DNA of 64,000 nt, taken from positions 496,001 to 560,000 of the forward strand of contig JANJGN010000385.1 in NCBI GenBank assembly GCA_026770705.1, read 5' to 3'. Made by a program: the position numbers and the translations under genes. This document shows, piece by piece, positions 1 through 64,000 of this stretch (positions are counted from its first letter, which is position 1; the number at the start of each line of letters is the position of its first letter). This stretch comes from Isurus oxyrinchus (lineage: Eukaryota). The notes beneath the pieces were generated by a model. That model had not been told where the DNA came from, searched no databases, and saw nothing but the letters and a program-made list of their open reading frames with translations.

Positions 1-1283
1 GGAACTCGCTCCCACAGGGAGTGGTTGAGGTGAACAGTATCGATGTATTTAAGGGGCAGGAGGGTCGGTAACCAGAGGGACACAGATTGACGAACCGGAG
101 GGGGAGATGAGGAGAATTTGTTTTGACAGAGCGAGTTGTTGTGATCTGGAAGGTGCTGCCTGAAAGGGCAGTGGAAGCAGATTCAATAGGAACTTTCAAA
201 AGGGAAATTGGATAAACACTTGAAGGAAGAAGATGGGGGCAAAGTGGTGTGGTGGTTAGTGGATCTGATTGGATAGAACATTGAAAGACCTGGCACAGGC
301 TCAATGGGCTGAATGGCCTCCTCCTGTGCTGTACCATTCTCCGCTTCCATGATCTCTCCCCGAGTTAGTAACCACTCCAGATCCCTCTTGAAGGCAACAG
401 AGAGACAGCAACCACCACACCCACTGACAGCACATTCCCGAGGATCCCTACTCTCTGGGAAAAGATGAACTCTCCAACATCCAGCCTATTTTTGCTTCCT
501 GGAGAGTGTAAACCCTTCCCAGAGCGCGGATGAACCTTTCAATAAACTGTATTATCAAATCTACCATTTGATATATGTTAATTTTGATGACCTTACAGCA
601 TGTGTAGCAAATTGTGAAGTGAAGTTGGCTGAAAAGCTGGGAGGTGCAAGCTTAAGCACCACAGTGCCACCACTGGTGGGAGGATGTAAAGACAGTGTGA
701 CGTTTACATAGGATGCCCCCATTATAAACAGGGTCATTGGACATGATGGCAAAACTGAACACTGGAAAGGTGAGAAAAAGAAGTAAGCTCTTCACTAACA
801 GGAAATCCCTTCCTAAACTTCCTTATCTCTCCCTTTCTCTCAGATACACAAAAAATTTGACACAGGGCATGATAAGGAGGAGTTAGGGCAGGCAAGAGTT
901 CGGGATTAGGAAGCTTCTTAAAGGAGGAGAGAGAGACACGGAGAGGTGGGGAGTATCTGTTGGAATCTTTGTGCATGTGAGTTTCTGGAATAGACTTTGT
1001 AATTTGGATATTCTTCGATAAATATGAATGGGAACACATATCCCAGAATCCAGGAGAACTCTCCAGTGCAGTACTGAGGGAGGTCAGGTAACTCACAGGG
1101 AAGTGTGTACTACTGTGTTTGTGTGTGAGTGTGTCTTTCTGTGTGCTCATGAGTGTGGGATTGTGTGTGTGCATGCACTTTGGGTTTGTACATTTGTGAG
1201 TGCTTGTGTGTGTGTGTGCGTGGGAGAGCATCTGAGTATATGTGTTCGGAGATGAGAGAAATATTAAAGTCTGTGTAACTCAC

Positions 1284-1565
1284 ATTCCACAGTGATGGTT
1301 ATGAATCCCTCCACTGCTCCATGTTCATTCTCTGCCACACACTGATATTCTCCAGTATCCCTGGATGTAACGTGAGGAATCACCAACCACAGCTCATTGT
1401 TGGAACTTGTTCTGTTCATTGGGACATTAAGATGTCGCCACATCAGGTTAGAAGCTGGGGAGCTCTCGACAGAGCAGATTATCACTGCAGAATTCCACTC
1501 AATTATACTGATTGATGAAGCGTTAATCATATCTGGAGAAGTAATTGAGAGATTCCGTGGTGCGT
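1284..1565 (-). CDS. Siglec-like unit A, third Ig (I/C2-set) exon
   Basis: AG/GT-bounded 282-nt phase 1/1 exon reading YAPRNLSI...CSVESSPASNLMW...DTGEYQCVAENEHG...ITVE. The TM exon of this unit is expected just left of the window. Confidence 0.88.
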
Positions 1566-1704
1566 CTAAAAACAAATACAGATCAGTTAACTTAGACTGA
1601 CTGTGAAGCACTTTGAAAGACACTGAGAATGTGAAAGGTGTGATGTCAATGTAGGTTCTTTCACCACATAGCCCGTAATCCAGGCAGACACTTCAGTTCA
1701 GTAT

Positions 1705-2105
1705 TGAGGGCGTGCTGCACTGTCAGAGGGTCAGTACTGAGGGAGTGCTGCACTGTCAGAGAGTCAGTACTGAGGGAGTGCTGCACTGTCAGAGGGTCAG
1801 TACTGAGGGAGTGCTGCACTGTCAGAGAGTCAGTACTGAGGGAGTGCTGCACTGCCAGAGGTTCAGTACTGAGGAAGTGCTGCATTGTCAGAGGGTCAGT
1901 CCTGAGGGAGTGCTGCACTGTAGGAGGGACAGTACTGTGGGAGCACTGCACTGTAGGAGGGTTACTGCTGAGGTAAAACTGCACAGTCAGAGCGTCAGTT
2001 CTGATTGACCAGTGCAATGTTGGAGGAGCACTACTGAGGGATCATTACACTATTAGAGAGACAGTAATGAGGGAGTGCTGCACTGTAGAAGGGTCAGTGC
2101 TGAGG
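1705..2105. repeat. 33-bp minisatellite (SINE-derived)
   Basis: Unit agtactgagggagtgctgcactgtcagagggtc. Confidence 0.9.
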
Positions 2106-2369
2106 AGGCAAACACGCTGTTATGTGTGTACTATAGGCCTCCTGTGATAATGTGGAGTGCCAGGTACCTTTAAGAGAATACAAGTGGATAAACCATGTGA
2201 CAGTACTGACCAATCACTGGACAGTGTGGGCCACTGGTTAACTGTAAGTCTAGAGCTGGAGGTGGCTGTGGGAGCAGGCAAGGATTTAGTGCTCTGCCCT
2301 CTGTTACAATAAATAATCAGCTTGTTCTAATGTCGGTCTCTCTTGGTTATTGATAGCGAGCATCAGCTA

Positions 2370-2580
2370 AGAATAACTCAACAGGTCTGGCAGCATCGGG
2401 GGAGAAGAAAAGAGTTGATGTTTCGAGTCCTCATGACCCTTTGACAGAACTGAGGTCATGAGGACTCGAAACGTCAACACTTTTCTTCTCCGCCGATGCT
2501 GCCAGACCTGCTGAGTTTTTCCAGGTAATTCTGTTTTTGTTTTGGATTTCCAGCATCCGCAGTTTTTTTGTTTTTATCAA
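2370..2580. mobile_element. Palindromic short element (Penelope-tail-like)
   Basis: Long inverted repeat caggtctggcagcatc...gatgctgccagacctg; related copies at 21305-21520 and 47890-47985. Confidence 0.55.
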
Positions 2581-2659
2581 CTAACAAGTGTATATGAAGG
2601 AGTGCAATTCGAGTTTACTCAACCAGTGAACTCATAGACTCAAGATATAAAACCAACAA

Positions 2660-4365
2660 ACAGTCAGGGAGAGATGGACAATCCAACATGTGATCACATT
2701 TCAGAGATGTGTAAGAATAATAAAGCAGTAATACTCAGGGATTTTAACTACCCAAATATTAACTGGGACAGCTTTAGTGAGCAAGGTAGGGAGGGAGAAA
2801 AATTCTGAAGTTGCATCCAGGAGAAGATTTTTAGCCTGTGCATAGAAAGCTCAACAAGGGAGGGGACAGTTCTGGACCTAATATATGGAAAAGCGCCGGG
2901 GAAGGTGGAAAGCGTATCAGTAGGGGAGATAGTGACTGTAACTCAATTGGATTTAGGACAGTTATGGAGAAGGATAAGTTTGGGCTGGGAATAAAAATTC
3001 TAAACTGGGGAAAGGCTAATTTTACTAAGATGAGATATGATTTGGCCCAAGTGGACTGGGAGAAGCTCTTTGCAGATAAAACTGTGTCAGAGCAGTGGGA
3101 GGCATTCAAGGAGGGAATAGCGAGAGTACAGAGCAGATATCTTCCTGTAAAGACAAAGAGGGAGACCAAGTCTGGAGAACCCTGGAAGACAAGGAACATA
3201 AAGGTTTAGATTTAGAAAAAAGAGAAGCTTATGGCAGATACTGAGGGCTCAATACAGCAGAGTCCCTAGAGGAGTATAAATAGTGCAGATGGGAACTGAA
3301 AAAGTACATTAGGAAAGATAAGAGAGTGCATGAGAAAGCACTGGTGAGTAGAATAAAGCAAAACCCAGAGGGGTTTTTTAAATATGTAAAGAGCAGCAGA
3401 ATAATTCGGGAAAGAGTGGGGCTGATTAGGGACCATCGAGGTAATGTGTGTGTGGACCTGGAAGACGTGGGTACAGTCCTCAATGAATACTTTGCATCAG
3501 TCTTCACAATGGAAAAGGATGATGCAGGTATAACATCAGGGTGGAGGGCAGTGAAATATGAGAGGAAATTAACACAGAGAGAGGAGGTACTAGTGGGTTT
3601 AGCGACCTGAAAAGTGGATAAATCCACAAGCCCCGATGAGATGAATCCAAAGCTGTTGAGGGAGGAAAGGGAAGAGATATCAGGGGCCCTGGCAGTAATT
3701 TTCAAATCCTCTCTGGCCACAGGTGAGGTGCCAGAGGACTGGAGGATGGCTAATGTTGTCCCATTATTAAAAAAGGGAGGAAGGGATAGATCAGGAAATT
3801 ACAGGCCAGTCAGTCTAACCTCGGTGGTGGGGAAGTTACTAGTAAGAATTCTGAAGGACAGAATGAATCTGCACTGGGAGAGACAAGGATTAATCTGGGA
3901 TATTCAGCATGGATTTGTTAAGGGAAGGTCATGTTTGACAAACCTGATCAAATCTTTTGAGGAAGTCACCAGGAGTGTTGATGAGAGTAATGCCTTTGAT
4001 GTGGTCGACATGGGCTGAGGAAGGCTTTTGATAAGGTGCCTCTTGGCAGAGAGGCCAAGAAAGTAAGAGCCCATGGGATCCAAGGCAAAGTGGCACGTTG
4101 GATCCAATATTGGCTGAGGCAGGAAGCAGAGGGTGATGGTGGAGGGATGTTTCTGTGACTGGATGTCTGTTTCCAGTGGGGTTCCACAGGGCAAAGTGCT
4201 GGGGCACTTGCTGTTTGTGGTGTATATAAATGAATTGGACTTATATAAAGGGGAAATGATCACGACGCAAATGGAATTCAACCTGGAAAAATATGAGGTG
4301 ATGCACTTGGGGAGGGAGTTGCTGACCAGCATGGACATGATGGGCTAAATGGCCTCCTTCTGTCT
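2660..4365 (+). mobile_element. CR1 LINE ORF2 fragment (decayed)
   Basis: EDWRMANVVPLLKKG..NYRPVSLTSVVGKLL..QHGFVKGRSCLTNL..SGVPQG with stops and frameshifts, followed by a CR1 3' tail. Confidence 0.92.
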
Positions 4366-4559
4366 ATGTGTCTATGAGTCTATGAGTCCATGATGCACTA
4401 TCGGAGAGTCAGTAGTAAGGATGTACTGCCTGTCAGGGCTCACTTTTTACCAGTTAAATACCAATGGTTTGTTTATAAACAAAGTGCAGTATGTGGGAGC
4501 TTGCTGTGCACATTTGATACTATTCCAACTAATGTAGATTGAAGGGTGTTTGTACTTAC

Positions 4560-4856
4560 ATAGCACAGTCAGTACGAGGGTCCGCTTCGATGAAACAGAT
4601 GGATATCTCACTCTGCAGCTGAGATTGTGTCCGTGGTGTTTGAGTGATGGGATCAGGGTCAGAACAGAAGTATAGGTCAGAGTGACACCATGCTGAGTTA
4701 CAGTGTTTGAGACTGATCCAGGTACGTCAGTGGGAGTGTCCCAGGTTAAGACAGGTGCTGCTGTTCCATTGCACGTTGTGTTGAAGGTGCAGCTTACATC
4801 CACACGCTTTCCTGCAATAATTTCAGCAGGGAATATCGTGGGTTTATCTGTGAAAT
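4560..4856 (-). CDS. Siglec-like unit A, C2-set exon
   Basis: 297 nt reading DFTDKPTIFPAEIIAGKRVDVSCTFNTTCNG...W...SVLTLIP...LSCRV. The canonical acceptor reads TG here (AG in paralogs); an in-frame AG lies 9 nt downstream (exon start 4847). Confidence 0.85.
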
Positions 4857-6172
4857 CAAACACACAGAGAATGGATCCTTTTAGAGAAATATAACGTGAA
4901 GCATCAGTTCAAATAGAAACCACAGTCCCACACGAGAAAGCACTTTTAAAAGGAAGATATCAGAACTGAGAGGTTACAATGATCATTAAAGAATTGTCTA
5001 TTTTTACACTTGTTGAATCTCTGTCACTCAGATTAATACACTCTCACTCAGTGACCCTTGATTTGACCAGACTGGGTGAGGGTGGAGGAACAGCTCACAG
5101 CTCGGGGAGAACAGACTCAGCATTTGGAAAAGGATATGGAGACACTGGAGAGGGTGGTAAAAAGCTTCACAAGGATGATCTCCGCAATGTGAGGCTTTAC
5201 CTATCAGGAGAGGATGAACAGGCTGGGTCTCTGTTCTCTTGAACAGAGAAGGTTGAAGGGGTGACCTCATTTGACCTTTGAAGTAATGAAAGGTTTTGAT
5301 CGAGTAGACATGGAGAGAGTGTTTCCACTCCTCACAATGAACAAAACCAGAGGCTGACAATATAAGATCCTCACTAATAAATCCAATGGGGAATTCAGGA
5401 GAAACTTCTTTAACCAGAGAGTGGGGCGAATGTGTGCTTCAAGAATCACTTCATTGGCTGTGAATTGATTTAGGATCGTCCTGAGGTGTTGAAAGGCGCT
5501 ATGGAAATGCGAGACTTGCTTTTGTATTTTGAAAGCAGGTTTCCAAGGATGAGATGGGAACTGAGAGGTAACAACAATCAGCAGCAACTTTCCTATTTTC
5601 AAACTTGGTGGGGAATGTGTCACTGAGCTGAATACACTTTCACTCCCAGACCCTTGACTTGACAACACTGGGGTGTGGGTGATGGAGCAGCCCACAGCTC
5701 ATGGAACCCTGGCTCATCATTCTCTCAGAGATCTGGGTCACTGATCCCATTGCTCTCTGTGGGAGCTTCCTGTGTACAAACTCACTGCCACGTTAGACAG
5801 TGACTATACTTCAAGAATTTCTTCATTGTCTGTGAAATGATTTGAAGTTTGCTGAGGTGGTGTAAGGCGCTATAGGAATGCACATCCTTCTTTTGTCAAA
5901 TTGTTAGACATTTAAAAAGCATTAGGTAGACTGATGGGAGTGGATAACCTGATAACATTGATGGACACAGTCAATACATTTAATCATTGATATTAAAGTG
6001 AGTATTAGAGGTTGCTTTAGGACTGAACTGGAAGCTATCACCCAGTTATTGAGAATCAGACAGTGTGTTATAATAACCTGTGTTTTGTGTTAATATGTAA
6101 ACGTCACAGTTTGTGTTATTTCCCATTGAGTGTTGGATGTGAATTGGTGAGTAATTATAACACAGCACTTAA

Positions 6173-6541
6173 CAGAAACGTGAAGCTGGGTTACAGGGTA
6201 ATAGTTATGGCTCGGACCATTGTCAAATTCTATTCTGAAATAATAAGGTCCCGCATCTTCCCGTCTGATGTTGTTTATAATCAGGGAACAGTCGCCATCT
6301 TTCAGGTCTCCAGACAGCCGGGTCCGATGGTGGAACCGTGGTAACTCGTGACTGTGATCCTTGGAGTGAAAGGCAATGGGAGGCCAGGGAATCTGTTTCT
6401 CATTATTAAACCAGAGTCCGACTTGTCGTTTGTTTTCAAAATATGCTGGATAACTGTAGTGACACCGAATCTGTACACACGAACCTTCCTGCGCTGTCAC
6501 CTCTCGTGGAGTGTCACCTTTCCACTCTTGTGACAGTCCAA
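6173..6541 (-). CDS. Siglec-like unit A, V-set exon
   Basis: VGLSQEWKG...SCVQIRC...GDCSL...YYFRIE: Siglec Cys pattern, no F-strand Cys, essential Arg retained. The donor reads TTAAGT rather than GTAAGT. Confidence 0.88.
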
Positions 6542-7434
6542 CTGGGAAGAGAAATATCAATATTTAACCCTGGATCCTCATTGTCTAAGGAATCTCTTTG
6601 GATCCTCATTGTCTAAGGGATTATTTCTGATCCAAACCCCATATTGTTGTATTGTTGATTCCGATGCAGCATTGTAGACTGACTTGTCCCCAAGCTCAGC
6701 ACTGACCCTACTCCAGCAGACACTGTGAAACACACTAACAAAGTGCCTCTAGCCTGAGCTCTGAATGTGTCGAGAGAAAGACAAATATACAAACTGAATA
6801 TTGACACCTTTACACACGGACAGCTTTACCTTTCTTCTCTCTTTCAGTTATCTTGCTCCCTTATTGAAGTATCTAGCAAGGTGAGAATGGACAGGAAGTG
6901 TGACACTGAACAGCCTGTCTATTCTAGGAGCTGCTGTGTTGTCTTCATGGGAAATTCTGTCTAAAATCAGCAAAAGACACTAATTTCAGGCCATTGCTGT
7001 CAGAGTCCTAGCCACAAGATAGACTTCATCCCCTGAATTTTGTGTCCGATTTTCTACTCAAACATTCACCTCCGCACACACCCACCCCGACCCCACAAGT
7101 CACTCGCTGACCTACACTGGCTCCCAGTCCAGCAACACCTCGATGTGATTATTTTCACACTTGATTTCCAATCCCTCCATCACTCCGCTCCACTCCCTGT
7201 CTCTATAACCTCCTCCAAACCTACAACCCTCTGTGATCTCTGCACTCCTCCAATTCTGCTGTCAGACAGGGAGTCAGTGTATATCAGTGAGCACAGGGGT
7301 GATGGGTGAATGGGACTTGGTGTGAGTTTGTACACTGGATCACTGCTGAATCGGTTGCCTATCAGAGCTCAATAAGAATGATCTTTTACGAAGACTATTA
7401 ACCATAAATCTATCTGAGCTGACGATAATATTAC

Positions 7435-7474
7435 CTTGGAGAAGTGACAGGAGGCAGTAATATTTCCCGATCAT
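7435..7474 (-). CDS. Unit A leader (signal peptide) exon
   Basis: ATG..MIGKYYCLLSLLQ-G|GTAA, 40 nt, phase 1; joins the V exon as ...LLQVGLSQEW. Confidence 0.85.
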
Positions 7475-7923
7475 TGTCCACTCCCAGATATTTCAACAGC
7501 TTCTCACTCTCAAGCTGTGAAAGAGAAAGGAGTTAATGAGACCTCACCTCTTGTCCGACAGCTCTCGAGGGATCAGAACTGCTTTTAGACAATGTCTTCA
7601 CAGATTAATTTGATTCTCTGTGGGATGATAGGTGCTCTGCAGAGAGTTACAAGGCTTGAAAAAGAAAAACAATGAAGGACTTGCATTTCTATATCGCCTT
7701 TCACCTGCTCAGGACACCCCAAAGCTCATGTCCCTGCTCTTCCCTCATCTCTTGAGCTAGAAAGATGTTCTGTACAACAGACTTGAGTCTCACACCCAGA
7801 TCTCAATAATCAGTAGAAATCTTTCAAAGGCATCAATCATTGGAATCTGTCTTTATAAAGTCACAACATCAACAAAGGACGGTGTTGGTGGTGGAAGTGA
7901 ATTCCAATCGTTCCGTTACTTAC

Positions 7924-8065
7924 CCAGGACCTGTCCGACTGCTCGCCTGGGGAGGAACTGCCCACACGCTCTGCTTGGGCTGAATGACCTCTTCCTGTGC
8001 TGCTCCCTCTGTGTATTTAATTAGAAAGGGTTGATGTGTCTCTGTGAGACAAAATGGGGAAGTAG
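7924..8065 (-). promoter_or_regulatory. Unit A promoter / non-coding first exon
   Basis: PU.1/ETS-like AAAATGGGGAAGT at 8051-8063, ATTAAATA TATA-like element and strong donor CTGG|GTAAGT. The block is conserved in all four units. Confidence 0.55.
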
Positions 8066-8239
8066 CAAAGGAGTGAGTAAACAGGCAGTAGGAATGAGTG
8101 CTTCATACCACAAAGCGTTACAACATAATCACACTTTTGACCTATTTATTGTGATTCTGTGATGCTTCTCTTCTGTTGTTTGCTTTTTGGTAACGTCAGT
8201 TTTTTACCATGGCTCCGAGGGTTAATATTTAATTGTGCT

Positions 8240-10092
8240 GTTGCAGGGTAAATACTGAGCAAATGCGGCACCATCAGGGGGTCAGTACTGATGGGGTGCT
8301 GCTCTGTCGCAGGATCAGGTCTGAAGAAGTGCTGCTCTGTTGGAGGGTCAGCAGCAAAGGAGTTCTGCACTGTAGAGTATTGGTGAATTGTTCCTGAGGG
8401 CGTGCTGCACTGTCAGAGGGTCAGTACTGAGGGAGTGCTGCACTGTCAGAGGGTCGGTACTGAGGGAGTGCTGCACTGTCAGAGGGTCAGTACTGAGGGA
8501 GTGCTGCACTGTCAGAGGGTCAGTACTGAGGGAGTGCTGCACTGTCAGAGGGTCAGTACTGAGGGAGTGCTGCACTGTCAGAGGGTCAGTACTGAGGGAG
8601 TGCTGCACTGTCAGAGGGTCAGTACTGAGGGAGTGCTGCACTGTCAGAAGGTCAGTACTGAGGGAGTGCTGCACTGTCAGAAGGTCAGTACTGAGGGAGT
8701 GCTGCACATTCAGAGGGTCAGTACTGAGGGAGTGCTGCACTGTCGGAGGGTTAGCACTGAGGTAGTGCTGCACTGTCAGAGGGTCAGTACAGAGGGAATG
8801 CTGCACTGTCGGAGGCTCAGTACTGAGGTAGTGCTGCACTCTTGGAGGGACAGTTCTGAGGAGTGCTGCCCTGTCGGAGGGTCAGTACTGAGGGAATGCT
8901 GCACTGTCAGAGTCTTGTTCCTGAGGGAGTGCTGCACTGTCAGAGGGACAGTACTGAGGGAGTGCTGCACTGTCAGAGGGTCAGTACTGAGGGAGTGCTG
9001 CACATTCAGAGGGTCAGTGCTGAGGGAGTGCTGCACTGTCGGAGGGTAAGTACTGAGGTAGTGCTGCACTGTCAGAGGGTCAGTACAGAGGGAATGCTGC
9101 ACTGTCGGAGGCTCAGTACTGAGGTAGTGCTGCACTCTTGGAGGGACAGTTCTGAGGAGTGCTGCACTCTTGGAGGGACAGTTCTGAGGAGTGCTGCCCT
9201 GTCGGAGGGTCAGTACTGAGGGAGTGCTGCACTGTCAGAGTCTTGTTCCTGAGGGAGTGCTGCACTGTCAGAGGGACAGTACTGAGGGAGTGCTGCACTG
9301 TCAGAGGGTCAGTACTGAGGGAGTGCTGCGCTGTTGGAGGGTCAGAACTGAGGTAGTGCTGCACTGTCGGAGGGTTAGTACTGAGGTAGTGCTGCACTGT
9401 CATAGGGTCAGTACTGAGGGAGTGCTGCACTGTCGGAGGGTCAGTACTGAGGGAGTGCTGCACTCTTGGTGTGTCAGTACTGAGGGAGTGCTGCACTGTC
9501 AGAGGGTCAGTATTGAGGAAGTGCTGGACACTTGGTGTGTCAATACTGAGGTAGTGTCGCACTCTTGTATGGTCAGTACTGAGGGAGTGCTGCACTGTTG
9601 GAGGGTCAGTACTGAGGGAGTGCTGCACTGTCGGAGGGTCAGTACTGAGGGAGTGCTGCACTGTCGGAGGGTCAGTACTGAGGGAGTGCTGCACTGTCAG
9701 AGTCTTGTTCCTGAGGGAGTGCTGCACTGTCAGAGGGACAGTACTGAGGGAGTGCTGCACTGTCAGAGGGTCAGTACTGAGGGAGTGCTGCACATTCAGA
9801 GGGTCAGTACTGAGGGAGTGCTGTGCTGTCAGAGGGTCAGTACTGAGGGAGTGCTGCACTGTTGGAGGGTCAGAACTGAGGGAGTGCTGCACTGTCGGAG
9901 GGTCAGTACTGAGGTAGTGCTGCACTGTCGGAGGGTCAGTACTGAGGTAGTGCTGCACTGTCGGAGGGTCAGTATTGAGGAAGTGCTGGACACTTGGTGT
10001 GTCAATACTGAGGTAGTGTCGCGGTCTTGTATGGTCAGTACTGAGGGAGTGCTGCACTGTTGGAGGGTCAGTAGTGAAGGAGTGCTGCACTA
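8240..10092. repeat. 33-bp minisatellite, long array
   Basis: Roughly 50 copies of the same 33-mer; source of the spurious 11-aa-periodic ORFs. Confidence 0.95.
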
Positions 10093-10639
10093 TCTAAAGA
10101 ACATTGTACAAGTTTCACAAAATTGCATCGAATGCCTTTGTCTCACTAACTTCAAATTTAGAACAGGAATATTTCTCGCTGTTTCTGAGCAGCAAGGCAG
10201 CTTTGATATCACACCACCCAATGGCAGGAGTGCCTAACTACAATGTGACATGTTTACATGGGAAGTTTCCATTATAAAGATGGGCACAATAATTCACATG
10301 ATTGGAAAATCGTCACAACATGAAGTAATGTCTTTGAGCCAAGATTTTGCAGTAAAATGAGAAATTTTATGTGTAAATATCTACAGAACAGCCTGTGCAT
10401 TTTAATCACTTGTGTTAATCAATGTAATTTTATTCATAACACAAATGCTTCTTACAATCTATCGCAGCATGAAAAAGGTGCAGCATTCAGAAAGCACATT
10501 CCAATCAGAGAACAGAGTTTAGCAACGTCACATTTCTGTTCATTCCTATTCGACCATGTTGGCTGCACACAGCCAGACAATGCCGTGGTTATGATGTGTC
10601 CACACAGCAGGACTGGGGAGCACCAGGTATAAGGAAAAG

Positions 10640-11390
10640 TTTCAGCTTGCTGAGGAGAAGAAGGAGAATCTCTCGTTCCAGGTTTCTCTCCGTACATTAA
10701 GAAGCAGGCATGCCGATGTTTCATTGCACTCTGTCTGCTGATGGGAGTCCGCTTGGAAATTGCTGTTTGTGCTGATGGAAAGAATAAGCTTTTCATAAAT
10801 CGAGGGATTGAGTACAAACACAGGGAGGTTATGCTGAACATTTATAAAGCTCTGTTTAGGTGACAACTAGAGTATTGTGTCCAGTTCTGGTCTCCTCACT
10901 TTGGGAAGGAAGTGAGGGTCCTTGAGAGGGTGGGGAGGAGTTTGAGTAGAATGGGTCCAGGGATGAGGGATTTTAGCTACAAGGTTGGGTTGGAGAAGCT
11001 GGGGTTGTTCTCCTTGGAGCAAAGGAGATTGAGGGGGGATCTGATCGAGGTGTACAAGATGATGATGGGTTTAGATACGGTAGACAAAGAGAAGCTGTTG
11101 CCATTAGCTGATGGGACAAGGACTGGGGGACACAGATTGAAGGTTTTGGGCAGAGGGGGATGTGAGGAGGAACTTTTTTACACAGCGAGTGGTAATGAGC
11201 TGGAACTCGCTGCCTACGAGGATGGTGGAAGTGGAGACGAACGATTTCAAAAGGAAATTGGATGGATACTTGGAAATAAACTTGCAGAGATACGGGGATA
11301 GAGAGGGGGAATGGGACTGACTGGATTGCTCGACAGAGAGACAGCATGGACTCAATGGGCTGAATGGTCTCCCACTGTGCTGGAATGCCT
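10640..11390 (+). mobile_element. CR1 LINE 3' fragment
   Basis: LEKLGLFSLEQRRLRGDLIEVYKMM motif followed by a CR1 tail. Confidence 0.88.
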
Positions 11391-11503
11391 CTCTGATACG
11401 AAGGTGATTCTAACCAGGACACTGACCAGTTTCAGTACAACTTAACACAACATCACACGTTATTTGTCTGCACTGACTGACCAGATTGTTGCTGTACAAA
11501 GCT

Positions 11504-11643
11504 TCAAACAGTCTGTCGACTTCCTTTCACTGTTTGTCTCTCCCAGACACAGACTCCAGCGATAGTGATAACCACAGCCACAAGGAATATCACAGCTCGT
11601 ATTCCCAGGATCAGGATCACGTGCAGAATCTCTCCTCCACTGT
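11504..11643 (-). CDS. Unit B transmembrane/short-tail terminal exon (Arg in TM)
   Basis: Acceptor ttctctAG, phase 1: xSGGEILHVILILGIRAVIFLVAVVITIAGVCVWERQTVKGSRQTV*. AATAAA at 10434-10429. The ORF track shows only the wrong frame. Confidence 0.87.
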
Positions 11644-14024
11644 CTAGAGAACACACAGAAAGAAATCATCACTGACTCTCCGCTTTCAATCTCTCACTCT
11701 GGCTGAACAATCAAGCTTCATATCACTGCAACATTTGCTGTAATATTGACCCATCCACTGGGATTCAATGTGGAATGAATGTTTTCATTGTAAACACTCT
11801 AAGAGTGGACAATCGGAACTTTCCCCTTAGCGTGGAACATTGGTGAGAATGGATCATTGTGCTGTTGGACTCCCTGTCCAATGTTTCTCTCTATTGCTGT
11901 GTACAGGATTGTGCCGTAGAAAATTCTGGAAACGTTTAGTGCCGGGTGGAAATCCATCTCGGACATGTGTGCGTATCAGGCAGGATCGAGATGGACTCCC
12001 CCACGGACTTACACCCCCCGCTTAATAAACAGTTCCAATCTTTACCCAGAGAGAGGGGAGAATGTGGAACTCACTCCCATAGGGATTGGTTGAGGTGAAC
12101 AGGATCGATGTATTTAAGGGGCAGGAGGGTCGGTAACCAGAGGGACACAGATTGACGAACCGGAGGGGGAGATGAGGAGAATTTGTTTTGACAGAGCGAG
12201 TTGTTGTGATCTGGAAGGTGCTGCCTGAAAGGGCGGTGGAAGCAGATTCAATAGGAACTTTCAAAAGTGGAATTGTATAAACACTTGAAGGAGGAAGATG
12301 GGGGCAAAGTGGAGTGGTGGTTAGTGGATCTGATGGGATAGAACATTGAAAAACCTGGCACAGGCACCATGGGCTGAATGGCCTCTTCCTGTGCTGTACC
12401 ATTCTCCGCTTCCATGATCTCTCCCCCAGTCAGTAACCACTCCAGATCCCTCTTGAAGTTGACAGAGAAACAGCAACCACCACACCCACTGACAGCACAT
12501 TCCCGAGGATCACTACTCTCTGGGAAAAGATGAACTCCCCAACATCCAGCCTATTCCTGCTTCCCAGAGAGTGTAAACCCTTCAGGGAGGCGCTGAGGAA
12601 GTTTTCAATAAAATGACATCAAATCCACCGTTTGAGAAATAATTGAATTCCGATGAACTCACAGCTTGTGGAGCAAACTGGGAAGTAGAGTTGCTTGGAA
12701 AGCTGGGAAACACAAGGATTAAGGGCTACAATGCCACCACTGATGGGAGGCTGTAACTGCAGCGTGACGTTTACATAGGCAGTCATCATTATAAACAGGG
12801 GCATTGGACATAATGGGAATTATGTGCACGGAAATAGTGAGAACATTATTTAAGCTTTTCACCAGCAGGAATTCTCTTCCTAAACCTCTCCAACTCTCTC
12901 TTACTCTCAGATACACAAAGAAAATCACACAGAATCAGATAAGGAAGAGTTGGGTTGGTGATTCGTCAAAGGGTTAGGTTTCAGGAAGCTTCTTAAAAGG
13001 AGAGAGAGAGTTGGAGACGCAGAGAGTATCTGTGAGTGCCTCTATGCATCTGAGTGTCTGTAATAGTAATTTCCATATTCTTCCATAAATATGAATGGGA
13101 ACACAAATCCCAGAATTCAGGCCAACTCTCCAGTGCAGTACTGAGGGAGTACTGACATTCCAACTGGGGAGAGAAATATCAATATTTAACTCTGGATGGT
13201 TTGTAGATCCAATAGACTCGATATCCACCCCCTCCATCACTGGGGCACAGTGGCTGCAGTGTGGACCATCTACAGGACACACAAGGATCTCCCCAAGGTT
13301 TCACAATGGATGGAAGAGAATCCTGGTCACAGGAGTGGACAAGTTCATTCTACATTGGCTCATGGTCCTCAGGACCCTGTTTAGTGAAGCCAGTCTTCCA
13401 CCCAACACAGTGTCTACAAGATACACAGGGAAACTGTGTAAATATCTCATCTCTCTACACCGACTGGTTTGTCTTCGGTTTAACTTTCAGTTATTTTACT
13501 TCCTTATTGTGGTTGCTATGGTGAAACTGTGCAGGAAGTGCGAGGGCTGGACTCTCTGTCTATTCTGACTGCAGCTGTGATGTGGTCGTGGTGATTCTCA
13601 GTAAAATGAAACCCTCTGAGCTCCCCCATCCCCAAGGTTTAGGGAGTGAATTCCAGAGCTCAGGCCCCAGGCAGCTGAAGGCCCGGCCGCCAGTATTGGA
13701 GTGATGGGAATCGGGGGATGGTCAAGAGGCCGGAATTGGAGTAACACAGAGATCTGGGACTTTGGTTGGGAGAGTTGCAGGAGCTTACAGAGATGAGGAG
13801 GCAGTGTGAGGCAATGGATGCATTTGAACAAAGAGATGTGACTTTTAAGTTTGAGATGTTGTAGGACCAGGAGACAGATAGTTTAGGGGTGATGGGTGAA
13901 TGGGACTTGGTGTGAGCTTGTACACTGGCTCACTGCTGAATCGGTTCCCAATAACAGCTCAATAAGAATGATCTTTTACAAAGGCTATTAACCATAAATC
14001 TGTCCGAGCTGACGATGATATTAC

Positions 14025-14064
14025 CTTGGAGAAGTGACAGGAGGAAGTAAGATTTTCCAATCAT
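14025..14064 (-). CDS. Unit B leader exon
   Basis: MIGKSYFLLSLLQ-G|GTAA, intact; promoter block at 14518-14660. Confidence 0.75.
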
Positions 14065-14517
14065 TATCCACTCCCAGATATTTCATCAGCTTCTCACTCT
14101 GAAACTCTGAAAGGGAAAGGAGTTAATGAGACCTCACCTCTTGTCCAACAGCTCTCGAGAGATCAGAACTGCTTTTAGACAATGTCTTCACAGAATAATT
14201 CACAGAATAATCATCCCTGTGGGATGATAGGTGTTCTGCAGAGAGTTACAAGGCTTTAAGAATGAAAAACATCAAAGGACTTGCATTTCTATAGCACTTT
14301 TCACCACATCAGGACACCCCAAAGTATCTACAGTTCCCTCATCCCTTGAGCTAGAAAGATGTTCTGTACAACAGACTTGAGTCTCACACCCAGATCTCAA
14401 TAATCAGTGGAAATCTTTCAAAGGCATCAATCATTGGAATCTGTCTTCATAAAGTCACAACATCAACAAAGGACGGTGTTGGTGGTGGAAGTGAATTCCA
14501 ATCGTTCCGTTACTTAC

Positions 14518-14660
14518 CCAGGACCTGTCCGACTGCTCGCCTGGGGAGGAACTGCCCACACGCTCTGCTTGGGCTGAATGACCTCTTCCTGTGCTGCTCC
14601 CTCTGTGTGTTTAATGAGAAAGGGTGGATGTGTCACTTTGAGACAAAATGAGGAAGTTGG
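14518..14660 (-). promoter_or_regulatory. Unit B promoter / non-coding first exon
   Basis: AAAATGAGGAAGT PU.1-like box at ~14645-14657 and GTAAGT donor; paralogous to 7924-8065. Confidence 0.5.
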
Positions 14661-14894
14661 TTCAAAGTGACAGAGCAGCTCATGTTTTGAGATGTTGGTG
14701 AACTGTTAATCCTTTGTGTCCTGACCCTGTGTTGATATTTCTGCTCACAGGTGCACAGTCATTGACCAGGAGTTTCTCCTGTGGGTCAGTGGGTTTCACA
14801 CCCGAACTCAGGGAGTCAGTATGTTTTAGAATTTTGTGGGGTTCAAGACCCCATTCAGCAGATGCCTGCCCCACAGAGTAGACTGAAATTCCCC

Positions 14895-15400
14895 AGTGTC
14901 AGTACTGAGGGAGTGCTGCACTGTCAGTGGGTCAGTACTGAGGGAGTGCTACACTGTCAGAGGAACAGTACTGAGGGAGTGCAGCACTGTCGGAGGGTCA
15001 GTACTGAGGGAGTGCTACACTGTCAGAGGGACAGTACTGAGGGAGTGCTGCACTGTCAGAGGGACAGTATCGAGGGAGTGCTAATCTGTCGGAGAGACAG
15101 TTTTGAGGGAGTGTTGCACTGTCAGAGGGACAGTACTGAGGAATTGTTGCGCTGTTGGAGGGTCAGTACTGATGGAGTGCTGCACTGTCGGTGGGACAGT
15201 CCTCAGGGAGTGCCGCACTGTCGGAGGGTCAGTACTGAGGGAGTGTTGTACTGTTGGAGGTTCAGTACTGAAAGTGCGCTGCACTGTCGGAGGGTCAGTA
15301 CTGAGGGAGTGTTGTACTGTCAGAGGTTCAGTATTGAGTGAGTGCTGCACTGTCAGAGGGTCAGTACTGAGGGAGTGCTGCACTGTCAGGGGGTGAGTAC
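14895..15400. repeat. 33-bp minisatellite
   Basis: Same unit, at the junction of units B and C. Confidence 0.9.
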
Positions 15401-15611
15401 ATTGAGATTCCTGCTCTGCTCTATCAGCCCCTTGGCTGGACATAAAAGCCGCTGTGTTAATGTTCAGAAACGGTTATTAATTGTATTCTGGTCACCATTT
15501 TCCCTCAAAGACAGATTATCTGATTGTCATCAGAATACCTTTCTATGGGATCCTGCTGAGCGTAATCTTGACTGTTCCAGCGAATGTAGAATGAAGGATG
15601 TCCATACTTAC

Positions 15612-15908
15612 ATTGCACAGTTAGTACGAGGGTCCGCTCCGATGAAACAGATGGATATCTCACTCTGCAGCTGAGAGTGTGTCCGTGGTGTTTGAGTGAT
15701 GGGATCAGGGTCAGAACAGAAGTATAGGTCAGAGTGACACCATGCTGAGTTACAGTGTTTGAGACTGATCCACGTACGTCAGTGGGAGTGTCCCAGGTTA
15801 AGACAGGTGCTGCTGTTCCATTGCACGTTGTGTCGAAGGTGCAGCTTACATCCACAGGCTTTCCTGCAATAATTTCAGCAGGGAATATCATGGGTTTATC
15901 TGTGAAAT
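15612..15908 (-). pseudogene. Unit C C2-set exon (open, but part of an inactivated gene)
   Basis: 297 nt, AG/GT intact, near-identical to the other C2 exons. Downstream Ig3/TM exons are missing before the unit B promoter. Confidence 0.8.
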
Positions 15909-16151
15909 CTAACACACAGAGAATGGATCCTTTTAGAGAAATATAACGTGAAGCATCAGTTCAAATAGAAATCACAGCCCTAAGATTAGAGATAGATGGG
16001 AGTGGATGACCTGATAACATTGATGGACACAGTCAATACATTTAATCATTGATATTAAAGTGAGTTTTATAAGTTGCTTTAGGACTGAACGGATGCTATC
16101 ACCCGGTTATTGAGAATCAGACTCTGCGTTATACTAAACTGTGTTTTATGT

Positions 16152-17196
16152 TGTGATGAAACTATGATATTTTTCAGAATAATATTGTCGGCTTATGGGA
16201 ATGAATGTAGATGGTTCCGTCTGCGGGTCTGATTTAATTGAATTCGAGTCAGATCAACTGTGAGGTTAAAACTATCAATAGAGTTTGGTGCAAAGCAGAC
16301 TTCTGAAATGGGGATGGACAAGCTAGGATGAGGGTTCCACAGAAAAGCTGTAAATGAAATTTTAGATCAGTAAAGAGAATGTTTGATTGTCAAAGGGTAG
16401 TTGGGTGTTTATAATTAACAAGATAACCAGGGCAAGGTTATTATGTGTATTCTTCCCAAAAGGAATGGGCCATATTGACAACATGAAAGATTTTTATACT
16501 ATGGGAAAAGTGTATTTCCCAAGACAGGTGCAACAATGGGATTTTATACATTGGAGAGAGAGAAACCAACATAAAGAAGGATGGAATGTTATGTGGGAGG
16601 GGGACATGAATTTCTTGAAAGGTACAGTAGGTGAAGACAGGTGCTGCTGTTCCATTGCACGTTGTGTTGAAGGTGCAGCTTACATCTACACGCTTGCCTG
16701 CAATAATTTCAGCAGGGAATATCGTGGGTTGATCTGTGAAATCTAACAGACAGGGAATGGATCCTTTTAGGTAAAACGTTTCTGTTCACTTTTGCTGCTC
16801 CAGTGCTTATAGGTGTGTTAAAAGACTTTGGAATTACACTGTCAAGTGGGTGCTGCAGTAACCTTGCCGGATTCCCATTTCCATTTAAGATTTATTGGGA
16901 TTGTTGCCTTCAAGGGGGTGTGTAGTTGGAAATTAGGTTAATGAGAAATTTTGGAATTTGTTCTAATATCAAGTAACTGTAATCTTCTGTATGTGTTTGA
17001 ATGTTTCTTCTTTTGTTAATACATTTCTTAATATAATTTTAAAATATCTAAAGGTGTTAGTGGACTCAATTCTTATGCATTCACATCATAAGCCTTCTCT
17101 CAACAAATGTAAATGGCAAAACCTTTGTGGTAGCTTGGCCAAGTTCCCTTTGTGGATTCTCTCCACCTGGCACACATCACCTGCCATGTCATAACA
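16152..17196. mobile_element. Solo LTR inserted in the unit C V-C2 intron
   Basis: Termini TGTGATGA...TCATAACA, imperfect 4-bp TSD atgt/gtgt; absent from the paralogous intron of unit A. Confidence 0.7.
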
Positions 17197-17281
17197 GTGT
17201 TATTATGTAAACGTCAGAGTTTGTGTTCATTCCCATTGAGTGTTGAATGTGAATGTTGAGTAATTATAACACCGCACATAC

Positions 17282-17647
17282 CAGAAACTTGAAGCTGGGT
17301 TACAGGGTAATAGTTATGGCTTGGACCATTGTCAAATTTTATTCTGAAAAAATAAGGTCCTGCATCTTCCCATCTGATGTTGTTTATAATCAGTGAACAG
17401 TCACCATCTTTCAGGTCTCCAGACAGCCGGGTCCGATGCCGGAACAGTGGTAACTCGTGACTGTGATCCTTGGAGTGAAAGGCTATAAAGAATCTTATCA
17501 GGACTTTGTCATTAAACCAGATTCCAATTTGTGGTTGGTTTTCCAGACACGATGGATAACTGTAATGACATGGAATCTGTACACACGAATATTCCTGCGC
17601 TGTCACCTCTCATGGAGTGTCACCTTTCCACTCTTGTGACAGTCCAA
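17282..17647 (-). pseudogene. Unit C V-set exon with premature stop
   Basis: Siglec V exon in which CGA became TGA at 17612-17610. Confidence 0.88.
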
Positions 17648-18743
17648 CTGGGGAGAGAAATATCAATATTTAACTCTGGATGGTTTGTAGATCCACTAGA
17701 CTCGATATCCACCCCCTCCATCACTGGGGCACAGTGGCTGCAGTGTGGACCATCTACAGGACACACAGGGATCTCCCCAATGTATCACAATGGATAGAAG
17801 AGAATCCTGGACACAGGAGTGGACAAGTTCATTCTACATTGGCTCATAGTCCTCAGGACCCTGTTTAGTGAAGCCAGTCTTCCACCCAACACAGTGTCTA
17901 CAAGATACACAGGGAAACTGTGTAAATATCTTATCTCTCTACACTGACGGTTTACCTTTCAGTTAATTCATTTCATTATGGTGAAACTGTGCAAGAAGTG
18001 TGAGGGCTGGACCCTCTGTCTATTCTGAATGCTGCTGTGATGTAATCATGGCCTCTCAGGGAATGGACTATTGGAGTTAATTCATCCCTGAATTTTGATT
18101 TTGAATTCCAGAGCTCGGGGCCCAGGCAGCTGAAGGCACGGCCGCCAATAATGGAATGATGGGAATCGGGGGATGGTCAAGATGCTGGAATTGGAGGAGT
18201 GCAGAGATCTCGGAGGGTTGTAGGTACTGGAGGAGATTACAGAAATAGGGAGGGTTGTAATGGTGGACGAGGTTACAGAGAAAGGGAGGTTTGTAGGGGC
18301 TGGAGAAATTAACAGAGATAGCGAAGGATATAGGGGCTGGAGTTGGTTAAAGAGTTAGGGAGAGTGGTAGGGGCTGGAGGAGGTTACTGAGATAGGGAGG
18401 ATTGTAGGAGCAGGGCAAGGTTACAGAGGTAGGGAGTAATATATGTGCTGGAAGATGTTACAGAGATAGGGAGGTTGGTATGGGCTGGAGGAGGTAACAT
18501 GGATAGGGAGAGTTGCAAAATTTTGGAGGGATTTCTACAGGATGACCTGGATTTTAATTTTCTGTTGCTGTCAGACAGGGAGTCAGTGAATATCAGTGAT
18601 CACAGGGGTGATGGGTGAATGGGACTTGGTGTGAGTTTGTACACTGGCTCACTGCTGAATCGGTTCCCAATCACAGCTCAATAAGAATGATCTTTTACAA
18701 AGACTATTAACCATAAATCTGTCCGAGCTGACGATGATATTAG

Positions 18744-18775
18744 CTTGGAGAACTGACAGGAGGAAGTAAGATCAT
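18744..18775 (-). pseudogene. Unit C leader exon (frameshifted, donor lost)
   Basis: 32 nt versus 40 nt in paralogs (8-nt deletion); donor GT changed to CT. Confidence 0.8.
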
Positions 18776-18894
18776 TGTCCATTCCCAGATATTTCATCAG
18801 CTTCTCACTCTCAAGCTGTGAAAGAGAAAGGAGTTAATGAGACCTCACCTCTTGTCCGACAGCTCTCCAGAGATCAGAACTGCTTTTAGACAAT

Positions 18895-19532
18895 GGGCAG
18901 AGTTTCGCTGTCGGTGAGCAGGGGGCAGGGGTGCAGTGAATTCAGCTGAGGGCCCGCCGACCTGTCAATGGCCAATTGAAGCCATTGACAGGAACATTTA
19001 AACAATGAACCGACCTGCCGGTCCAACCTTAAGGCTGGTGGGCAGGGCAGGAGCTCCAGCGACAACTAGAGAAAACATAAAACCTCATCCACCGGCGGGA
19101 CGAGGATTCATGTCGGTTTTAAAAGAGTTTATTAAAGTTTTGGTGCAGTTTATTAACATGTCCCATCTTGAGTGACACTGTCACGTGAGGGGGACATGTT
19201 GAGGATTTTTTTATTTTTCTATTTTGATTGTTTGAAAACCTTTCAGCGATCTCCCTGAGGCAGCACTTAGCCTCAGGGTGATGTGGGCTTTATCATGCGC
19301 ATGTGTGACAGAGCGCACTCTCGCATTTGGGGAATGTCCCCACCACCCACCCCCCACCCCCGGCCCACACAGGAAGGGCATAGCGCTTCCCGCTGGACAT
19401 CACGCTGGGTGGGCCTTAATTGGCACGCCCACTTAAAATGGCGGCGGGGCCCGCTTCTCCGGTGGGGATTGGCTCCCCGCCCGCTGGAGATTGGGTCAGG
19501 CCCACCCGCTCGACAGGCTGGAAATTCAGCCC
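18895..19532. mobile_element. PIF/Harbinger-type MITE
   Basis: TIRs GGGCAGAGTTTC / GAAATTCAGCCC and a 3-bp TSD AAT; interrupts sequence that is continuous in units A, B and D. Confidence 0.75.
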
Positions 19533-19866
19533 AATGTCTTCACAGACTAATTTGATTCTCTGTGGGATGATAGGTGCTCTGCAGAGAGTTACAAGGCTTG
19601 AAAAAGAAAAACAATGAAAGACTTGCATTTCTATAGCACCTTTCACCACCTCAGGACGCCCCCAAATCTCATGTCTCTGCACTTCCCTCATCCCTTGAGC
19701 TAGAAAGATGTTCTGTACAACAGACTTGAGCCTCACACCCAGATCTCAATAATCAGTAGAAATCTTTCAAAGGCATCAATCATTGGAATCTGTCTTTATA
19801 AAGTCACAACATCAACAAAGGACGGTGTTGGTGGTGGAAGTGAATTCCAATCGTTCCGTTACTTAC

Positions 19867-20010
19867 CCAGGACCTGTCCGACTGCTCGCCTGGGGAGGAA
19901 CTGCCCATACGCTCTGCTTGGGCTGAATGACCTCTTCCTGTGCTGCTCCCTATTTGTGTTTAATTAAAAAGGGTGCATGTGTCACTGTGAGTCAAAATGA
20001 GGAAGTGCTT
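19867..20010 (-). promoter_or_regulatory. Unit C promoter / first exon
   Basis: AAAATGAGGAAGTG at ~19994-20007 and GTAAGT donor; paralogous block. Confidence 0.5.
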
Positions 20011-20109
20011 GGTACCAAGTGAGAAAGCAACTCTTTGCCTCGCACTGTTAGAAAACTGTTAACCCTTTGCGTGCCAATAATGTGGTTGAAGGGCCATCGA
20101 CTGTTCATA

Positions 20110-21300
20110 TGCAACAAGCTCGAGGGTTTGAATGGGCCTCCTCCTGTTCCTGTGTAACAGGCTCGAGGGGTCTAAATGGGCCTCCTCCTGTTCCAGTGTG
20201 ACATGATTGTGTGGCTGATTAAGCCTCCCCCTGTTCCTGTGTAACAGTCTTTGGCAGGGCTGAATGTGCCTCCTCCTATTCCTGTGTAACAGGCTCCAGG
20301 TGCTGAATGCCCTCCCCCTGTCCTTGTGTAACAGGCTCGAGTGTCCGAATAGGCCTCCTCCTGTTCCTGTGTAACAGGCTCAAGAGGCTGAATGGATCTC
20401 CTTGTTTTCCTGTGTTACAGGTTAGATGGTCTGAATGGGCCACCTCCTGTTCCTGTGTAACAGGTTCAAGGGGACAGAATGGGCCTCCTCCTGTTTCTGT
20501 GTAACAGCATCATGGGGCTGAATGGGCCTCCACCTGTTCCTATCTAACAGGCTTGAGTGGCTGAATGGGCCTCCTCCTGTTCCTGTGTAACAGGCTTGAT
20601 GGGGCTAAATGGAGCCCCTAATGTTCCTGTGTAACAAGCTTGTGGAGGCTGAATGGGTCTCCTGTACCTGTGTAACAGGCTCAAGGGGACAGAATGGGCC
20701 TCCTCCTGTTCCTGTGTAACAGGCTCGAGGGAACAGAATGGGCCTCCTCCTTTTTCTGTGTAACAGGCACGAGGGACTGAATGGGTTTCCTATTCCTGTG
20801 TAAGTGGGTTGAGAGACTGAATGTCCTCTTCCTGTTCCTGGGTAACAGGCTCGAGGAGCTGAGACTCTCTCCTGTTCCTGTGGAAGGGTGTTGAGGGACT
20901 AAATGTCCTTTTCCTGTTCCTGTATAATAGGCTCAAGAGGCTGATGGGCTTTCTCCTGTCCTCATGTAACAGGCTTGAGTGGCTGAATGGTCCTCCTCCT
21001 GTTCCTGTGTAACAGGCTTGAGGGAATGAATGGGCCTCCTCCTGTTCCTGTGTAACAAGCTCGAGGGGGCTGAATGGGCCTCCTCCTGTTCCTGTGTAAC
21101 AGGATCAAGAGGCTGAATGGGCCTCTTCCTGTTCCTGTGTAACAGGCTCGAGGGGGCTGAATGGGCCTCCTCCTGTTCCTGTGTAACAGGCTCGAGGGGC
21201 TGAATGTGCCTCCTCCTGTTCCTGTGTAACAGGCTCGAGGGGGCTGAATGGCCTCCTGCTGTTCCTGTGTAACAGGATCAAGAGGCTGAATGTCCTCCTG
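20110..21300. repeat. ~42-bp minisatellite derived from the CR1 3' tail
   Basis: Unit ggctgaatgggcctcctcctgttcctgtgtaacaggctcgagg. Confidence 0.9.
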
Positions 21301-22635
21301 TCATTAAAAATAAATACTGCAGATGCTGTAAATCTGAAATAAAAACAGAAAATGCTGCATTAACTCAGCAGGTCTGGTAGCAGCTGTGGAGAGAGAAACA
21401 GAGTTTTTGCTTATAGACTCTGAAGAAGGGTCATAAGGACACAAAATGCTAATTCTGTTTATCTCTGCACAGATGCTGCCAGACCTACTCAGTTTCTCCA
21501 GCATTTTCTGTTTTTGTATCAGGTGCCCTCTTGTTCCTGTGTAGCAGGTTCGAGGAGGCTGAATGGCCTCCTCCTGTTCCTATTCAATGGGCAGTCAAAG
21601 AATGTCTGATTTTGGACCTCGAACCCAATTCTGTCCTCAGGACATTGACAGAAGGAGAGACCAGTTACAGGTTAATGCCGGAGGATTATTTATTTTCCCA
21701 ATCTTTTATCCAAGTATCTCATCAAACACAGAGCAGAACCAGGATCAAGGATGTTGGTCTCTGTGATCTGTAACACATCGCACAGTCCACCCATCCACTC
21801 AGCCTTCAGGATGGATGCTTATTGTACTCTCCAAGAGTGAAAGACTAAAATGATGGTTTATTGCAGCTATATCTCATTCTGTTGTCAAAGCTGTCTCATC
21901 CATCCATGACATATTGAAGAAGTTAAACCTGCAACCAATTTTTCACATCATAATTTCCTATGTTCATTGGCAACATCAATGTAAACATGTCACGCTGAAA
22001 TGATGTCCTGCCACCAGTGGTGGCACTGTATCACATCTGTTATCCTCTGAGCTGCAGAGAATTTCTCAAATCTCCAATCAAATTGTTTCCCTGTTTCCGG
22101 GATTGCTGATGGTTTTGCTCTTTAACGATGAAGTGTAAAATCCAAATATATATCTGAAAATACATTTGACTACAAAATGCTGAGTAAATTTTACCAATCT
22201 CTTCTGCTCCAATTATCCACCGTTCCTGCATTCCCTGAAATCTACACTGGCTGGTGAATATTCTGTAAACACTGACAGACAGGAAGGTGAATAACAGAAT
22301 GAAAATTAACTCATAATCAAGGACACGGGATTGAATTTGTCCGTTCTGTCCTGGTACATCATCGAACGATATCTAAAGACATTTACAATCAGATTGGAGA
22401 GAAGGATGTTTCCAACAGTGAGGGACAATTCTGAAGGAGGATGTTCGAATTGAAACCCACAGACAATCATCCTGGATAGATCATTCCAAAGAAATTCCAT
22501 CAGATTGTAACAAGAGGTTTAAATCTATTTCCTGGGAGTGAGTTCCTGTGGATATTAGGAAGGTAAATTGGAGTTTTGAATGATTCTCCCGTTCTGTATT
22601 CTCCCCACACTGTGTGTGTCTCATTCTTGCTCAGT

Positions 22636-22752
22636 TTATAAATTCCCATAAACAGAATCCTTGGCAAATTCACAGTTTGCGTAAAGATCATCATCTGTAT
22701 CAGGATTGACTCCGCGGTTAGATTTCATTTCCAGATCCTTCTCATCTTTCTG
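22636..22752 (-). CDS. Orphan cytoplasmic-tail terminal exon with tyrosine motifs (ITIM-like)
   Basis: Acceptor tattacAG(CAG); reads QKDEKDLEMKSNRGVNPDTDDDLYANCEFAKDSVYGNL*. Followed by unique 3' UTR-like sequence with AATAAA at 21862-21857. Confidence 0.7.
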   Translation of the reverse strand, partial: QKDEKDLEMKSNRGVNPDTDDDLYANCEFAKDSVYGNL

Positions 22753-22861
22753 CTGTAATAGAAACAGAAATGATCAGAGTGACAATCAGAGTGATCAGTG
22801 TTTAGTATTATTGATCCAAATCGAAAATTCCACCCACAATACATACATTAATTATTGATAC

Positions 22862-25800
22862 TGTTGGATGCTGGTCACGAGTTTGTTGGGACTTATGGAT
22901 CCAGGCTTGTTTTGGAGAGGCTGAGTAGGTACAATAGACAGAGTAGATCAGCAGACAGTTCTTAGATGAAACACATTCTGCTTATTTACAAAGGAACTCA
23001 GCAGCTACACTTGTGTGCTTTCAACTCAAGCCCTGTCTCTGCATTACAGGCTCTAACCAAAGGTGACCGACTACTGAGGTACCTGCGCCACTCGGCTGTT
23101 GGACACTGATATAAGAGTTAAACAGGGACTTCTATTAGTGAAAACCAAAGGTCAGCAGAATTCTCCAGGTGAACCTTGTGCACCATGGGGCTGACATCAG
23201 CAGAACTCTCCAGAAAGGCCTTGAAGATCACGAGGGATTAACTCGAGAAGAGACATAAAGAGATGCTGAGGGTAAACAGATAAGGTAAAGGCAAACGGCA
23301 CCAGGCTAGAACGAGATAAACAGTTCTTGCTTGGGTAAGGAGCAGATATGTACCTGGGACTGGGAACATATGCTTATTATGTGATTATGTACTGACAAGA
23401 TTTGAATTTAAATAACCCAATGTGTACGTGACTAACTCTGTGAACAAAAAAGATGGTTTCCCTGTAATGGGTAGAGTTCTGTTTTTAGCCAGGCCTGAGG
23501 TTGATTCTGAGAACACACCACAACACTGAGCTCATGTTATCTTCCATTGTAACCTTCTTCTTAAAGGTACATCACACATCAGATTACCACCACCCTCCCC
23601 CTTTACTCAGAAACACATTTTACACTTACTTTTACCATTTTCTCAAAGTATCAGATGATTTACACAGATCAGTAATTTACAAATTCAGTCTTTCTGGGGG
23701 GTTTCCTTATGCGTCTGGAACGTCTCAGATCCACAGCTTCAGATGCTTTGTCAGGAGTCTCCTTTTCTGATGTTGTCCCAACACCAGCTTCTTCGGTGGA
23801 CACCTGCAAACCTGTTTCCTCAACTCTTGCAGGTCCAACGGACCCTTCAGACACATCTGTTCTCAGCTGAGTTCTTTCAACAGGAGACATAGACGCAGCC
23901 GTGAAGACTGGTGGGGTTGTTTCTTGGTACTTTGTTTCTCTCCTCCTTATATGACCCACATGTCTCCATATGACTCGGTCTTCCACTTTCACATGGTGAG
24001 AAAGAGTTCCAATCGCTGCATTTATTTCACCCGGTGACCACTTTGGCCGTTCTCTAAAATCCTTCACATATACCGTCTCTCCTACGGTCAGCTTCCTGTC
24101 ATGGCTATGCCAGTCATGTCCAGTTTCCTGTCTTCCTGGACTCCTTTCCACCTTCCCGCTGACATTTAGCATGACTGATGTTGCAAATGTGACGTGAGAA
24201 AAAACTTTTTCACACAACTGAGTTTTGGGCCTGGAATGCACGGCCTGGAAGTGTTGTGGAGGCAGGTTCAATCGAGGCATTCAGGAGGGCATTAGATGGT
24301 TATTTGGATAGAGAAAAGGTGCAGGGGCATGGGGAAAGGCAGGGCAATGACACTAGGTCATGATGCTCATTTGGAGAGCTGGGACAGACACGATGGGCTG
24401 AATGGCCTCCTGCTGTGCCATTAAGACTCTGTGATCCTGCAGAGGAGACTCTGAAAGGCAAACTGGTTTATTGATACAACCCTTTGTGTGTATTAATTGT
24501 GACAAACTTCTGGGAGGCCTTCTCGAACTCCAATTGTTGATAAGCATGGCTCATATCAGCTCCGTGTAGGCCGTTCCAGTCAATTCTTGTCATCTCCACA
24601 AATTCAAACACTTTGGCCAGGCTCAGGTCCAGGGACTATTGGTGCTGCCCATTCTGAGGGCAGCACAGATTGTATCACTCCCAGTTTCTAGAACCTGCCC
24701 AATTCAGCATCTGCCTTTTCCCACATTGCATAAGGTACTCGTCGTGCCTTCATAAATCAGAGGGGTAGAGTCTGGATCCACATGAATTTTTGCTTGCAGC
24801 CCCTGGATCTCCCCGAGTTCATCTTGGAAAACTGAGATGTATTTTTGTAGTAGCTCAGGTAGCCCACTGGCTCTCAGTTGGAAGATCTCAGACCAATCCA
24901 GTTTAATATCTTTCAGCCAGTTTCGTCCAAGGAGGCTTGGTCCCTCACCAGCTCCCATCATCAAGGGTCATTTTACTGATTGACTTCCATACTGTATAAC
25001 AACCCTGCTTATGTCTTTGGCTTGAATGTCTTCTCCCGTGTGAGTTTTCAATTAGTCATCTGTTTCTTCCAAATTTAATTGACTTTCCCCATGATTCCAG
25101 TATTTGAAAGTATGCTCCCCAATTAGCGTAATGTTAGCTCCTGTGTCCACCCCCATTCTGAGAGCTCTATCATTCACCCTCACTGTTACATAGATTGGCT
25201 CTGTTCTTCCTACCTTTAAATTATACAATGAATAACTATCTGAATCTGTTACTTCAGGCTCTTCTATGTTATGGATCTCACAGGGTTTTCTCTCTTGGTT
25301 GAAACTCTGCCTGATTCTATCCTTGCAATCTCTCATGGGCTCTCTGTTTCGATGACAGTAAAAACAATTGATTTTTTTAAAGTTCCATTCACTACGAGGT
25401 TGTCTGCTTCACCTCTGTTCACATTATTCCATGTTTTCTCTGCTAAGTCATTCCTTTTTATTTGCTGCTAGTGGTGGAGGTTTCCCGTTTCTCATCAGAG
25501 CTGTACATTTTCCCGCACTTCTTGGCTGAGGCTCCTCACCCAACATGAGGACGGTGACATTTTGCACTATCCATATGTTTTTCGAGTCCCTCACTGCTCT
25601 TTCCATAGCCAGCACTATTCCCAGCACCTTCTGAATATCCAAATCTGTTTCAGACAGTAATCTCTTCTGAATCGCATCTTCATTTATACTGCACACCAGT
25701 TGATCTCTCAGCATATTATTTATAGATTTACCAAACTCACAATGTCCTATTAACTCTTTCAGACTTTCCACATAACATGCAGCTGCCTCCCCTGGGACTC

Positions 25801-26226
25801 TATTTCTTGAGTTAAATTTGGACCGTTGCATCGTTACCGAGGGCTGGGGCTGGGAAGGAATCTTCACAAGGTTCACTATATCATCTAAACTTTTTGAATC
25901 CATGGCACCGGGTGACATTAAAGTTCGCATCAATCCCTAAATCTTACTCCCACACGTGGATAAGAGGGTCGCTCGCCTCTACTCCTCCCCATCAATGTCA
26001 TTCACTTGGAAAAAGAACGCGAGGAGTTCACCATAATGAGACCAATCGCCCACCGTTGGGTCGAAAGGATCAACTCTTCCAAACTGCAGCATTCTTCGAG
26101 GGGACTGCTTCGGTTATTAGGATGGAAATTATATTTATAATCGTTGCGTGAGGCACAGCCGGATTTCGGTTCCCTTGCTCTCATTCCTTGCTTTTTCTTC
26201 CTTGTTATTCACCTCATCGCCAGTTT
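22862..26226 (-). mobile_element. Decayed Gypsy (Mag/K02A2.6-like) LTR retrotransposon lacking its 5' LTR
   Basis: gag (MLRDQLVCSI), protease (VDTGA..GPSLLGRNW) and integrase C-terminus; PBS TGGCGATGAG at ~26222-26212; PPT at ~23590-23605; LTR at ~22862-23589. Confidence 0.85.
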
Positions 26227-26254
26227 ATTCAACCCTTGTCACTACTTTAGTTTG

Positions 26255-26560
26255 CACTCCCTCGGTACTGAGCCTGCGACAGTGCAGCATTCCCTGGGTA
26301 CGGACCCTCCGACTGTGCAGTGGTCCCTTAGTCATGAGCCCCTGATAGTGCAGCAGCCCCTAAGTACTGATGCTCGAAAAGTGTAGCGCTCCCTCAGCAT
26401 TGACCATCTGACAGTGCAGCACTCCTTCAGCACTGGCACACCCAGAGTGCAACACTCGCAGTACAGACCCTCCGACAGTGCAGCACTAAGTCAGTGCTGA
26501 CCGTCCAACAGTGCAGCACTCCCTCAGCACTGACCCTCCGACTGTGCAGGACTCTCAGTC
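26255..26560. repeat. 33-bp minisatellite (opposite orientation, degenerate)
   Basis: gcagcactccctcagcactgaccctccgacagt copies upstream of the unit D promoter. Confidence 0.85.
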
Positions 26561-26774
26561 CTGACACCGAGTGCCGGTCTGAATTTTGCCAAATGAATTT
26601 CGAACTGACGACCTTCTCACTCAGAGAGAGAGAGGGTTCGAAATCCAGTGACACACAGGAGAAATTCCTGGTCAATGACTTTCCACTTTTGAGCAGAAAT
26701 ATCATCACAAGTCCAGAACGCCAAGGGTTAACAGCTTCAAAAAACTCAAAACACGAGCTGTTCTGTCACTTTGA

Positions 26775-26918
26775 TCCAACTTCCTCATTTTGTCTCACAG
26801 AGACACATCAACCCTTTCTCATTAAATACACAGAGGGAGCAGCACAGGAAGAGGTCATTCAGCCCAGGCAGAGCGTGTGGGCAGTTCCTCCCCAGGCGAG
26901 CAGTCGGACAGGTCCTGG
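26775..26918 (+). promoter_or_regulatory. Unit D promoter / non-coding first exon
   Basis: ACTTCCTCATTTT (PU.1-like) at ~26779-26791, ATTAAATA at 26821-26828, donor GG|GTAAGT at 26919. Confidence 0.55.
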
Positions 26919-27368
26919 GTAAGTAATGGAACGATTGGAATTCACTTCCACGACCAACACAGTCCTTTGTTGATGTTGTGACTTTATAAAGACAAATTCC
27001 AATGATTGATGCCTTTGAAAGATTTCTACTGATTATTGAGATCTGGGTGTGAGGCTCAAGTCTGTTGTACAGAACATCTTTCTAGCTCAAGGGATGAGGG
27101 AAGTGCAGGGACATGAGCTTTGGGACATCCTGAGGTGCTGAAATACGATATAGAAATGCAAGTCCTTCATTGATTTATTTTTTTAAAGCTTTTTAACTCT
27201 CTGCAGAGCACCTATCATCCCACAGAGAACCAAATTAGTCTGTGTAGACAATGTGTAAAAGCAGTTCTGATCTCTCGAGAGCTGTCGGACAAGAGGTGAG
27301 GTCTCATTAACTCCTTTCTCTTTCACAGTTTGAGAGTCAGAAGCTAAAGGAATATCTGGGAGTGGACA

Positions 27369-27408
27369 ATGATCGGGAAATCCTACTTCCTCCTGTCACT
27401 TCTCCAAG
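27369..27408 (+). CDS. Unit D leader exon
   Basis: ATG 27369, MIGKSYFLLSLLQ-G|GTAA, phase 1, intact. Confidence 0.87.
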
Positions 27409-28449
27409 GTAATATCATCGTCAACTTGGACAGACTTATGGCTAATAGTCTTTGTAAAAGATCATTCTTATTGAGCTGTGATAGGGAACTGATTCAGCAG
27501 TGAGCCAGTGTACAAACTCACACCAAGTCCCATTCACCCATCACCCCTGTGCTCACTGATATACACTGACTCCCTGTCTGACAGCAGAACTGCAGGACAG
27601 CAGAGACCTCAAAGGGTTTCAGGGCTGGAGGAGGTGACAGTGATAGGGAGTGGAGAGGGAGGATGGAGGGATAAGGAATCAATGAAGAGATTTTGAAAAT
27701 TGAGTCATTGCTGGACTGGGAGCCAGTGTAGGTCAGCGAGTGACAGGGGAGCGATCGGCTGAATAGAGAAGCAGGGATAAAAACTGGGGGATGAAGTCTA
27801 TCCTGATGCAAGCACTCCGATATCAATGCCCTGAAATGTTTCTCTCTTGCTGATTTTCATCAGAATTTCCCATGAAGACAACACAGAAGCTCTTAGATTA
27901 GACAGGCAGTTCAGCGTCACACTTCCTGTCCATTCTCACCATGCTAGAAAATTCGATAAGATAGCAAGATAACTGATAGAGAGAAGGGAGGCAAAGCTGT
28001 CTGTATGTAAAACTGTCAAATATTCTGAGTTATCATGATTGTTTCTGATCTGCTGCAGAGTTTATATTTCATTGAAACTTATCACTTTGCAGCTCAGAGA
28101 GAGACCATTGACTCACTGCCTGAAAGGGCGGTGGAAGCAGATTCAACAGGAACTTTCAGAAGGGGAACTGGATAAATACTTGAAGGGGAAATTTTGCAGG
28201 GTTGTGGAGGAAAGAGCAGAGGTGAGAGTGGGAATAATAGGACAGATCTTTCAGCGGCCCAGCACAGGCTCGATGGGCCAAATGTCTTCCTTCTGTTCCG
28301 GATCATTCTACAATCCGATAAATTAAGTCCCTTTTCAATAACTCTCCAGGCTCCTGCTGCAGGAATGGATCTTTCAGAAGGGCAGGGAGCAAGCGGTTTC
28401 TCATATCATGTTCATATTTATTGACAATTACATAAGTGCATGGAACTGT

Positions 28450-31400
28450 TGAATATTTGAGTCTCTAAAGTGTGGATTTAACCTTCTGGTACACCCAGAT
28501 CTTGTGCTGGTTACCTTGTCTGGAGGTGTCTTTAACTGCTCACAGTGATCTGTGGGATTGTCACCCTTGGATGTTGTTCCTGATTTCATGTGGGATCTTC
28601 TCCTCGATGGAATAGGAGCGGGAATGGATCTGATTTATCCTCAGTTCCGCCTCACCGCTGTGCCCTTGTGTGTTTGACTCCATAGGCCCTTGGTTCTGAA
28701 CAAATCCTTGTCACCTCGGCTGGTGATCATGAACCTTCTGTGGGATCCTGGATGTGAACTTGTCCCAACTGTAAACTTGGCAACTGTGCACCTCCATTTT
28801 TATCATGAACATTCCTTATCTTCTCTTGTAGTTTTAAAAGTTGCCCTCTGGTTTCTGAGAGAGTAGAATGGGTAAGAATAGCGAAATTGGTCACTACTGG
28901 CCCACCAAACATGATCTCTGTCAGTGATGCAATAAGGTGAGGTGATGGTGTAGTGGTATTGTTGCTGGACGAGTAATTCAGAGACCCAGGGTAATGTCCT
29001 GAAAATATGAGTTCAAATCCTGTCATAATAGATAATGGAATTTGAATTTAATAAAAAGATGAAATTCAAAGTCTAGTGATGACCACAAAACCATTGTTGG
29101 AAATCCCACCTGGTTCACCAGTGCCCTTTAGGGAACAAAATTGCCTGGCCGACATGTGACTCCAGACTCCACGTCAATGTGGTTGACTCTTACATTAGGG
29201 ATGGGTAATAAATCCTGGCCTGACCAGTGACTCCCACATCCCATGAATGAATTTAACAAAGTTGCAGTTGTAGGTGTTGATCTCAGATGTAACATTGCAA
29301 TGTGTGGATCTTGCTTGGTCTGTCTACATTTGAGAATTAGGGATTTCACTGGTGTGAATCATTCATTCAGCTAGGCCGTTAGATCTGGGGTAATGAGGAG
29401 AAGAAGTTGTGTGATTGATATTCCAGATTATATGTACTCATGTCCCTAGGCTCACCAAATAAACTGAAAATAGTGCTTAGAATGTGTGCACCAGTAGTGC
29501 TCGGTGTGTTGTGTTATTTTTGAATAACGGGATATCTGGTAAAGCTGTCGACGATGACGATGAAGTCAGTGACATGGACATGAAAGGATTCAGATGTGAA
29601 TTTGGACTAAGAATAGGCAGGAATTTCCTGTGGAATCAGTGGTTCTTTGTGTTGACTTGGCTCATCCTCTTGACAAGCCTCGAACTTCCCTACAACGACT
29701 TCAAGGTCATTGTTCATACCCGGCCAGTGACTGTATCTCTTGTGAGTCTCCCTGTCTGATCTGTGCCCATGTGTGAGGGATGAAGTTGTTGAAGAATATA
29801 TCATCACAAAGGTTCCGGTATGATGCGATGCCTGCCATTAAAAATGACTCCCTGGGAGATGCCTCACTTATCCTGATGACGTCAAGTTGAATCAGCCACC
29901 CTTTCAATGATATTTCCACAGTTCCTGTAGAATTTTTCACTGTTCCCTCTTGTAGCTGCTGGCATTTCTGTTGTGCTAAATGTACTGGATCAATTGACAG
30001 ACTTGCATTCTCCTGCAGGTGTAATGTTGCAGCTCCCTTGAAACTACAAATACTGTTGAAACTTTCTGCATATTTCAATGTTATGTCCATGAACTGAGTT
30101 GATGGGGTAGTTTCTGAGGTTGACCCATGTCAGGTCTGACAGATTCCATGGATAGTCACTAGTGTGAGGTCACCGCATGCCGGTAGACTTGCAATTGCTC
30201 AGCCTTTAGTCTCCACAATGTAGAACATCTGTGACACCCAGGAGGATTGATTGTACTTGCACCCCAGGACTATGTATTCCGCACATGGAGTTGGTGAAGT
30301 GTTGTACACAGCAGTAGGTTTCCCCATGGACTTCCATGTCCTTGGATATATGTCTTTGAAAATTTGCTGGGGTGGGCTGGGGGAGGGGAATGTTGGCACT
30401 TGCCCTTGTGTCACTCTTGGCCAATAAAGGGGAGGTAGCCACTTTCTCAGGGCAGATAATTGGAATCTTGGCCAATAGTGCGGGTGATGTGACAGCATCT
30501 GTTCTCCGTGAGATCGATGGTGTAAAAGGTGTGAAATTGTTCAACAATTGCACAAAACGTTGAGCACAAATGTTGCACAAACTCTAGGCCGGGGTTTTCC
30601 GGCCCGGTCATGGTGGGACCTGCCTTGGGAGATTGGGACAAATATAAATCCATTGGCTTTCGGCCGGACCGGACAATCCTGGCAGTGGGTGGGGCCAGAA
30701 AATCCTACCACTATGGGACATTTTCAGTTTATTTGATGTGCCCAGAGAGATCACTAAGGACAACAATCCACAATTTATTGACAAGCCACGACAGGATATG
30801 TGTGAGAGGTGGAATATCGATCACCGCACCTCGTCTCGCCGTGCACATCATCGCCATTTCCTGGTTTGTCAGTCACCACATGTATATGTTCCTGATGGGA
30901 TAGCGGATGGTCATTCTTATTGATTGAAGGTTCCCCGTTGTGTAGGGTCTGTTTGGATCAGCGCACGGCTCTTTGCAGCTGCATCAGCCTTTGCTCTAGT
31001 GCTCTGCCGCTGTCACTGGCCCTTTCTGCCACAAGCCTTGCAGGATTGGTGGAAAGCTGGGCATTTCCTTGGTGCCTGCAGAAGGCCACACCTTCCACAC
31101 GTCTCACTAGGTTTGGATGTTCTAGTGAGTGTGTCAACAATTGATGTTGTACTGAGGACCTGTAAGCTTCGTTGACCTGCGAGGATCACTTCGTATTTAT
31201 GTCCATCCTTGAGTAGCTCTTCAATGCTATAGGTTTTGGTCTTATCTAGCAGATCTTTCTGGAAGGCTTCCATGGGAGTGGATGCGATCACCAACTCAAC
31301 AACTGTGTCTGCAGGCTCTGTGTTTGAAATCACAGTGCGTACCCTTTTCTCTACATCGGCTGATGAAGTGGTCTATGGATTGTGTAGGCTGATGAAATGA

Positions 31401-33807
31401 CATAAACTCTAGTTGATGAATATGGAGTTTCACCTGATTCTGAACCTGTCTTCCAATATCGTCCATATCTATTGGGGATCCTTTCGCTCTTCTGCTGTTA
31501 ATCCTGACGTGTTCAGCCTGTGTAGACCTTCATTCCCAATCACGAGGTGAATTTTTATGGCTTGTTCGTCTGGTTCAGTCACACCTGAATCAGGAAACCA
31601 GAGCTCTGTACGCTGTTTAAACATTCTGAATTCAGATAGTCGGTCAGCTACATCCCAGTTCAAACTGGGGAATTTCATGGACATTCTGACAATATTCCTT
31701 TGACCTTCCTTCTCCTACAGGACCTGGGATGAGTGTCGCTTTAGCCCCTTTCGTGCGCTTTTCCGAAGCTCCGCCCACGAAGATGGGTTGTGGCAGGAAC
31801 ACACCACGGAGTAATGGAGTCTTTGTTTTTTATTCAATTTGCTGTTCAGCAATCTCGAAGCCGCCCGTTATAATCACTAACTTCTCTGGGCTGATTTTTA
31901 TAATGGTTTTTGTGTGTTTGACTCTCCCTCGCTCACTATCGATCCAGCCCACACCCGGGTCCCTCGCCTTCCCTGACTGAGCTAACCCGCTGCTGGTCCT
32001 GGCGATACACACTGTCCCACTCACTGACCTACAGGCCGTGTGCTGTAATCTCACCACGAGGGATCCGTCTGCTCCCCAGCTCATTACTTGAGCTCTTTCC
32101 CGTCACTGTGTCTTCAAAGGTTTCCTGAGCAGTCAGTACACTGCGATTTCAACCCTCTCTGATGCTGTGTCTCTGTTGTGGTCTGACCAAAGCGTCGAGG
32201 GTCGTCTCATGTCATGTAGCTCGATCTCAGGCTGTTCACCATGTCATACCTGTACTGAATCTTGCGGCCAGAATGTTTGGCCACCGCTGATCACCATGTT
32301 GTGTTTTTATAATGATATAAAGGCACCAGCCACTGATACGGAATTGGGTAAATACATTGTGGGTTCAGTTATTTAGAATGGGGACATGAGAACAGATATA
32401 CAAGGATAGAAAGCTGGGAGACACCTGCAGCCAAACTGTGTGAGCTGTGTTCTGCTCACAGGCCAAAGTGAAACTTGGACTGGATGGTGTTATCATCCCA
32501 GCTGATGTTACTACTGGGCAAGTCAGATCCCAGGGTGGAACTCAGCTTGATAGGTCCTAACTTTTATTTTTTATTTAGGAATGTGGAGTGCTGCTACTGA
32601 ACAGAGTCACAGGAGTCATCTGATGACCTTCTAACAAAAGAATAAAACATTTATTAAACTAGGAAAGACAAACTATATTACATTACTCCTTCACCCAGAC
32701 CTACACCTTTACAGATTCATAAGTAGAATACAAGTTACAATAACTATCTTATACTCTCATGTTCACACTAAGTACACAGTTCATGCAAACCAATAGACGA
32801 CCTGGTGTCAGGGACACCACATTCTGTAACCAAGTGATAGACCCCAATTGGAACAAATGCTATGGGTTTCAGCTCAACTGACTCCAGACACTTGTTTCAC
32901 CATGAGGCAACTGGTCTTACAAAACTGTATCTTTCACATGAGAGTTTCCAATCTCTACTCGTCAAGTGCTCTCTTTGGAATCTTCTCTAACATGACACTT
33001 TCACTCAGAGACCTTCCACACGGGTCCACTTCCATGATTTCAAACTCTCCTTCCCATGTTCCTGCCCCCTGGATCGCCACATGCATTCAGCCTTCCTTCT
33101 ACGCGTTGTCTTTCCAATGCTCAGTCATGCCAATGGAACACCATGGCTTCACATGGTCATAGTAAGAAGACATCAACATTTAGCTGTCTCCTATGATCTT
33201 CTGGCTTCTAATCAGCCTTTTTTGCTTTAGGTCTGTGTCCTTTTGCTTTTTCTCTTTTAGCTTGGATCCCTCCTCTGCTCCTCAATCTTATCTCGACTTA
33301 ACAGGACCTTTTTCAGATTCCTGATCTTCTTTGGAGTAGAAGGTCTTCTTGGCTCTTTCTCCTGTTCCACTCGATAGTTTTGGCTTCTTCTTTACTTTGG
33401 GACTGACTATCTGTCCCGCTCCTATGCTGCTTCTCCTGGCAACTCCTTTCAACCAAACTGAAAGCACATTTCTGTTTTTCTCTGTCTCTATGGGTCCGTC
33501 CCTCTGGATCACTGTTGCTTAGCAATAGCACAGTTTCTTACACCTTGTGTTTGTTTTGACTTTCCTTCAAGAGACATCAAACCCCATTAGATTGCTAAAC
33601 GAAAATGAAACCAAAACTGAAGTTTCCCCCTTTCTTAACACACAAATACAGAAATCAAACTAAACTTGAACTTAAACATATACCTTATCCCTAACACACA
33701 CAAATACACATAGAACTTACTTAAGCTATACCCAATTCCTAAAATCACATGACACACTTCCCCTCGAGTGATGTCATGCTGCTGTCCCTGAAAGGCATAT
33801 TACAACA
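28450..33807 (-). mobile_element. Decayed Gypsy LTR retrotransposon with nested insertions in the unit D leader-V1 intron
   Basis: gag (FRMFKQRTELWF, Zn-knuckle CGRCG..CPA..CKACG) and integrase zinc-finger pieces (WPGM..C); PBS at ~32290; LTR interrupted by a further LTR-like insert at ~32505-33754. Confidence 0.75.
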
Positions 33808-33869
33808 GTGTTATCACTTGGCAGGTGATGTGTGCCAGGCAGACCAAGTCCCTGAGAGAAAGATGGTCA

Positions 33870-34734
33870 CATGATCATAATGATTTTGCAATTTGTATTT
33901 ATTATGAGATGTGTGCACTGAATTCAGAAGCAATAATTACATAAAGACCTTTAGCGATTTGAAAATTAAATTAAAATACTTGCTCTCAAAATAAATGATT
34001 TGAAGCACATACATAACTCTACAATTACCACTATAATAATTCTTAAAATTCTGAATTAAACTGACTCCCAGTTACACTCCCTTTAAGGCAACGGTCCAAA
34101 AATAGACTTTATATTTAAAACAAACCCAGCAAGTTAACACAATATAAAAGCAATACCCTGCACAGAGGAATTCCAAGTGGCTTTTCCCCAACTTCAGTTC
34201 TGTTGGATAGCAGGCTTGTGCACAAATGCTAGAGGTTTCATTAAGACTATATCACACACTCGTGTTAGATCTTACATGGCATTCTGACACATAGCCTTTC
34301 ATTCTCCCTGATAGATATATATTTCTCTCTTTGTAACATGAAAATTCTATTGTTCCATATGTTTTTGAAACTGTATATTCCACATAACAAACTCTTTCGT
34401 GGTGCCCATATTGCCAGGAGCCTTTGAGAAAAATAAACACATTCCTTAGTCTTGCTTATCTGGCTAGTTGTAAACAAGCTAAGATTCCTTTGAAATCCAA
34501 CAACCCCTTCATTGATAGAAAAATGCAAATTCTCTTCATACCTTCCATGCTAAGCAGCATCCATGTTTCCTCAATAGCATGTCAAGCACCTAGCTCCTTT
34601 TGATCATTTTAAACTTCCAATCTAATTAACTCCAAATGTACTTAAATCACATGCAGACCCATCATGCGTACCCCCATAAACCTACTTCACAATATACTAT
34701 AAAATATTATGAAAATTATTATACTTACATCACA
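33870..34734. mobile_element. Probable solo LTR
   Basis: AT-rich non-coding block ending ...tacatcaca, absent from paralogous introns. Confidence 0.45.
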
Positions 34735-35137
34735 ATAGGAACCACTGCCTTAGACACTGAGGATCTAGGACAGCTAGGCCAATTCATGATTCATGATGGT
34801 GATAATGGGGGAATTCTGAAGGCTCCTAATCCATTGTCCTACGTTGTAAATCAGCAGTGAACTCACTTCAATTAGTGTGTCTTGTAGACACTGTGTTGGG
34901 TGGCAGACTGACTTCACTAAATAGGTACCTGAGGGTCATGAGCCAATTTAGAATGAACTTGTCCACTCCTGTGTCCGGAATTCTCTTCAATCTGTTGTGA
35001 AACCTTGGGGCATTCATTGTGTGACCTGTGGATTATCCAGACTGCAGCCTGTGTGCCCCAGTGATGGAGGGGGTGAATATTGAGTCTAGTGGATTGAGAA
35101 AACATTCAGAGTTAAATATTGATATTTCTCTCCCTAG

Positions 35138-35512
35138 TTGGACTATCACAAGTGTGGAAAGGTGACACTCCAGGAGAGGTGACAGCGCAGGAAGGTTCGT
35201 GTGTACAGATTCCATGTAATTACAGTTATCCATCATATTTAGTAGCGAGATCACCAGTCGGAATCTGGTATATGAGAAGGAATTGGGAAAAATGGAATGA
35301 ACGGTCTATAGCCTTTCACTCCAAGGATCATAATCGCGAGTTACCACAGTTCCACCATCGGACCCAGTTGTCTGGAGACCTGAAAGATGGCGACTGTTCC
35401 CTGATTATAAACAACATCAGACGGGAAGATGCAGGATATTATTTATTCAGCCTAGAATTTGACAACAGGAATAGATACAACGACCGTCCTGAAACCCAGC
35501 TTCACGTTTCTG
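35138..35512 (+). CDS. Unit D V-set exon V1 (divergent, essential Arg absent)
   Basis: 375 nt, AG/GT intact and open; YLFSLE where paralogs have YFFRIE. Confidence 0.88.
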
Positions 35513-35769
35513 GTAAGTGCTGTGTTATAATTACTCAACAATTCACATCCAACACTCAATGGGAAATAATAGTGTTTGATTTGCTTGTTTTTTGGCCGTG
35601 TTAACCAGCGCCACTATTTTTAATGATTTGTCTATTTCTGCTCCCAGATCCATAAGCTTATTGTGTGTGATTGAATCCACATCATAGCTGTAACATAAAC
35701 CGAGCTGAGGGGTGATGACACCTCCCCCCTGAGTGAAGTATCTCCTCCCCACTACACCTTCTACCCCTC

Positions 35770-36740
35770 ACACTGTCCGTGTAAACCCCCGTCCCATCTC
35801 CAGCCTCTCTTTCCCCTCCAAAGTCCTGCAACCTGTTTCCATCTCCCGAATCTGTTCCCATCTTTCCCGGAACTCCATGTTTGAATCCCTCCAATCAGGT
35901 TCCCACCCCAGCCACTGTGCTGAAACAGCTCTTATCAAGGTCACAAATGGCATCCTGTGTGACTGTGACAAAGGTCAACTTTCCCTCCTCGTCCTTCTCG
36001 ATCTGTCTGCAGCCTTTGACACGCTCGACCACACCATCCTCCTCCAACACCTCTCCACTGTCGTCCAGCTGGGTGGGACTGCTCTCCCCTGGCTCCATTC
36101 TTATCCATCTCATCGTAGCCAGAGAATCACTTGCAATGGCTTTGCAGCATCATCTGAACAGTGTTAGTTTTCACCTGTCCACTGAGGATCCCCAGCTCTA
36201 CCTCACCACCACCTCTCTCGACTCCTCCACTGCTGCTAAATTATCAGGCTGCTTATCCGACATCCAGTACTGGATGGGCAGAAATTCCCTCCAATTAAAT
36301 ATTGGAAAGACTGAAGCCATTGTCTTCATTCCCCGCTCCAAACTCTGTTCCCTCGCTACCAACTCCATTCCTCTCCCTGGCAGCTCTCTGAGATTGAAGC
36401 CAATCTGTTCACAGCTTTGTTGTCCCATTTGATCCTGAGATGAGCTTCCGGCCTCCTATCTGCGCCCTCACTAACACCGTCTATTTCCACCTCCGCAACA
36501 TCGCACGACGTCACCCTGTCTCAGCTCATCTGCTGCTGAAACCCTCATCCACGCCTTCATTACCTCCAGTCTCGACTGTTCCAACACACGCTCTACACTC
36601 CATAAACTTGAGGCCATCCAAAACTGCTGACCACGTCCTTACTCACACCAAGTCCCGTTCCCTTATCACCCGCTCTGCTCGATGACCGAGACTGGCTCCT
36701 GGTCAAGCAAAATGTCAACGTCCAAATTTTCATCTTTGTT
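35770..36740 (+). mobile_element. L2/CR1-superclade LINE RT fragment
   Basis: QSG..H..ETALIKVTN..LVLLDLSAAFDTLDHTILL..LQLNIGKTEAIVF. Confidence 0.88.
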
Positions 36741-38915
36741 TCCTCTCTATCCCTGTAATCTTCTCGTCCTCCTCCAGTACCTACAACCATCCCATTCTCT
36801 GTAACCTCTTGAAGTATCTACCGCTTCCCTATATCTGTAAATTCATCCTGCCCAACAAACCTACCAATCTCTGCAACCTCCTCCAGCCACTACAAACCTC
36901 CCTATTTCTGTAACTTCCTCCTGCCCCTAAAAGCTTCCCTATCTCTGTAGCCTGCTCCAGTCCCGACAACTTTCCCTGCCCCTGTAACCTGCCCCAGTCA
37001 CTACAACCCTCCCGACCTCTGCAAACTCCTCCAGACTCTACACTCCCCAATCTCTCTTAACTTTTCCAGCCCCTAAAAACCTCCCTATCACTATAACTCC
37101 TCCAATCACTACAAACCTCGCTATCTCTGTAACCTCCTCCAGCCCCTACAACCCTCCCTATCTCTGTAACCTCCTCCAGACCCACCAACCTTCAGAGGTC
37201 TCTGCGCTCCTCCAATTCCAGCCTCTTGACCATCCCCCGATCTCAACACTCTAACATTGGTGGCCATGCCTTCAGCTGCCTGGGGACCGAGCTCCGTAAT
37301 ACCCTCCCTTAAGCCCTCTCCATCCCTCACACTCACTCTCTCTCTCTCACTAACCATTTCATCCCTCTTTTAAGTTTCTCCATAACACCGATCCCTTCTG
37401 GTCAGCTGTCGCTAATATCTCCACATGTGTCTGGGTGACATACTTTGTTTTATGACGCTCCTGTGTAGCACCTTGGGGTGATTTGTCATGTTCAAGTTGT
37501 TGTGAAAATATAAGTTGTTGCCCTTTGACCCTCGACCCCAGATTGAGTCTTATTTTTGAGGGAATGTACAACCTGCTTAGATTTCTGACCAAAGTGTCAT
37601 TTGATTATTTTTATTGAGCGAATGCCAAGCCCCGATACCGAGCGAGAGCCTCCTCATTTGCTGAGTTCAAGGTGATGAGTCAGCCCCTTAGTCCGTAGAG
37701 GGGATTCTCCTCGGTAATGTGCAGCCTTGTTTGTGTCTCTCCACAAGCGCATGAGGGATTTGTACAGAGGCTGCAGCGCTGGAGGGGGTCTGCACAGGGG
37801 TCCTGGCCTGTCCTGAGCTGGTTTTAGCAAGGACCACTCTGGCCTTGGCAGCTGAAAGCCAGCCATTGGACAGACAGGGCCTGTCACATGGAGCCTGTTA
37901 GTCACTCCCCCCCGTGTCTCCTGTGCTCGGATCCAGACCATGTTGGCTGGTGGATCTGGCTCAGGAAGGGTCCTCCCCATGGGACCCCCAGATGGAAGGT
38001 GGGTCGAGCGGGTCAGTCACTTGCATGTTTATTCTGCAGCTTTAATATTTTAAGAAGGTAAGAATGTAGGAACATAAGAAATAGGGACAGGAGCAGGCCA
38101 TTCGGCCCCTCCAGCCTGCCCTCGCTGATCTGGTTGTGGCCTTAACTCCATTTTCCTGCCTGTCCCCCAAACCCTTGACTCCCTTGTCGATCAAAAACCT
38201 GCCTCACTCAGCCTTGAGTCTATTCAATGGCCCAGCCTCCACTGCTCTCTGGGGAAGAGAATTCCACAGGCTAGCGCCCCTCTGAGAGAGGAAATTCCTC
38301 CTCATCTCAGTCTTAAATGGGAGAGTCCTCATTCCGAAACTGTGCTCCCTGGTTCTAGATTCCCCCACGAGGGGGAAACATCCTCCCAGCATCCACCCTG
38401 TCAAGCCCCCTCGGAATTGGATATGTTTCAATAAGGTCACCCCTCATTCTTCTAAACTCCAATGGATACAGGCCCAACCTGCTCAACATTTCCTCACAGG
38501 ACAAACCCTTTAATCCCAGGAATCAGCCCAGTGAAGCTTCTCTGAACTGCCTGTACACAATGATCCTGTTACAATCTCACTAACGCCCTGTGCAGCTGTT
38601 GCAAGACTTCCCTCCTTTTATACTCCATCCCTTTGCAATAAAGGCCAACATTCCACTTGCCTTCCTCATTCCGTGGTGTTCCTGAATGCTGACTTTCTGT
38701 GATTCATGTACAAGGACACCCAGATCCCTCTGTACTGCATTCTGCAGCCTGTCTCCATTTAAATAATATCCTGTTTTTCTATTCTTCCTGCCAAAATAAT
38801 TTGTTGCCATTCTCCTCAGTATTGACCATCCCCCCAATTCAGCCTCATCTGTAAATTTTGAGTCTAGTGGATCCACAAACCATCCAGAGATAAATATTGA
38901 GATTTCTCTCCCCAG

Positions 38916-39284
38916 TTGGACTGTCACAAGAGTGGAAAGGTGACACTCCACGAGAGGTGACAGCTCAGGAAGGTTCGTGTGTACAGATTCCATGTCATTA
39001 CAGTTATCCATCGTGTCTGGAAAACCAACCGCGAGGTGGAGTCTGGTTTAATAATGAGAAACAGATTCCCTGGGCTCCCATTGCCTTTCACTCCAAGGAT
39101 CACAGTCACGAGTTACCACGGTTCCGCCATCGGACCCGGCTGTCTGGAGACCTGAAAGATGGCGACTGTTCCCTGATTATAAACAACATCTGACGGGAAG
39201 ATGCAGGACCTTATTTTTTCAGAATAGAATTTGACAATGGTCCGAGCCATAACTATTACCCTGTAACCCAGCTTCACGTTTCTG
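38916..39284 (+). pseudogene. Unit D V-set exon V2 with nonsense codon
   Basis: 369 nt, nearly identical to V3, but AGA became TGA at 39191-39193. Confidence 0.85.
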
Positions 39285-41220
39285 GTAAGTGCTGTGTTAT
39301 AATTACTCAACAATTCACATTCAACACTCAATGGGAATTAACACAAACTGTGACGTTTACATATTAACACAAAACACAGTTTATTATAACACACTGTCTG
39401 ATTCTCAATAACCTGGTGATAGCTTCCAGTTCAGTCCTAAAGCAATGTCTAATACTCACTTTAATATCAATGATTAAATGTGTTGACTGTGTCTATCAAT
39501 GTTATCAGTTTATCCACTCCCATCAATCTCTCAAATCCTGTCTTGAAGTCTGACATATCGACAGAAGAAAGATTTACATTTCTACAGCGCCTTTCACCAC
39601 CCTAGACTTCCCACCCTAAACCTCTCCCTCTCCCTCTTCCTCTCCCTCTCTCTCTCTCTCTCTCTGTCTCTTTCTCTCTGTCTCTCCATAACACCGACCT
39701 CTTCTGGTCAGCTGTCGCTAATATCTACACGTGTCTGGGTGACATACTTTGTTTTATGACGCTCCTGTGTAGCACCTTGAGGTGATTTGTCATGTTAAAG
39801 TTGTTGTGAAAATATAAGTTGTTGCCCTTTGACTCTCGACCCCAGATCGAGTCTTATTTTTGAGGGAATGTACAACCTCCTTAGATTTCTGACCAAAATG
39901 TCATTTGATTATTTTTATTGAGCGAATGCCAAGCCCCGATACCGAGCGAGAGCCTCCTCATTTGCCGAGTTTAGGGTGATGAGTCAGCCCCTTAGTCTGT
40001 AGAGGGGATTCTCCTCGGTAATGTGCAGCCTTGTTTGTGTCTCTCCACAAGCGCATGAGGGGTTTGTACAGAGGCTGCAGCGCTGGAGGGGGTCTGCACA
40101 GGGGTCCTGGCCTGTCCTGAGCCAGTTTTAGCAAGGACAACTCTGGCCTTGGCAGCTGAAAGCCAGCCATTGGACAGACGGGGCCTGTCACAAGGAGCCT
40201 GTTAGTCACTCCCCCCCCGTGTCTCCTGTGCTCGGATCCAGACCATGTTGGCTGGTGGATCTGGCTCAGGAAGGGTCCTCCCCATGGGACCCCCAGATGG
40301 AAGGTGGGTCGAGCGGGTCAGTCACTTGCATGTTTATTCTGCAGCTTTAATATTTTAAGAAGGTAAGAATGTAGGAACATAAGAAATAGGGACAGGAGCA
40401 GGCCATTCGGCCCCTCCAGCCTGCTCTCACTGATCTGGTTGTGGCCTTAACTCCATTTTCCTGCCTGTCCCCCAAACCCTTGACTCTCTTGTCGATCAAA
40501 AACCTGCCTCACTCAGCCTTGAGTCTATTCAATGGCCCAGCCTCCACTGCTCTCTGGGGAAGAGAATTCCACAGGCTAGCGCCCCTCTGAGAGAGGAAAT
40601 TCCTCCTCATCTCAGTCTTAAATGGGAGAGCCCTCATTCTGAAACTGTGCTCCCTGGTTCTAGATTCCCCCACGAGGGGGAAACATCCTCCCAGCATCCA
40701 CCCTGTCAAGCCCCCTCGGAATTGGATATGTTTCAATAAGGTCACCCCTCATTCTTCTAAACTCCAATGGATACAGGCCCAACCTGCTCAACATTTCCTC
40801 ACAGGACAAACCCTTTAATCCCAGGAATCAGCCCAGTGAAGCTTCTCTGAACTGCCTGTACACAATGATCCTGTTACAATCTCACTAACGCCCTGTGCAG
40901 CTGTTGCAAGACTTCCCTCCTTTTATACTCCATCCCTTTGCAATAAAGGCCAACATTCCACTTGCCTTCCTCATTCCGTGGTGTTCCTGAATGCTGACTT
41001 TCTGTGATTCATGTACAAGGACACCCAGATCCCTCTGTACTGCATTCTGCAGCCTGTCTCCATTTAAATAATATCCTGTTTTTCTATTCTTCCTGCCAAA
41101 ATAATTTGTTGCCATTCTCCTCAGTATTGACCATCCCCCCAATTCAGCCTCATCTGTAAATTTTGAGTCTAGTGGATCCACAAACCATCCAGAGATAAAT
41201 ATTGAGATTTCTCTCCCCAG

Positions 41221-41589
41221 TTGGACTGTCACAAGAGTGGAAAGGTGACACTCCACGAGAGGTGACAGCTCAGGAAGGTTCGTGTGTACAGATTCCATGT
41301 CATTACAGTTATCCATCGTGTCTGGAAAACCAACCGCGAGGTGGAGTCTGGTTTAATAATGAGAAACAGATTCCCTGGGCTCCCATTGCCTTTCACTCCA
41401 AGGATCACAGTCACGAGTTACCACGGTTCCACCATCGGACCCGGCTGTCTGGAGACCTGAAAGATGGCGACTGTTCCCTGATTATAAACAACATCAGACG
41501 GGAAGATGCAGGACCTTATTTTTTCAGAATAGAATTTGACAATGGTCCGAGCCATAACTATTACCCTGTAACCCAGCTTCACGTTTCTG
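41221..41589 (+). CDS. Unit D V-set exon V3
   Basis: 369 nt, open, AG/GT intact, YFFRIE Arg retained. Confidence 0.88.
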
Positions 41590-43520
41590 GTAAGTGCTGT
41601 GTTATAATTACTCAACAATTCACATTCAACACTCAATGGGAATTAACACAAACTGTGACGTTTACATATTAACACAAAACACAGTTTATTATAACACACT
41701 GTCTGATTCTCAATAACCTGGTGATAGCTTCCAGTTCAGTCCTAAAGCAATGTCTAATACTCACTTTAATATCAATGATTAAATGTGTTGACTGTGTCTA
41801 TCAATGTTATCAGTTTATCCACTCCCATCAATCTCTCAAATCCTGTCTTGAAGTCTGACATATCGACAGAAGAAAGATTTACATTTCTACAGCGCCTTTC
41901 ACCACCCTAGAGTTCCTACCCTAAATCTCTCCCTCTCCCTCTTCCTCTCCCTCTCTCTCTCTCTCTGTCTCTTTCTCTCTGTCTCTCCATAACACCGACC
42001 TCTTCTGGTCAGCTGTCGCTAATATCTACACGTGTCTGGGTGACATACTTTGTTTTATGACGCTCCTGTGTAGCACCTTGAGGTGATTTGTCATGTTAAA
42101 GTTGTTGTGAAAATATAAGTTGTTGCCCTTTGACTCTCGACCCCAGATCGAGTCTTATTTTTGAGGGAATGTACAACCTCCTTAGATTTCTGACCAAAAT
42201 GTCATTTGATTATTTTTATTGAGCGAATGCCAAGCCCCGATACCGAGCGAGAGCCTCCTCATTTGCCGAGTTTAGGGTGATGAGTCAGCCCCTTAGTCTG
42301 TAGAGGGGATTCTCCTCGGTAATGAGCAGCCTTGTTTGTGTCTCTCCACAAGCGCATGAGGGGTTTGTACAGAGGCTGCAGCGCTGGAGGGGGTCTGCAC
42401 AGGGGTCCTGGCCTGTCCTGAGCCAGTTTTAGCAAGGACTACTCTGGCCTTGGCAGCTGAAAGCCAGCCATTGGACAGACGGGGCCTGTCACAAGGAGCC
42501 TGTTAGTCACTCCCCCCCGTGTCTCCTGTGCTCGGATCCAGACCATGTTGGCTGGTGGATCTGGCTCAGGAAGGGTCCTCCCCATGGGACCCCCAGATGG
42601 AAGGTGGGTCGAGCGGGTCAGTCACTTGCATGTTTTTTCTGCAGCTTTAATATTTTAAGAAGGTAAGAATGTAGGAACATAAGAAATAGGGACAGGAGCA
42701 GGCCATTCGGCCCCTCCAGCCTGCTCTCACTGATCTGGTTGTGGCCTTAACTCCATTTTCCTGCCTGTCCCCCAAACCCTTGACTCTCTTGTCGATCAAA
42801 AACCTGCCTCACTCAGCCTTGAGTCTATTCAATGGCCCAGCCTCCACTGCTCTCTGGGGAAGAGAATTCCACAGGCTAGCGCCCCTCTGAGAGAGGAAAT
42901 TCCTCCTCATCTCAGTCTTAAATGGGAGAGCCCTCATTCTGAAACTGTGCTCCCTGGTTCTAGATTCCCCCACGAGGGGGAAACATCCTCCCAGCATCCA
43001 CCCTGTCAAGCCCCCTCGGAATCGGATATGTTTCAATAAGGTCACCCCTCATTCTTCTAAACTCCAATGGATACAGGCCCAACCTGCTCAACATTTCCTC
43101 ACAGGACAAACCCTTTAATCCCAGGAATCAGCCCAGTGAAGCTTCTCTGAACTGCCTGTACACAATGATCCTGTTACAATCTCACTAACGCCCTGTGCAG
43201 CTGTTGCAAGACTTCCCTCCTTTTATACTCCATCCCTTTGCAATAAAGGCCAACATTCCACTTGCCTTCCTCATTCCGTGTTGTTCCTGAATGCTGACTT
43301 TCTGTGATTCATGTACCAGGACACCCAGATCCCTCTGTACTGCATACTGCAGCCTGTCACCATTTAAATTATATCCTGTTTTTCTATTCTTCCTGACAAT
43401 ATAATTTATTGCCATTCTCCTCAGTATTGACCATCCCCCCAATTCAGCCTCATCTGTAAATATCGGGTTCAGTGGATCCACAAACCATTCAGAGTTAAAT
43501 ATTGAGATTTCTCTCCCCAG

Positions 43521-43886
43521 CTGAACCCTCACAAGAGTGGAAAGGTGACACTCCACGAGAGGTGACAGTGCAGGAAGGTTCCTGTGTACAGATTCCATGT
43601 CATTATAGTTATCCATCATGTCTGGAAAACCAACCGCGACGTGGAGTCTGGCTTAATAATGAGGAATGGAGAACATCGTCTATAGCCTTTCACTCCAAGG
43701 ATCACAGTCACGAGTTACCACGGTTCCACCATCGGACCCGGCTGTCTGGAGACCTGAAAGATGGCGACTGTTCCCTGATTATAAACAACATCACATGGGA
43801 AGATGCAGGACCTTATTTTTTCAGAATAGAATTTGACAATGGTCCGAGCCATAACTATTACCCTGTAACCCAGGTTCACGTTTCTG
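43521..43886 (+). CDS. Unit D V-set exon V4
   Basis: 366 nt, open, AG/GT intact, Arg retained, distinct C-C' loop WLNNEEWRTSS. Confidence 0.88.
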
Positions 43887-44614
43887 GTAAGTGCTGTGTT
43901 ATAATTACTCAACAATTCACATTCAACACTCAATGGGAAACAACACAAACTGTGACGTTTACATATTAACACAAAACACAGCTTATTATAACACACTGTC
44001 TGATTCTCAATAACCTGGTGATAGCTTCCAGTTCACTCCTAAAGCAACCTCTTATACTCACTTTAATATCAATGATTAAATGTATTGACTGTGTCCATCA
44101 ATGTTATCAGGTTATCCACTCCCATCGATCTCTCTAATCCTGTCTCGAAGTCTGACTTAGCGACAGAAGAAAGATTCACATTTCTGTAGCACTTTTCACC
44201 ACCTCAGCATGGACCAAATCACTTCACAGCCAATGAGCTGATTCCTGAATTTTAGTTACTATTGTAATGTGGGAAACACAGCAACCAATTTGCGCACAGC
44301 AAGCTCCCACAAATTGCAAAGTAAAAAATGGCCTAGATCGCTGAGGGACTGATGGGTTAGTGCACTCCAAACTCTGGTCTGCTCCACCACCCTCACCCAC
44401 TATTATCAGTTCAAGTGTCTCGGAGTGAACGTGTATTAAGCTGAGAGACAGAAACACCAAAGTCTCAAAGCAGGAAATTCTCTCCTAATCATTGTAACCT
44501 CTCAGATCTGATATCATCCTTGTAAAAGTGCTTTTTCTTGTGGGACTGTGATTTCTATTTGAACTGATGCTTCACGTTATATTTCTCTAAAAGGATCCAT
44601 TCTCTGTCTGTTAG

Positions 44615-44911
44615 ATTTCACAGATAAACCCATGATATTCCCTGCTGAAATTATTGCAGGAAAGCGTGTGGATGTAAGCTGCACCTTCAACACAACGTGC
44701 AATGGAACAGCAGCACCTGTCTTAACCTGGGACACTCCCACTGACGTACCTGTATCAGTCTCAAACACTGTAACTCAGCATGGTGTCACTCTGACCTATA
44801 CTTCTGTTCTGACCCTGATCCCATCACTCAAACACCACAGACACAATCTCAGCTGCAGAGTGAGATATCCATCTGTTTCATCGGAGCGGACCCTCGTACT
44901 AACTATGCAAG
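44615..44911 (+). CDS. Unit D C2-set exon
   Basis: 297 nt, phase 1/1, ttAG...G|GTAAGT, with the Siglec domain-2 extra Cys (CTFNTTC). Confidence 0.9.
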
Positions 44912-45232
44912 GTAAGTACGGACACCCTTCATTCTACATCAGCACTCCCTCAGCGCTGACCCTCTGACAGTGCAGCCCGTTCTCAGTGTCCACATTCTCA
45001 TGCCTCTCAAAGTGCTTCACAGTCGATAGAAGTTAACTGATCTTTATTTGATTGTTGCTGAATGAAGAGACAAGCTGTCTAAACTTTGCATCTCACACAC
45101 ATTATTTTCCATGGCAACACCTCCTCCAATCAGAGACCACTTGCTGATTAACCAGCACTCTCTTCCCTTTAAATATAAATTGTTGTTCACTTTCTGTTGG
45201 TAAACCTGCAATCTGTCTTGTTGAGTCCAGTC

Positions 45233-45387
45233 CTGACATCTGAATATCACAATGAACAGAACAAGTTCCAACAATGAGCTGTGGTTGGTGATTCCTCACG
45301 TTACATCCAGGGACACTGGAGACTATCAGTGTGCTCAGAGAATGAACATGGAGCAGTGGAGGGGTTCATAACCATCACTGTGGAACG
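45233..45387 (+). pseudogene. Unit D third Ig exon remnant
   Basis: 3' half of the unit A Ig3 exon. The acceptor and 5' half are replaced by ~180 bp of foreign sequence (45051-45232), and there is a 1-nt deletion near YQC. Confidence 0.78.
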
Positions 45388-46500
45388 TTAGTTAAGACAA
45401 ACTTCAACATCTCTCTCAGATTGAAACACTACAAAAACACACATAAATATACAGCCTTAAATAGACACCTGCATACACACAATCCCACATCTATGAGCAC
45501 ACACAAAGACACACTCACAAACAAACACACTAGCACATACTCCCCTGTGGATTACCTGACCTCCCTCAGTGCTGCACCGGAGAGTTGACCTGGATTCTGG
45601 GATTTGTGTTCCCTTTCATATTTATGGAAGAATATGGAAATTGCAAAGTCTATTACAGACACTCAGATGCACAGAGATACTCACAGATACTCTCTGCCTC
45701 TCCAACTCTCTATCCTACTTTAAGAACCTTCCTGAAATCTAACTCTTTGACCAGTCACCAGTCCCAATTCCTCCTTACGTGATTTTGTGTGAAATTTTGT
45801 TTGAGTATCTGAGAGTAAGAGGGAAGTGGAGAGGTTTAGGAAGGGAATTCCTGTTGCTGAAAAGCTTACATCAAGTTCTCAGCTTTCCAGTGCCCATTTT
45901 TCACATGATGTCCATGTTCATAATGGGGATTGCCTATGTAAACATCACGCTGTAGTTACACTCTCCCACCAGTGGTAGCACGGTAACACTTAACCCTTGC
46001 ATCTCCAAGTTTTTCAAGCAATTTCACTTCCTAATTTCCTACTATTCACCTCAACCATTCCCTGTGGGAGCGAGTTCCATATTCTCCCCTCTCTCTGGGT
46101 AAAGATTGGAACTGTTTATTAAGCGGGGGGTGTAAGTCCGTGGGGGAGTCCATCCCGATACTGCCCGATTCGCACACACGGCTGAGATGGATTTTCACCC
46201 GGCACTAAAGGTTTCCAGAATTTTCTACAGCACAATCCTGTACACAGCGATGGAGAGAAACATTGGACAGGGAGTCCAACAGCACAATGATCCATTCTCA
46301 CCAATGTTCCACGCTAAGGAGAAAGTTCCGATTGTCCACTCTTAGAGTGTTTACAATGAAAACATTCATTCCACATTGAATCCCAGTGGATGGGTCAATA
46401 TTACAGCAAATGTTGCAGTGATATGAAGCTTGATTGTTCAGCCAGAGTGAGAGATTGAAAGCGGAGAGTCAGTGATGATTTCTTTCTGTGTGTTCTCTAG

Positions 46501-46640
46501 ACAGTGGAGGAGAGATTCTGCACGTGATCCTGATCCTGGGAATACGAGCTGTGATATTCCTTGTGGCTGTGGTTATCACTATCACTGGAGTCTGTGTCTG
46601 GGAGAGACAAACAGTGAAAGGAAGTCGACAGACTGTTTGA
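46501..46640 (+). CDS. Unit D transmembrane/short-tail terminal exon (Arg in TM)
   Basis: ttctctAG| then (D)SGGEILHVILILGIRAVIFLVAVVITITGVCVWERQTVKGSRQTV* (TGA 46638-46640); AATAAA at 47024-47029. Confidence 0.88.
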
Positions 46641-47371
46641 AGCTTTGTACAGCAACAATCTGGTCAGTCAGTGCGGACAAATAACGTGTGATGTTGTGTT
46701 AAGTTGTAATGAAACTGGTCAGTGTCCTGGTTATAATCATCTCCGTATCATCGAGTCATTCCAGCAATGGAGGAGGAATTTGGCCCATTGAGTCTATGCT
46801 GTCTCTCTGTAAAGGAATCCACTCAGTCCCATCCCCTGCTCTATCCCCGTATCCCTGCAAATTTATTTCCAAGTGTCCGTCCAATTTCCTTTTGAAATTG
46901 TTCATCGAATAGGAATGAACAGAAATGTGACGTTGCTAAACTCTGTTCTCTGATTGGAATGTGCTTTCTGAATGCTGCACCTTTTTCATGCTGCGATAGA
47001 TTGTAAGAAGCATTTGGCTTATGAATAAAATTACATTGATTAACTCAAGTGATTAAAATGCTCAGCCTGTTCTGTAGATATTTAAAGATTAAAATTCTTG
47101 TTTTGCTGCAAAATACTTGGCTCAAAGACATAGCTTCCTGTTGTCACGTTTTCCAATCAGATGAATTCCTCTGTCCATCTTTATAATAGAAATTTCCAAT
47201 GTAAACATGTCACATTGTAACTGCACACTCTTGCCAGTGGGTGGTGTGATACCAAAGCTGTCTTGCTGCAGAGAAACAGCGAGAAATATTCCTGTTGTGT
47301 GCATGAACTTCATGTTAGCATGAGACACAGGCATCAGATGAAATTTTGTGCTATTTGTACAATGTTCTTTA

Positions 47372-47890
47372 GACAGTGCAGCACTCCCTCAGATCAGACC
47401 CTCCGACAATGCAGCACTCCCTCAGTTCAAACCCTCTGACAGTGCAGCACTCCCTCAGTTCAGACCCTCCGACTGTGCAGCACTCCCTCAGTTCAAACCC
47501 TCCGACAGTGCAGCACTCCCTCAGTTCAGAACCTCCGACAGTGCAGCACTCCCTCAGTTCAGACCCTCTGACAGTGCAGCACTCTCTCAGTTCAGACCCT
47601 CTGACAGTGCAGCACTTTCTCAGTTCAGACCCTCTGACAGTGGGGCACTCCCTCATTTCAGACCCTCCGACAGTGCAGCACTCCCTCAGTTCAGACCCTC
47701 CGACAGTGCAGCACTCCTTCAGTTCAGACCCTCCGACAGTGCAGCACTCCCTCAGTTCAAACCATCCGACAGTGCAGCACTTCCTCAGTTCAAGCCCTCC
47801 GACAGTGTAGCTCTCCCTCAGTTCATACCCTCCGACAGTGCAGCACTCCCTCAGTACTGAACCTCCGACAGTGCCGCACTACCTCAGTAC
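47372..47890. repeat. 33-bp minisatellite
   Basis: gacagtgcagcactccctcagttcagaccctcc copies 3' of unit D. Confidence 0.92.
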
Positions 47891-49379
47891 TTCTCCGCCG
47901 ATGCTGCCAGACCTGCTGAGTTTTTCCATGTATTTCTGTTTCTGTTTCTGTTTTGAATTTCCAGCATCTGCAGTTTTTTTGCTTTTAGTGCTGGGCAGTT
48001 CCTCAGCAAGGATTCGGGCCACAAAACATTGCGAGTGCTGTGGGTCTGCGCCACGATTTAGAGAGCTGTGCTTGGCACGCCTATTCTAGTCCCAGTCCAG
48101 TGTGGTGGGGAGAGTCTGGCAGTCCTGGGTTGGTCGTGCCCAGCATGGTGTGCAGGACGTGGTCAGTCCCTCACACACGTCCATCCTGGGGGTGGGTGTC
48201 TTGATACTAGGCCGCAGGTGGCACAATCCCAGTCAGGGGAGGCATCTGCAGCCTGTCAGTGGGGAGCAGGTAATATAGAGAGTAGGGGTGGGGGTGGGAA
48301 TCGAGGGGGGCCGGTGGTCTCTGTAAGTCACAGTACAATGGGCCTCTAGTTGGAGAGAGGTCAGGTCTACATGGGGCATTGGGATGTCAACATCAGACAG
48401 TCTAGGGAGGAGGACTGGGATGTCAACCCCGAACACAATAAGATCAAGGATTAAAGAGGAAGGGAGGAGACTGATTGGAAGGAGGGGAATGTGCACATTA
48501 TGCTCCTCCAGCACGATGGGAGGGACTGTGATGGTTACGGGGGTGGGGGGGGGTGGTGACGTGTGAGGGGATAGACGCTTACCTGGTGGTATTGCCTCAG
48601 CCTCACCCTTTTTCAAGCTGATCCAATGTCGCAGTTGAAGAATAAGCTACAAAACAAATTGGCAGGGGAGGTCTCCCAGGGCCTGTGGGAGACATCACCC
48701 ACTGCATCTTCGGCCTGTTTGAAGGGGCACCCGAACAATTCCGGCTTTTCCAAATGATGAGGAAGACACAGCTGCACCCCGAGTCCCCTACTGGGGATCC
48801 AGAAGGTTGCAATAGCGCTGCGAGGGACTCATGGGCTCCACAGTGACTCCCTAATTAGCAACTGGAAGGTTTATGTTCATTTATCTTTATTATCCGTTCA
48901 TATTGAGCTCCTGATTTGTCACCTTACTGTACCTCGTCCAATGCTTCTGTTATCAGGACTTCCACATCGATGTGAAAGAGCCATGATGATAGCAGACAGT
49001 CGCACAATGGGAATGGCACTAGGCCAGTGATCCAGAGGCCCAGGTGAATGCTTTGAAGGCACGGGTTCAAATCCCACCACGGCAGCTGGAGGAATTTCAG
49101 TTCGATTAATCAATAAATTTAATTGATTGATACATTTTTTTCTTATTCATTTCAGGGATGTTGGTGTCGCTGGCTAGGCCAGTATTTGTTGCCCATCCCC
49201 AATTGCCTTTGAGAACATCTGGATATCTGAGTTAGGATCAGGAGTAGGTCACTCAGTCCCTCGAACCTGCTCTGCCATTCAGTAAGATCATGGCTGATCT
49301 GATTGTCACCTCAACCTCAGATTCCTGCCTACCCCCAATGACCTTTCACCCCCTTGTTAATCAAGAATCTATCTAGCTC

Positions 49380-51340
49380 TGTGGAAGGGGAGCCAATCAA
49401 TCGTGCTGCTTTGTCCTGGATGGTGTCGAGCTTCTTGAGTGTTGTTGGAGCTGCACTCATCCAGGCATGTGGAGAGTATTCCATCACACTCCTGACTTGT
49501 GCGTTGTAGATGGTGGACAGGCTTTGGGGAGTCAGGAGGTGAGTTACTGTCTGCAGGGTTCCCAGCCTCTGACCTGCTCTTGCAGCCACAGTGTTTATAT
49601 GGCTGGTCCAGTTCAGTTTCTGCTCAATGGTAACTCCCAGGATGTTGATATTGGGGGATTCATTGATGGTAATGCCATTGAATGCCAAGGGGCGATGGTT
49701 ATGAATGGTCTGTGGGATATTCTGGTACAAAATTTCAACACTCAGACTCCAGATGCAATATTCAAGTGGTTCCTTTATTAGGCATGTGGGGAGCAAACGC
49801 TGGGCAGTCCAGGCGCTTCTCCACCGAGGTTCAAATGAGCACAGTTTATATATTTTTTACTCTCAGTTACAAGGTAATGGTATTAGTTAGACAAAGGCCA
49901 CAGCACAATGACCCTCCGGTGGGCTGATAATTGTGTTCTTGTTCAGTAATTACAGGGCAGAGACTGGCTATTGTCCTTTTGAGACAGCAAAGAATCTATG
50001 TTTGTTCGCTACAAAAGGTTACCGGAGGCTGACTGGATGTGGTTCAAGGCCATCGGACGGTGTGAAATAACCTTCCCCATTTCTTGATTGAGTCACCCTG
50101 TGTCCTTGTGTGTGTGTCTCCCATTTCCTCATTGCAAATTTACAGCTGAGCCCTTAGTACAGGTTTTTAAGTTTTCACGTAAGGATGTGTACGCTTTGGT
50201 GCCCTAGCTGCTGGTCCTGGCTGGCTCTTGAACATAAATCCAAATTTTCTGCACCTTCAATTAGATTCTCTCTTGTTGGAGCTGGTCATTGCCTGGTACT
50301 TGTGTGGCATGAATGTTACTTGTCACCTGTCAGCCCAAGCCTGGATGTTGTCCAGGTCTTGCTGCATTTGGACATAACTTGCTTCAGTATCTGAGGAGCC
50401 GTGAATGATGCTGAACATTGTGCAAACATCAGCAAACATCCCCACTTCTGACCTTATGATGGAAGGAAGGACATTGATGAAGCAGCTGAAGATGGTTGAG
50501 CCTAGGACACTACCCTGAGCAACTCCTGCAGTGATGTCCTGGAACTGAGATGATTGACCCCCAACAATCACAACCATCGTCCTTTCTGCTGGGTATGACT
50601 CCAAGCAGCAGAGAGTTTTCCCCCGATTCCCATTGACTCCAGTTTTGCTCGGGCTCCTTGATTTGCCACACTCAGTCAAATGCTGCCTTGATGTCAAGGA
50701 CAGTCACTCTCACCTCACCTCTGGAGTTCAGCTCATTTGTGCATGTTTGAACCAAGGCTGTAATGAGGGCAGGAGCTGAATGATCCTGGTGGAACACAAA
50801 CTGAGCGTCAGTGAGCAGGTTCTTGGTAAGCAGGTGCTGCTTGCAAGCGCTGTTGATGACCCCTTCCATCACTTTAGTAATGATCAAGAATAGACTGCTG
50901 GGGAATTGGCTGGGTTGGATTTGTCCTGCTTTTTGTGTACAGGACGTACCCCATAGCCGGGTAGTTGCCAGTGTTGCAGCTGTACTAGAAAATTCCAGAA
51001 AAGCTTGGCTAGGGGCGCAGCAAGTTCTGGAGCACAAGTCTTCAGTACTATTGCCAGAATATTGTCAGGGCCTGGAGCCTTTGCAATATCCAGTGCCTTC
51101 AGCCCTTTCTTGATATCACGTGGAATTAATCGAATTGGCTAAAGATTGGCATCTCTGATGCTGGGGACCTCAGGAGGAGGCCGAGATGGATCAGCCACTC
51201 AGCACTTCTGGCTGAAGATTGTTGCGCATGCTTCAGTCTTGTCTTTTGCACCGATGTGCTGGGCTCCTCCATCATTGAGGATGGGGATATTTGTGGAGCC
51301 TCCTCCTCCAGTGAGTTGTTTAATTGTCCACGACTGGATG
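49380..51340 (-). mobile_element. Non-LTR retrotransposon RT fragment (CR1/L2 superclade)
   Basis: LDIKAAFD, AGVAQGSVLG..MFADV, ILGVTIEQKLNWTSHI. Confidence 0.85.
49702..50259. mobile_element. Solo LTR nested in the LINE
   Basis: TGAA...TTCA termini with gtta/atta TSD; LINE sequence resumes on both sides. Confidence 0.6.
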
Positions 51341-53184
51341 TGACATCTGGAATGCGAAGCTAGTCTCAGTAATGGTGACCATGAAACTAAGGCCAATTGT
51401 TGCAAAAACCCATCTGGGTCACTAATGCCCTTTGGGGAAGGAAACCTGCCGTCCTTACCCATTCTGGCCTACGTGTGACTCCTGACCCACAGCAATGTGG
51501 TTGACTCTTAACTGGCCCCTGAAATGGCCGAGCAAGCCACTGAGTTATATCAAAACCCGCCACAGACCAGTCAAACCAGGCGAACTGCAGCACTTCGAAA
51601 AGGCAGCTCAGCACCCCCTTCTCAAGGGGTCAGTCTGGAACAGGTAACAAACGCTGTCCACATCCCATGAAAGAATTTTGGTAAAAAGGTAGCCGTGTAT
51701 CACCACCCACGCCCAGCGGCAACCCCCCCACCCCTACCTGATTGCACCAGTTTCAGATTACACCAGGTCAATGACCGTATAGAAACTCAAACCAATGAGA
51801 TGAGCACAGAGCAGGATCAAGCCAGAGAGAGTTGGTGGGAAGAATTGGGAAAGCAACAAAAAAGGCAGAGCGGACACTAACACTATAACAAAGTAAAGAC
51901 CAGAGGAGGAAGGAAGCAAGTGCGAAGAGGAATTGAGAGTAGAGCTGGTAGGCTGCTTGTCGAAGCCAAGGAACCTCCATAGGGCACATCCACAGTGCTG
52001 TTGGGGAGGGTGATACATGATTTTGACCCAGGATCATCAAGTGTTGCACTGGCAGAACCTTTAAAGTAAAGGGACCTTTACTACCCATGCACCGCCCCGC
52101 CCTACAAAGCTGTTGACCTGCTGAGTCCACCTGTACAGGCAACCTCCAGACAGTTGGCTACAGAGGCCATTGCAGCTGCTGAATATGACTTCCCGTTTCA
52201 AACCCTTCATGAATGCAAGGATGGAGAATTCAGCAGGAATATTCCTGCACACCCTGTGGCAGATCCTGTAAATAAAAGGGACCTTCACTCACTCCCCAAA
52301 GCTGCTGACCTGCTGATTCACATCTACAGGCAACCTCCAAATAGTCAACTAGAGAAGACAACGCAGCTGCTGAATGTGACTCCTAGTTTTAAACCCTTCA
52401 CTCTGGAAAGAAGGAATCCAGAGCAATGGCCTCAGTATGATTCTTCACAGAAACTGATTTTAAATCTCATGTCTAAGTATTATTTTTCCTTTGCTTACAT
52501 TTTAATCCCTGCACCTGATGGCTTTATCGCTTCACATTTAATAACTTTCAGCAGGAGCCACGTTCAAATTGAATGGACAAGCTGGCTTGGGAGGCCAAAA
52601 GGCCTACTCCTGCTTCTGTTTATTTATGTTAGTGTTGTTATGTAGTGGAACTAGAGAGGTTATAGCAGTTATGAGAACATTAAGCAAACAGCAGCAAGAA
52701 TTGAACACCTACGTTGTGGTTTATGAAAAGGTTTTCAACCTGGTCAACTGGTAAAATCTGTTGAAAGTGGGCTATCATGGCGTGTGCCCTTTGTGAGATA
52801 TTTGTAACAACGTTCTCGATGTCGGAACAGCTTGCATTGAACAAAGCTGATCTTTACCCAGAACTTCAGAGGAAGGGGGGACAATTGTTCCCTGGTGTGG
52901 GGGGCATGGTGGGGGGGGAGGGTGAGGGAGAGACAAGTAGCCTGAAGTACCAAGCCAGACACTTTGTGAAGACAAAAGTTGTTTATTCATTTTTTTTTAC
53001 AACTCATAATCTTTACAATTAAAGACCCGACAAGATAATGGTGAATCATGAACACATTGTCGGGGTGAATCTGTGCCCGGGAGCATAAAGCAGCAAAATC
53101 AGGAGCCCGCTTTACATCTCTCTGAATTTTAACTATCATTAACCCCAGTAACATCCATTCAAATGACTTAGTCATAAGATTCCT

Positions 53185-53615
53185 CACACATTCACTTGCA
53201 CACTCACACACCCACACCCACACAGACACACTGACACACTCACTCATTCACATTGACACACACTGACACAGTCACACACACCCACACAGACACACTGACA
53301 CACTCACTCATTCACATTGACACACACTGAAACAGTCACACACACCCACACAGACACACTGACACACTCACTCATTCACATTGACACACACTGACACAGT
53401 CACACACACACATACACACACACACGCTGACACAATCACACACATTCACATTGACACACACATATTGACAGTCACACATACACACACACACTCACTCATA
53501 AAGACAGACACAAACACAGCCACGCACACACTAACACATACTCACACACACTCACTCACGCACACACACATTGATACACTCAAACACTCACAGACACACT
53601 CACATACTCACACAT
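53185..53615. repeat. (CA)n-rich microsatellite
   Basis: Imperfect CA/ACAC repeats. Confidence 0.85.
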
Positions 53616-54107
53616 AAACAAAGAAGTTTACATTATAAACACTATAAACACAGGTTAGATTAAAAGTGCAGTATATTGGTACAAAGATAGGCCATAATGA
53701 AAACTTCAATATGAGATCGTCACTAATAAATCCAATGGGGATTTCAGGAGAAATCTCTTCACCCAGACAGTGGGGAGAATGTGGAACTCGCTCCCACAGA
53801 GAGTAGTTGAGGTGAATAGTGTCGATGTATTTAAGGGGAAGCTGGATAAACACACGAGGGAGAAATGAATAGAAGGATATGGTGATGGGGTGAGATGGAG
53901 AAGGGGTGGGCGGAGTCTCGTGAGGAGCAGGAACACCAGCATGGAGCAGATGGGCCAAATGGCTTCTTTCCCTGCTGTAAAACGCAGGTAAAGTTTCAGT
54001 TGGAATTAATGAACAGGGCCTGTGTTAAATAGATTGCTAAGCAGTAGATAAGGAGGGGAGAGGCTGTGGCATGGTGCAGGATGACCTTGCGTGAATGAGG
54101 CCAGGGT

Positions 54108-54224
54108 CTAATATCTACAGCAGAGACCACAAGTCTCATTTGGTTCTCTCCAATTACAGCAGTTACAGCAGAATCTGCAGAGCTGCTGTCTGCTCATTCT
54201 GTTCTGGCGCTGCAGCAAGGAGCC
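54108..54224 (-). CDS. hamp: Hepcidin exon 3 (pro-region end, furin site and mature 8-Cys peptide)
   Basis: Acceptor cttttccAG at 54226-54225. Phase-0 translation is GSLLQRQNR-MSRQQLCRFCCNCCNWREPNETCGLCCRY* (TAG 54110-54108), with the hepcidin C-x2-CC-x-CC-xn-C-x2-CC pattern after RxxR sites. Confidence 0.93.
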   Translation of the reverse strand, partial: GSLLQRQNRMSRQQLCRFCCNCCNWREPNETCGLCCRY

Positions 54225-54309
54225 CTGGAAAAGCAGGAGGACAATAGGTGAGAACATTCCGGAAAGAAAGAAGGCATCATTTCAATCAGGCGCGTCATTG
54301 GAAGGAGGA

Positions 54310-54925
54310 TGGCGCATTTCTATAGCGCCTTTCCCCTCCTCAGGATGGCCCAAAGTGTTCCACAGCTGAAGGAAGGACTTTTTCTGAAGTGAGCTCACCG
54401 CTGTAATGTAGGAAACGCAGCAGGCAATTCACGCACAGCAAGATCCCACAAACAGAAATGTGATAATGGCCCCGATTTTCAGTTTTTTACCAATGTCAGT
54501 TGAGGGATAAATGTTTGCCCCAGGAAAGCAGACATAACTGCATCTCATCCACCCCCCACCACCCCCTCCACACATACCCCCAACTCCTGACGCACTTCAT
54601 CTAAATTGTGGCCATGGAATCCTCTATATCCACCTGAGAGGGCAGATGTTGTCTCAGTTTAACATCTCATCTGAAAGACAGCGCCTTCAACAGTGCAGCA
54701 CCCCCTCAGTACTGACCCTCCGACTGTGCAGCACTCCCTCAGTACTGACCGTCTGACAATGCAGCACCCCCTCAGTACTGACCCTCCGACTGTGCAGTCC
54801 CCCACCGGTACTGACCCTCTGACAGTGCAGCACTCCAAGACTGACCGTCTGACAATGCAGCACCCCCTCAGTACTGACCCTCCGACTGTCCTGCCCCCCC
54901 GCCGGTACTGACCCTCCGACAGCTC
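54310..54925 (-). mobile_element. DeuSINE-like (SacSINE1-type) SINE running into 33-bp repeats
   Basis: ...cagtttaacatctcatctgaaagacagc...acagtgcagcac... followed by tandem 33-mers. A similar copy is at 56620-57165. Family assignment is from memory. Confidence 0.55.
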
Positions 54926-56463
54926 GGTAATTTCTCAATTACGCCTGGTGGTCCTTTTAACTCAGAGCTGAGAGTTGCAGAGAATCGAGCAGACACCCTG
55001 AACTGACACTTGCAGTGCAAGTACTGGGAGCGCGCTGGTCATTATCATGCTGCTGTCTGTGGGATCTTACTGTGCGCCAATGGCTGATTCTTTTCCCACA
55101 GTACATCAGTGACCTCACATGAAAGAAAAAAAGCACTTGATTGTCTGCGAAACAGTTTGGGACGTCCTGATGTGTTGGAAGGCGCTAGAGAAATGCAAGT
55201 CCTCTTTGTCTTTCACTCGATCCTCTAAGGTGTCTGTTGATTAACCAGCCTCTCGGTGTATGATGTAGGCCTGGTTATAAACAGTTAGAAGGATCAAATA
55301 TCAAAAGTGCTTTGGCTGACAGTCAAACCGATTGTGCATTCGGAGAGATTAGATATGGTCTGCACACAATGACTCCAGTCTCTGGCACTGACTGCCGCCT
55401 GGGGTCTCCCTTCCACATAACACTCACAACTTGCATTTACACAGCGCCTCTGACATTGCAAAATGTCCCAGCCCACATTACCGGAGCGTAAATCAGAGAG
55501 AAGTCTAACACTGAGTCACATATGGAGATATTAGGGATAGGTGACCAAAAGCTTGGTCAAAGATGTCAGTTTTTAAGGAGCGTCTTAAAGGAGAGAGAGA
55601 GAGAGAGAGGCAGAGAGGTTAAGGGAGGGTATTCCGGAGCTCAGGGCCCCAGGCAGCTGAAGGCACGGCCGCCAATGGTGGAGCGATGGGAATCAGGGGG
55701 ACCCGGGAGATGCAGTAATGTCAGAGATTTTGGAGGAACATCGGGACCGGAGGAGGTGTTCTCCTGCTCCATATCTCTCTCTCTCTTCCTCTCATCCACT
55801 CCTCCTCTCCCTGTCTCTCTCTCTCTCCTACTCTTCCTCTCAATTGCCCTCTCTCCCAATCTTTCTCTCCTCTCTCCCTTTTCCTGTCTCTCTCCCTCTC
55901 TCTCTCCCTGTCTCATTCTCCCACTCTGTATCTCTCCCTCTCTCTCACACTATTTTTGTACCTTTCGCTCACTCTGTAACTCTCCCTTTCCTGTTAATTT
56001 CTCTCTCTTGGACAATCTCTCTTCCCTTTTCACTTTCCCTCACTCTGCATCTCTTCTTTAATTTCTCCCTCTGTCACTCTCTCCCACCTATGTTCTTTCC
56101 CTTTCACCCCTCCCCGTCCCACTCTCTGTCTCTCTCTTCCAATCCCTCCCTCCCCTATTCCATCCCTCTCTCCGACTCTCGACTCCCAGCCTCTCTTTAA
56201 CCCACTCCCAGGCTGGATCAGTCTCCCTCTCACTATTCCCGGCGTGGGTTACATTTAAAATTCCTGTGGGGATATGTTCACTTCCTTGGAATTGCCTCTT
56301 CCCAGCTTTGCAAAAAAAGTTGGGGGGGGGGGCTCGATTTCAAACATGCCTCCTGAGTATAACCGAGACAGACTGCCACTGAAATCAGCTTGAAATCAGA
56401 AAACTTTCTGTGGAAGAAACGAGCAGGGAGAAACCTTAAAATAAGGAATGAATTTCCACCTAC

Positions 56464-56520
56464 CGTGTCCGGGGAATCCACAGATTTCTCAATCGTCGAA
56501 GAACCTAAAGCAGTGTCAAC
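56464..56520 (-). CDS. hamp: Hepcidin exon 2 (pro-region)
   Basis: 57-nt phase 0/0 exon bounded by ctttttgcAG and GTAGGT. It reads VDTALGSSTIEKSVDSPDT, in frame with exon 3; the other two frames have stops. Size matches the short middle exon of vertebrate hamp. Confidence 0.75.
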
Positions 56521-57229
56521 CTGCAAAAAGAAAGAATTTATCAGGGAGAAAGTGAGAGGAGGATTGAGGGAGAGGGAGAGAGAGAGAGAGAGGTACAGGA
56601 GAGAGAGAGGGAGGAGGACAGACTTGCATTTCTCTAACGCCTTTCACCACATCCCAAAGCATTTCACAGCCACTGAAGGATGTTTTTGAAGTGCACTCAC
56701 ACTGTAGGAAATGTGGCAGCTGATTTGTGCACAGCAAGATCCCACAAATAGCAATGTGATCATGGCCTAGATCATCTGTTTTTGGTGATGTTGGGTGAGG
56801 GATAAATATTGGTGCCAGGACACCGGGGAGCTCTTCCTCCAAAGAGTGGCTGTGGGATCTTTCACACCCGCCCGAGAGGGCAGACGGGGGACTCAGTTTA
56901 ATGTCTCATTCAACATTGTTGCGCTCCCTCAGTACTAACCCTTTGACACTGCAGCACTCCCTTAGTATTAACCCTTCGATAGTGCTGCGCTCCCTCAGTA
57001 CTGTCCCTCCGTCAGTGCAGCTCTATTTCAGTACTAACCCTTCGACACAGCAGCACTCCCTCAGTACTGACCTCCGACAGTATAGCACTCCCTCAGTACT
57101 GTCCCTCCAATAGTGCAACACTTCCACACTACTGACCCTCTGAGAGTGCAGCACTCCCTCAGCACGGAGCGTTTATCTACATTATGGGACTGAATTCCCT
57201 GGAGTGAGACTCAGACCAGTGATTTAGGT

Positions 57230-58485
57230 AGGGTTGTGGGGGCTGGAGGAGGTTACAGCGATAGGGAGGGCTGTAGAGGCTGTAGGAGGTTACAGAGAAA
57301 GGGAGGGTTGTAAGGGCTGTAGGAAGTTACAGAGATAGGGAGGGTTGTAGAGGCTGTAGGAGGTTACAGAGATAGGGAGGGTTGTAGGGGCTGGAGGAGG
57401 TTACAGAAATAGGGAGGGCTGTAGAGGCTGTAGGAGGTTACAGAGATAGGGAGGGTTGTAAGGGCTGTAGGAAGTTACAGAGATAGGGAGGGTTGTAGAG
57501 GCTGTAGGAGGTTACAGAGATGGGGGAGTTGTGGGGGCTGGAGGAGGTTACAGAGGTAGGGAGGTGTGTAGGGGCTGTAGGAGGTTACAGAGATGGGGTG
57601 GTTGTGGGGGCTGGAGGAGGTTACAGATGTAGGGAGGGTTGTAGAGGCTGGAGGAGGTTACCAAAATAGACACTGCTGTAGGGGCCACAGTAGGTTACAG
57701 AGATAGGGAGAGTTATAGTGTGGAGAGGAGCTTATAGAGTTCAGGAGGATTGTAGGGGCTGGAGGAGGTTACAGTGATTGTGAGGGTTGTGGGGCCTGGA
57801 GGATTTTACAGAGATAGGGAGGGTTGTAGGGTCTGGAGCAGGTTACAGAGATAGGGAGGGTTGTAGGGTCTGGAGCAGGTTACAGAGATAGGGAGGGTTG
57901 TAGGGTCTGGAGCAGGTTACAGAGATAGGGAGGGTTGTAGGGTCTGGAGGAGGTTACAGTGATCGTGAGGGTTGTGGGGCCTGGGGGAGGTTACAGAGAT
58001 AGGGAGTGTTGTGGGGACTGTAGGAGGTTACATAGATAGGGAGGGTTGTCGGGTCTGGAGGAGGTTACAGAGATAGGGAGGGTTATAGGGACTGGAGGAG
58101 GTTACAGAGATAGGGAGGGTTGTAGAGACTGTAGGATGTTACAGAGATAGGGATTGTTGTAGGGGCTGGAGGATGTTACAGAGATAGGGAGGGTTGTAGG
58201 GGCTGGAGGAGGTTACAGAGATAGGGAGGGTTGTAGGGGCTGGAGGATGTTACAGAGATAGGGAGGGTTGTAGGGGCTGGAGGAGGTTACAGAGATAGGG
58301 AGGGTTGTAGGGGCTGGAGGAGGTTACAGAGATAGGGAGGGTTGTACGGGCTGGAGGAGGTTACAGAGATAGGGAGGGTTGTAGGGGCTGGAGGAAGTTA
58401 CAGAGATAGGGAGGGTTGTAGGGGCTGGAGCAGGTTACAGAAATAGGGAGGGTTGTACGGGCTGGTGGAGGTTACAGAGATAGGG
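57230..58485. repeat. 37-bp minisatellite (LINE 3'-derived) in hamp intron 1
   Basis: Unit aggggctggaggaggttacagagatagggagggttgt; related arrays at 18215-18530, 36745-37190 and 61140-61720. Confidence 0.92.
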
Positions 58486-58689
58486 AGTCGCTGAGGAGGG
58501 ATTGAAAACAAGAATGAGAATTTCAGGGGAAATGACAGAAGGAAATGATGTTAAATTCATAGAGGGTGACAATATTAAAGGCACGAACATAATAATATCA
58601 AACTGCGGAAGAGACCAGTCTATCTGGGTGGTAGACGTAGAGTCATGTGCAAGAAACACCTCACCCAGAGGGACATCTCTTAGCTTAAC

Positions 58690-58766
58690 CTCGACAAGGA
58701 GAAGAAGTGACTCAGCTGCAGGGAGAGCAGCAAAGTCAGAGTGAACAAGACAAGTCGCCATTTCAT
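58690..58766 (-). CDS. hamp: Hepcidin exon 1 (signal peptide; 1-nt frame conflict)
   Basis: ATG 58766 gives MKWRLVLFTLTLLLSLQLSHFFSLS (signal-like) but reaches the donor AG|GTTAAG in phase 2. A second ATG at 58761 gives MATCLVHSDFAALPAAESLLLLVE in phase 0, in frame with exon 2. A TATA box lies upstream. Confidence 0.72.
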
Positions 58767-58849
58767 CTGGGAGCTTCCCATCTCTGCCTGTCTCTTCTGA
58801 TCTTCTGGCTCTGCTTTGATGCTTTGGTTTGTAACTAGAGGAGCTTCCT

Positions 58850-59340
58850 GCTCTTATACCTGAAACACTTGAAGGGGACAGCCGCGGGTGGGTAGCTGTG
58901 TGGTATTACACCCATTTCTGGATATTGCAGTGTCGATGTTCCCTGTCCCACTGGCCTGGGACCAGCAGTAAGGTCACTGGGACATTGACTGTCTGGCGCC
59001 GAGAACTATCAGTCCCTCCGCAACGCCCTTCACCTTGTGCAAATATGTGTTCATATTGATGAAACACAACATAGCAAAAACATAGGGGCTGGTTCTTATG
59101 TCGGCAAATCAGGTGAAGCGCACGCCCCCTAACCCCTTACTCCTCTCATTGCTCCTCCTTCCTGCCAGACACTTACTATTTTACAAATTGTGTGCGTTGC
59201 TTTTATTTTGGACAAGGGGCCTCGAGGGGGAACTGATTTACGCTGAGGTTTAGGGGTTAACAGCCATGTCATGTGTTGATCGGTCAGTGTTTACCATGTG
59301 GAGACTGTCTGTCACCAGCTTTGTTAATGGTTTATCCAGG
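58850..59340 (-). promoter_or_regulatory. hamp: Putative hepcidin promoter
   Basis: TATAAG at ~58858-58853; GGCGCC BMP-response-type element at 58995-59000 abutting AGAC/GTCT; C/EBP-like TTGTGCAA at 59035-59042; HNF1-like GTTAATGGTTTAT at 59323-59335. Confidence 0.6.
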
Positions 59341-59449
59341 AACATTGAAGGGCATGAACGTTCTTGCTTTGTATGGAACAAGTTACCGACTGGGTTCAGT
59401 CATCGACTCAGACTCACATCAACATAAACTGGCTTCTGACAGGTAAGTT

Positions 59450-60060
59450 TCTATTACATAAGGGTAGGAGGAGGCCATTTGGCCCCTCGAGCCTGCTCCA
59501 CCATTCAGTGAGTTCATGGCTGATCTGCAAACTAGCCCCATATGCCTTTGTCCCATCTCCTTTAATACCTTTGGATAACAAAAATCTATCAGTCTCACAG
59601 GTTTAAAATGAACAACTTGATCGTGCATCAGTTCCTGTTTGGGGAAGAGAGTTCCAAATTTCTCCCACCCTTTGTACTTCCTAATTTAATTCCTTTTTAG
59701 GCTCTGACCCCGAGTCCCAGACTCCCCCCAACCAGGGGAAATGGTTTCTCTTTATCGCCCCCGATCGGTTCCCCTTAATATCATGCGAACTTTCATCAAA
59801 TCTCCTGCTTAACATTCTAACTTCCAGGGAATACAAGCCGAGTTTGTGTTTAATCTCTCCTTGTGATTTAACCCTTGGAGTCCCGGTCTCATTCTGGTAA
59901 ACTGACACTGCTCTCCCTCCGAGGTCAATATATCCTTCCTAAGGTGTGGGGCCCAGAATGTCTCACAGTGACTCCAGGTGTGGTCTAGCCAGGGCTTTAT
60001 GTAGACTGAAGCATGACCTCTGCCCCCTTATATTCTAATCCGTGAGATAGAAAGGGCAGA
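59450..60060 (-). mobile_element. CR1 LINE 3' fragment
   Basis: KLGLYSLE..R-type C-terminus followed by a CR1 tail. Confidence 0.8.
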
Positions 60061-62104
60061 GTTCCAGAATTGTTGTGTTTATTCGACAACAGAATAACAG
60101 AGGAAGGTTTCCTCTCTGCCCTCTTCAGCCCCACTGGGAAGGTCAGGATGAGAAGGTTGGGCTGGGTCCCCTGTACTGGACACTCGCTGAATCTTCCAAT
60201 GATAGTTCTGGGCTGGATTTCAAAACGCATAGACAAGGATTCAGTGTTCCATCACATTCTGCCTTTGTCTCTTTTCCTCTCGTTCTCTTTCTCTACCATC
60301 CTCTCTCTCTATCTATCTATCTTTCTCCTCATTCTCTCCTGCTTCATCTCTATCACTTTCTTTCTACTTCTTTGTGTGTCTCTGTCTGTCTCTCTCTCTC
60401 ACTCTTTCTTTCCTTGTCCTTATCTCTTTCAGTGTCTCCCTCTTTCTCTCTCTCTCTCTCTCTCTAAATGTGCCCCTCTCTAACAGTTTGGCCCAGTACT
60501 CTTATTTCCCTGTTTTACTGGTGTTCCATTTGAAGGTATACAAGACCAGATCAGACCAGAATGTTTATTTTCCAGTGTTTACTGTGTTTTTTTTCATTCT
60601 GGGTGTCTCTCGACTCTGTCTGTCCCTCTCTGTCCTTTTATTTCATTCTTTCATGTGATGTGGACATCACTGCCTAGGTCAGCATTTATTGCCCAACCCT
60701 AATTGCCCTTGTTCAGAGGCCACTTTTTAAAAGTGAACCACATTGCTGTGGGTCTGGAGTCACATGTAGGCCAGACCAGGTAAGGACAGCAGATTTCCCT
60801 CCCTAAAGGGCATTTGTGACCCTAATACAAGAATCAGCAATGGTTTCCTGGTCATCATCGGACTTTTAATTCCAGGTTTTTATTGAATTGAAATTCCACC
60901 AACTGCTGTGGTGAGATTCTAACCAGGGTCCCAGGAGCATTACACTGGGTCTCTGGATTACTGGTCCAGTGAAAATACCATCAGGCCAACACCTCCCCAC
61001 TCTTCCCTTCCACCATCTTTCACACTTGTTCTCTCTCTCTCTCACTCTCCTTCTCTCTACTCCCTCTCTCAGTCTCTGTCTGTCTCTCAATCTCTCTATC
61101 GCTCTCTCTCTCCCTGTCGCTCTCTCTCTGACTGTCTCCCTCCCTATATCTGTAACCTCCTCTCTCTGTCCCTTTCCTCCAGCCCCTACAACCCTCCCTA
61201 TCTCTGTAACCTCCTCCACCTCCCACAACCCTCCCTATATCTGTAACCTCCTCCACAAGCCCATACAATCCTCCCTATCCCTGTAACAACCTCCAGCCTG
61301 ACAACACCCCTATACATGTCACCTCCTCTAGCCACTGTAACCCTAATACTCTCCCAAGCCTCCACCAGCCTTGACAATCCTGCCCATCTCTGTAACATCC
61401 TCCAACCACCACAACCCTCCCTATTTCTGTAATCTCTTCCAGTCCCTACAACCCTCCCTATCTCTACAACCTGCTCCACCCCCTGCAACTCGCCCTATCT
61501 CTGTGTCATCCTCCAGCCCCTACAACCCTCCCTATACCTGTAACCAACTCCAGCCCCTACAACCCTCCCTATCTCTGGAACAGCTTCCAGCACCTACAAC
61601 CCTCCCTATCTCTGTAACCTCCTCCAGCCCCTACAACACTCCTTATCTCTGTAACCTCCTCCAGCCCCTACAACCCTCCCTATCTCTGTAACCTCCTCCA
61701 GCCCCTGTAACCCTCCCCATCTCTTGAAGGGTTCTCAAAATTTCCAACTGTCAAGGAACCCTGGGTTGGTGAGCGTGACCCCTGACCTCCTAGTGCAATT
61801 TGGTTAGGGTTTGGGGGTGGGACAAGGGTAAGGGCATTAGTAGCGTGATTCTCCCTCGTTATGCCGTGTGTTCCCCATTCTTAACTCAGTGTACTTTGTA
61901 AGTCTGTATAATCTCAGTGTCAACCTAATGTTATAAGTTCATTTGTGACTTCAGTAAACTCAGTTTTTGTCTTGCACCAAAACCAGTTGTCTGCTGCACT
62001 TTGTGACAAGCCCCGAATAAGTCCAAGGTCTAGAACCCAGGGAGTGGGAGCGATTCAGACGGCTCAGAAGTCGCAGGTGAAGCTGACACACACCACCACA
62101 CCCT

Positions 62105-62515
62105 ACAAGGGGCTGAATGGCCTCCTCCTGTTCCTGTGTAATGGGCATCAGTGGCTGAATGGCCTCCTCCTGTTCCTGTATAACGGACATAAGTGGCAGA
62201 ATGGCCTCCTCCTGTTTCTGTGTAACAGTCTTGAGGGGGCTGAATGGCCTCCTCCTGTTCCTGTGTAACAGTCTCGAGGGGACTGAATGGCCTCTTCCTG
62301 TTCCTGTGTAACAGGCTCGAGGGGACTGAATGGCCTCCTCCTGTTCCTGTGTAACAGGCTTGAGGGGGCTGAATGGCCTTTTCCTGTATCTGTGTAACAG
62401 GCTCAATGGGCTGAATGGCCCCCTTCTGTTCCTGTGTAACAGTCTCGAGGGGGCTGAATGGGCCTCTTCCTGTTCCTGTGTAACAGGCTCGAGGGGCTGA
62501 ATGGCCTCCTTCTGC
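62105..62515. repeat. ~42-bp CR1-tail minisatellite
   Basis: Same unit as 20110-21300. Confidence 0.9.
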
Positions 62516-62799
62516 ACTGTAAACTTGTTGTGATACTGTAACTGCCTCTTTGGTTTCATTCAGCTGAATCTTCAGCTCTTCAGTCTCTTCCTTGTATCTC
62601 TTGCCTTCCTCCTGGAACATTGGACATGGTTGGGTCTTCCCTGCCAACTGTTTCTTCAGTTTGCTCAGAGCGGCACAGAATTCGCTTTCTTTCTCTTCAG
62701 GATTTTCCAGTGGAACCAACTCTGACCTGAGGGACACTTGCAGCCTGTGAGGATGCTTCAATTCTTCAAACTCATTCCGAGATACACTCTCATATTCCC

Positions 62800-63455
62800 C
62801 CAGCAACTCAGCAACTCCTCCAGTGAAACATTTCAGAGCAGCTGAGCTTGGTTTTCTGGAACCAGTCTCGGCCCAGAAGACTAGGGCCCTCACCTGTCGC
62901 TATGATCACTGGAAGCTGGGCTGTCTGCTGCCTGTAGGACACAGGTACTGGGATGAGGTCCTTTCCCTGTATGGATTCTCCAGTGTGTGTCTTCAGCTGA
63001 TCCATTGTTGGCTCTAAATTCAGCGTCTGGGTTCCTTCATTTAGCTGTTTAAATGTGGGCTCTTCCACCACTGTGTCTGAGGCTCCCGTATCTGCCCCAT
63101 TACTAGTGGCTGCCCATTCACTTGGGTTGTGATGGTTATAGGTTCAGTTTTTACCACTGTGACATTGGACAGGGAATAGACATCGGTATCAGCAGCTTCA
63201 GGCTCTGTGATATTATTCACTTCCATCATGTTGGTGCACTGCCTGGTGGGCTGTCTCGATTTCACCCTGCATTGCTTTATTACCCACCCCTTTCTTGTGG
63301 CAGTGATGGCATTCTGCCCCCTTGAACCTGCAGGTGTCCAGTACGTGCTCAATGCCCCCCACATCGAGAACAGGCCAACTTCGGAGTTGCTGCTGAAATA
63401 CTCCCACGAAGCCTTTTAGTTTCTGGAGCGGCAGAGACTGTCTCTCGCTTGGCGG

Positions 63456-63490
<35 letters not shown>

Positions 63491-64000
63491 GTTTGAGCCT
63501 CACGCCCGGTGGTTGGTTCCTGTCCCAGCTGAGGACTGGTGCCATGTTGTACATCCTGTAAATCCCGCCAGTCTCTCCCAGCACTTTCCATGCCTGGCGC
63601 TATTTCCATGGTGCGCTTCAAATCGATGTCGGCTTCTGCGAGTAAACGGCTCTGAATGGCGTTGGGGTGAACGACACAAACCAATCGGCCCCGCAACATG
63701 TCATTGAGTGTGTCTCCGAGGTCCCAGTGCTCAGTCACCTGCTTCCACTTCACTGTATAAGTTGTGATGGACTCTCCCTGGGCCCTTACTCTGGAGTTAA
63801 ACTTAAACTTCTGCATTATTACCCACGGCTTCAGCTGAAAACACATCTTCATGAGGTCGACTAATTGGTGAAAAGATTTAGAATTGGGTGCAATACACGT
63901 CACTGTCTTCAGCTCTGAGACTGTCAATCCTCACCAAACAATTCTTCCCTTCCAAGTCGCCGATTATTTTAGCACGTCCCACGAATGTGGCCACCCCATA
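62800..64000 (-). mobile_element. Gypsy (Mag-like) gag/protease fragment
   Basis: KFKFNSRVR..MLRGRLVC..CSRCGGH..GEGPSLLGRDW, with frameshifts. Confidence 0.85.

Follow-up and report, generated by a model that had tools for sequence, protein, structure and literature searches.

An arginine-bearing transmembrane exon ends Siglec-type genes in a large shark array and may couple them to an FcRgamma-type adaptor

The exon at 46501..46640 on the plus strand of the window, a 64,000-nucleotide stretch of Isurus oxyrinchus DNA, is confirmed as the terminal exon of a Siglec-type gene, and it encodes a transmembrane (TM) helix that contains an arginine. By analogy with known receptors, this Arg probably recruits a dimer of FcRgamma or zeta, and the receptor would then activate on sialylated ligands or their mimics. 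All of the gene lies on the plus strand. It begins with a leader (signal peptide) exon (27369..27408; MIGKSYFLLSLLQ) in phase 1 with a GT donor, which is followed by four V-set exons. V1 (35138..35512) is an open exon of the distal type, with Ser in place of the essential Arg (YYLFSLEF) and without the extra BC-loop Cys; V2 (38916..39284) has an in-frame TGA at 39191-39193; V3 (41221..41589) is an open Siglec V-set exon with both the essential Arg (YFFRIE) and the extra BC-loop Cys; and V4 (43521..43886), the open proximal exon, also has the essential Arg. The C2-set exon (44615..44911) corresponds to Siglec domain 2 and includes an extra Cys that aligns to CD33, and the remnant of a third Ig exon (45235..45388) is frameshifted and has lost its 5′ half and acceptor. 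The TM exon itself follows an AG acceptor after a polypyrimidine tract, with the Arg codon CGA at 46545-46547 and the stop at 46638-46640, and the 3′ UTR (46641..47093) has polyadenylation hexamers at 47024, 47052 and 47088.

The leader-V-C2-TM exon junctions are all in phase 1 and in frame. With every V exon spliced in, the reading frame meets a single internal stop; omission of V2 gives an ORF of 528 residues. Because of the V2 stop, this single copy may be non-functional, the two outcomes being about equally probable; function would require the skipping of V2, failing which the gene would count among the damaged copies, roughly half of the total. A TGA at this V2 codon is found in 2 of 76 V exons sampled, and a paralogue that is 98.5% identical over 23.6 kb has all four V exons open.

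The peptide of the TM exon, (D)SGGEILHVILILGIRAVIFLVAVVITITGVCVWERQTVKGSRQTV-stop, ends in a tail of 12 residues after the Trp (ERQTVKGSRQTV) that has 0 Tyr and no ITIM, and the RNA-type contigs give no sign of an alternative tail exon. Scored with hydropathy scale values, the best hydrophobic windows of 19 to 21 residues start at residues 6-10 of the 46-residue peptide, and the Arg lies inside every top-scoring window. The two top 19-residue windows (starts 9-10) place it 7th-8th in the helix and a start at residue 6 places it at position 11, the hydrophobic stretch being 29 residues long and the depth of the Arg approximate. After the Arg come 18 apolar residues and then a Glu. The original prediction of an intramembrane Arg in the N-terminal half of the TM, with a Tyr-free tail of 12 residues, is thus borne out by the translation and by the hydrophobic windows, which put the Arg in the upper half of the helix. 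A 24-mer across the Arg codon has 217 exact matches in the genome (control, 0), and 222 when the codon is left free, so that CGA is kept in 217 of 222 Arg-type TM exons; among the 5 that differ, two listed copies (G000:C52:737260 and 3200485) have CAA (Gln). This conservation is weak evidence for function, since the whole exon is 99-100% identical among copies and broken genes retain the Arg too.

The ectodomain is of the Siglec type. The gene has Pfam matches to V-set, Ig_CD22 and C2-set_2 (V3 to V-set and Ig_CD22), and the 17 best PDB matches of V3 are to Siglec-5, -8, -7, -10, CD33, MAG and sialoadhesin. The YFFRIE motif aligns on the essential Arg with YFFRVE of Siglec-5 and YFFRME of CD33; of the exons compared, V3 and V4 have this residue and V1 has Ser. 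The layout is that of a type I protein with an N-terminal V-set domain, a C2-set domain and one TM. The Siglec cysteine pattern includes an inter-domain pair from V to C2, and the V and C2 cysteines of the homologue P0035 align, at the level of sequence, with those of CD33. These features uphold the earlier description of a Siglec-like receptor, and NCBI names for these shark proteins are already Siglec-like. We infer that the V domains bind sialylated glycans or microbial mimics of them.

A white-shark homologue with the V-C2-TM layout scores 97 bits against CD33 in PDB, 89.6 against MAG, 44.8 against Siglec-15 and 42.7 against CD22, which makes CD33 the best PDB match for the shark V-C2 unit, narrowly ahead of MAG. 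The CD33-related Siglecs also have an ITIM followed by a TxYxxI motif, as do the sister genes in the shark. Teleost-based work describes fish as lacking inhibitory CD33-related Siglecs, with sharks unmentioned in the part cited here (PMC7226832). In a quick tree of 51 V-C2 rows (1 of 52 was skipped), which holds no verified MAG, CD22 or Siglec-15, the shark-ray family forms one clade (SH-aLRT 98) that stands apart from the bony-vertebrate CD33-like rows; branches are long, and the tree leaves the order of the fork with the CD33-like and MAG-like rows open. Siglec-15 resembles the shark gene in being activating, in its V-C2-TM layout and in its presence in fish, but it differs in its conserved TM Lys and its use of DAP10/12 (PMC7226832), where the shark exon has Arg. 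That the shark gene is Siglec-15 is ruled out by this Arg in place of Lys and by the score of 44.8 bits against 97 for CD33.

Assembled contigs of RNA type support the exon structure, with the proviso that they come from one sample, that their RNA status is a guess and that they are not assignable to one of more than 200 near-identical copies. In 3 of 4 runs (X1-X3, one sample) such contigs join 44909 to 46499 at GT..AG, that is, C2 to TM, and this joint skips the remnant of the third Ig exon. The V-to-C2 joint out of V4, also at GT..AG, is seen in contigs of X1-X3, one contig spans 46524-46814 and so runs through the stop, and the fourth run, X13, gave no exon joints. Loose ends include leader-to-V and V-to-V joins, and a wide variety of V loops is represented in the contigs, as are several exons further downstream. 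Among the joints listed for the RNA-type contigs, none leads from the third Ig exon to the Arg-TM exon and none leaves the coding sequence of the Arg-TM exon. Use of another TM exon, which would have spoken against the original prediction, was not seen for the Arg class, as C2 is joined straight to this exon. A loose-end motif behind the third Ig exon has 0 matches in the genome, and probably spans a junction or varies. A loose end before a GT in one contig points to a possible 3′ UTR splice at 46662, 22 bases past the stop, that would leave the protein unaltered.

The gene belongs to a large array. Beside the Arg-type exons there are two uncharged TM exons, with 185 and 104 exact genome matches, and a V-exon motif has at least 664 matches, a lower bound because it counts exact matches to a 19-mer. 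The 4.17-Mb contig C52 alone holds 155 TM exons (66, 57 and 32, by type). Of 28 genes in the first 600 kb of this contig, 15 look intact (Arg class 6/13, class A 5/9, class B 4/6), an intact paralogue lying at G000:C52:104213-123634, and 7 of the 13 whole Arg-class genes have defects; this check is crude, covering leader, frames and splice sites but not tails, counting a broken third Ig exon as skippable and leaving out one Arg exon cut by the 600-kb boundary. Copies are 92-98.7% identical over 6-24 kb, and among the 25 listed self-matches longer than 6 kb in the 600 kb of C52, 0 reach 99%. The order and spacing of TM exons on C52 (155) and in the first 2 Mb of C71 (69) agree over at most 4 consecutive genes, and a simple haplotype duplication between C52 and C71 is unsupported. 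Haplotype inflation of the copy count is nevertheless possible because the FcRgamma-type exon occurs on two small contigs. On a 19.9-Mb scaffold, three family V exons and one class B TM exon (L032-L037) lie at G000:C34:15.13-15.19 Mb, an outpost that may anchor the unplaced array contigs.

For comparison, humans are credited with 15 Siglecs and fish with four regular ones (PMC7226832), and mice with 9 Siglec genes (Siglec reviews). No paper on a shark Siglec expansion or on the Arg-TM exon was found in a search that did not extend to most subscription journals, and shark genome papers might include such counts in their tables of gene families. Paired Siglecs themselves are known; this shark departs from the Siglecs described so far in the size of its array and in an upper-helix Arg encoded by an exon that SLAM genes also use.

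Class A, with an uncharged TM, provides the putative inhibitory sisters of the Arg class. The three classes are interleaved on C52, and both uncharged types share contigs with the Arg type. Tails of class A carry LLYANI-type and TEYAQI motifs, which are of the ITIM type. Class B, represented by 104 copies (on C52, e.g. 54813-67350), combines an uncharged TM with a multi-Tyr tail bearing VYENC, LYANC and SVYGNL. C2 identity between Arg and class A genes (0.980) is close to that within the Arg class (0.983). A tree of 34 intact V exons accounts for the position label with 2 changes, where shuffled labels average 11.6; for the class label it needs 8, where shuffling averages 11.4 and 16 of 500 shuffles come out this low, so that slight clustering by class remains. 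On the tree of V-C2 rows from different species the Arg label is scattered, with 6 changes for 7 rows against a shuffled mean of 6.4. The ectodomains appear to be common to the signalling classes and to evolve in concert, as in paired Siglecs, and both conversion and exon shuffling fit the pattern of the trees by position and taxon.

Position also governs the extra BC-loop Cys, which is present in 16 of 16 middle or proximal V exons, in 0 of 13 distal ones and in 1 of 5 solo ones. This distribution fits proteins with tandem V domains and, with the V-to-V loose ends, disfavours mutually exclusive splicing of the V exons. The V loops are about five times more divergent than the framework, at synonymous and non-synonymous sites alike. 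Positive selection on these loops was not found: pN/pS is 0.41-1.07, from crude pairwise counts on non-independent copies, and pS rises with pN.

Clusters of activating and inhibitory IgSF genes that evolve by birth and death, with many pseudogenes, are familiar from the chicken CHIR and the teleost NITR and LITR; these are not Siglecs, and they number from tens to a little over a hundred members, below the roughly 510 TM exons here. The closest parallels among Siglecs are the primate pairs 5/14 and 11/16, in each of which an activating gene is described as linked to an inhibitory one with a nearly identical V-set ectodomain; the activating gene encodes a short tail and a basic residue in the TM, as in the shark (PMC13358205, PMC6288428). 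In the same accounts gene conversion maintains the resemblance within a pair, null alleles are frequent for the activating gene, and activating Siglecs are read as counter-traps (PMC13358205, PMC6288428). Against these two primate pairs, the shark has hundreds of genes, three TM classes and one to four tandem V exons, and its Arg lies in the upper helix, the FcRgamma pattern, where the primate pairs use DAP12.

The Arg-TM exon is not confined to Siglec-type genes. The segment 46205..46623 (plus strand), which takes in the end of the intron and the TM exon, is homologous to part of a gene of the SLAM family on G000:C21; the alignment (295 of 435 bases, E 1e-33) covers the TM exon and about 295 bases of upstream intron. 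Because it extends into the intron, it indicates a common origin of the Arg-TM exons of Siglec and SLAM genes, not convergence. The C21 exon, one of the 222 Arg-type matches, lies behind V and C2 exons of SLAM type, and SLAM V, C2 and this TM exon are joined in a single contig of depth 4.66, from X4, 1 of 4 runs; the SLAM label is taken from the database names of 5 homologues, and two V-like ORFs on C21 have no Pfam match. Catshark SLAM proteins have the same Arg-TM at their C-terminal end. In a SLAM-like protein of Heterodontus (P0107) the C-terminus corresponds to a wrong-frame translation of the exon (22 of 36 residues identical, E 5e-12), and the horn-shark SLAM gene probably carries the exon, either mis-framed in its annotation or frameshifted. 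In Chiloscyllium (P0110-P0113), the Arg-TM exon ends arrays of CD22-like C2 domains and also a different Siglec-like protein with tandem V domains.

All 101 homologues of V4 are chondrichthyan, and 7 of them end in the Arg-TM. A search with the exon gave 9 matches among 76 candidates and added the bamboo shark, for a total of 15 proteins, from four shark species and three orders, that end in the Arg-TM, with a 16th that has it internally. Siglec-like proteins bear the exon in Lamniformes, Carcharhiniformes and Orectolobiformes, and the three TM classes recur in other sharks. Rays, squalomorphs and bony vertebrates are unrepresented among these matches, which is weak evidence that they lack the exon; charged-TM matches from mammals have a central Lys in an unrelated TM sequence. 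The original prediction that activating receptors arose in this lineage does not stand if Isurus oxyrinchus alone was meant, since the exon is found on Siglecs of three shark orders and must predate this species. Its analogy with Siglec-14/15/16 serves for function and fails for descent, the known activating Siglecs being DAP12 partners (PMC13358205) and the mammalian ones among the matches having a central Lys.

TM exons of candidate adaptors are present in the genome with the Asp kept, two of FcRgamma type (L045, L046) and one of zeta type (L044), types assigned from a Pfam match and the general features of the two chains. No ITAM exons of the FcRgamma-type gene were found within 20 kb. A complex prediction for two FcRgamma-type TM chains and the Arg-TM, made with alignments unused, gave a score of 0.15 and a mark of 0.34, values that speak neither for nor against the pairing. 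The model for the proposed coupling is CD89, in which an Arg close to the upper end of the TM makes the contact with FcRgamma, with NKp30 and NKp46 assumed to do likewise with zeta or gamma (PMC13107469). The ectodomains of CD89, NKp30 and NKp46 (RDD motif) are unrelated to those of the shark Siglecs, and the likeness is one of Arg placement, without a claim of homology between TM exons. In the proposed mechanism, the upper-helix Arg would pair with the two aspartates of an FcRgamma (or zeta) dimer, and the ITAM adaptor so recruited would bring about activation of Syk. The activating class would act against pathogens that bind to the inhibitory sisters, and conversion or shuffling would maintain the likeness of the ectodomains. 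We envisage the exon as a portable 'activating' module that may have moved between IgSF families, in either direction, early in galeomorph sharks, and that would be independent of the mammalian Lys/DAP12 Siglecs.

An activating receptor whose Arg couples instead to DAP12 or DAP10 seems unlikely to us. It has precedents, as DAP12 is the adaptor of every activating Siglec described in the reviews cited, including Siglec-14, -15 and -16 (PMC13358205, PMC6288428), and NKG2D uses an Arg with DAP10 (PMC13107469); the 29-residue hydrophobic stretch would also permit the Arg to sit at position 11. However, apart from NKG2D the partners of DxxxT/S adaptors use a central Lys (PMC13107469), the 7th-8th place of the Arg in the top 19-residue windows is higher in the helix, and the exon is unrelated to the Lys-bearing mammalian Siglec TMs found. 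A genome search for the DAP10 family, an insensitive one from which absence does not follow, returned a single weak match with an internal stop. Rather less probable is a location of the Arg at the outer interface of the membrane without an adaptor, in which case the proteins would not signal and would dilute the inhibitory sisters as decoys or adhesion molecules. The 18 apolar residues past the Arg could alone span the membrane, some homologues (P0024, P0029) have a Gln in the segment before the Arg, and the tail has few basic residues, all of which would suit such an arrangement; it sits poorly with the retention of GIRA/VIRA on Siglec, CD22-like and SLAM ectodomains in three shark orders while the flanks drift, and a basic TM residue with a short tail beside ITIM-bearing sisters is described as the standard activating design (PMC13358205).

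A further alternative concerns the array as a whole, which might be mostly runaway segmental duplication or uncollapsed haplotypes, with a few old functional genes and most copies as passengers; we consider this the most improbable of the three. The damage in about half of the sampled genes (15/28 clean), the 92-98.7% identity over 6-24 kb, the lack of visible positive selection and the FcRgamma-type exon on two small contigs are what such an origin would leave behind. Set against them are the 155 TM exons on a single contig, the match in order of at most 4 genes between C52 and C71, the 0 of 25 listed self-matches at 99%, intact genes in all three classes, varied V loops in RNA-type contigs and the recurrence of the three classes in other sharks. 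Coupling of the Arg to FcRgamma or zeta is the reading that we prefer.

More tentatively, the array can be read as a repertoire, encoded in the germline, of paired receptors of the Siglec type that number several hundred, in which exchangeable V heads with divergent loops are combined with C2 spacers and three signalling ends, and in which a portable Arg-TM exon, using FcRgamma and not DAP12, would have produced activating Siglecs independently for broad innate sensing of glycans and their mimics. If that is so, the repertoire would exceed the human Siglec set more than tenfold, and its approximately 220 Arg-type and 290 uncharged anchors would trace paired Siglec arrays to cartilaginous fish. 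It would further show repeated origins of activating Siglecs with the use of different adaptors, and the capacity of a single TM exon to convert unrelated IgSF families into activating receptors. The shark array would then offer a testable model for the birth of paired receptors and their upkeep in step.

Other members of the family lie in and beside the window. A second Arg-TM exon (11504..11643, minus strand) is identical to that at 46501-46640 in 139 of 140 bases, in agreement with the near-identity noted originally, and the single difference changes Thr to Ala. This exon ends a wrecked copy whose debris (13153..18895, minus strand) includes a damaged leader at 18.7 kb, a V exon with a stop (17639-17283), half a C2 exon (16743-16609), another C2 exon (15909-15616), a second leader at 14.0 kb and the acceptor stub of a V exon at about 13.15 kb. 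A third member (1282..7474, minus strand) has leader, V, C2 and an intact third Ig exon, and its Arg-TM exon lies just outside the window on the left (L001:9441-9576, minus strand). The latter has a frameshift below the Arg, also seen at C52:546022, that retains the hydrophobic helix and gives a longer, Tyr-free tail.

Scattered through the array is another, distantly related V type (L002:1836-2090 and L003, right of the window; C52:89340, 268954, 416167 and 584817), with about 30% identity to the family V and, in one copy, YYFYVDV at the Arg site; in two cases it is upstream of class B TM exons. The 5′ untranslated exon that precedes the leader (7880-7960, minus strand) and most other leaders resembles the class B tail exon (SAQAERVGSSSPGEQSDRSW), which suggests that one exon may serve as a promoter-side exon in some genes and as a tail exon in others. 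Minisatellite arrays of 33-bp and 37-bp units occupy 1698-2105, 8238-10094, 14895-15418 and 47372-47891, as well as 57217-58487 and 61159-61724, and tandem units of 2.3 kb (37314-44203) each contain one V exon. Both the minisatellites and the 2.3-kb units are likely substrates for change in the number of V exons.

What the first reader, a model, noticed from the sequence alone, without database searches (positions are those of the whole stretch)
54108..58766. Hidden three-exon hepcidin gene in a shark-like genome, with an extended C5-C6 loop
Seen: three small minus-strand exons, not recovered as hepcidin by the ORF track, give signal + pro-region + RQNR/RMSR + CRFCCNCCNWREPNETCGLCCRY*. Known: hepcidins have 8 Cys, a 3-exon gene and furin processing, with about 4 residues between C5 and C6 (human HRSK). 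Here there are 8 (NWREPNET), including a Trp and an N-glycosylation sequon (NET). Inference: a structurally distinct cartilaginous-fish hepcidin of a size that automated annotation easily misses.
Basis: partly seen in the sequence, partly recalled or inferred. Interest (0 to 1): 0.9.

Follow-up and report, generated by a model that had tools for sequence, protein, structure and literature searches.

The report
Long-loop hepcidin gene, expressed, multi-copy
This is a real, very highly transcribed three-exon gene of the hepcidin family whose peptide has an unusually long hairpin loop and lacks the usual ferroportin-binding start, but it is one of at least two hepcidin types in this animal and this particular copy is one G short of the reading frame seen in the RNA.

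Summary
The three minus-strand exons are real. Exon 3 (54224-54108) matches Pfam Hepcidin above the curated cut-off (32.5 bits against 27). RNA contigs from three runs join the exons and cover them 100-500 times deeper than the introns. The 8-Cys pattern is canonical up to C5. The C5-C6 loop is 8 residues (NWREPNET), 4 longer than in the Pfam profile, human hepcidin and bass hepcidin.

- **Frame:** as assembled, exon 1 (92 nt) does not join exon 2 in frame. The RNA carries one more G at that junction, which restores the signal-peptide frame (31+19+38 = 88 aa). So this copy is either mis-assembled by one G or is a frameshifted member of the family.
- **Peptide start:** QQL lies between the RQNR/RMSR motifs and the first Cys. 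The likely mature peptide is 29 aa (MSRQQLC...), without His3 or a hydrophobic residue 4.
- **A second type:** the same RNA holds a sister transcript with an identical pro-region but a canonical start (MSHLSICMYCCG...).
- **Other copies:** the scan's first readers noted this same atypical hepcidin on many other pieces of this genome, and one 385 kb away on this piece.

My reading is a type-2-like, probably host-defence, hepcidin paralog beside a CD22/Siglec-like gene. Glycosylation, function and taxon are untested.

The parts
58987..59000 (-). GGCGCC-N5-GTC motif (BMP-responsive-element-like, with AGAC), about 165 bp upstream of the inferred transcript start
   Evidence: It is the only match in the 64 kb window, with 0.06 expected. 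The pattern was chosen after I had seen the sequence. GGCGCC is the BRE of the human hepcidin promoter (PMC3879105).
58853..58858 (-). TATAAG box, about 30 bp upstream of where RNA contigs begin
   Evidence: Read from the sequence. An X4 contig ends at 58825 with no differences from the window (table 8).
58690..58825 (-). Exon 1: 5'UTR of about 44 nt plus CDS 58781-58690 (MGSSQMKWRLVLFTLTLLLSLQLSHFFSLS + AG). It holds the signal peptide. In the RNA the exon side carries one more G.
   Evidence: hydrophobic core, Kyte-Doolittle 2.5 over 11 residues; joint 56520->58689 skips 2168 letters, seen in X1, X2 and X4.
56521..58689 (-). Intron 1 (GT..AG as assembled, 2169 nt). It holds a 37-bp minisatellite at 57225-58487.
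56464..56520 (-). Exon 2, 57 nt, pro-region VDTALGSSTIEKSVDSPDT. Only this frame is open.
   Evidence: RNA joints are seen on both sides. An ACG>ATG (Thr>Met) variant of the last codon is present in the RNA.
54225..56463 (-). Intron 2 (GT..AG, 2239 nt) with SINE-like 33-bp-periodic repeats
   Evidence: joint 54223->56463 (cut +1), CT..AC on the + strand, seen in X1, X2 and X4..
54108..54224 (-). Exon 3 CDS: end of the pro-region, overlapping RXXR motifs (RQNR, RMSR), the mature peptide and the stop. The 3'UTR runs on below 53900.
   Evidence: In one search no variant of 10% or more appears in this stretch in X1, X2 or X4. Depth is 1.9e5-5.8e5 against about 1e3 or less in the introns.
54111..54197 (-). 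Inferred 29-aa mature peptide MSRQQLCRFCCNCCNWREPNETCGLCCRY (Cys at 7,10,11,13,14,23,26,27; 4 Arg, 2 Glu)
   Evidence: The cleavage site after RQNR is inferred from the canonical sister transcript and from the human and teleost position of C1 at residue 7.
54132..54155 (-). Extended C5-C6 loop NWREPNET, containing the NET sequon
   Evidence: In one search, 33 residues match 29 profile positions.

Best explanation
The locus is a hepcidin-family gene of the usual build. Exon 1 encodes the signal peptide. Exon 2 and the start of exon 3 encode a short pro-region. Exon 3 encodes a proprotein-convertase site and an 8-Cys peptide.

Shown:
- Family membership, exon structure and splicing.
- Very high transcript abundance of this copy or of copies at least 99% identical to it.
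- A hairpin loop 4 residues longer than in reference hepcidins.
- An N-terminal segment (MSRQQLC) without the His3 and hydrophobic residue 4 of ferroportin-active hepcidins.
- A co-expressed sister transcript with a canonical MSHLSIC start.

Inferred:
- The precursor (88 aa in the RNA frame) is secreted and cut after RQNR to a 29-aa peptide, and possibly further after RMSR to a 26-aa form starting with Gln. It folds into the disulfide-laddered beta-hairpin with a longer tip.
- As with teleost Hamp1 and Hamp2, the canonical paralog is the ferroportin ligand. This long-loop type acts mainly as a host-defence or other non-iron peptide.
- The family is multi-copy and lies beside CD22/Siglec-like genes.
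- The copy in this window lacks one G at the exon 1 donor relative to the RNA.

The confidence of 0.6 is for the whole statement. Identity and expression alone I put at about 0.9, and the functional split at about 0.55.
For: - **Family:** Pfam Hepcidin scores above the gathering cut-off. It is the only such Cys pattern in the window.
- **Expression and splicing:** RNA contigs in three runs give both junctions, and exons are 100-500x deeper than introns. No variant of 10% or more is seen in the mature-peptide codons.
- **Frame:** the extra G restores the signal-peptide frame and makes both introns phase 0.
- **Loop:** there is a 4-residue insertion against both solved hepcidins.
- **Second type:** the loose end at 54192 in X1 reads on as HLSICMYCCG after RQNRMS. 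An X2 contig skips exactly the mature-peptide codons (54112-54191) and rejoins at the stop.
- **Teleost precedent:** Hamp1 (QSHLSLC...) regulates ferroportin and Hamp2 (HSSPGGCRFCCNCC...) does not (PMC5665920).
- **Synteny:** V-set/Ig_CD22 exons lie at 35-44 kb. From memory, human HAMP lies beside MAG and CD22.
Against: - Function is inferred from sequence only.
- The peptide keeps Ser2, Leu6, Cys7, Arg8 and Phe9 and a free C-terminus, so ferroportin binding is not excluded.
- Its net charge is only +2, which is not especially antimicrobial-like.
- It appears far more abundant than the canonical type in these runs, which is unusual for an accessory paralog. Contig depth is a poor measure, though.
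- RQNR and RMSR are minimal RXXR sites, not RX[KR]R.
- The exons are identical between copies, so the RNA cannot be assigned to this copy.
- The window's own 3'UTR allele (G at 53931) makes up only about 0.2-1% of the depth.
Confidence: 0.6

Rival explanations
1. This particular copy is a dead or crippled member of the family. A real 1-nt deletion at the exon 1 donor (GG instead of GGG) shifts the signal-peptide frame into a stop in exon 2. The abundant RNA then comes from intact sister copies elsewhere in the genome. This is compatible with the main reading of the gene type.
For: - Exon 1 is 92 nt, and every other frame of exon 2 has a stop.
- All three listed junction forms carry the extra letter.
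- Intron contigs differ from the window by about 0.5-2%. At six sites every run, organism B included, agrees against the window (table 3).
- The window's allele at 53931 makes up at most about 1% of the RNA depth.
- First-reader notes describe other copies as intact, and only this window drew a frame note. Those notes are unchecked.
Against: - A GG/GGG run in a multi-copy region is a plausible assembly or polishing slip.
- The rest of the gene (promoter, splice sites, all codons) is undamaged.
- No mRNA spliced at the canonical sites without the G appeared among the joints listed. However, 192 joints were not shown.
Confidence: 0.4
2. It is the animal's main iron-regulatory hormone. The long loop sits at the solvent-exposed tip of the hairpin and is tolerated. 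The divergent N-terminus has co-evolved with the animal's ferroportin.
For: - Transcript depth is enormous in two runs.
- A GGCGCC-N5-GTC BMP-element-like motif lies in the proximal promoter.
- Cys7, Arg8, Phe9 and the free C-terminus are kept.
- The ferroportin contacts are the N-terminal residues and the C-terminal carboxylate, not the loop (PMC9882908).
Against: - A co-expressed paralog has the conserved xSHLSIC start.
- Position 4 is Gln and position 3 is Arg here.
- In teleosts the type without the QSHLSL start does not regulate ferroportin (PMC5665920).
Confidence: 0.25
3. The gene is correct as assembled, and its intron 1 is removed at non-canonical sites (TT..AG or GT..CA) to give the in-frame RNA.
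For: The observed joint 56520->58689 fits the assembled letters exactly, with one ambiguous G.
Against: Both site pairs are essentially unused by the spliceosome. A perfect GT..AG pair lies one base away.
Confidence: 0.03
4. Translation starts at the third ATG (58761, strong Kozak context). That ATG is in frame with exons 2-3 as assembled and would give a hepcidin without a signal peptide. This is the reading of the scan's note s1-864345.
For: ATG 58761 has A at -3 and G at +4 and leaves no left-over bases before the donor.
Against: - The RNA has the extra G, which puts the signal-peptide frame in frame and this one out.
- The first ATG (58781) also has a good context (G at -3, G at +4).
- The alternative N-terminus MATCLVHSDFAALPAAESLLLLVE carries charges in its hydrophobic stretch.
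- An 8-Cys peptide needs the secretory pathway to form its disulfides.
Confidence: 0.02

Closest known systems
Teleost type-2 hepcidin (sea bass Hamp2 / hybrid striped bass hepcidin, PDB 1S6W)
   Same: The CRFCCNCC core is identical and the tail CG-x-CCR[FY] is the same. There is a Pro-Asn in the loop. The QSHLSL-type N-terminus is absent. It coexists with a canonical paralog and belongs to a multi-copy family. In bass this type is antimicrobial and does not regulate ferroportin (PMC5665920).
   Different: The loop here is 8 residues against 5 (PNMSG). The pro-region is shared almost exactly with the canonical paralog. The lineage is different, so the split is probably independent. The net charge is only +2.
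Human hepcidin-25 (HAMP; PDB 1M4F, 2KEF, 6WBV)
   Same: It is a three-exon gene with the mature peptide in exon 3. By my recollection of the human gene, the exon sizes run parallel (31/19/38 aa here against 30/20/34). C1 is at residue 7 of the mature peptide and the Cys positions are identical up to C5. A Siglec (MAG/CD22-type) gene lies next door. There is a GGCGCC element in the proximal promoter.
   Different: The loop here is 8 residues against 4 (HRSK). The start is MSRQQL instead of DTHFPI, so there is no His3 (no ATCUN site) and no aromatic or hydrophobic residue at position 4. The convertase site is RQNR/RMSR instead of RRRRR. The human gene is single-copy.
Teleost type-1 hepcidin (Hamp1, QSHLSLCRWCCNCC...)
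   Same: The family and the Cys frame are the same. Ser2, Leu6, Cys7 and Arg8 are shared.
   Different: His3 and Leu4 are replaced by Arg and Gln. It is the sister transcript seen in the RNA (MSHLSICMYCCG...), not this gene, that carries the Hamp1-like start.

Membership tests
Hepcidin (Pfam PF06446) | Profile match above the curated gathering score | tested here: met
   32.5 bits against a cut-off of 27, E 1e-7, residues 5-37 on profile positions 24-52 of 53.
Hepcidin (Pfam PF06446) | Eight cysteines spaced C-x2-CC-x-CC-loop-C-x2-CC | tested here: met
   gaps are 2,0,1,0,8,2,0. Only the loop length departs from the pattern (8 against 4-5).
Hepcidin (Pfam PF06446) | Three-exon gene with the mature peptide in the last exon, transcribed and spliced | tested here: met
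   both joints are seen in X1, X2 and X4, and exons are 100-500x deeper than introns.
Hepcidin (Pfam PF06446) | Signal peptide in frame with the pro-region and the peptide | tested here: inconclusive
   It is in frame in the RNA, which has one extra G. It is out of frame in the window as assembled.
Hepcidin (Pfam PF06446) | Proprotein-convertase site just before the mature peptide | tested here: inconclusive
   Only minimal RXXR motifs are present (RQNR, RMSR). Cleavage itself cannot be tested with these tools.
Hepcidin (Pfam PF06446) | Beta-hairpin held by four disulfides | not testable with these tools
   Single-sequence AlphaFold2 gave two helices at pLDDT 68, which is not usable. No homologs were retrieved to build an alignment.
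Hepcidin (Pfam PF06446) | Conserved neighbourhood (HAMP beside MAG/CD22-type Siglec genes) | tested here: met
   V-set plus Ig_CD22 exons at 35119-43966 (+), above the cut-offs. The human gene order is from my own knowledge. No USF2 gene was found in the 5 kb upstream, which holds only repeats.
Iron-regulatory (type-1) hepcidin | N-terminus x-[ST]-H-[FL]-[PS]-[IL]-C, which contacts ferroportin | tested here: not met
   The start here is M-S-R-Q-Q-L-C. The first 6 residues make the ferroportin contacts (PMC9882908). The canonical form MSHLSIC is present in a sister transcript.
Iron-regulatory (type-1) hepcidin | Binds ferroportin and causes its internalisation; induced by iron | not testable with these tools
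   This needs a peptide assay and iron-loading experiments.
Type-2 (antimicrobial) hepcidin, as in teleosts | Lacks the type-1 N-terminus, coexists with a type-1 gene, and is multi-copy | tested here: met
   Searches cover the first two points. Copy number rests on unchecked first-reader notes.
Type-2 (antimicrobial) hepcidin, as in teleosts | Common descent with the teleost Hamp2 genes | not tested
   No other chondrichthyan or teleost precursor could be retrieved. An independent origin seems more likely, because the pro-region is shared with the canonical paralog.

The most novel reading that the evidence does not exclude
A cartilaginous fish has independently evolved a two-type hepcidin system. 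One type is a conserved ferroportin-type hormone. The other is a greatly amplified, massively expressed long-loop type, interleaved with Siglec-like receptor genes. Its extended hairpin tip (Trp plus an NET sequon) would be a new functional surface and possibly the first N-glycosylated hepcidin.
Probability: 0.25. Interest if true: 0.7.

Novelty: new variant of a known kind. Interest (0 to 1): 0.45.

Why it matters
Hepcidin is the master iron hormone of vertebrates and is also an antimicrobial peptide. How the two roles were divided is known only from teleosts. A cartilaginous-fish genome with a canonical hepcidin and a highly expressed, amplified long-loop variant would have several uses:
- It would place a second, probably independent, split of the two roles near the base of the jawed vertebrates.
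- It would offer a natural test of which parts of the peptide ferroportin binding needs.
- It would add a new scaffold (a longer hairpin tip) for peptide engineering.
- It shows how small multi-copy peptide genes can be mis-assembled by a single base and missed by annotation.

Tried and rejected
- **The search for homologous proteins:** I queried the 49-aa and the 57-aa open stretches around exon 3. No candidate came back. This is not evidence of novelty. A teleost precursor with the same CRFCCNCC octamer (seen in 1S6W) would share four 5-residue words, yet none was returned. That index evidently does not serve fish hepcidin precursors.
- **The search of protein representatives with exon 3:** it returned only a 1442-aa Cys-rich repeat protein at E 3.5e-4, which is not a hepcidin.
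- **Metagenome contig scan:** nothing was found.
- **Paper searches:** I searched for shark or chondrichthyan hepcidin and for the loop motif. No description of a cartilaginous-fish hepcidin sequence turned up. The only relevant remark is that nurse-shark plasma hepcidin had no whale-shark ortholog in the protein set used (PMC9207270). That paper's held supplement has no hepcidin entry.
- **AlphaFold2 without an alignment:** the model was helical and of low confidence, so I discarded it and ran no fold search.
- **Other ways of restoring the frame:** I checked other donors and acceptors by hand, a second acceptor inside exon 2, and skipping exon 2. All of them hit stops.
- **A second hepcidin in this window:** none was found.
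- Each exon was searched by reference.
- **The 30-letter loose end:** I translated it by hand and sent it to no tool.
Full report
**What is in the sequence**

On the minus strand there are three short exons.
- Exon 1 has its CDS at 58781-58690 and encodes MGSSQMKWRLVLFTLTLLLSLQLSHFFSLS plus two bases.
- Exon 2 is 56520-56464 and encodes VDTALGSSTIEKSVDSPDT.
- Exon 3 has its CDS at 54224-54108 and encodes GSLLQRQNRMSRQQLCRFCCNCCNWREPNETCGLCCRY followed by a stop.

All four splice sites are canonical GT..AG, with good polypyrimidine tracts. A regular-expression scan of all six frames of the 64 kb window finds this hepcidin-type Cys pattern once only. BLAST of each exon against the window finds no second copy.

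**Family**

Exon 3 alone matches Pfam Hepcidin (PF06446) at E 1e-7 and 32.5 bits, above the curated cut-off of 27. Its 33 matched residues lie on 29 profile positions, a net insertion of four. Against the solved structures, HMMER aligns CRFCCNCC....CGLCCRY to bass hepcidin (1S6W, CRFCCNCC PNMSG CGVCCRF) and to human hepcidin (1M4F). In both cases it places a 4-residue gap in the C5-C6 loop. Counting from the residue after RQNR, the Cys residues stand at 7,10,11,13,14,23,26,27. The human positions, from my own knowledge, are 7,10,11,13,14,19,22,23.

**Expression and splicing**

I laid X1, X2, X4 and X5 on 53900-58950.
- In X1 and X2 the bins holding the exons have depths of 1.6e5-6e5. Repeat-free intron bins have about 1e3 (X1) or 20-400 (X2). 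These runs are therefore RNA with a very abundant spliced transcript. X4 shows the same transcript at a depth about a thousand times lower.
- X5 (organism B) covers exons and introns alike at a depth of 2-9 and looks like DNA of a close relative.
- No variant of 10% or more is reported inside the mature-peptide codons, so the long-loop peptide is confirmed at the RNA level.
- Contigs begin at about 58825, some 30 bp after a TATAAG box (58858-58853).

**The frame problem**

Exon 1 as assembled has 92 coding bases, and exon 2 is open in one frame only. The signal-peptide frame therefore runs into a stop (…SLS-R-L-T-L-L-stop), while the third ATG (58761) is in frame. Another first-reader note (s1-864345) made the same point.

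The RNA resolves this. The exon 1/exon 2 joint skips 2168 letters (56521-58688), not the 2169 of the GT..AG intron, with one ambiguous G. Two low-depth variants of the joint have the same length. The form is seen in X1 (8 contigs), X2 and X4. The mRNA therefore reads …TCG AGG | GTT GAC… The signal peptide is in frame, both introns are phase 0, and the precursor is 31+19+38 = 88 aa.

With the assembled letters this would need a TT..AG or GT..CA intron, which I regard as very unlikely. Either the assembly lacks one G of a GGG run, or this copy really has a 1-nt deletion and the RNA comes from sister copies.

Several observations bear on this choice.
- Intron contigs differ from the window by about 0.5-2%.
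- At six sites all runs, including organism B, agree against the window.
- The window's own 3'UTR allele (G at 53931) makes up only about 0.2% (X1) to 1% (X2) of the depth.

This fits a multi-copy family in which this copy contributes little. It also fits a different individual or haplotype.

**A second hepcidin type**

In X1 a contig follows the window through …RQNRMS (to 54192) and then departs. Its 30 reported letters, reverse-complemented and read in frame by hand, give H-L-S-I-C-M-Y-C-C-G (table 7). In X2 a contig (depth 6460) leaves at the same base and rejoins at 54111, just before the stop. It therefore replaces exactly the mature-peptide codons.

The animal thus expresses a sister hepcidin with the same pro-region and 3'UTR but a canonical start, MSHLSIC. 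This compares with teleost Hamp1 QSHLSLC (PMC5665920) and human DTHFPIC. It also fixes the likely processing site: cleavage after RQNR puts C1 at residue 7 in both types. That gives a 29-aa peptide here, MSRQQLCRF…, with four Arg and two Glu. The His-to-Arg change creates a second RXXR site (RMSR), which could yield a 26-aa form starting with Gln.

An ACG>ATG (Thr>Met) variant of the last codon of exon 2 is also present, at different proportions in X1 and X2. This is further evidence of more than one expressed copy or allele.

**Copy number**

First-reader notes of this scan are unchecked, so I use them as leads only. They list 88 entries mentioning hepcidin in this genome. Many describe the same 'atypical 29-aa, long loop, sequon, no His' peptide on other pieces, and one lies 384,865 letters before this window on the same piece. 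Others read 'duplicated hepcidins differ almost only in the mature peptide' or describe promoter-plus-prepro-exon relics. My RNA observations agree with a multi-copy family of at least two types.

**Neighbourhood**

Exons at 35119-35601, 41202-41669 and 43502-43966 (+) match V-set and Ig_CD22 above the cut-offs, and 44632-44964 matches C2-set. In human, HAMP lies beside MAG and CD22 (my own knowledge), so the linkage is ancestral and supports orthology of the locus. The 5 kb upstream holds only repeats and retroelement fragments, with no USF2.

A GGCGCC-N5-GTC motif lies at 59000-58987, about 165 bp upstream of the transcript start. It is the only one in the window, with 0.06 expected. GGCGCC is the BMP-responsive element of the human hepcidin promoter (PMC3879105). 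I chose the pattern after reading the sequence, so this is a hint only. A TTGCACAA (C/EBP-like) site nearby is at chance frequency.

**How it most likely works**

These parts are shown:
- It is a hepcidin-family precursor gene.
- It is spliced and very abundant in two runs.
- It has a long loop and a non-canonical N-terminus.
- A canonical sister transcript is expressed alongside it.

These parts are inferred:
- The precursor is secreted, cut after RQNR by a convertase, and folds into the four-disulfide hairpin.
- In human hepcidin the first six residues and the C-terminal carboxylate contact ferroportin (PMC9882908), and peptides of the first 7-9 residues suffice. The loop is not among the contacts that paper reports, so it is probably tolerated.
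- The loss of His3, and above all of the hydrophobic residue 4 (Gln here), argues against strong ferroportin binding.
- In sea bass, Hamp1 regulates ferroportin and Hamp2 (HSSPGGCRFCCNCC…) does not (PMC5665920).

I therefore read the long-loop type as a type-2-like, host-defence-leaning paralog, with about 55% confidence for this functional part. The canonical sister would be the iron hormone.

The main rival is that the long-loop type is itself the iron hormone (about 25%). Its abundance and the BMP-like element favour that reading.

The NET sequon is nine residues from the C-terminus and next to a Cys. Bass Hamp2 has a sequon (NMS) in the same loop, and by my recollection the purified bass peptide is not glycosylated. 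I put glycosylation at about 15%.

**Novelty**

None of the searchable papers describes a cartilaginous-fish hepcidin sequence or this motif. The only mention is that nurse-shark plasma hepcidin lacked a whale-shark ortholog in the protein set used. The protein databases on hand returned nothing, but evidently they do not cover fish hepcidin precursors, so the blank carries no weight. Public genome annotations may already list such genes as 'hepcidin-like'.

I file it as a new variant of a known kind. It is of moderate interest, mainly for the two-type system, the amplification beside Siglec genes and the altered hairpin.

The taxon ('shark-like') could not be verified, because organism names are coded.

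I never built or searched the spliced precursor as one sequence. The exons were handled separately by reference.

Noticed in passing
window 54112-54192 (RNA contigs of X1 and X2, tables 5 and 7): A second expressed hepcidin transcript shares the pro-region (…RQNRMS) and the 3'UTR but continues HLSICMYCCG…. This is a canonical type-1-like mature peptide encoded elsewhere in the genome.
   Followed up: partly
window 56465: The RNA shows a C>T change on the gene strand in the last codon of exon 2 (ACG>ATG, Thr>Met). It is the major form in X1 (depth 13928 against 2475) and the minor form in X2 (6521 against 26304). This points to several expressed copies or alleles.
   Followed up: no
window 55270: A minor alternative acceptor inside intron 2 (ttataaccag|gcc) is joined to exon 2 in X1 only, at depth 844. 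It reads into a stop after nine codons.
   Followed up: no
window 57225-58487 and 61175-61724: A 37-bp minisatellite (34 copies) fills much of intron 1. A second array of the same unit, about 15 copies in the opposite orientation, lies 2.4 kb upstream of the promoter. Exon 1 and the promoter therefore sit between inverted arrays.
   Followed up: no
window 58987-59000: GGCGCCAGACAGTC, a BMP-responsive-element-like motif, is unique in the window (0.06 expected) and lies about 165 bp upstream of the transcript start.
   Followed up: partly
window 35119-44964 (+): Repeated V-set/Ig_CD22 exons and a C2-set exon belong to a CD22/Siglec-like receptor gene that converges on the hepcidin gene. This matches the HAMP-MAG-CD22 linkage of mammals.
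   Followed up: partly
window 54690-54922 and 56924-57162: SINE-like elements with 33-bp internal periodicity lie in intron 2. They attract very many RNA and DNA contigs from all four runs, so depth there is not informative.
   Followed up: no
window 49329-51037 (-) and 62808-63927 (-): ORFs here look like fragments of a non-LTR reverse transcriptase and of a retroelement gag. They flank the hepcidin gene on both sides.
   Followed up: no
window 53931, 55307, 56156, 56844, 58567, 58907: At these sites every run that covers them, including the second organism, agrees on a base different from the window. The window's copy therefore carries private changes or errors.
   Followed up: no
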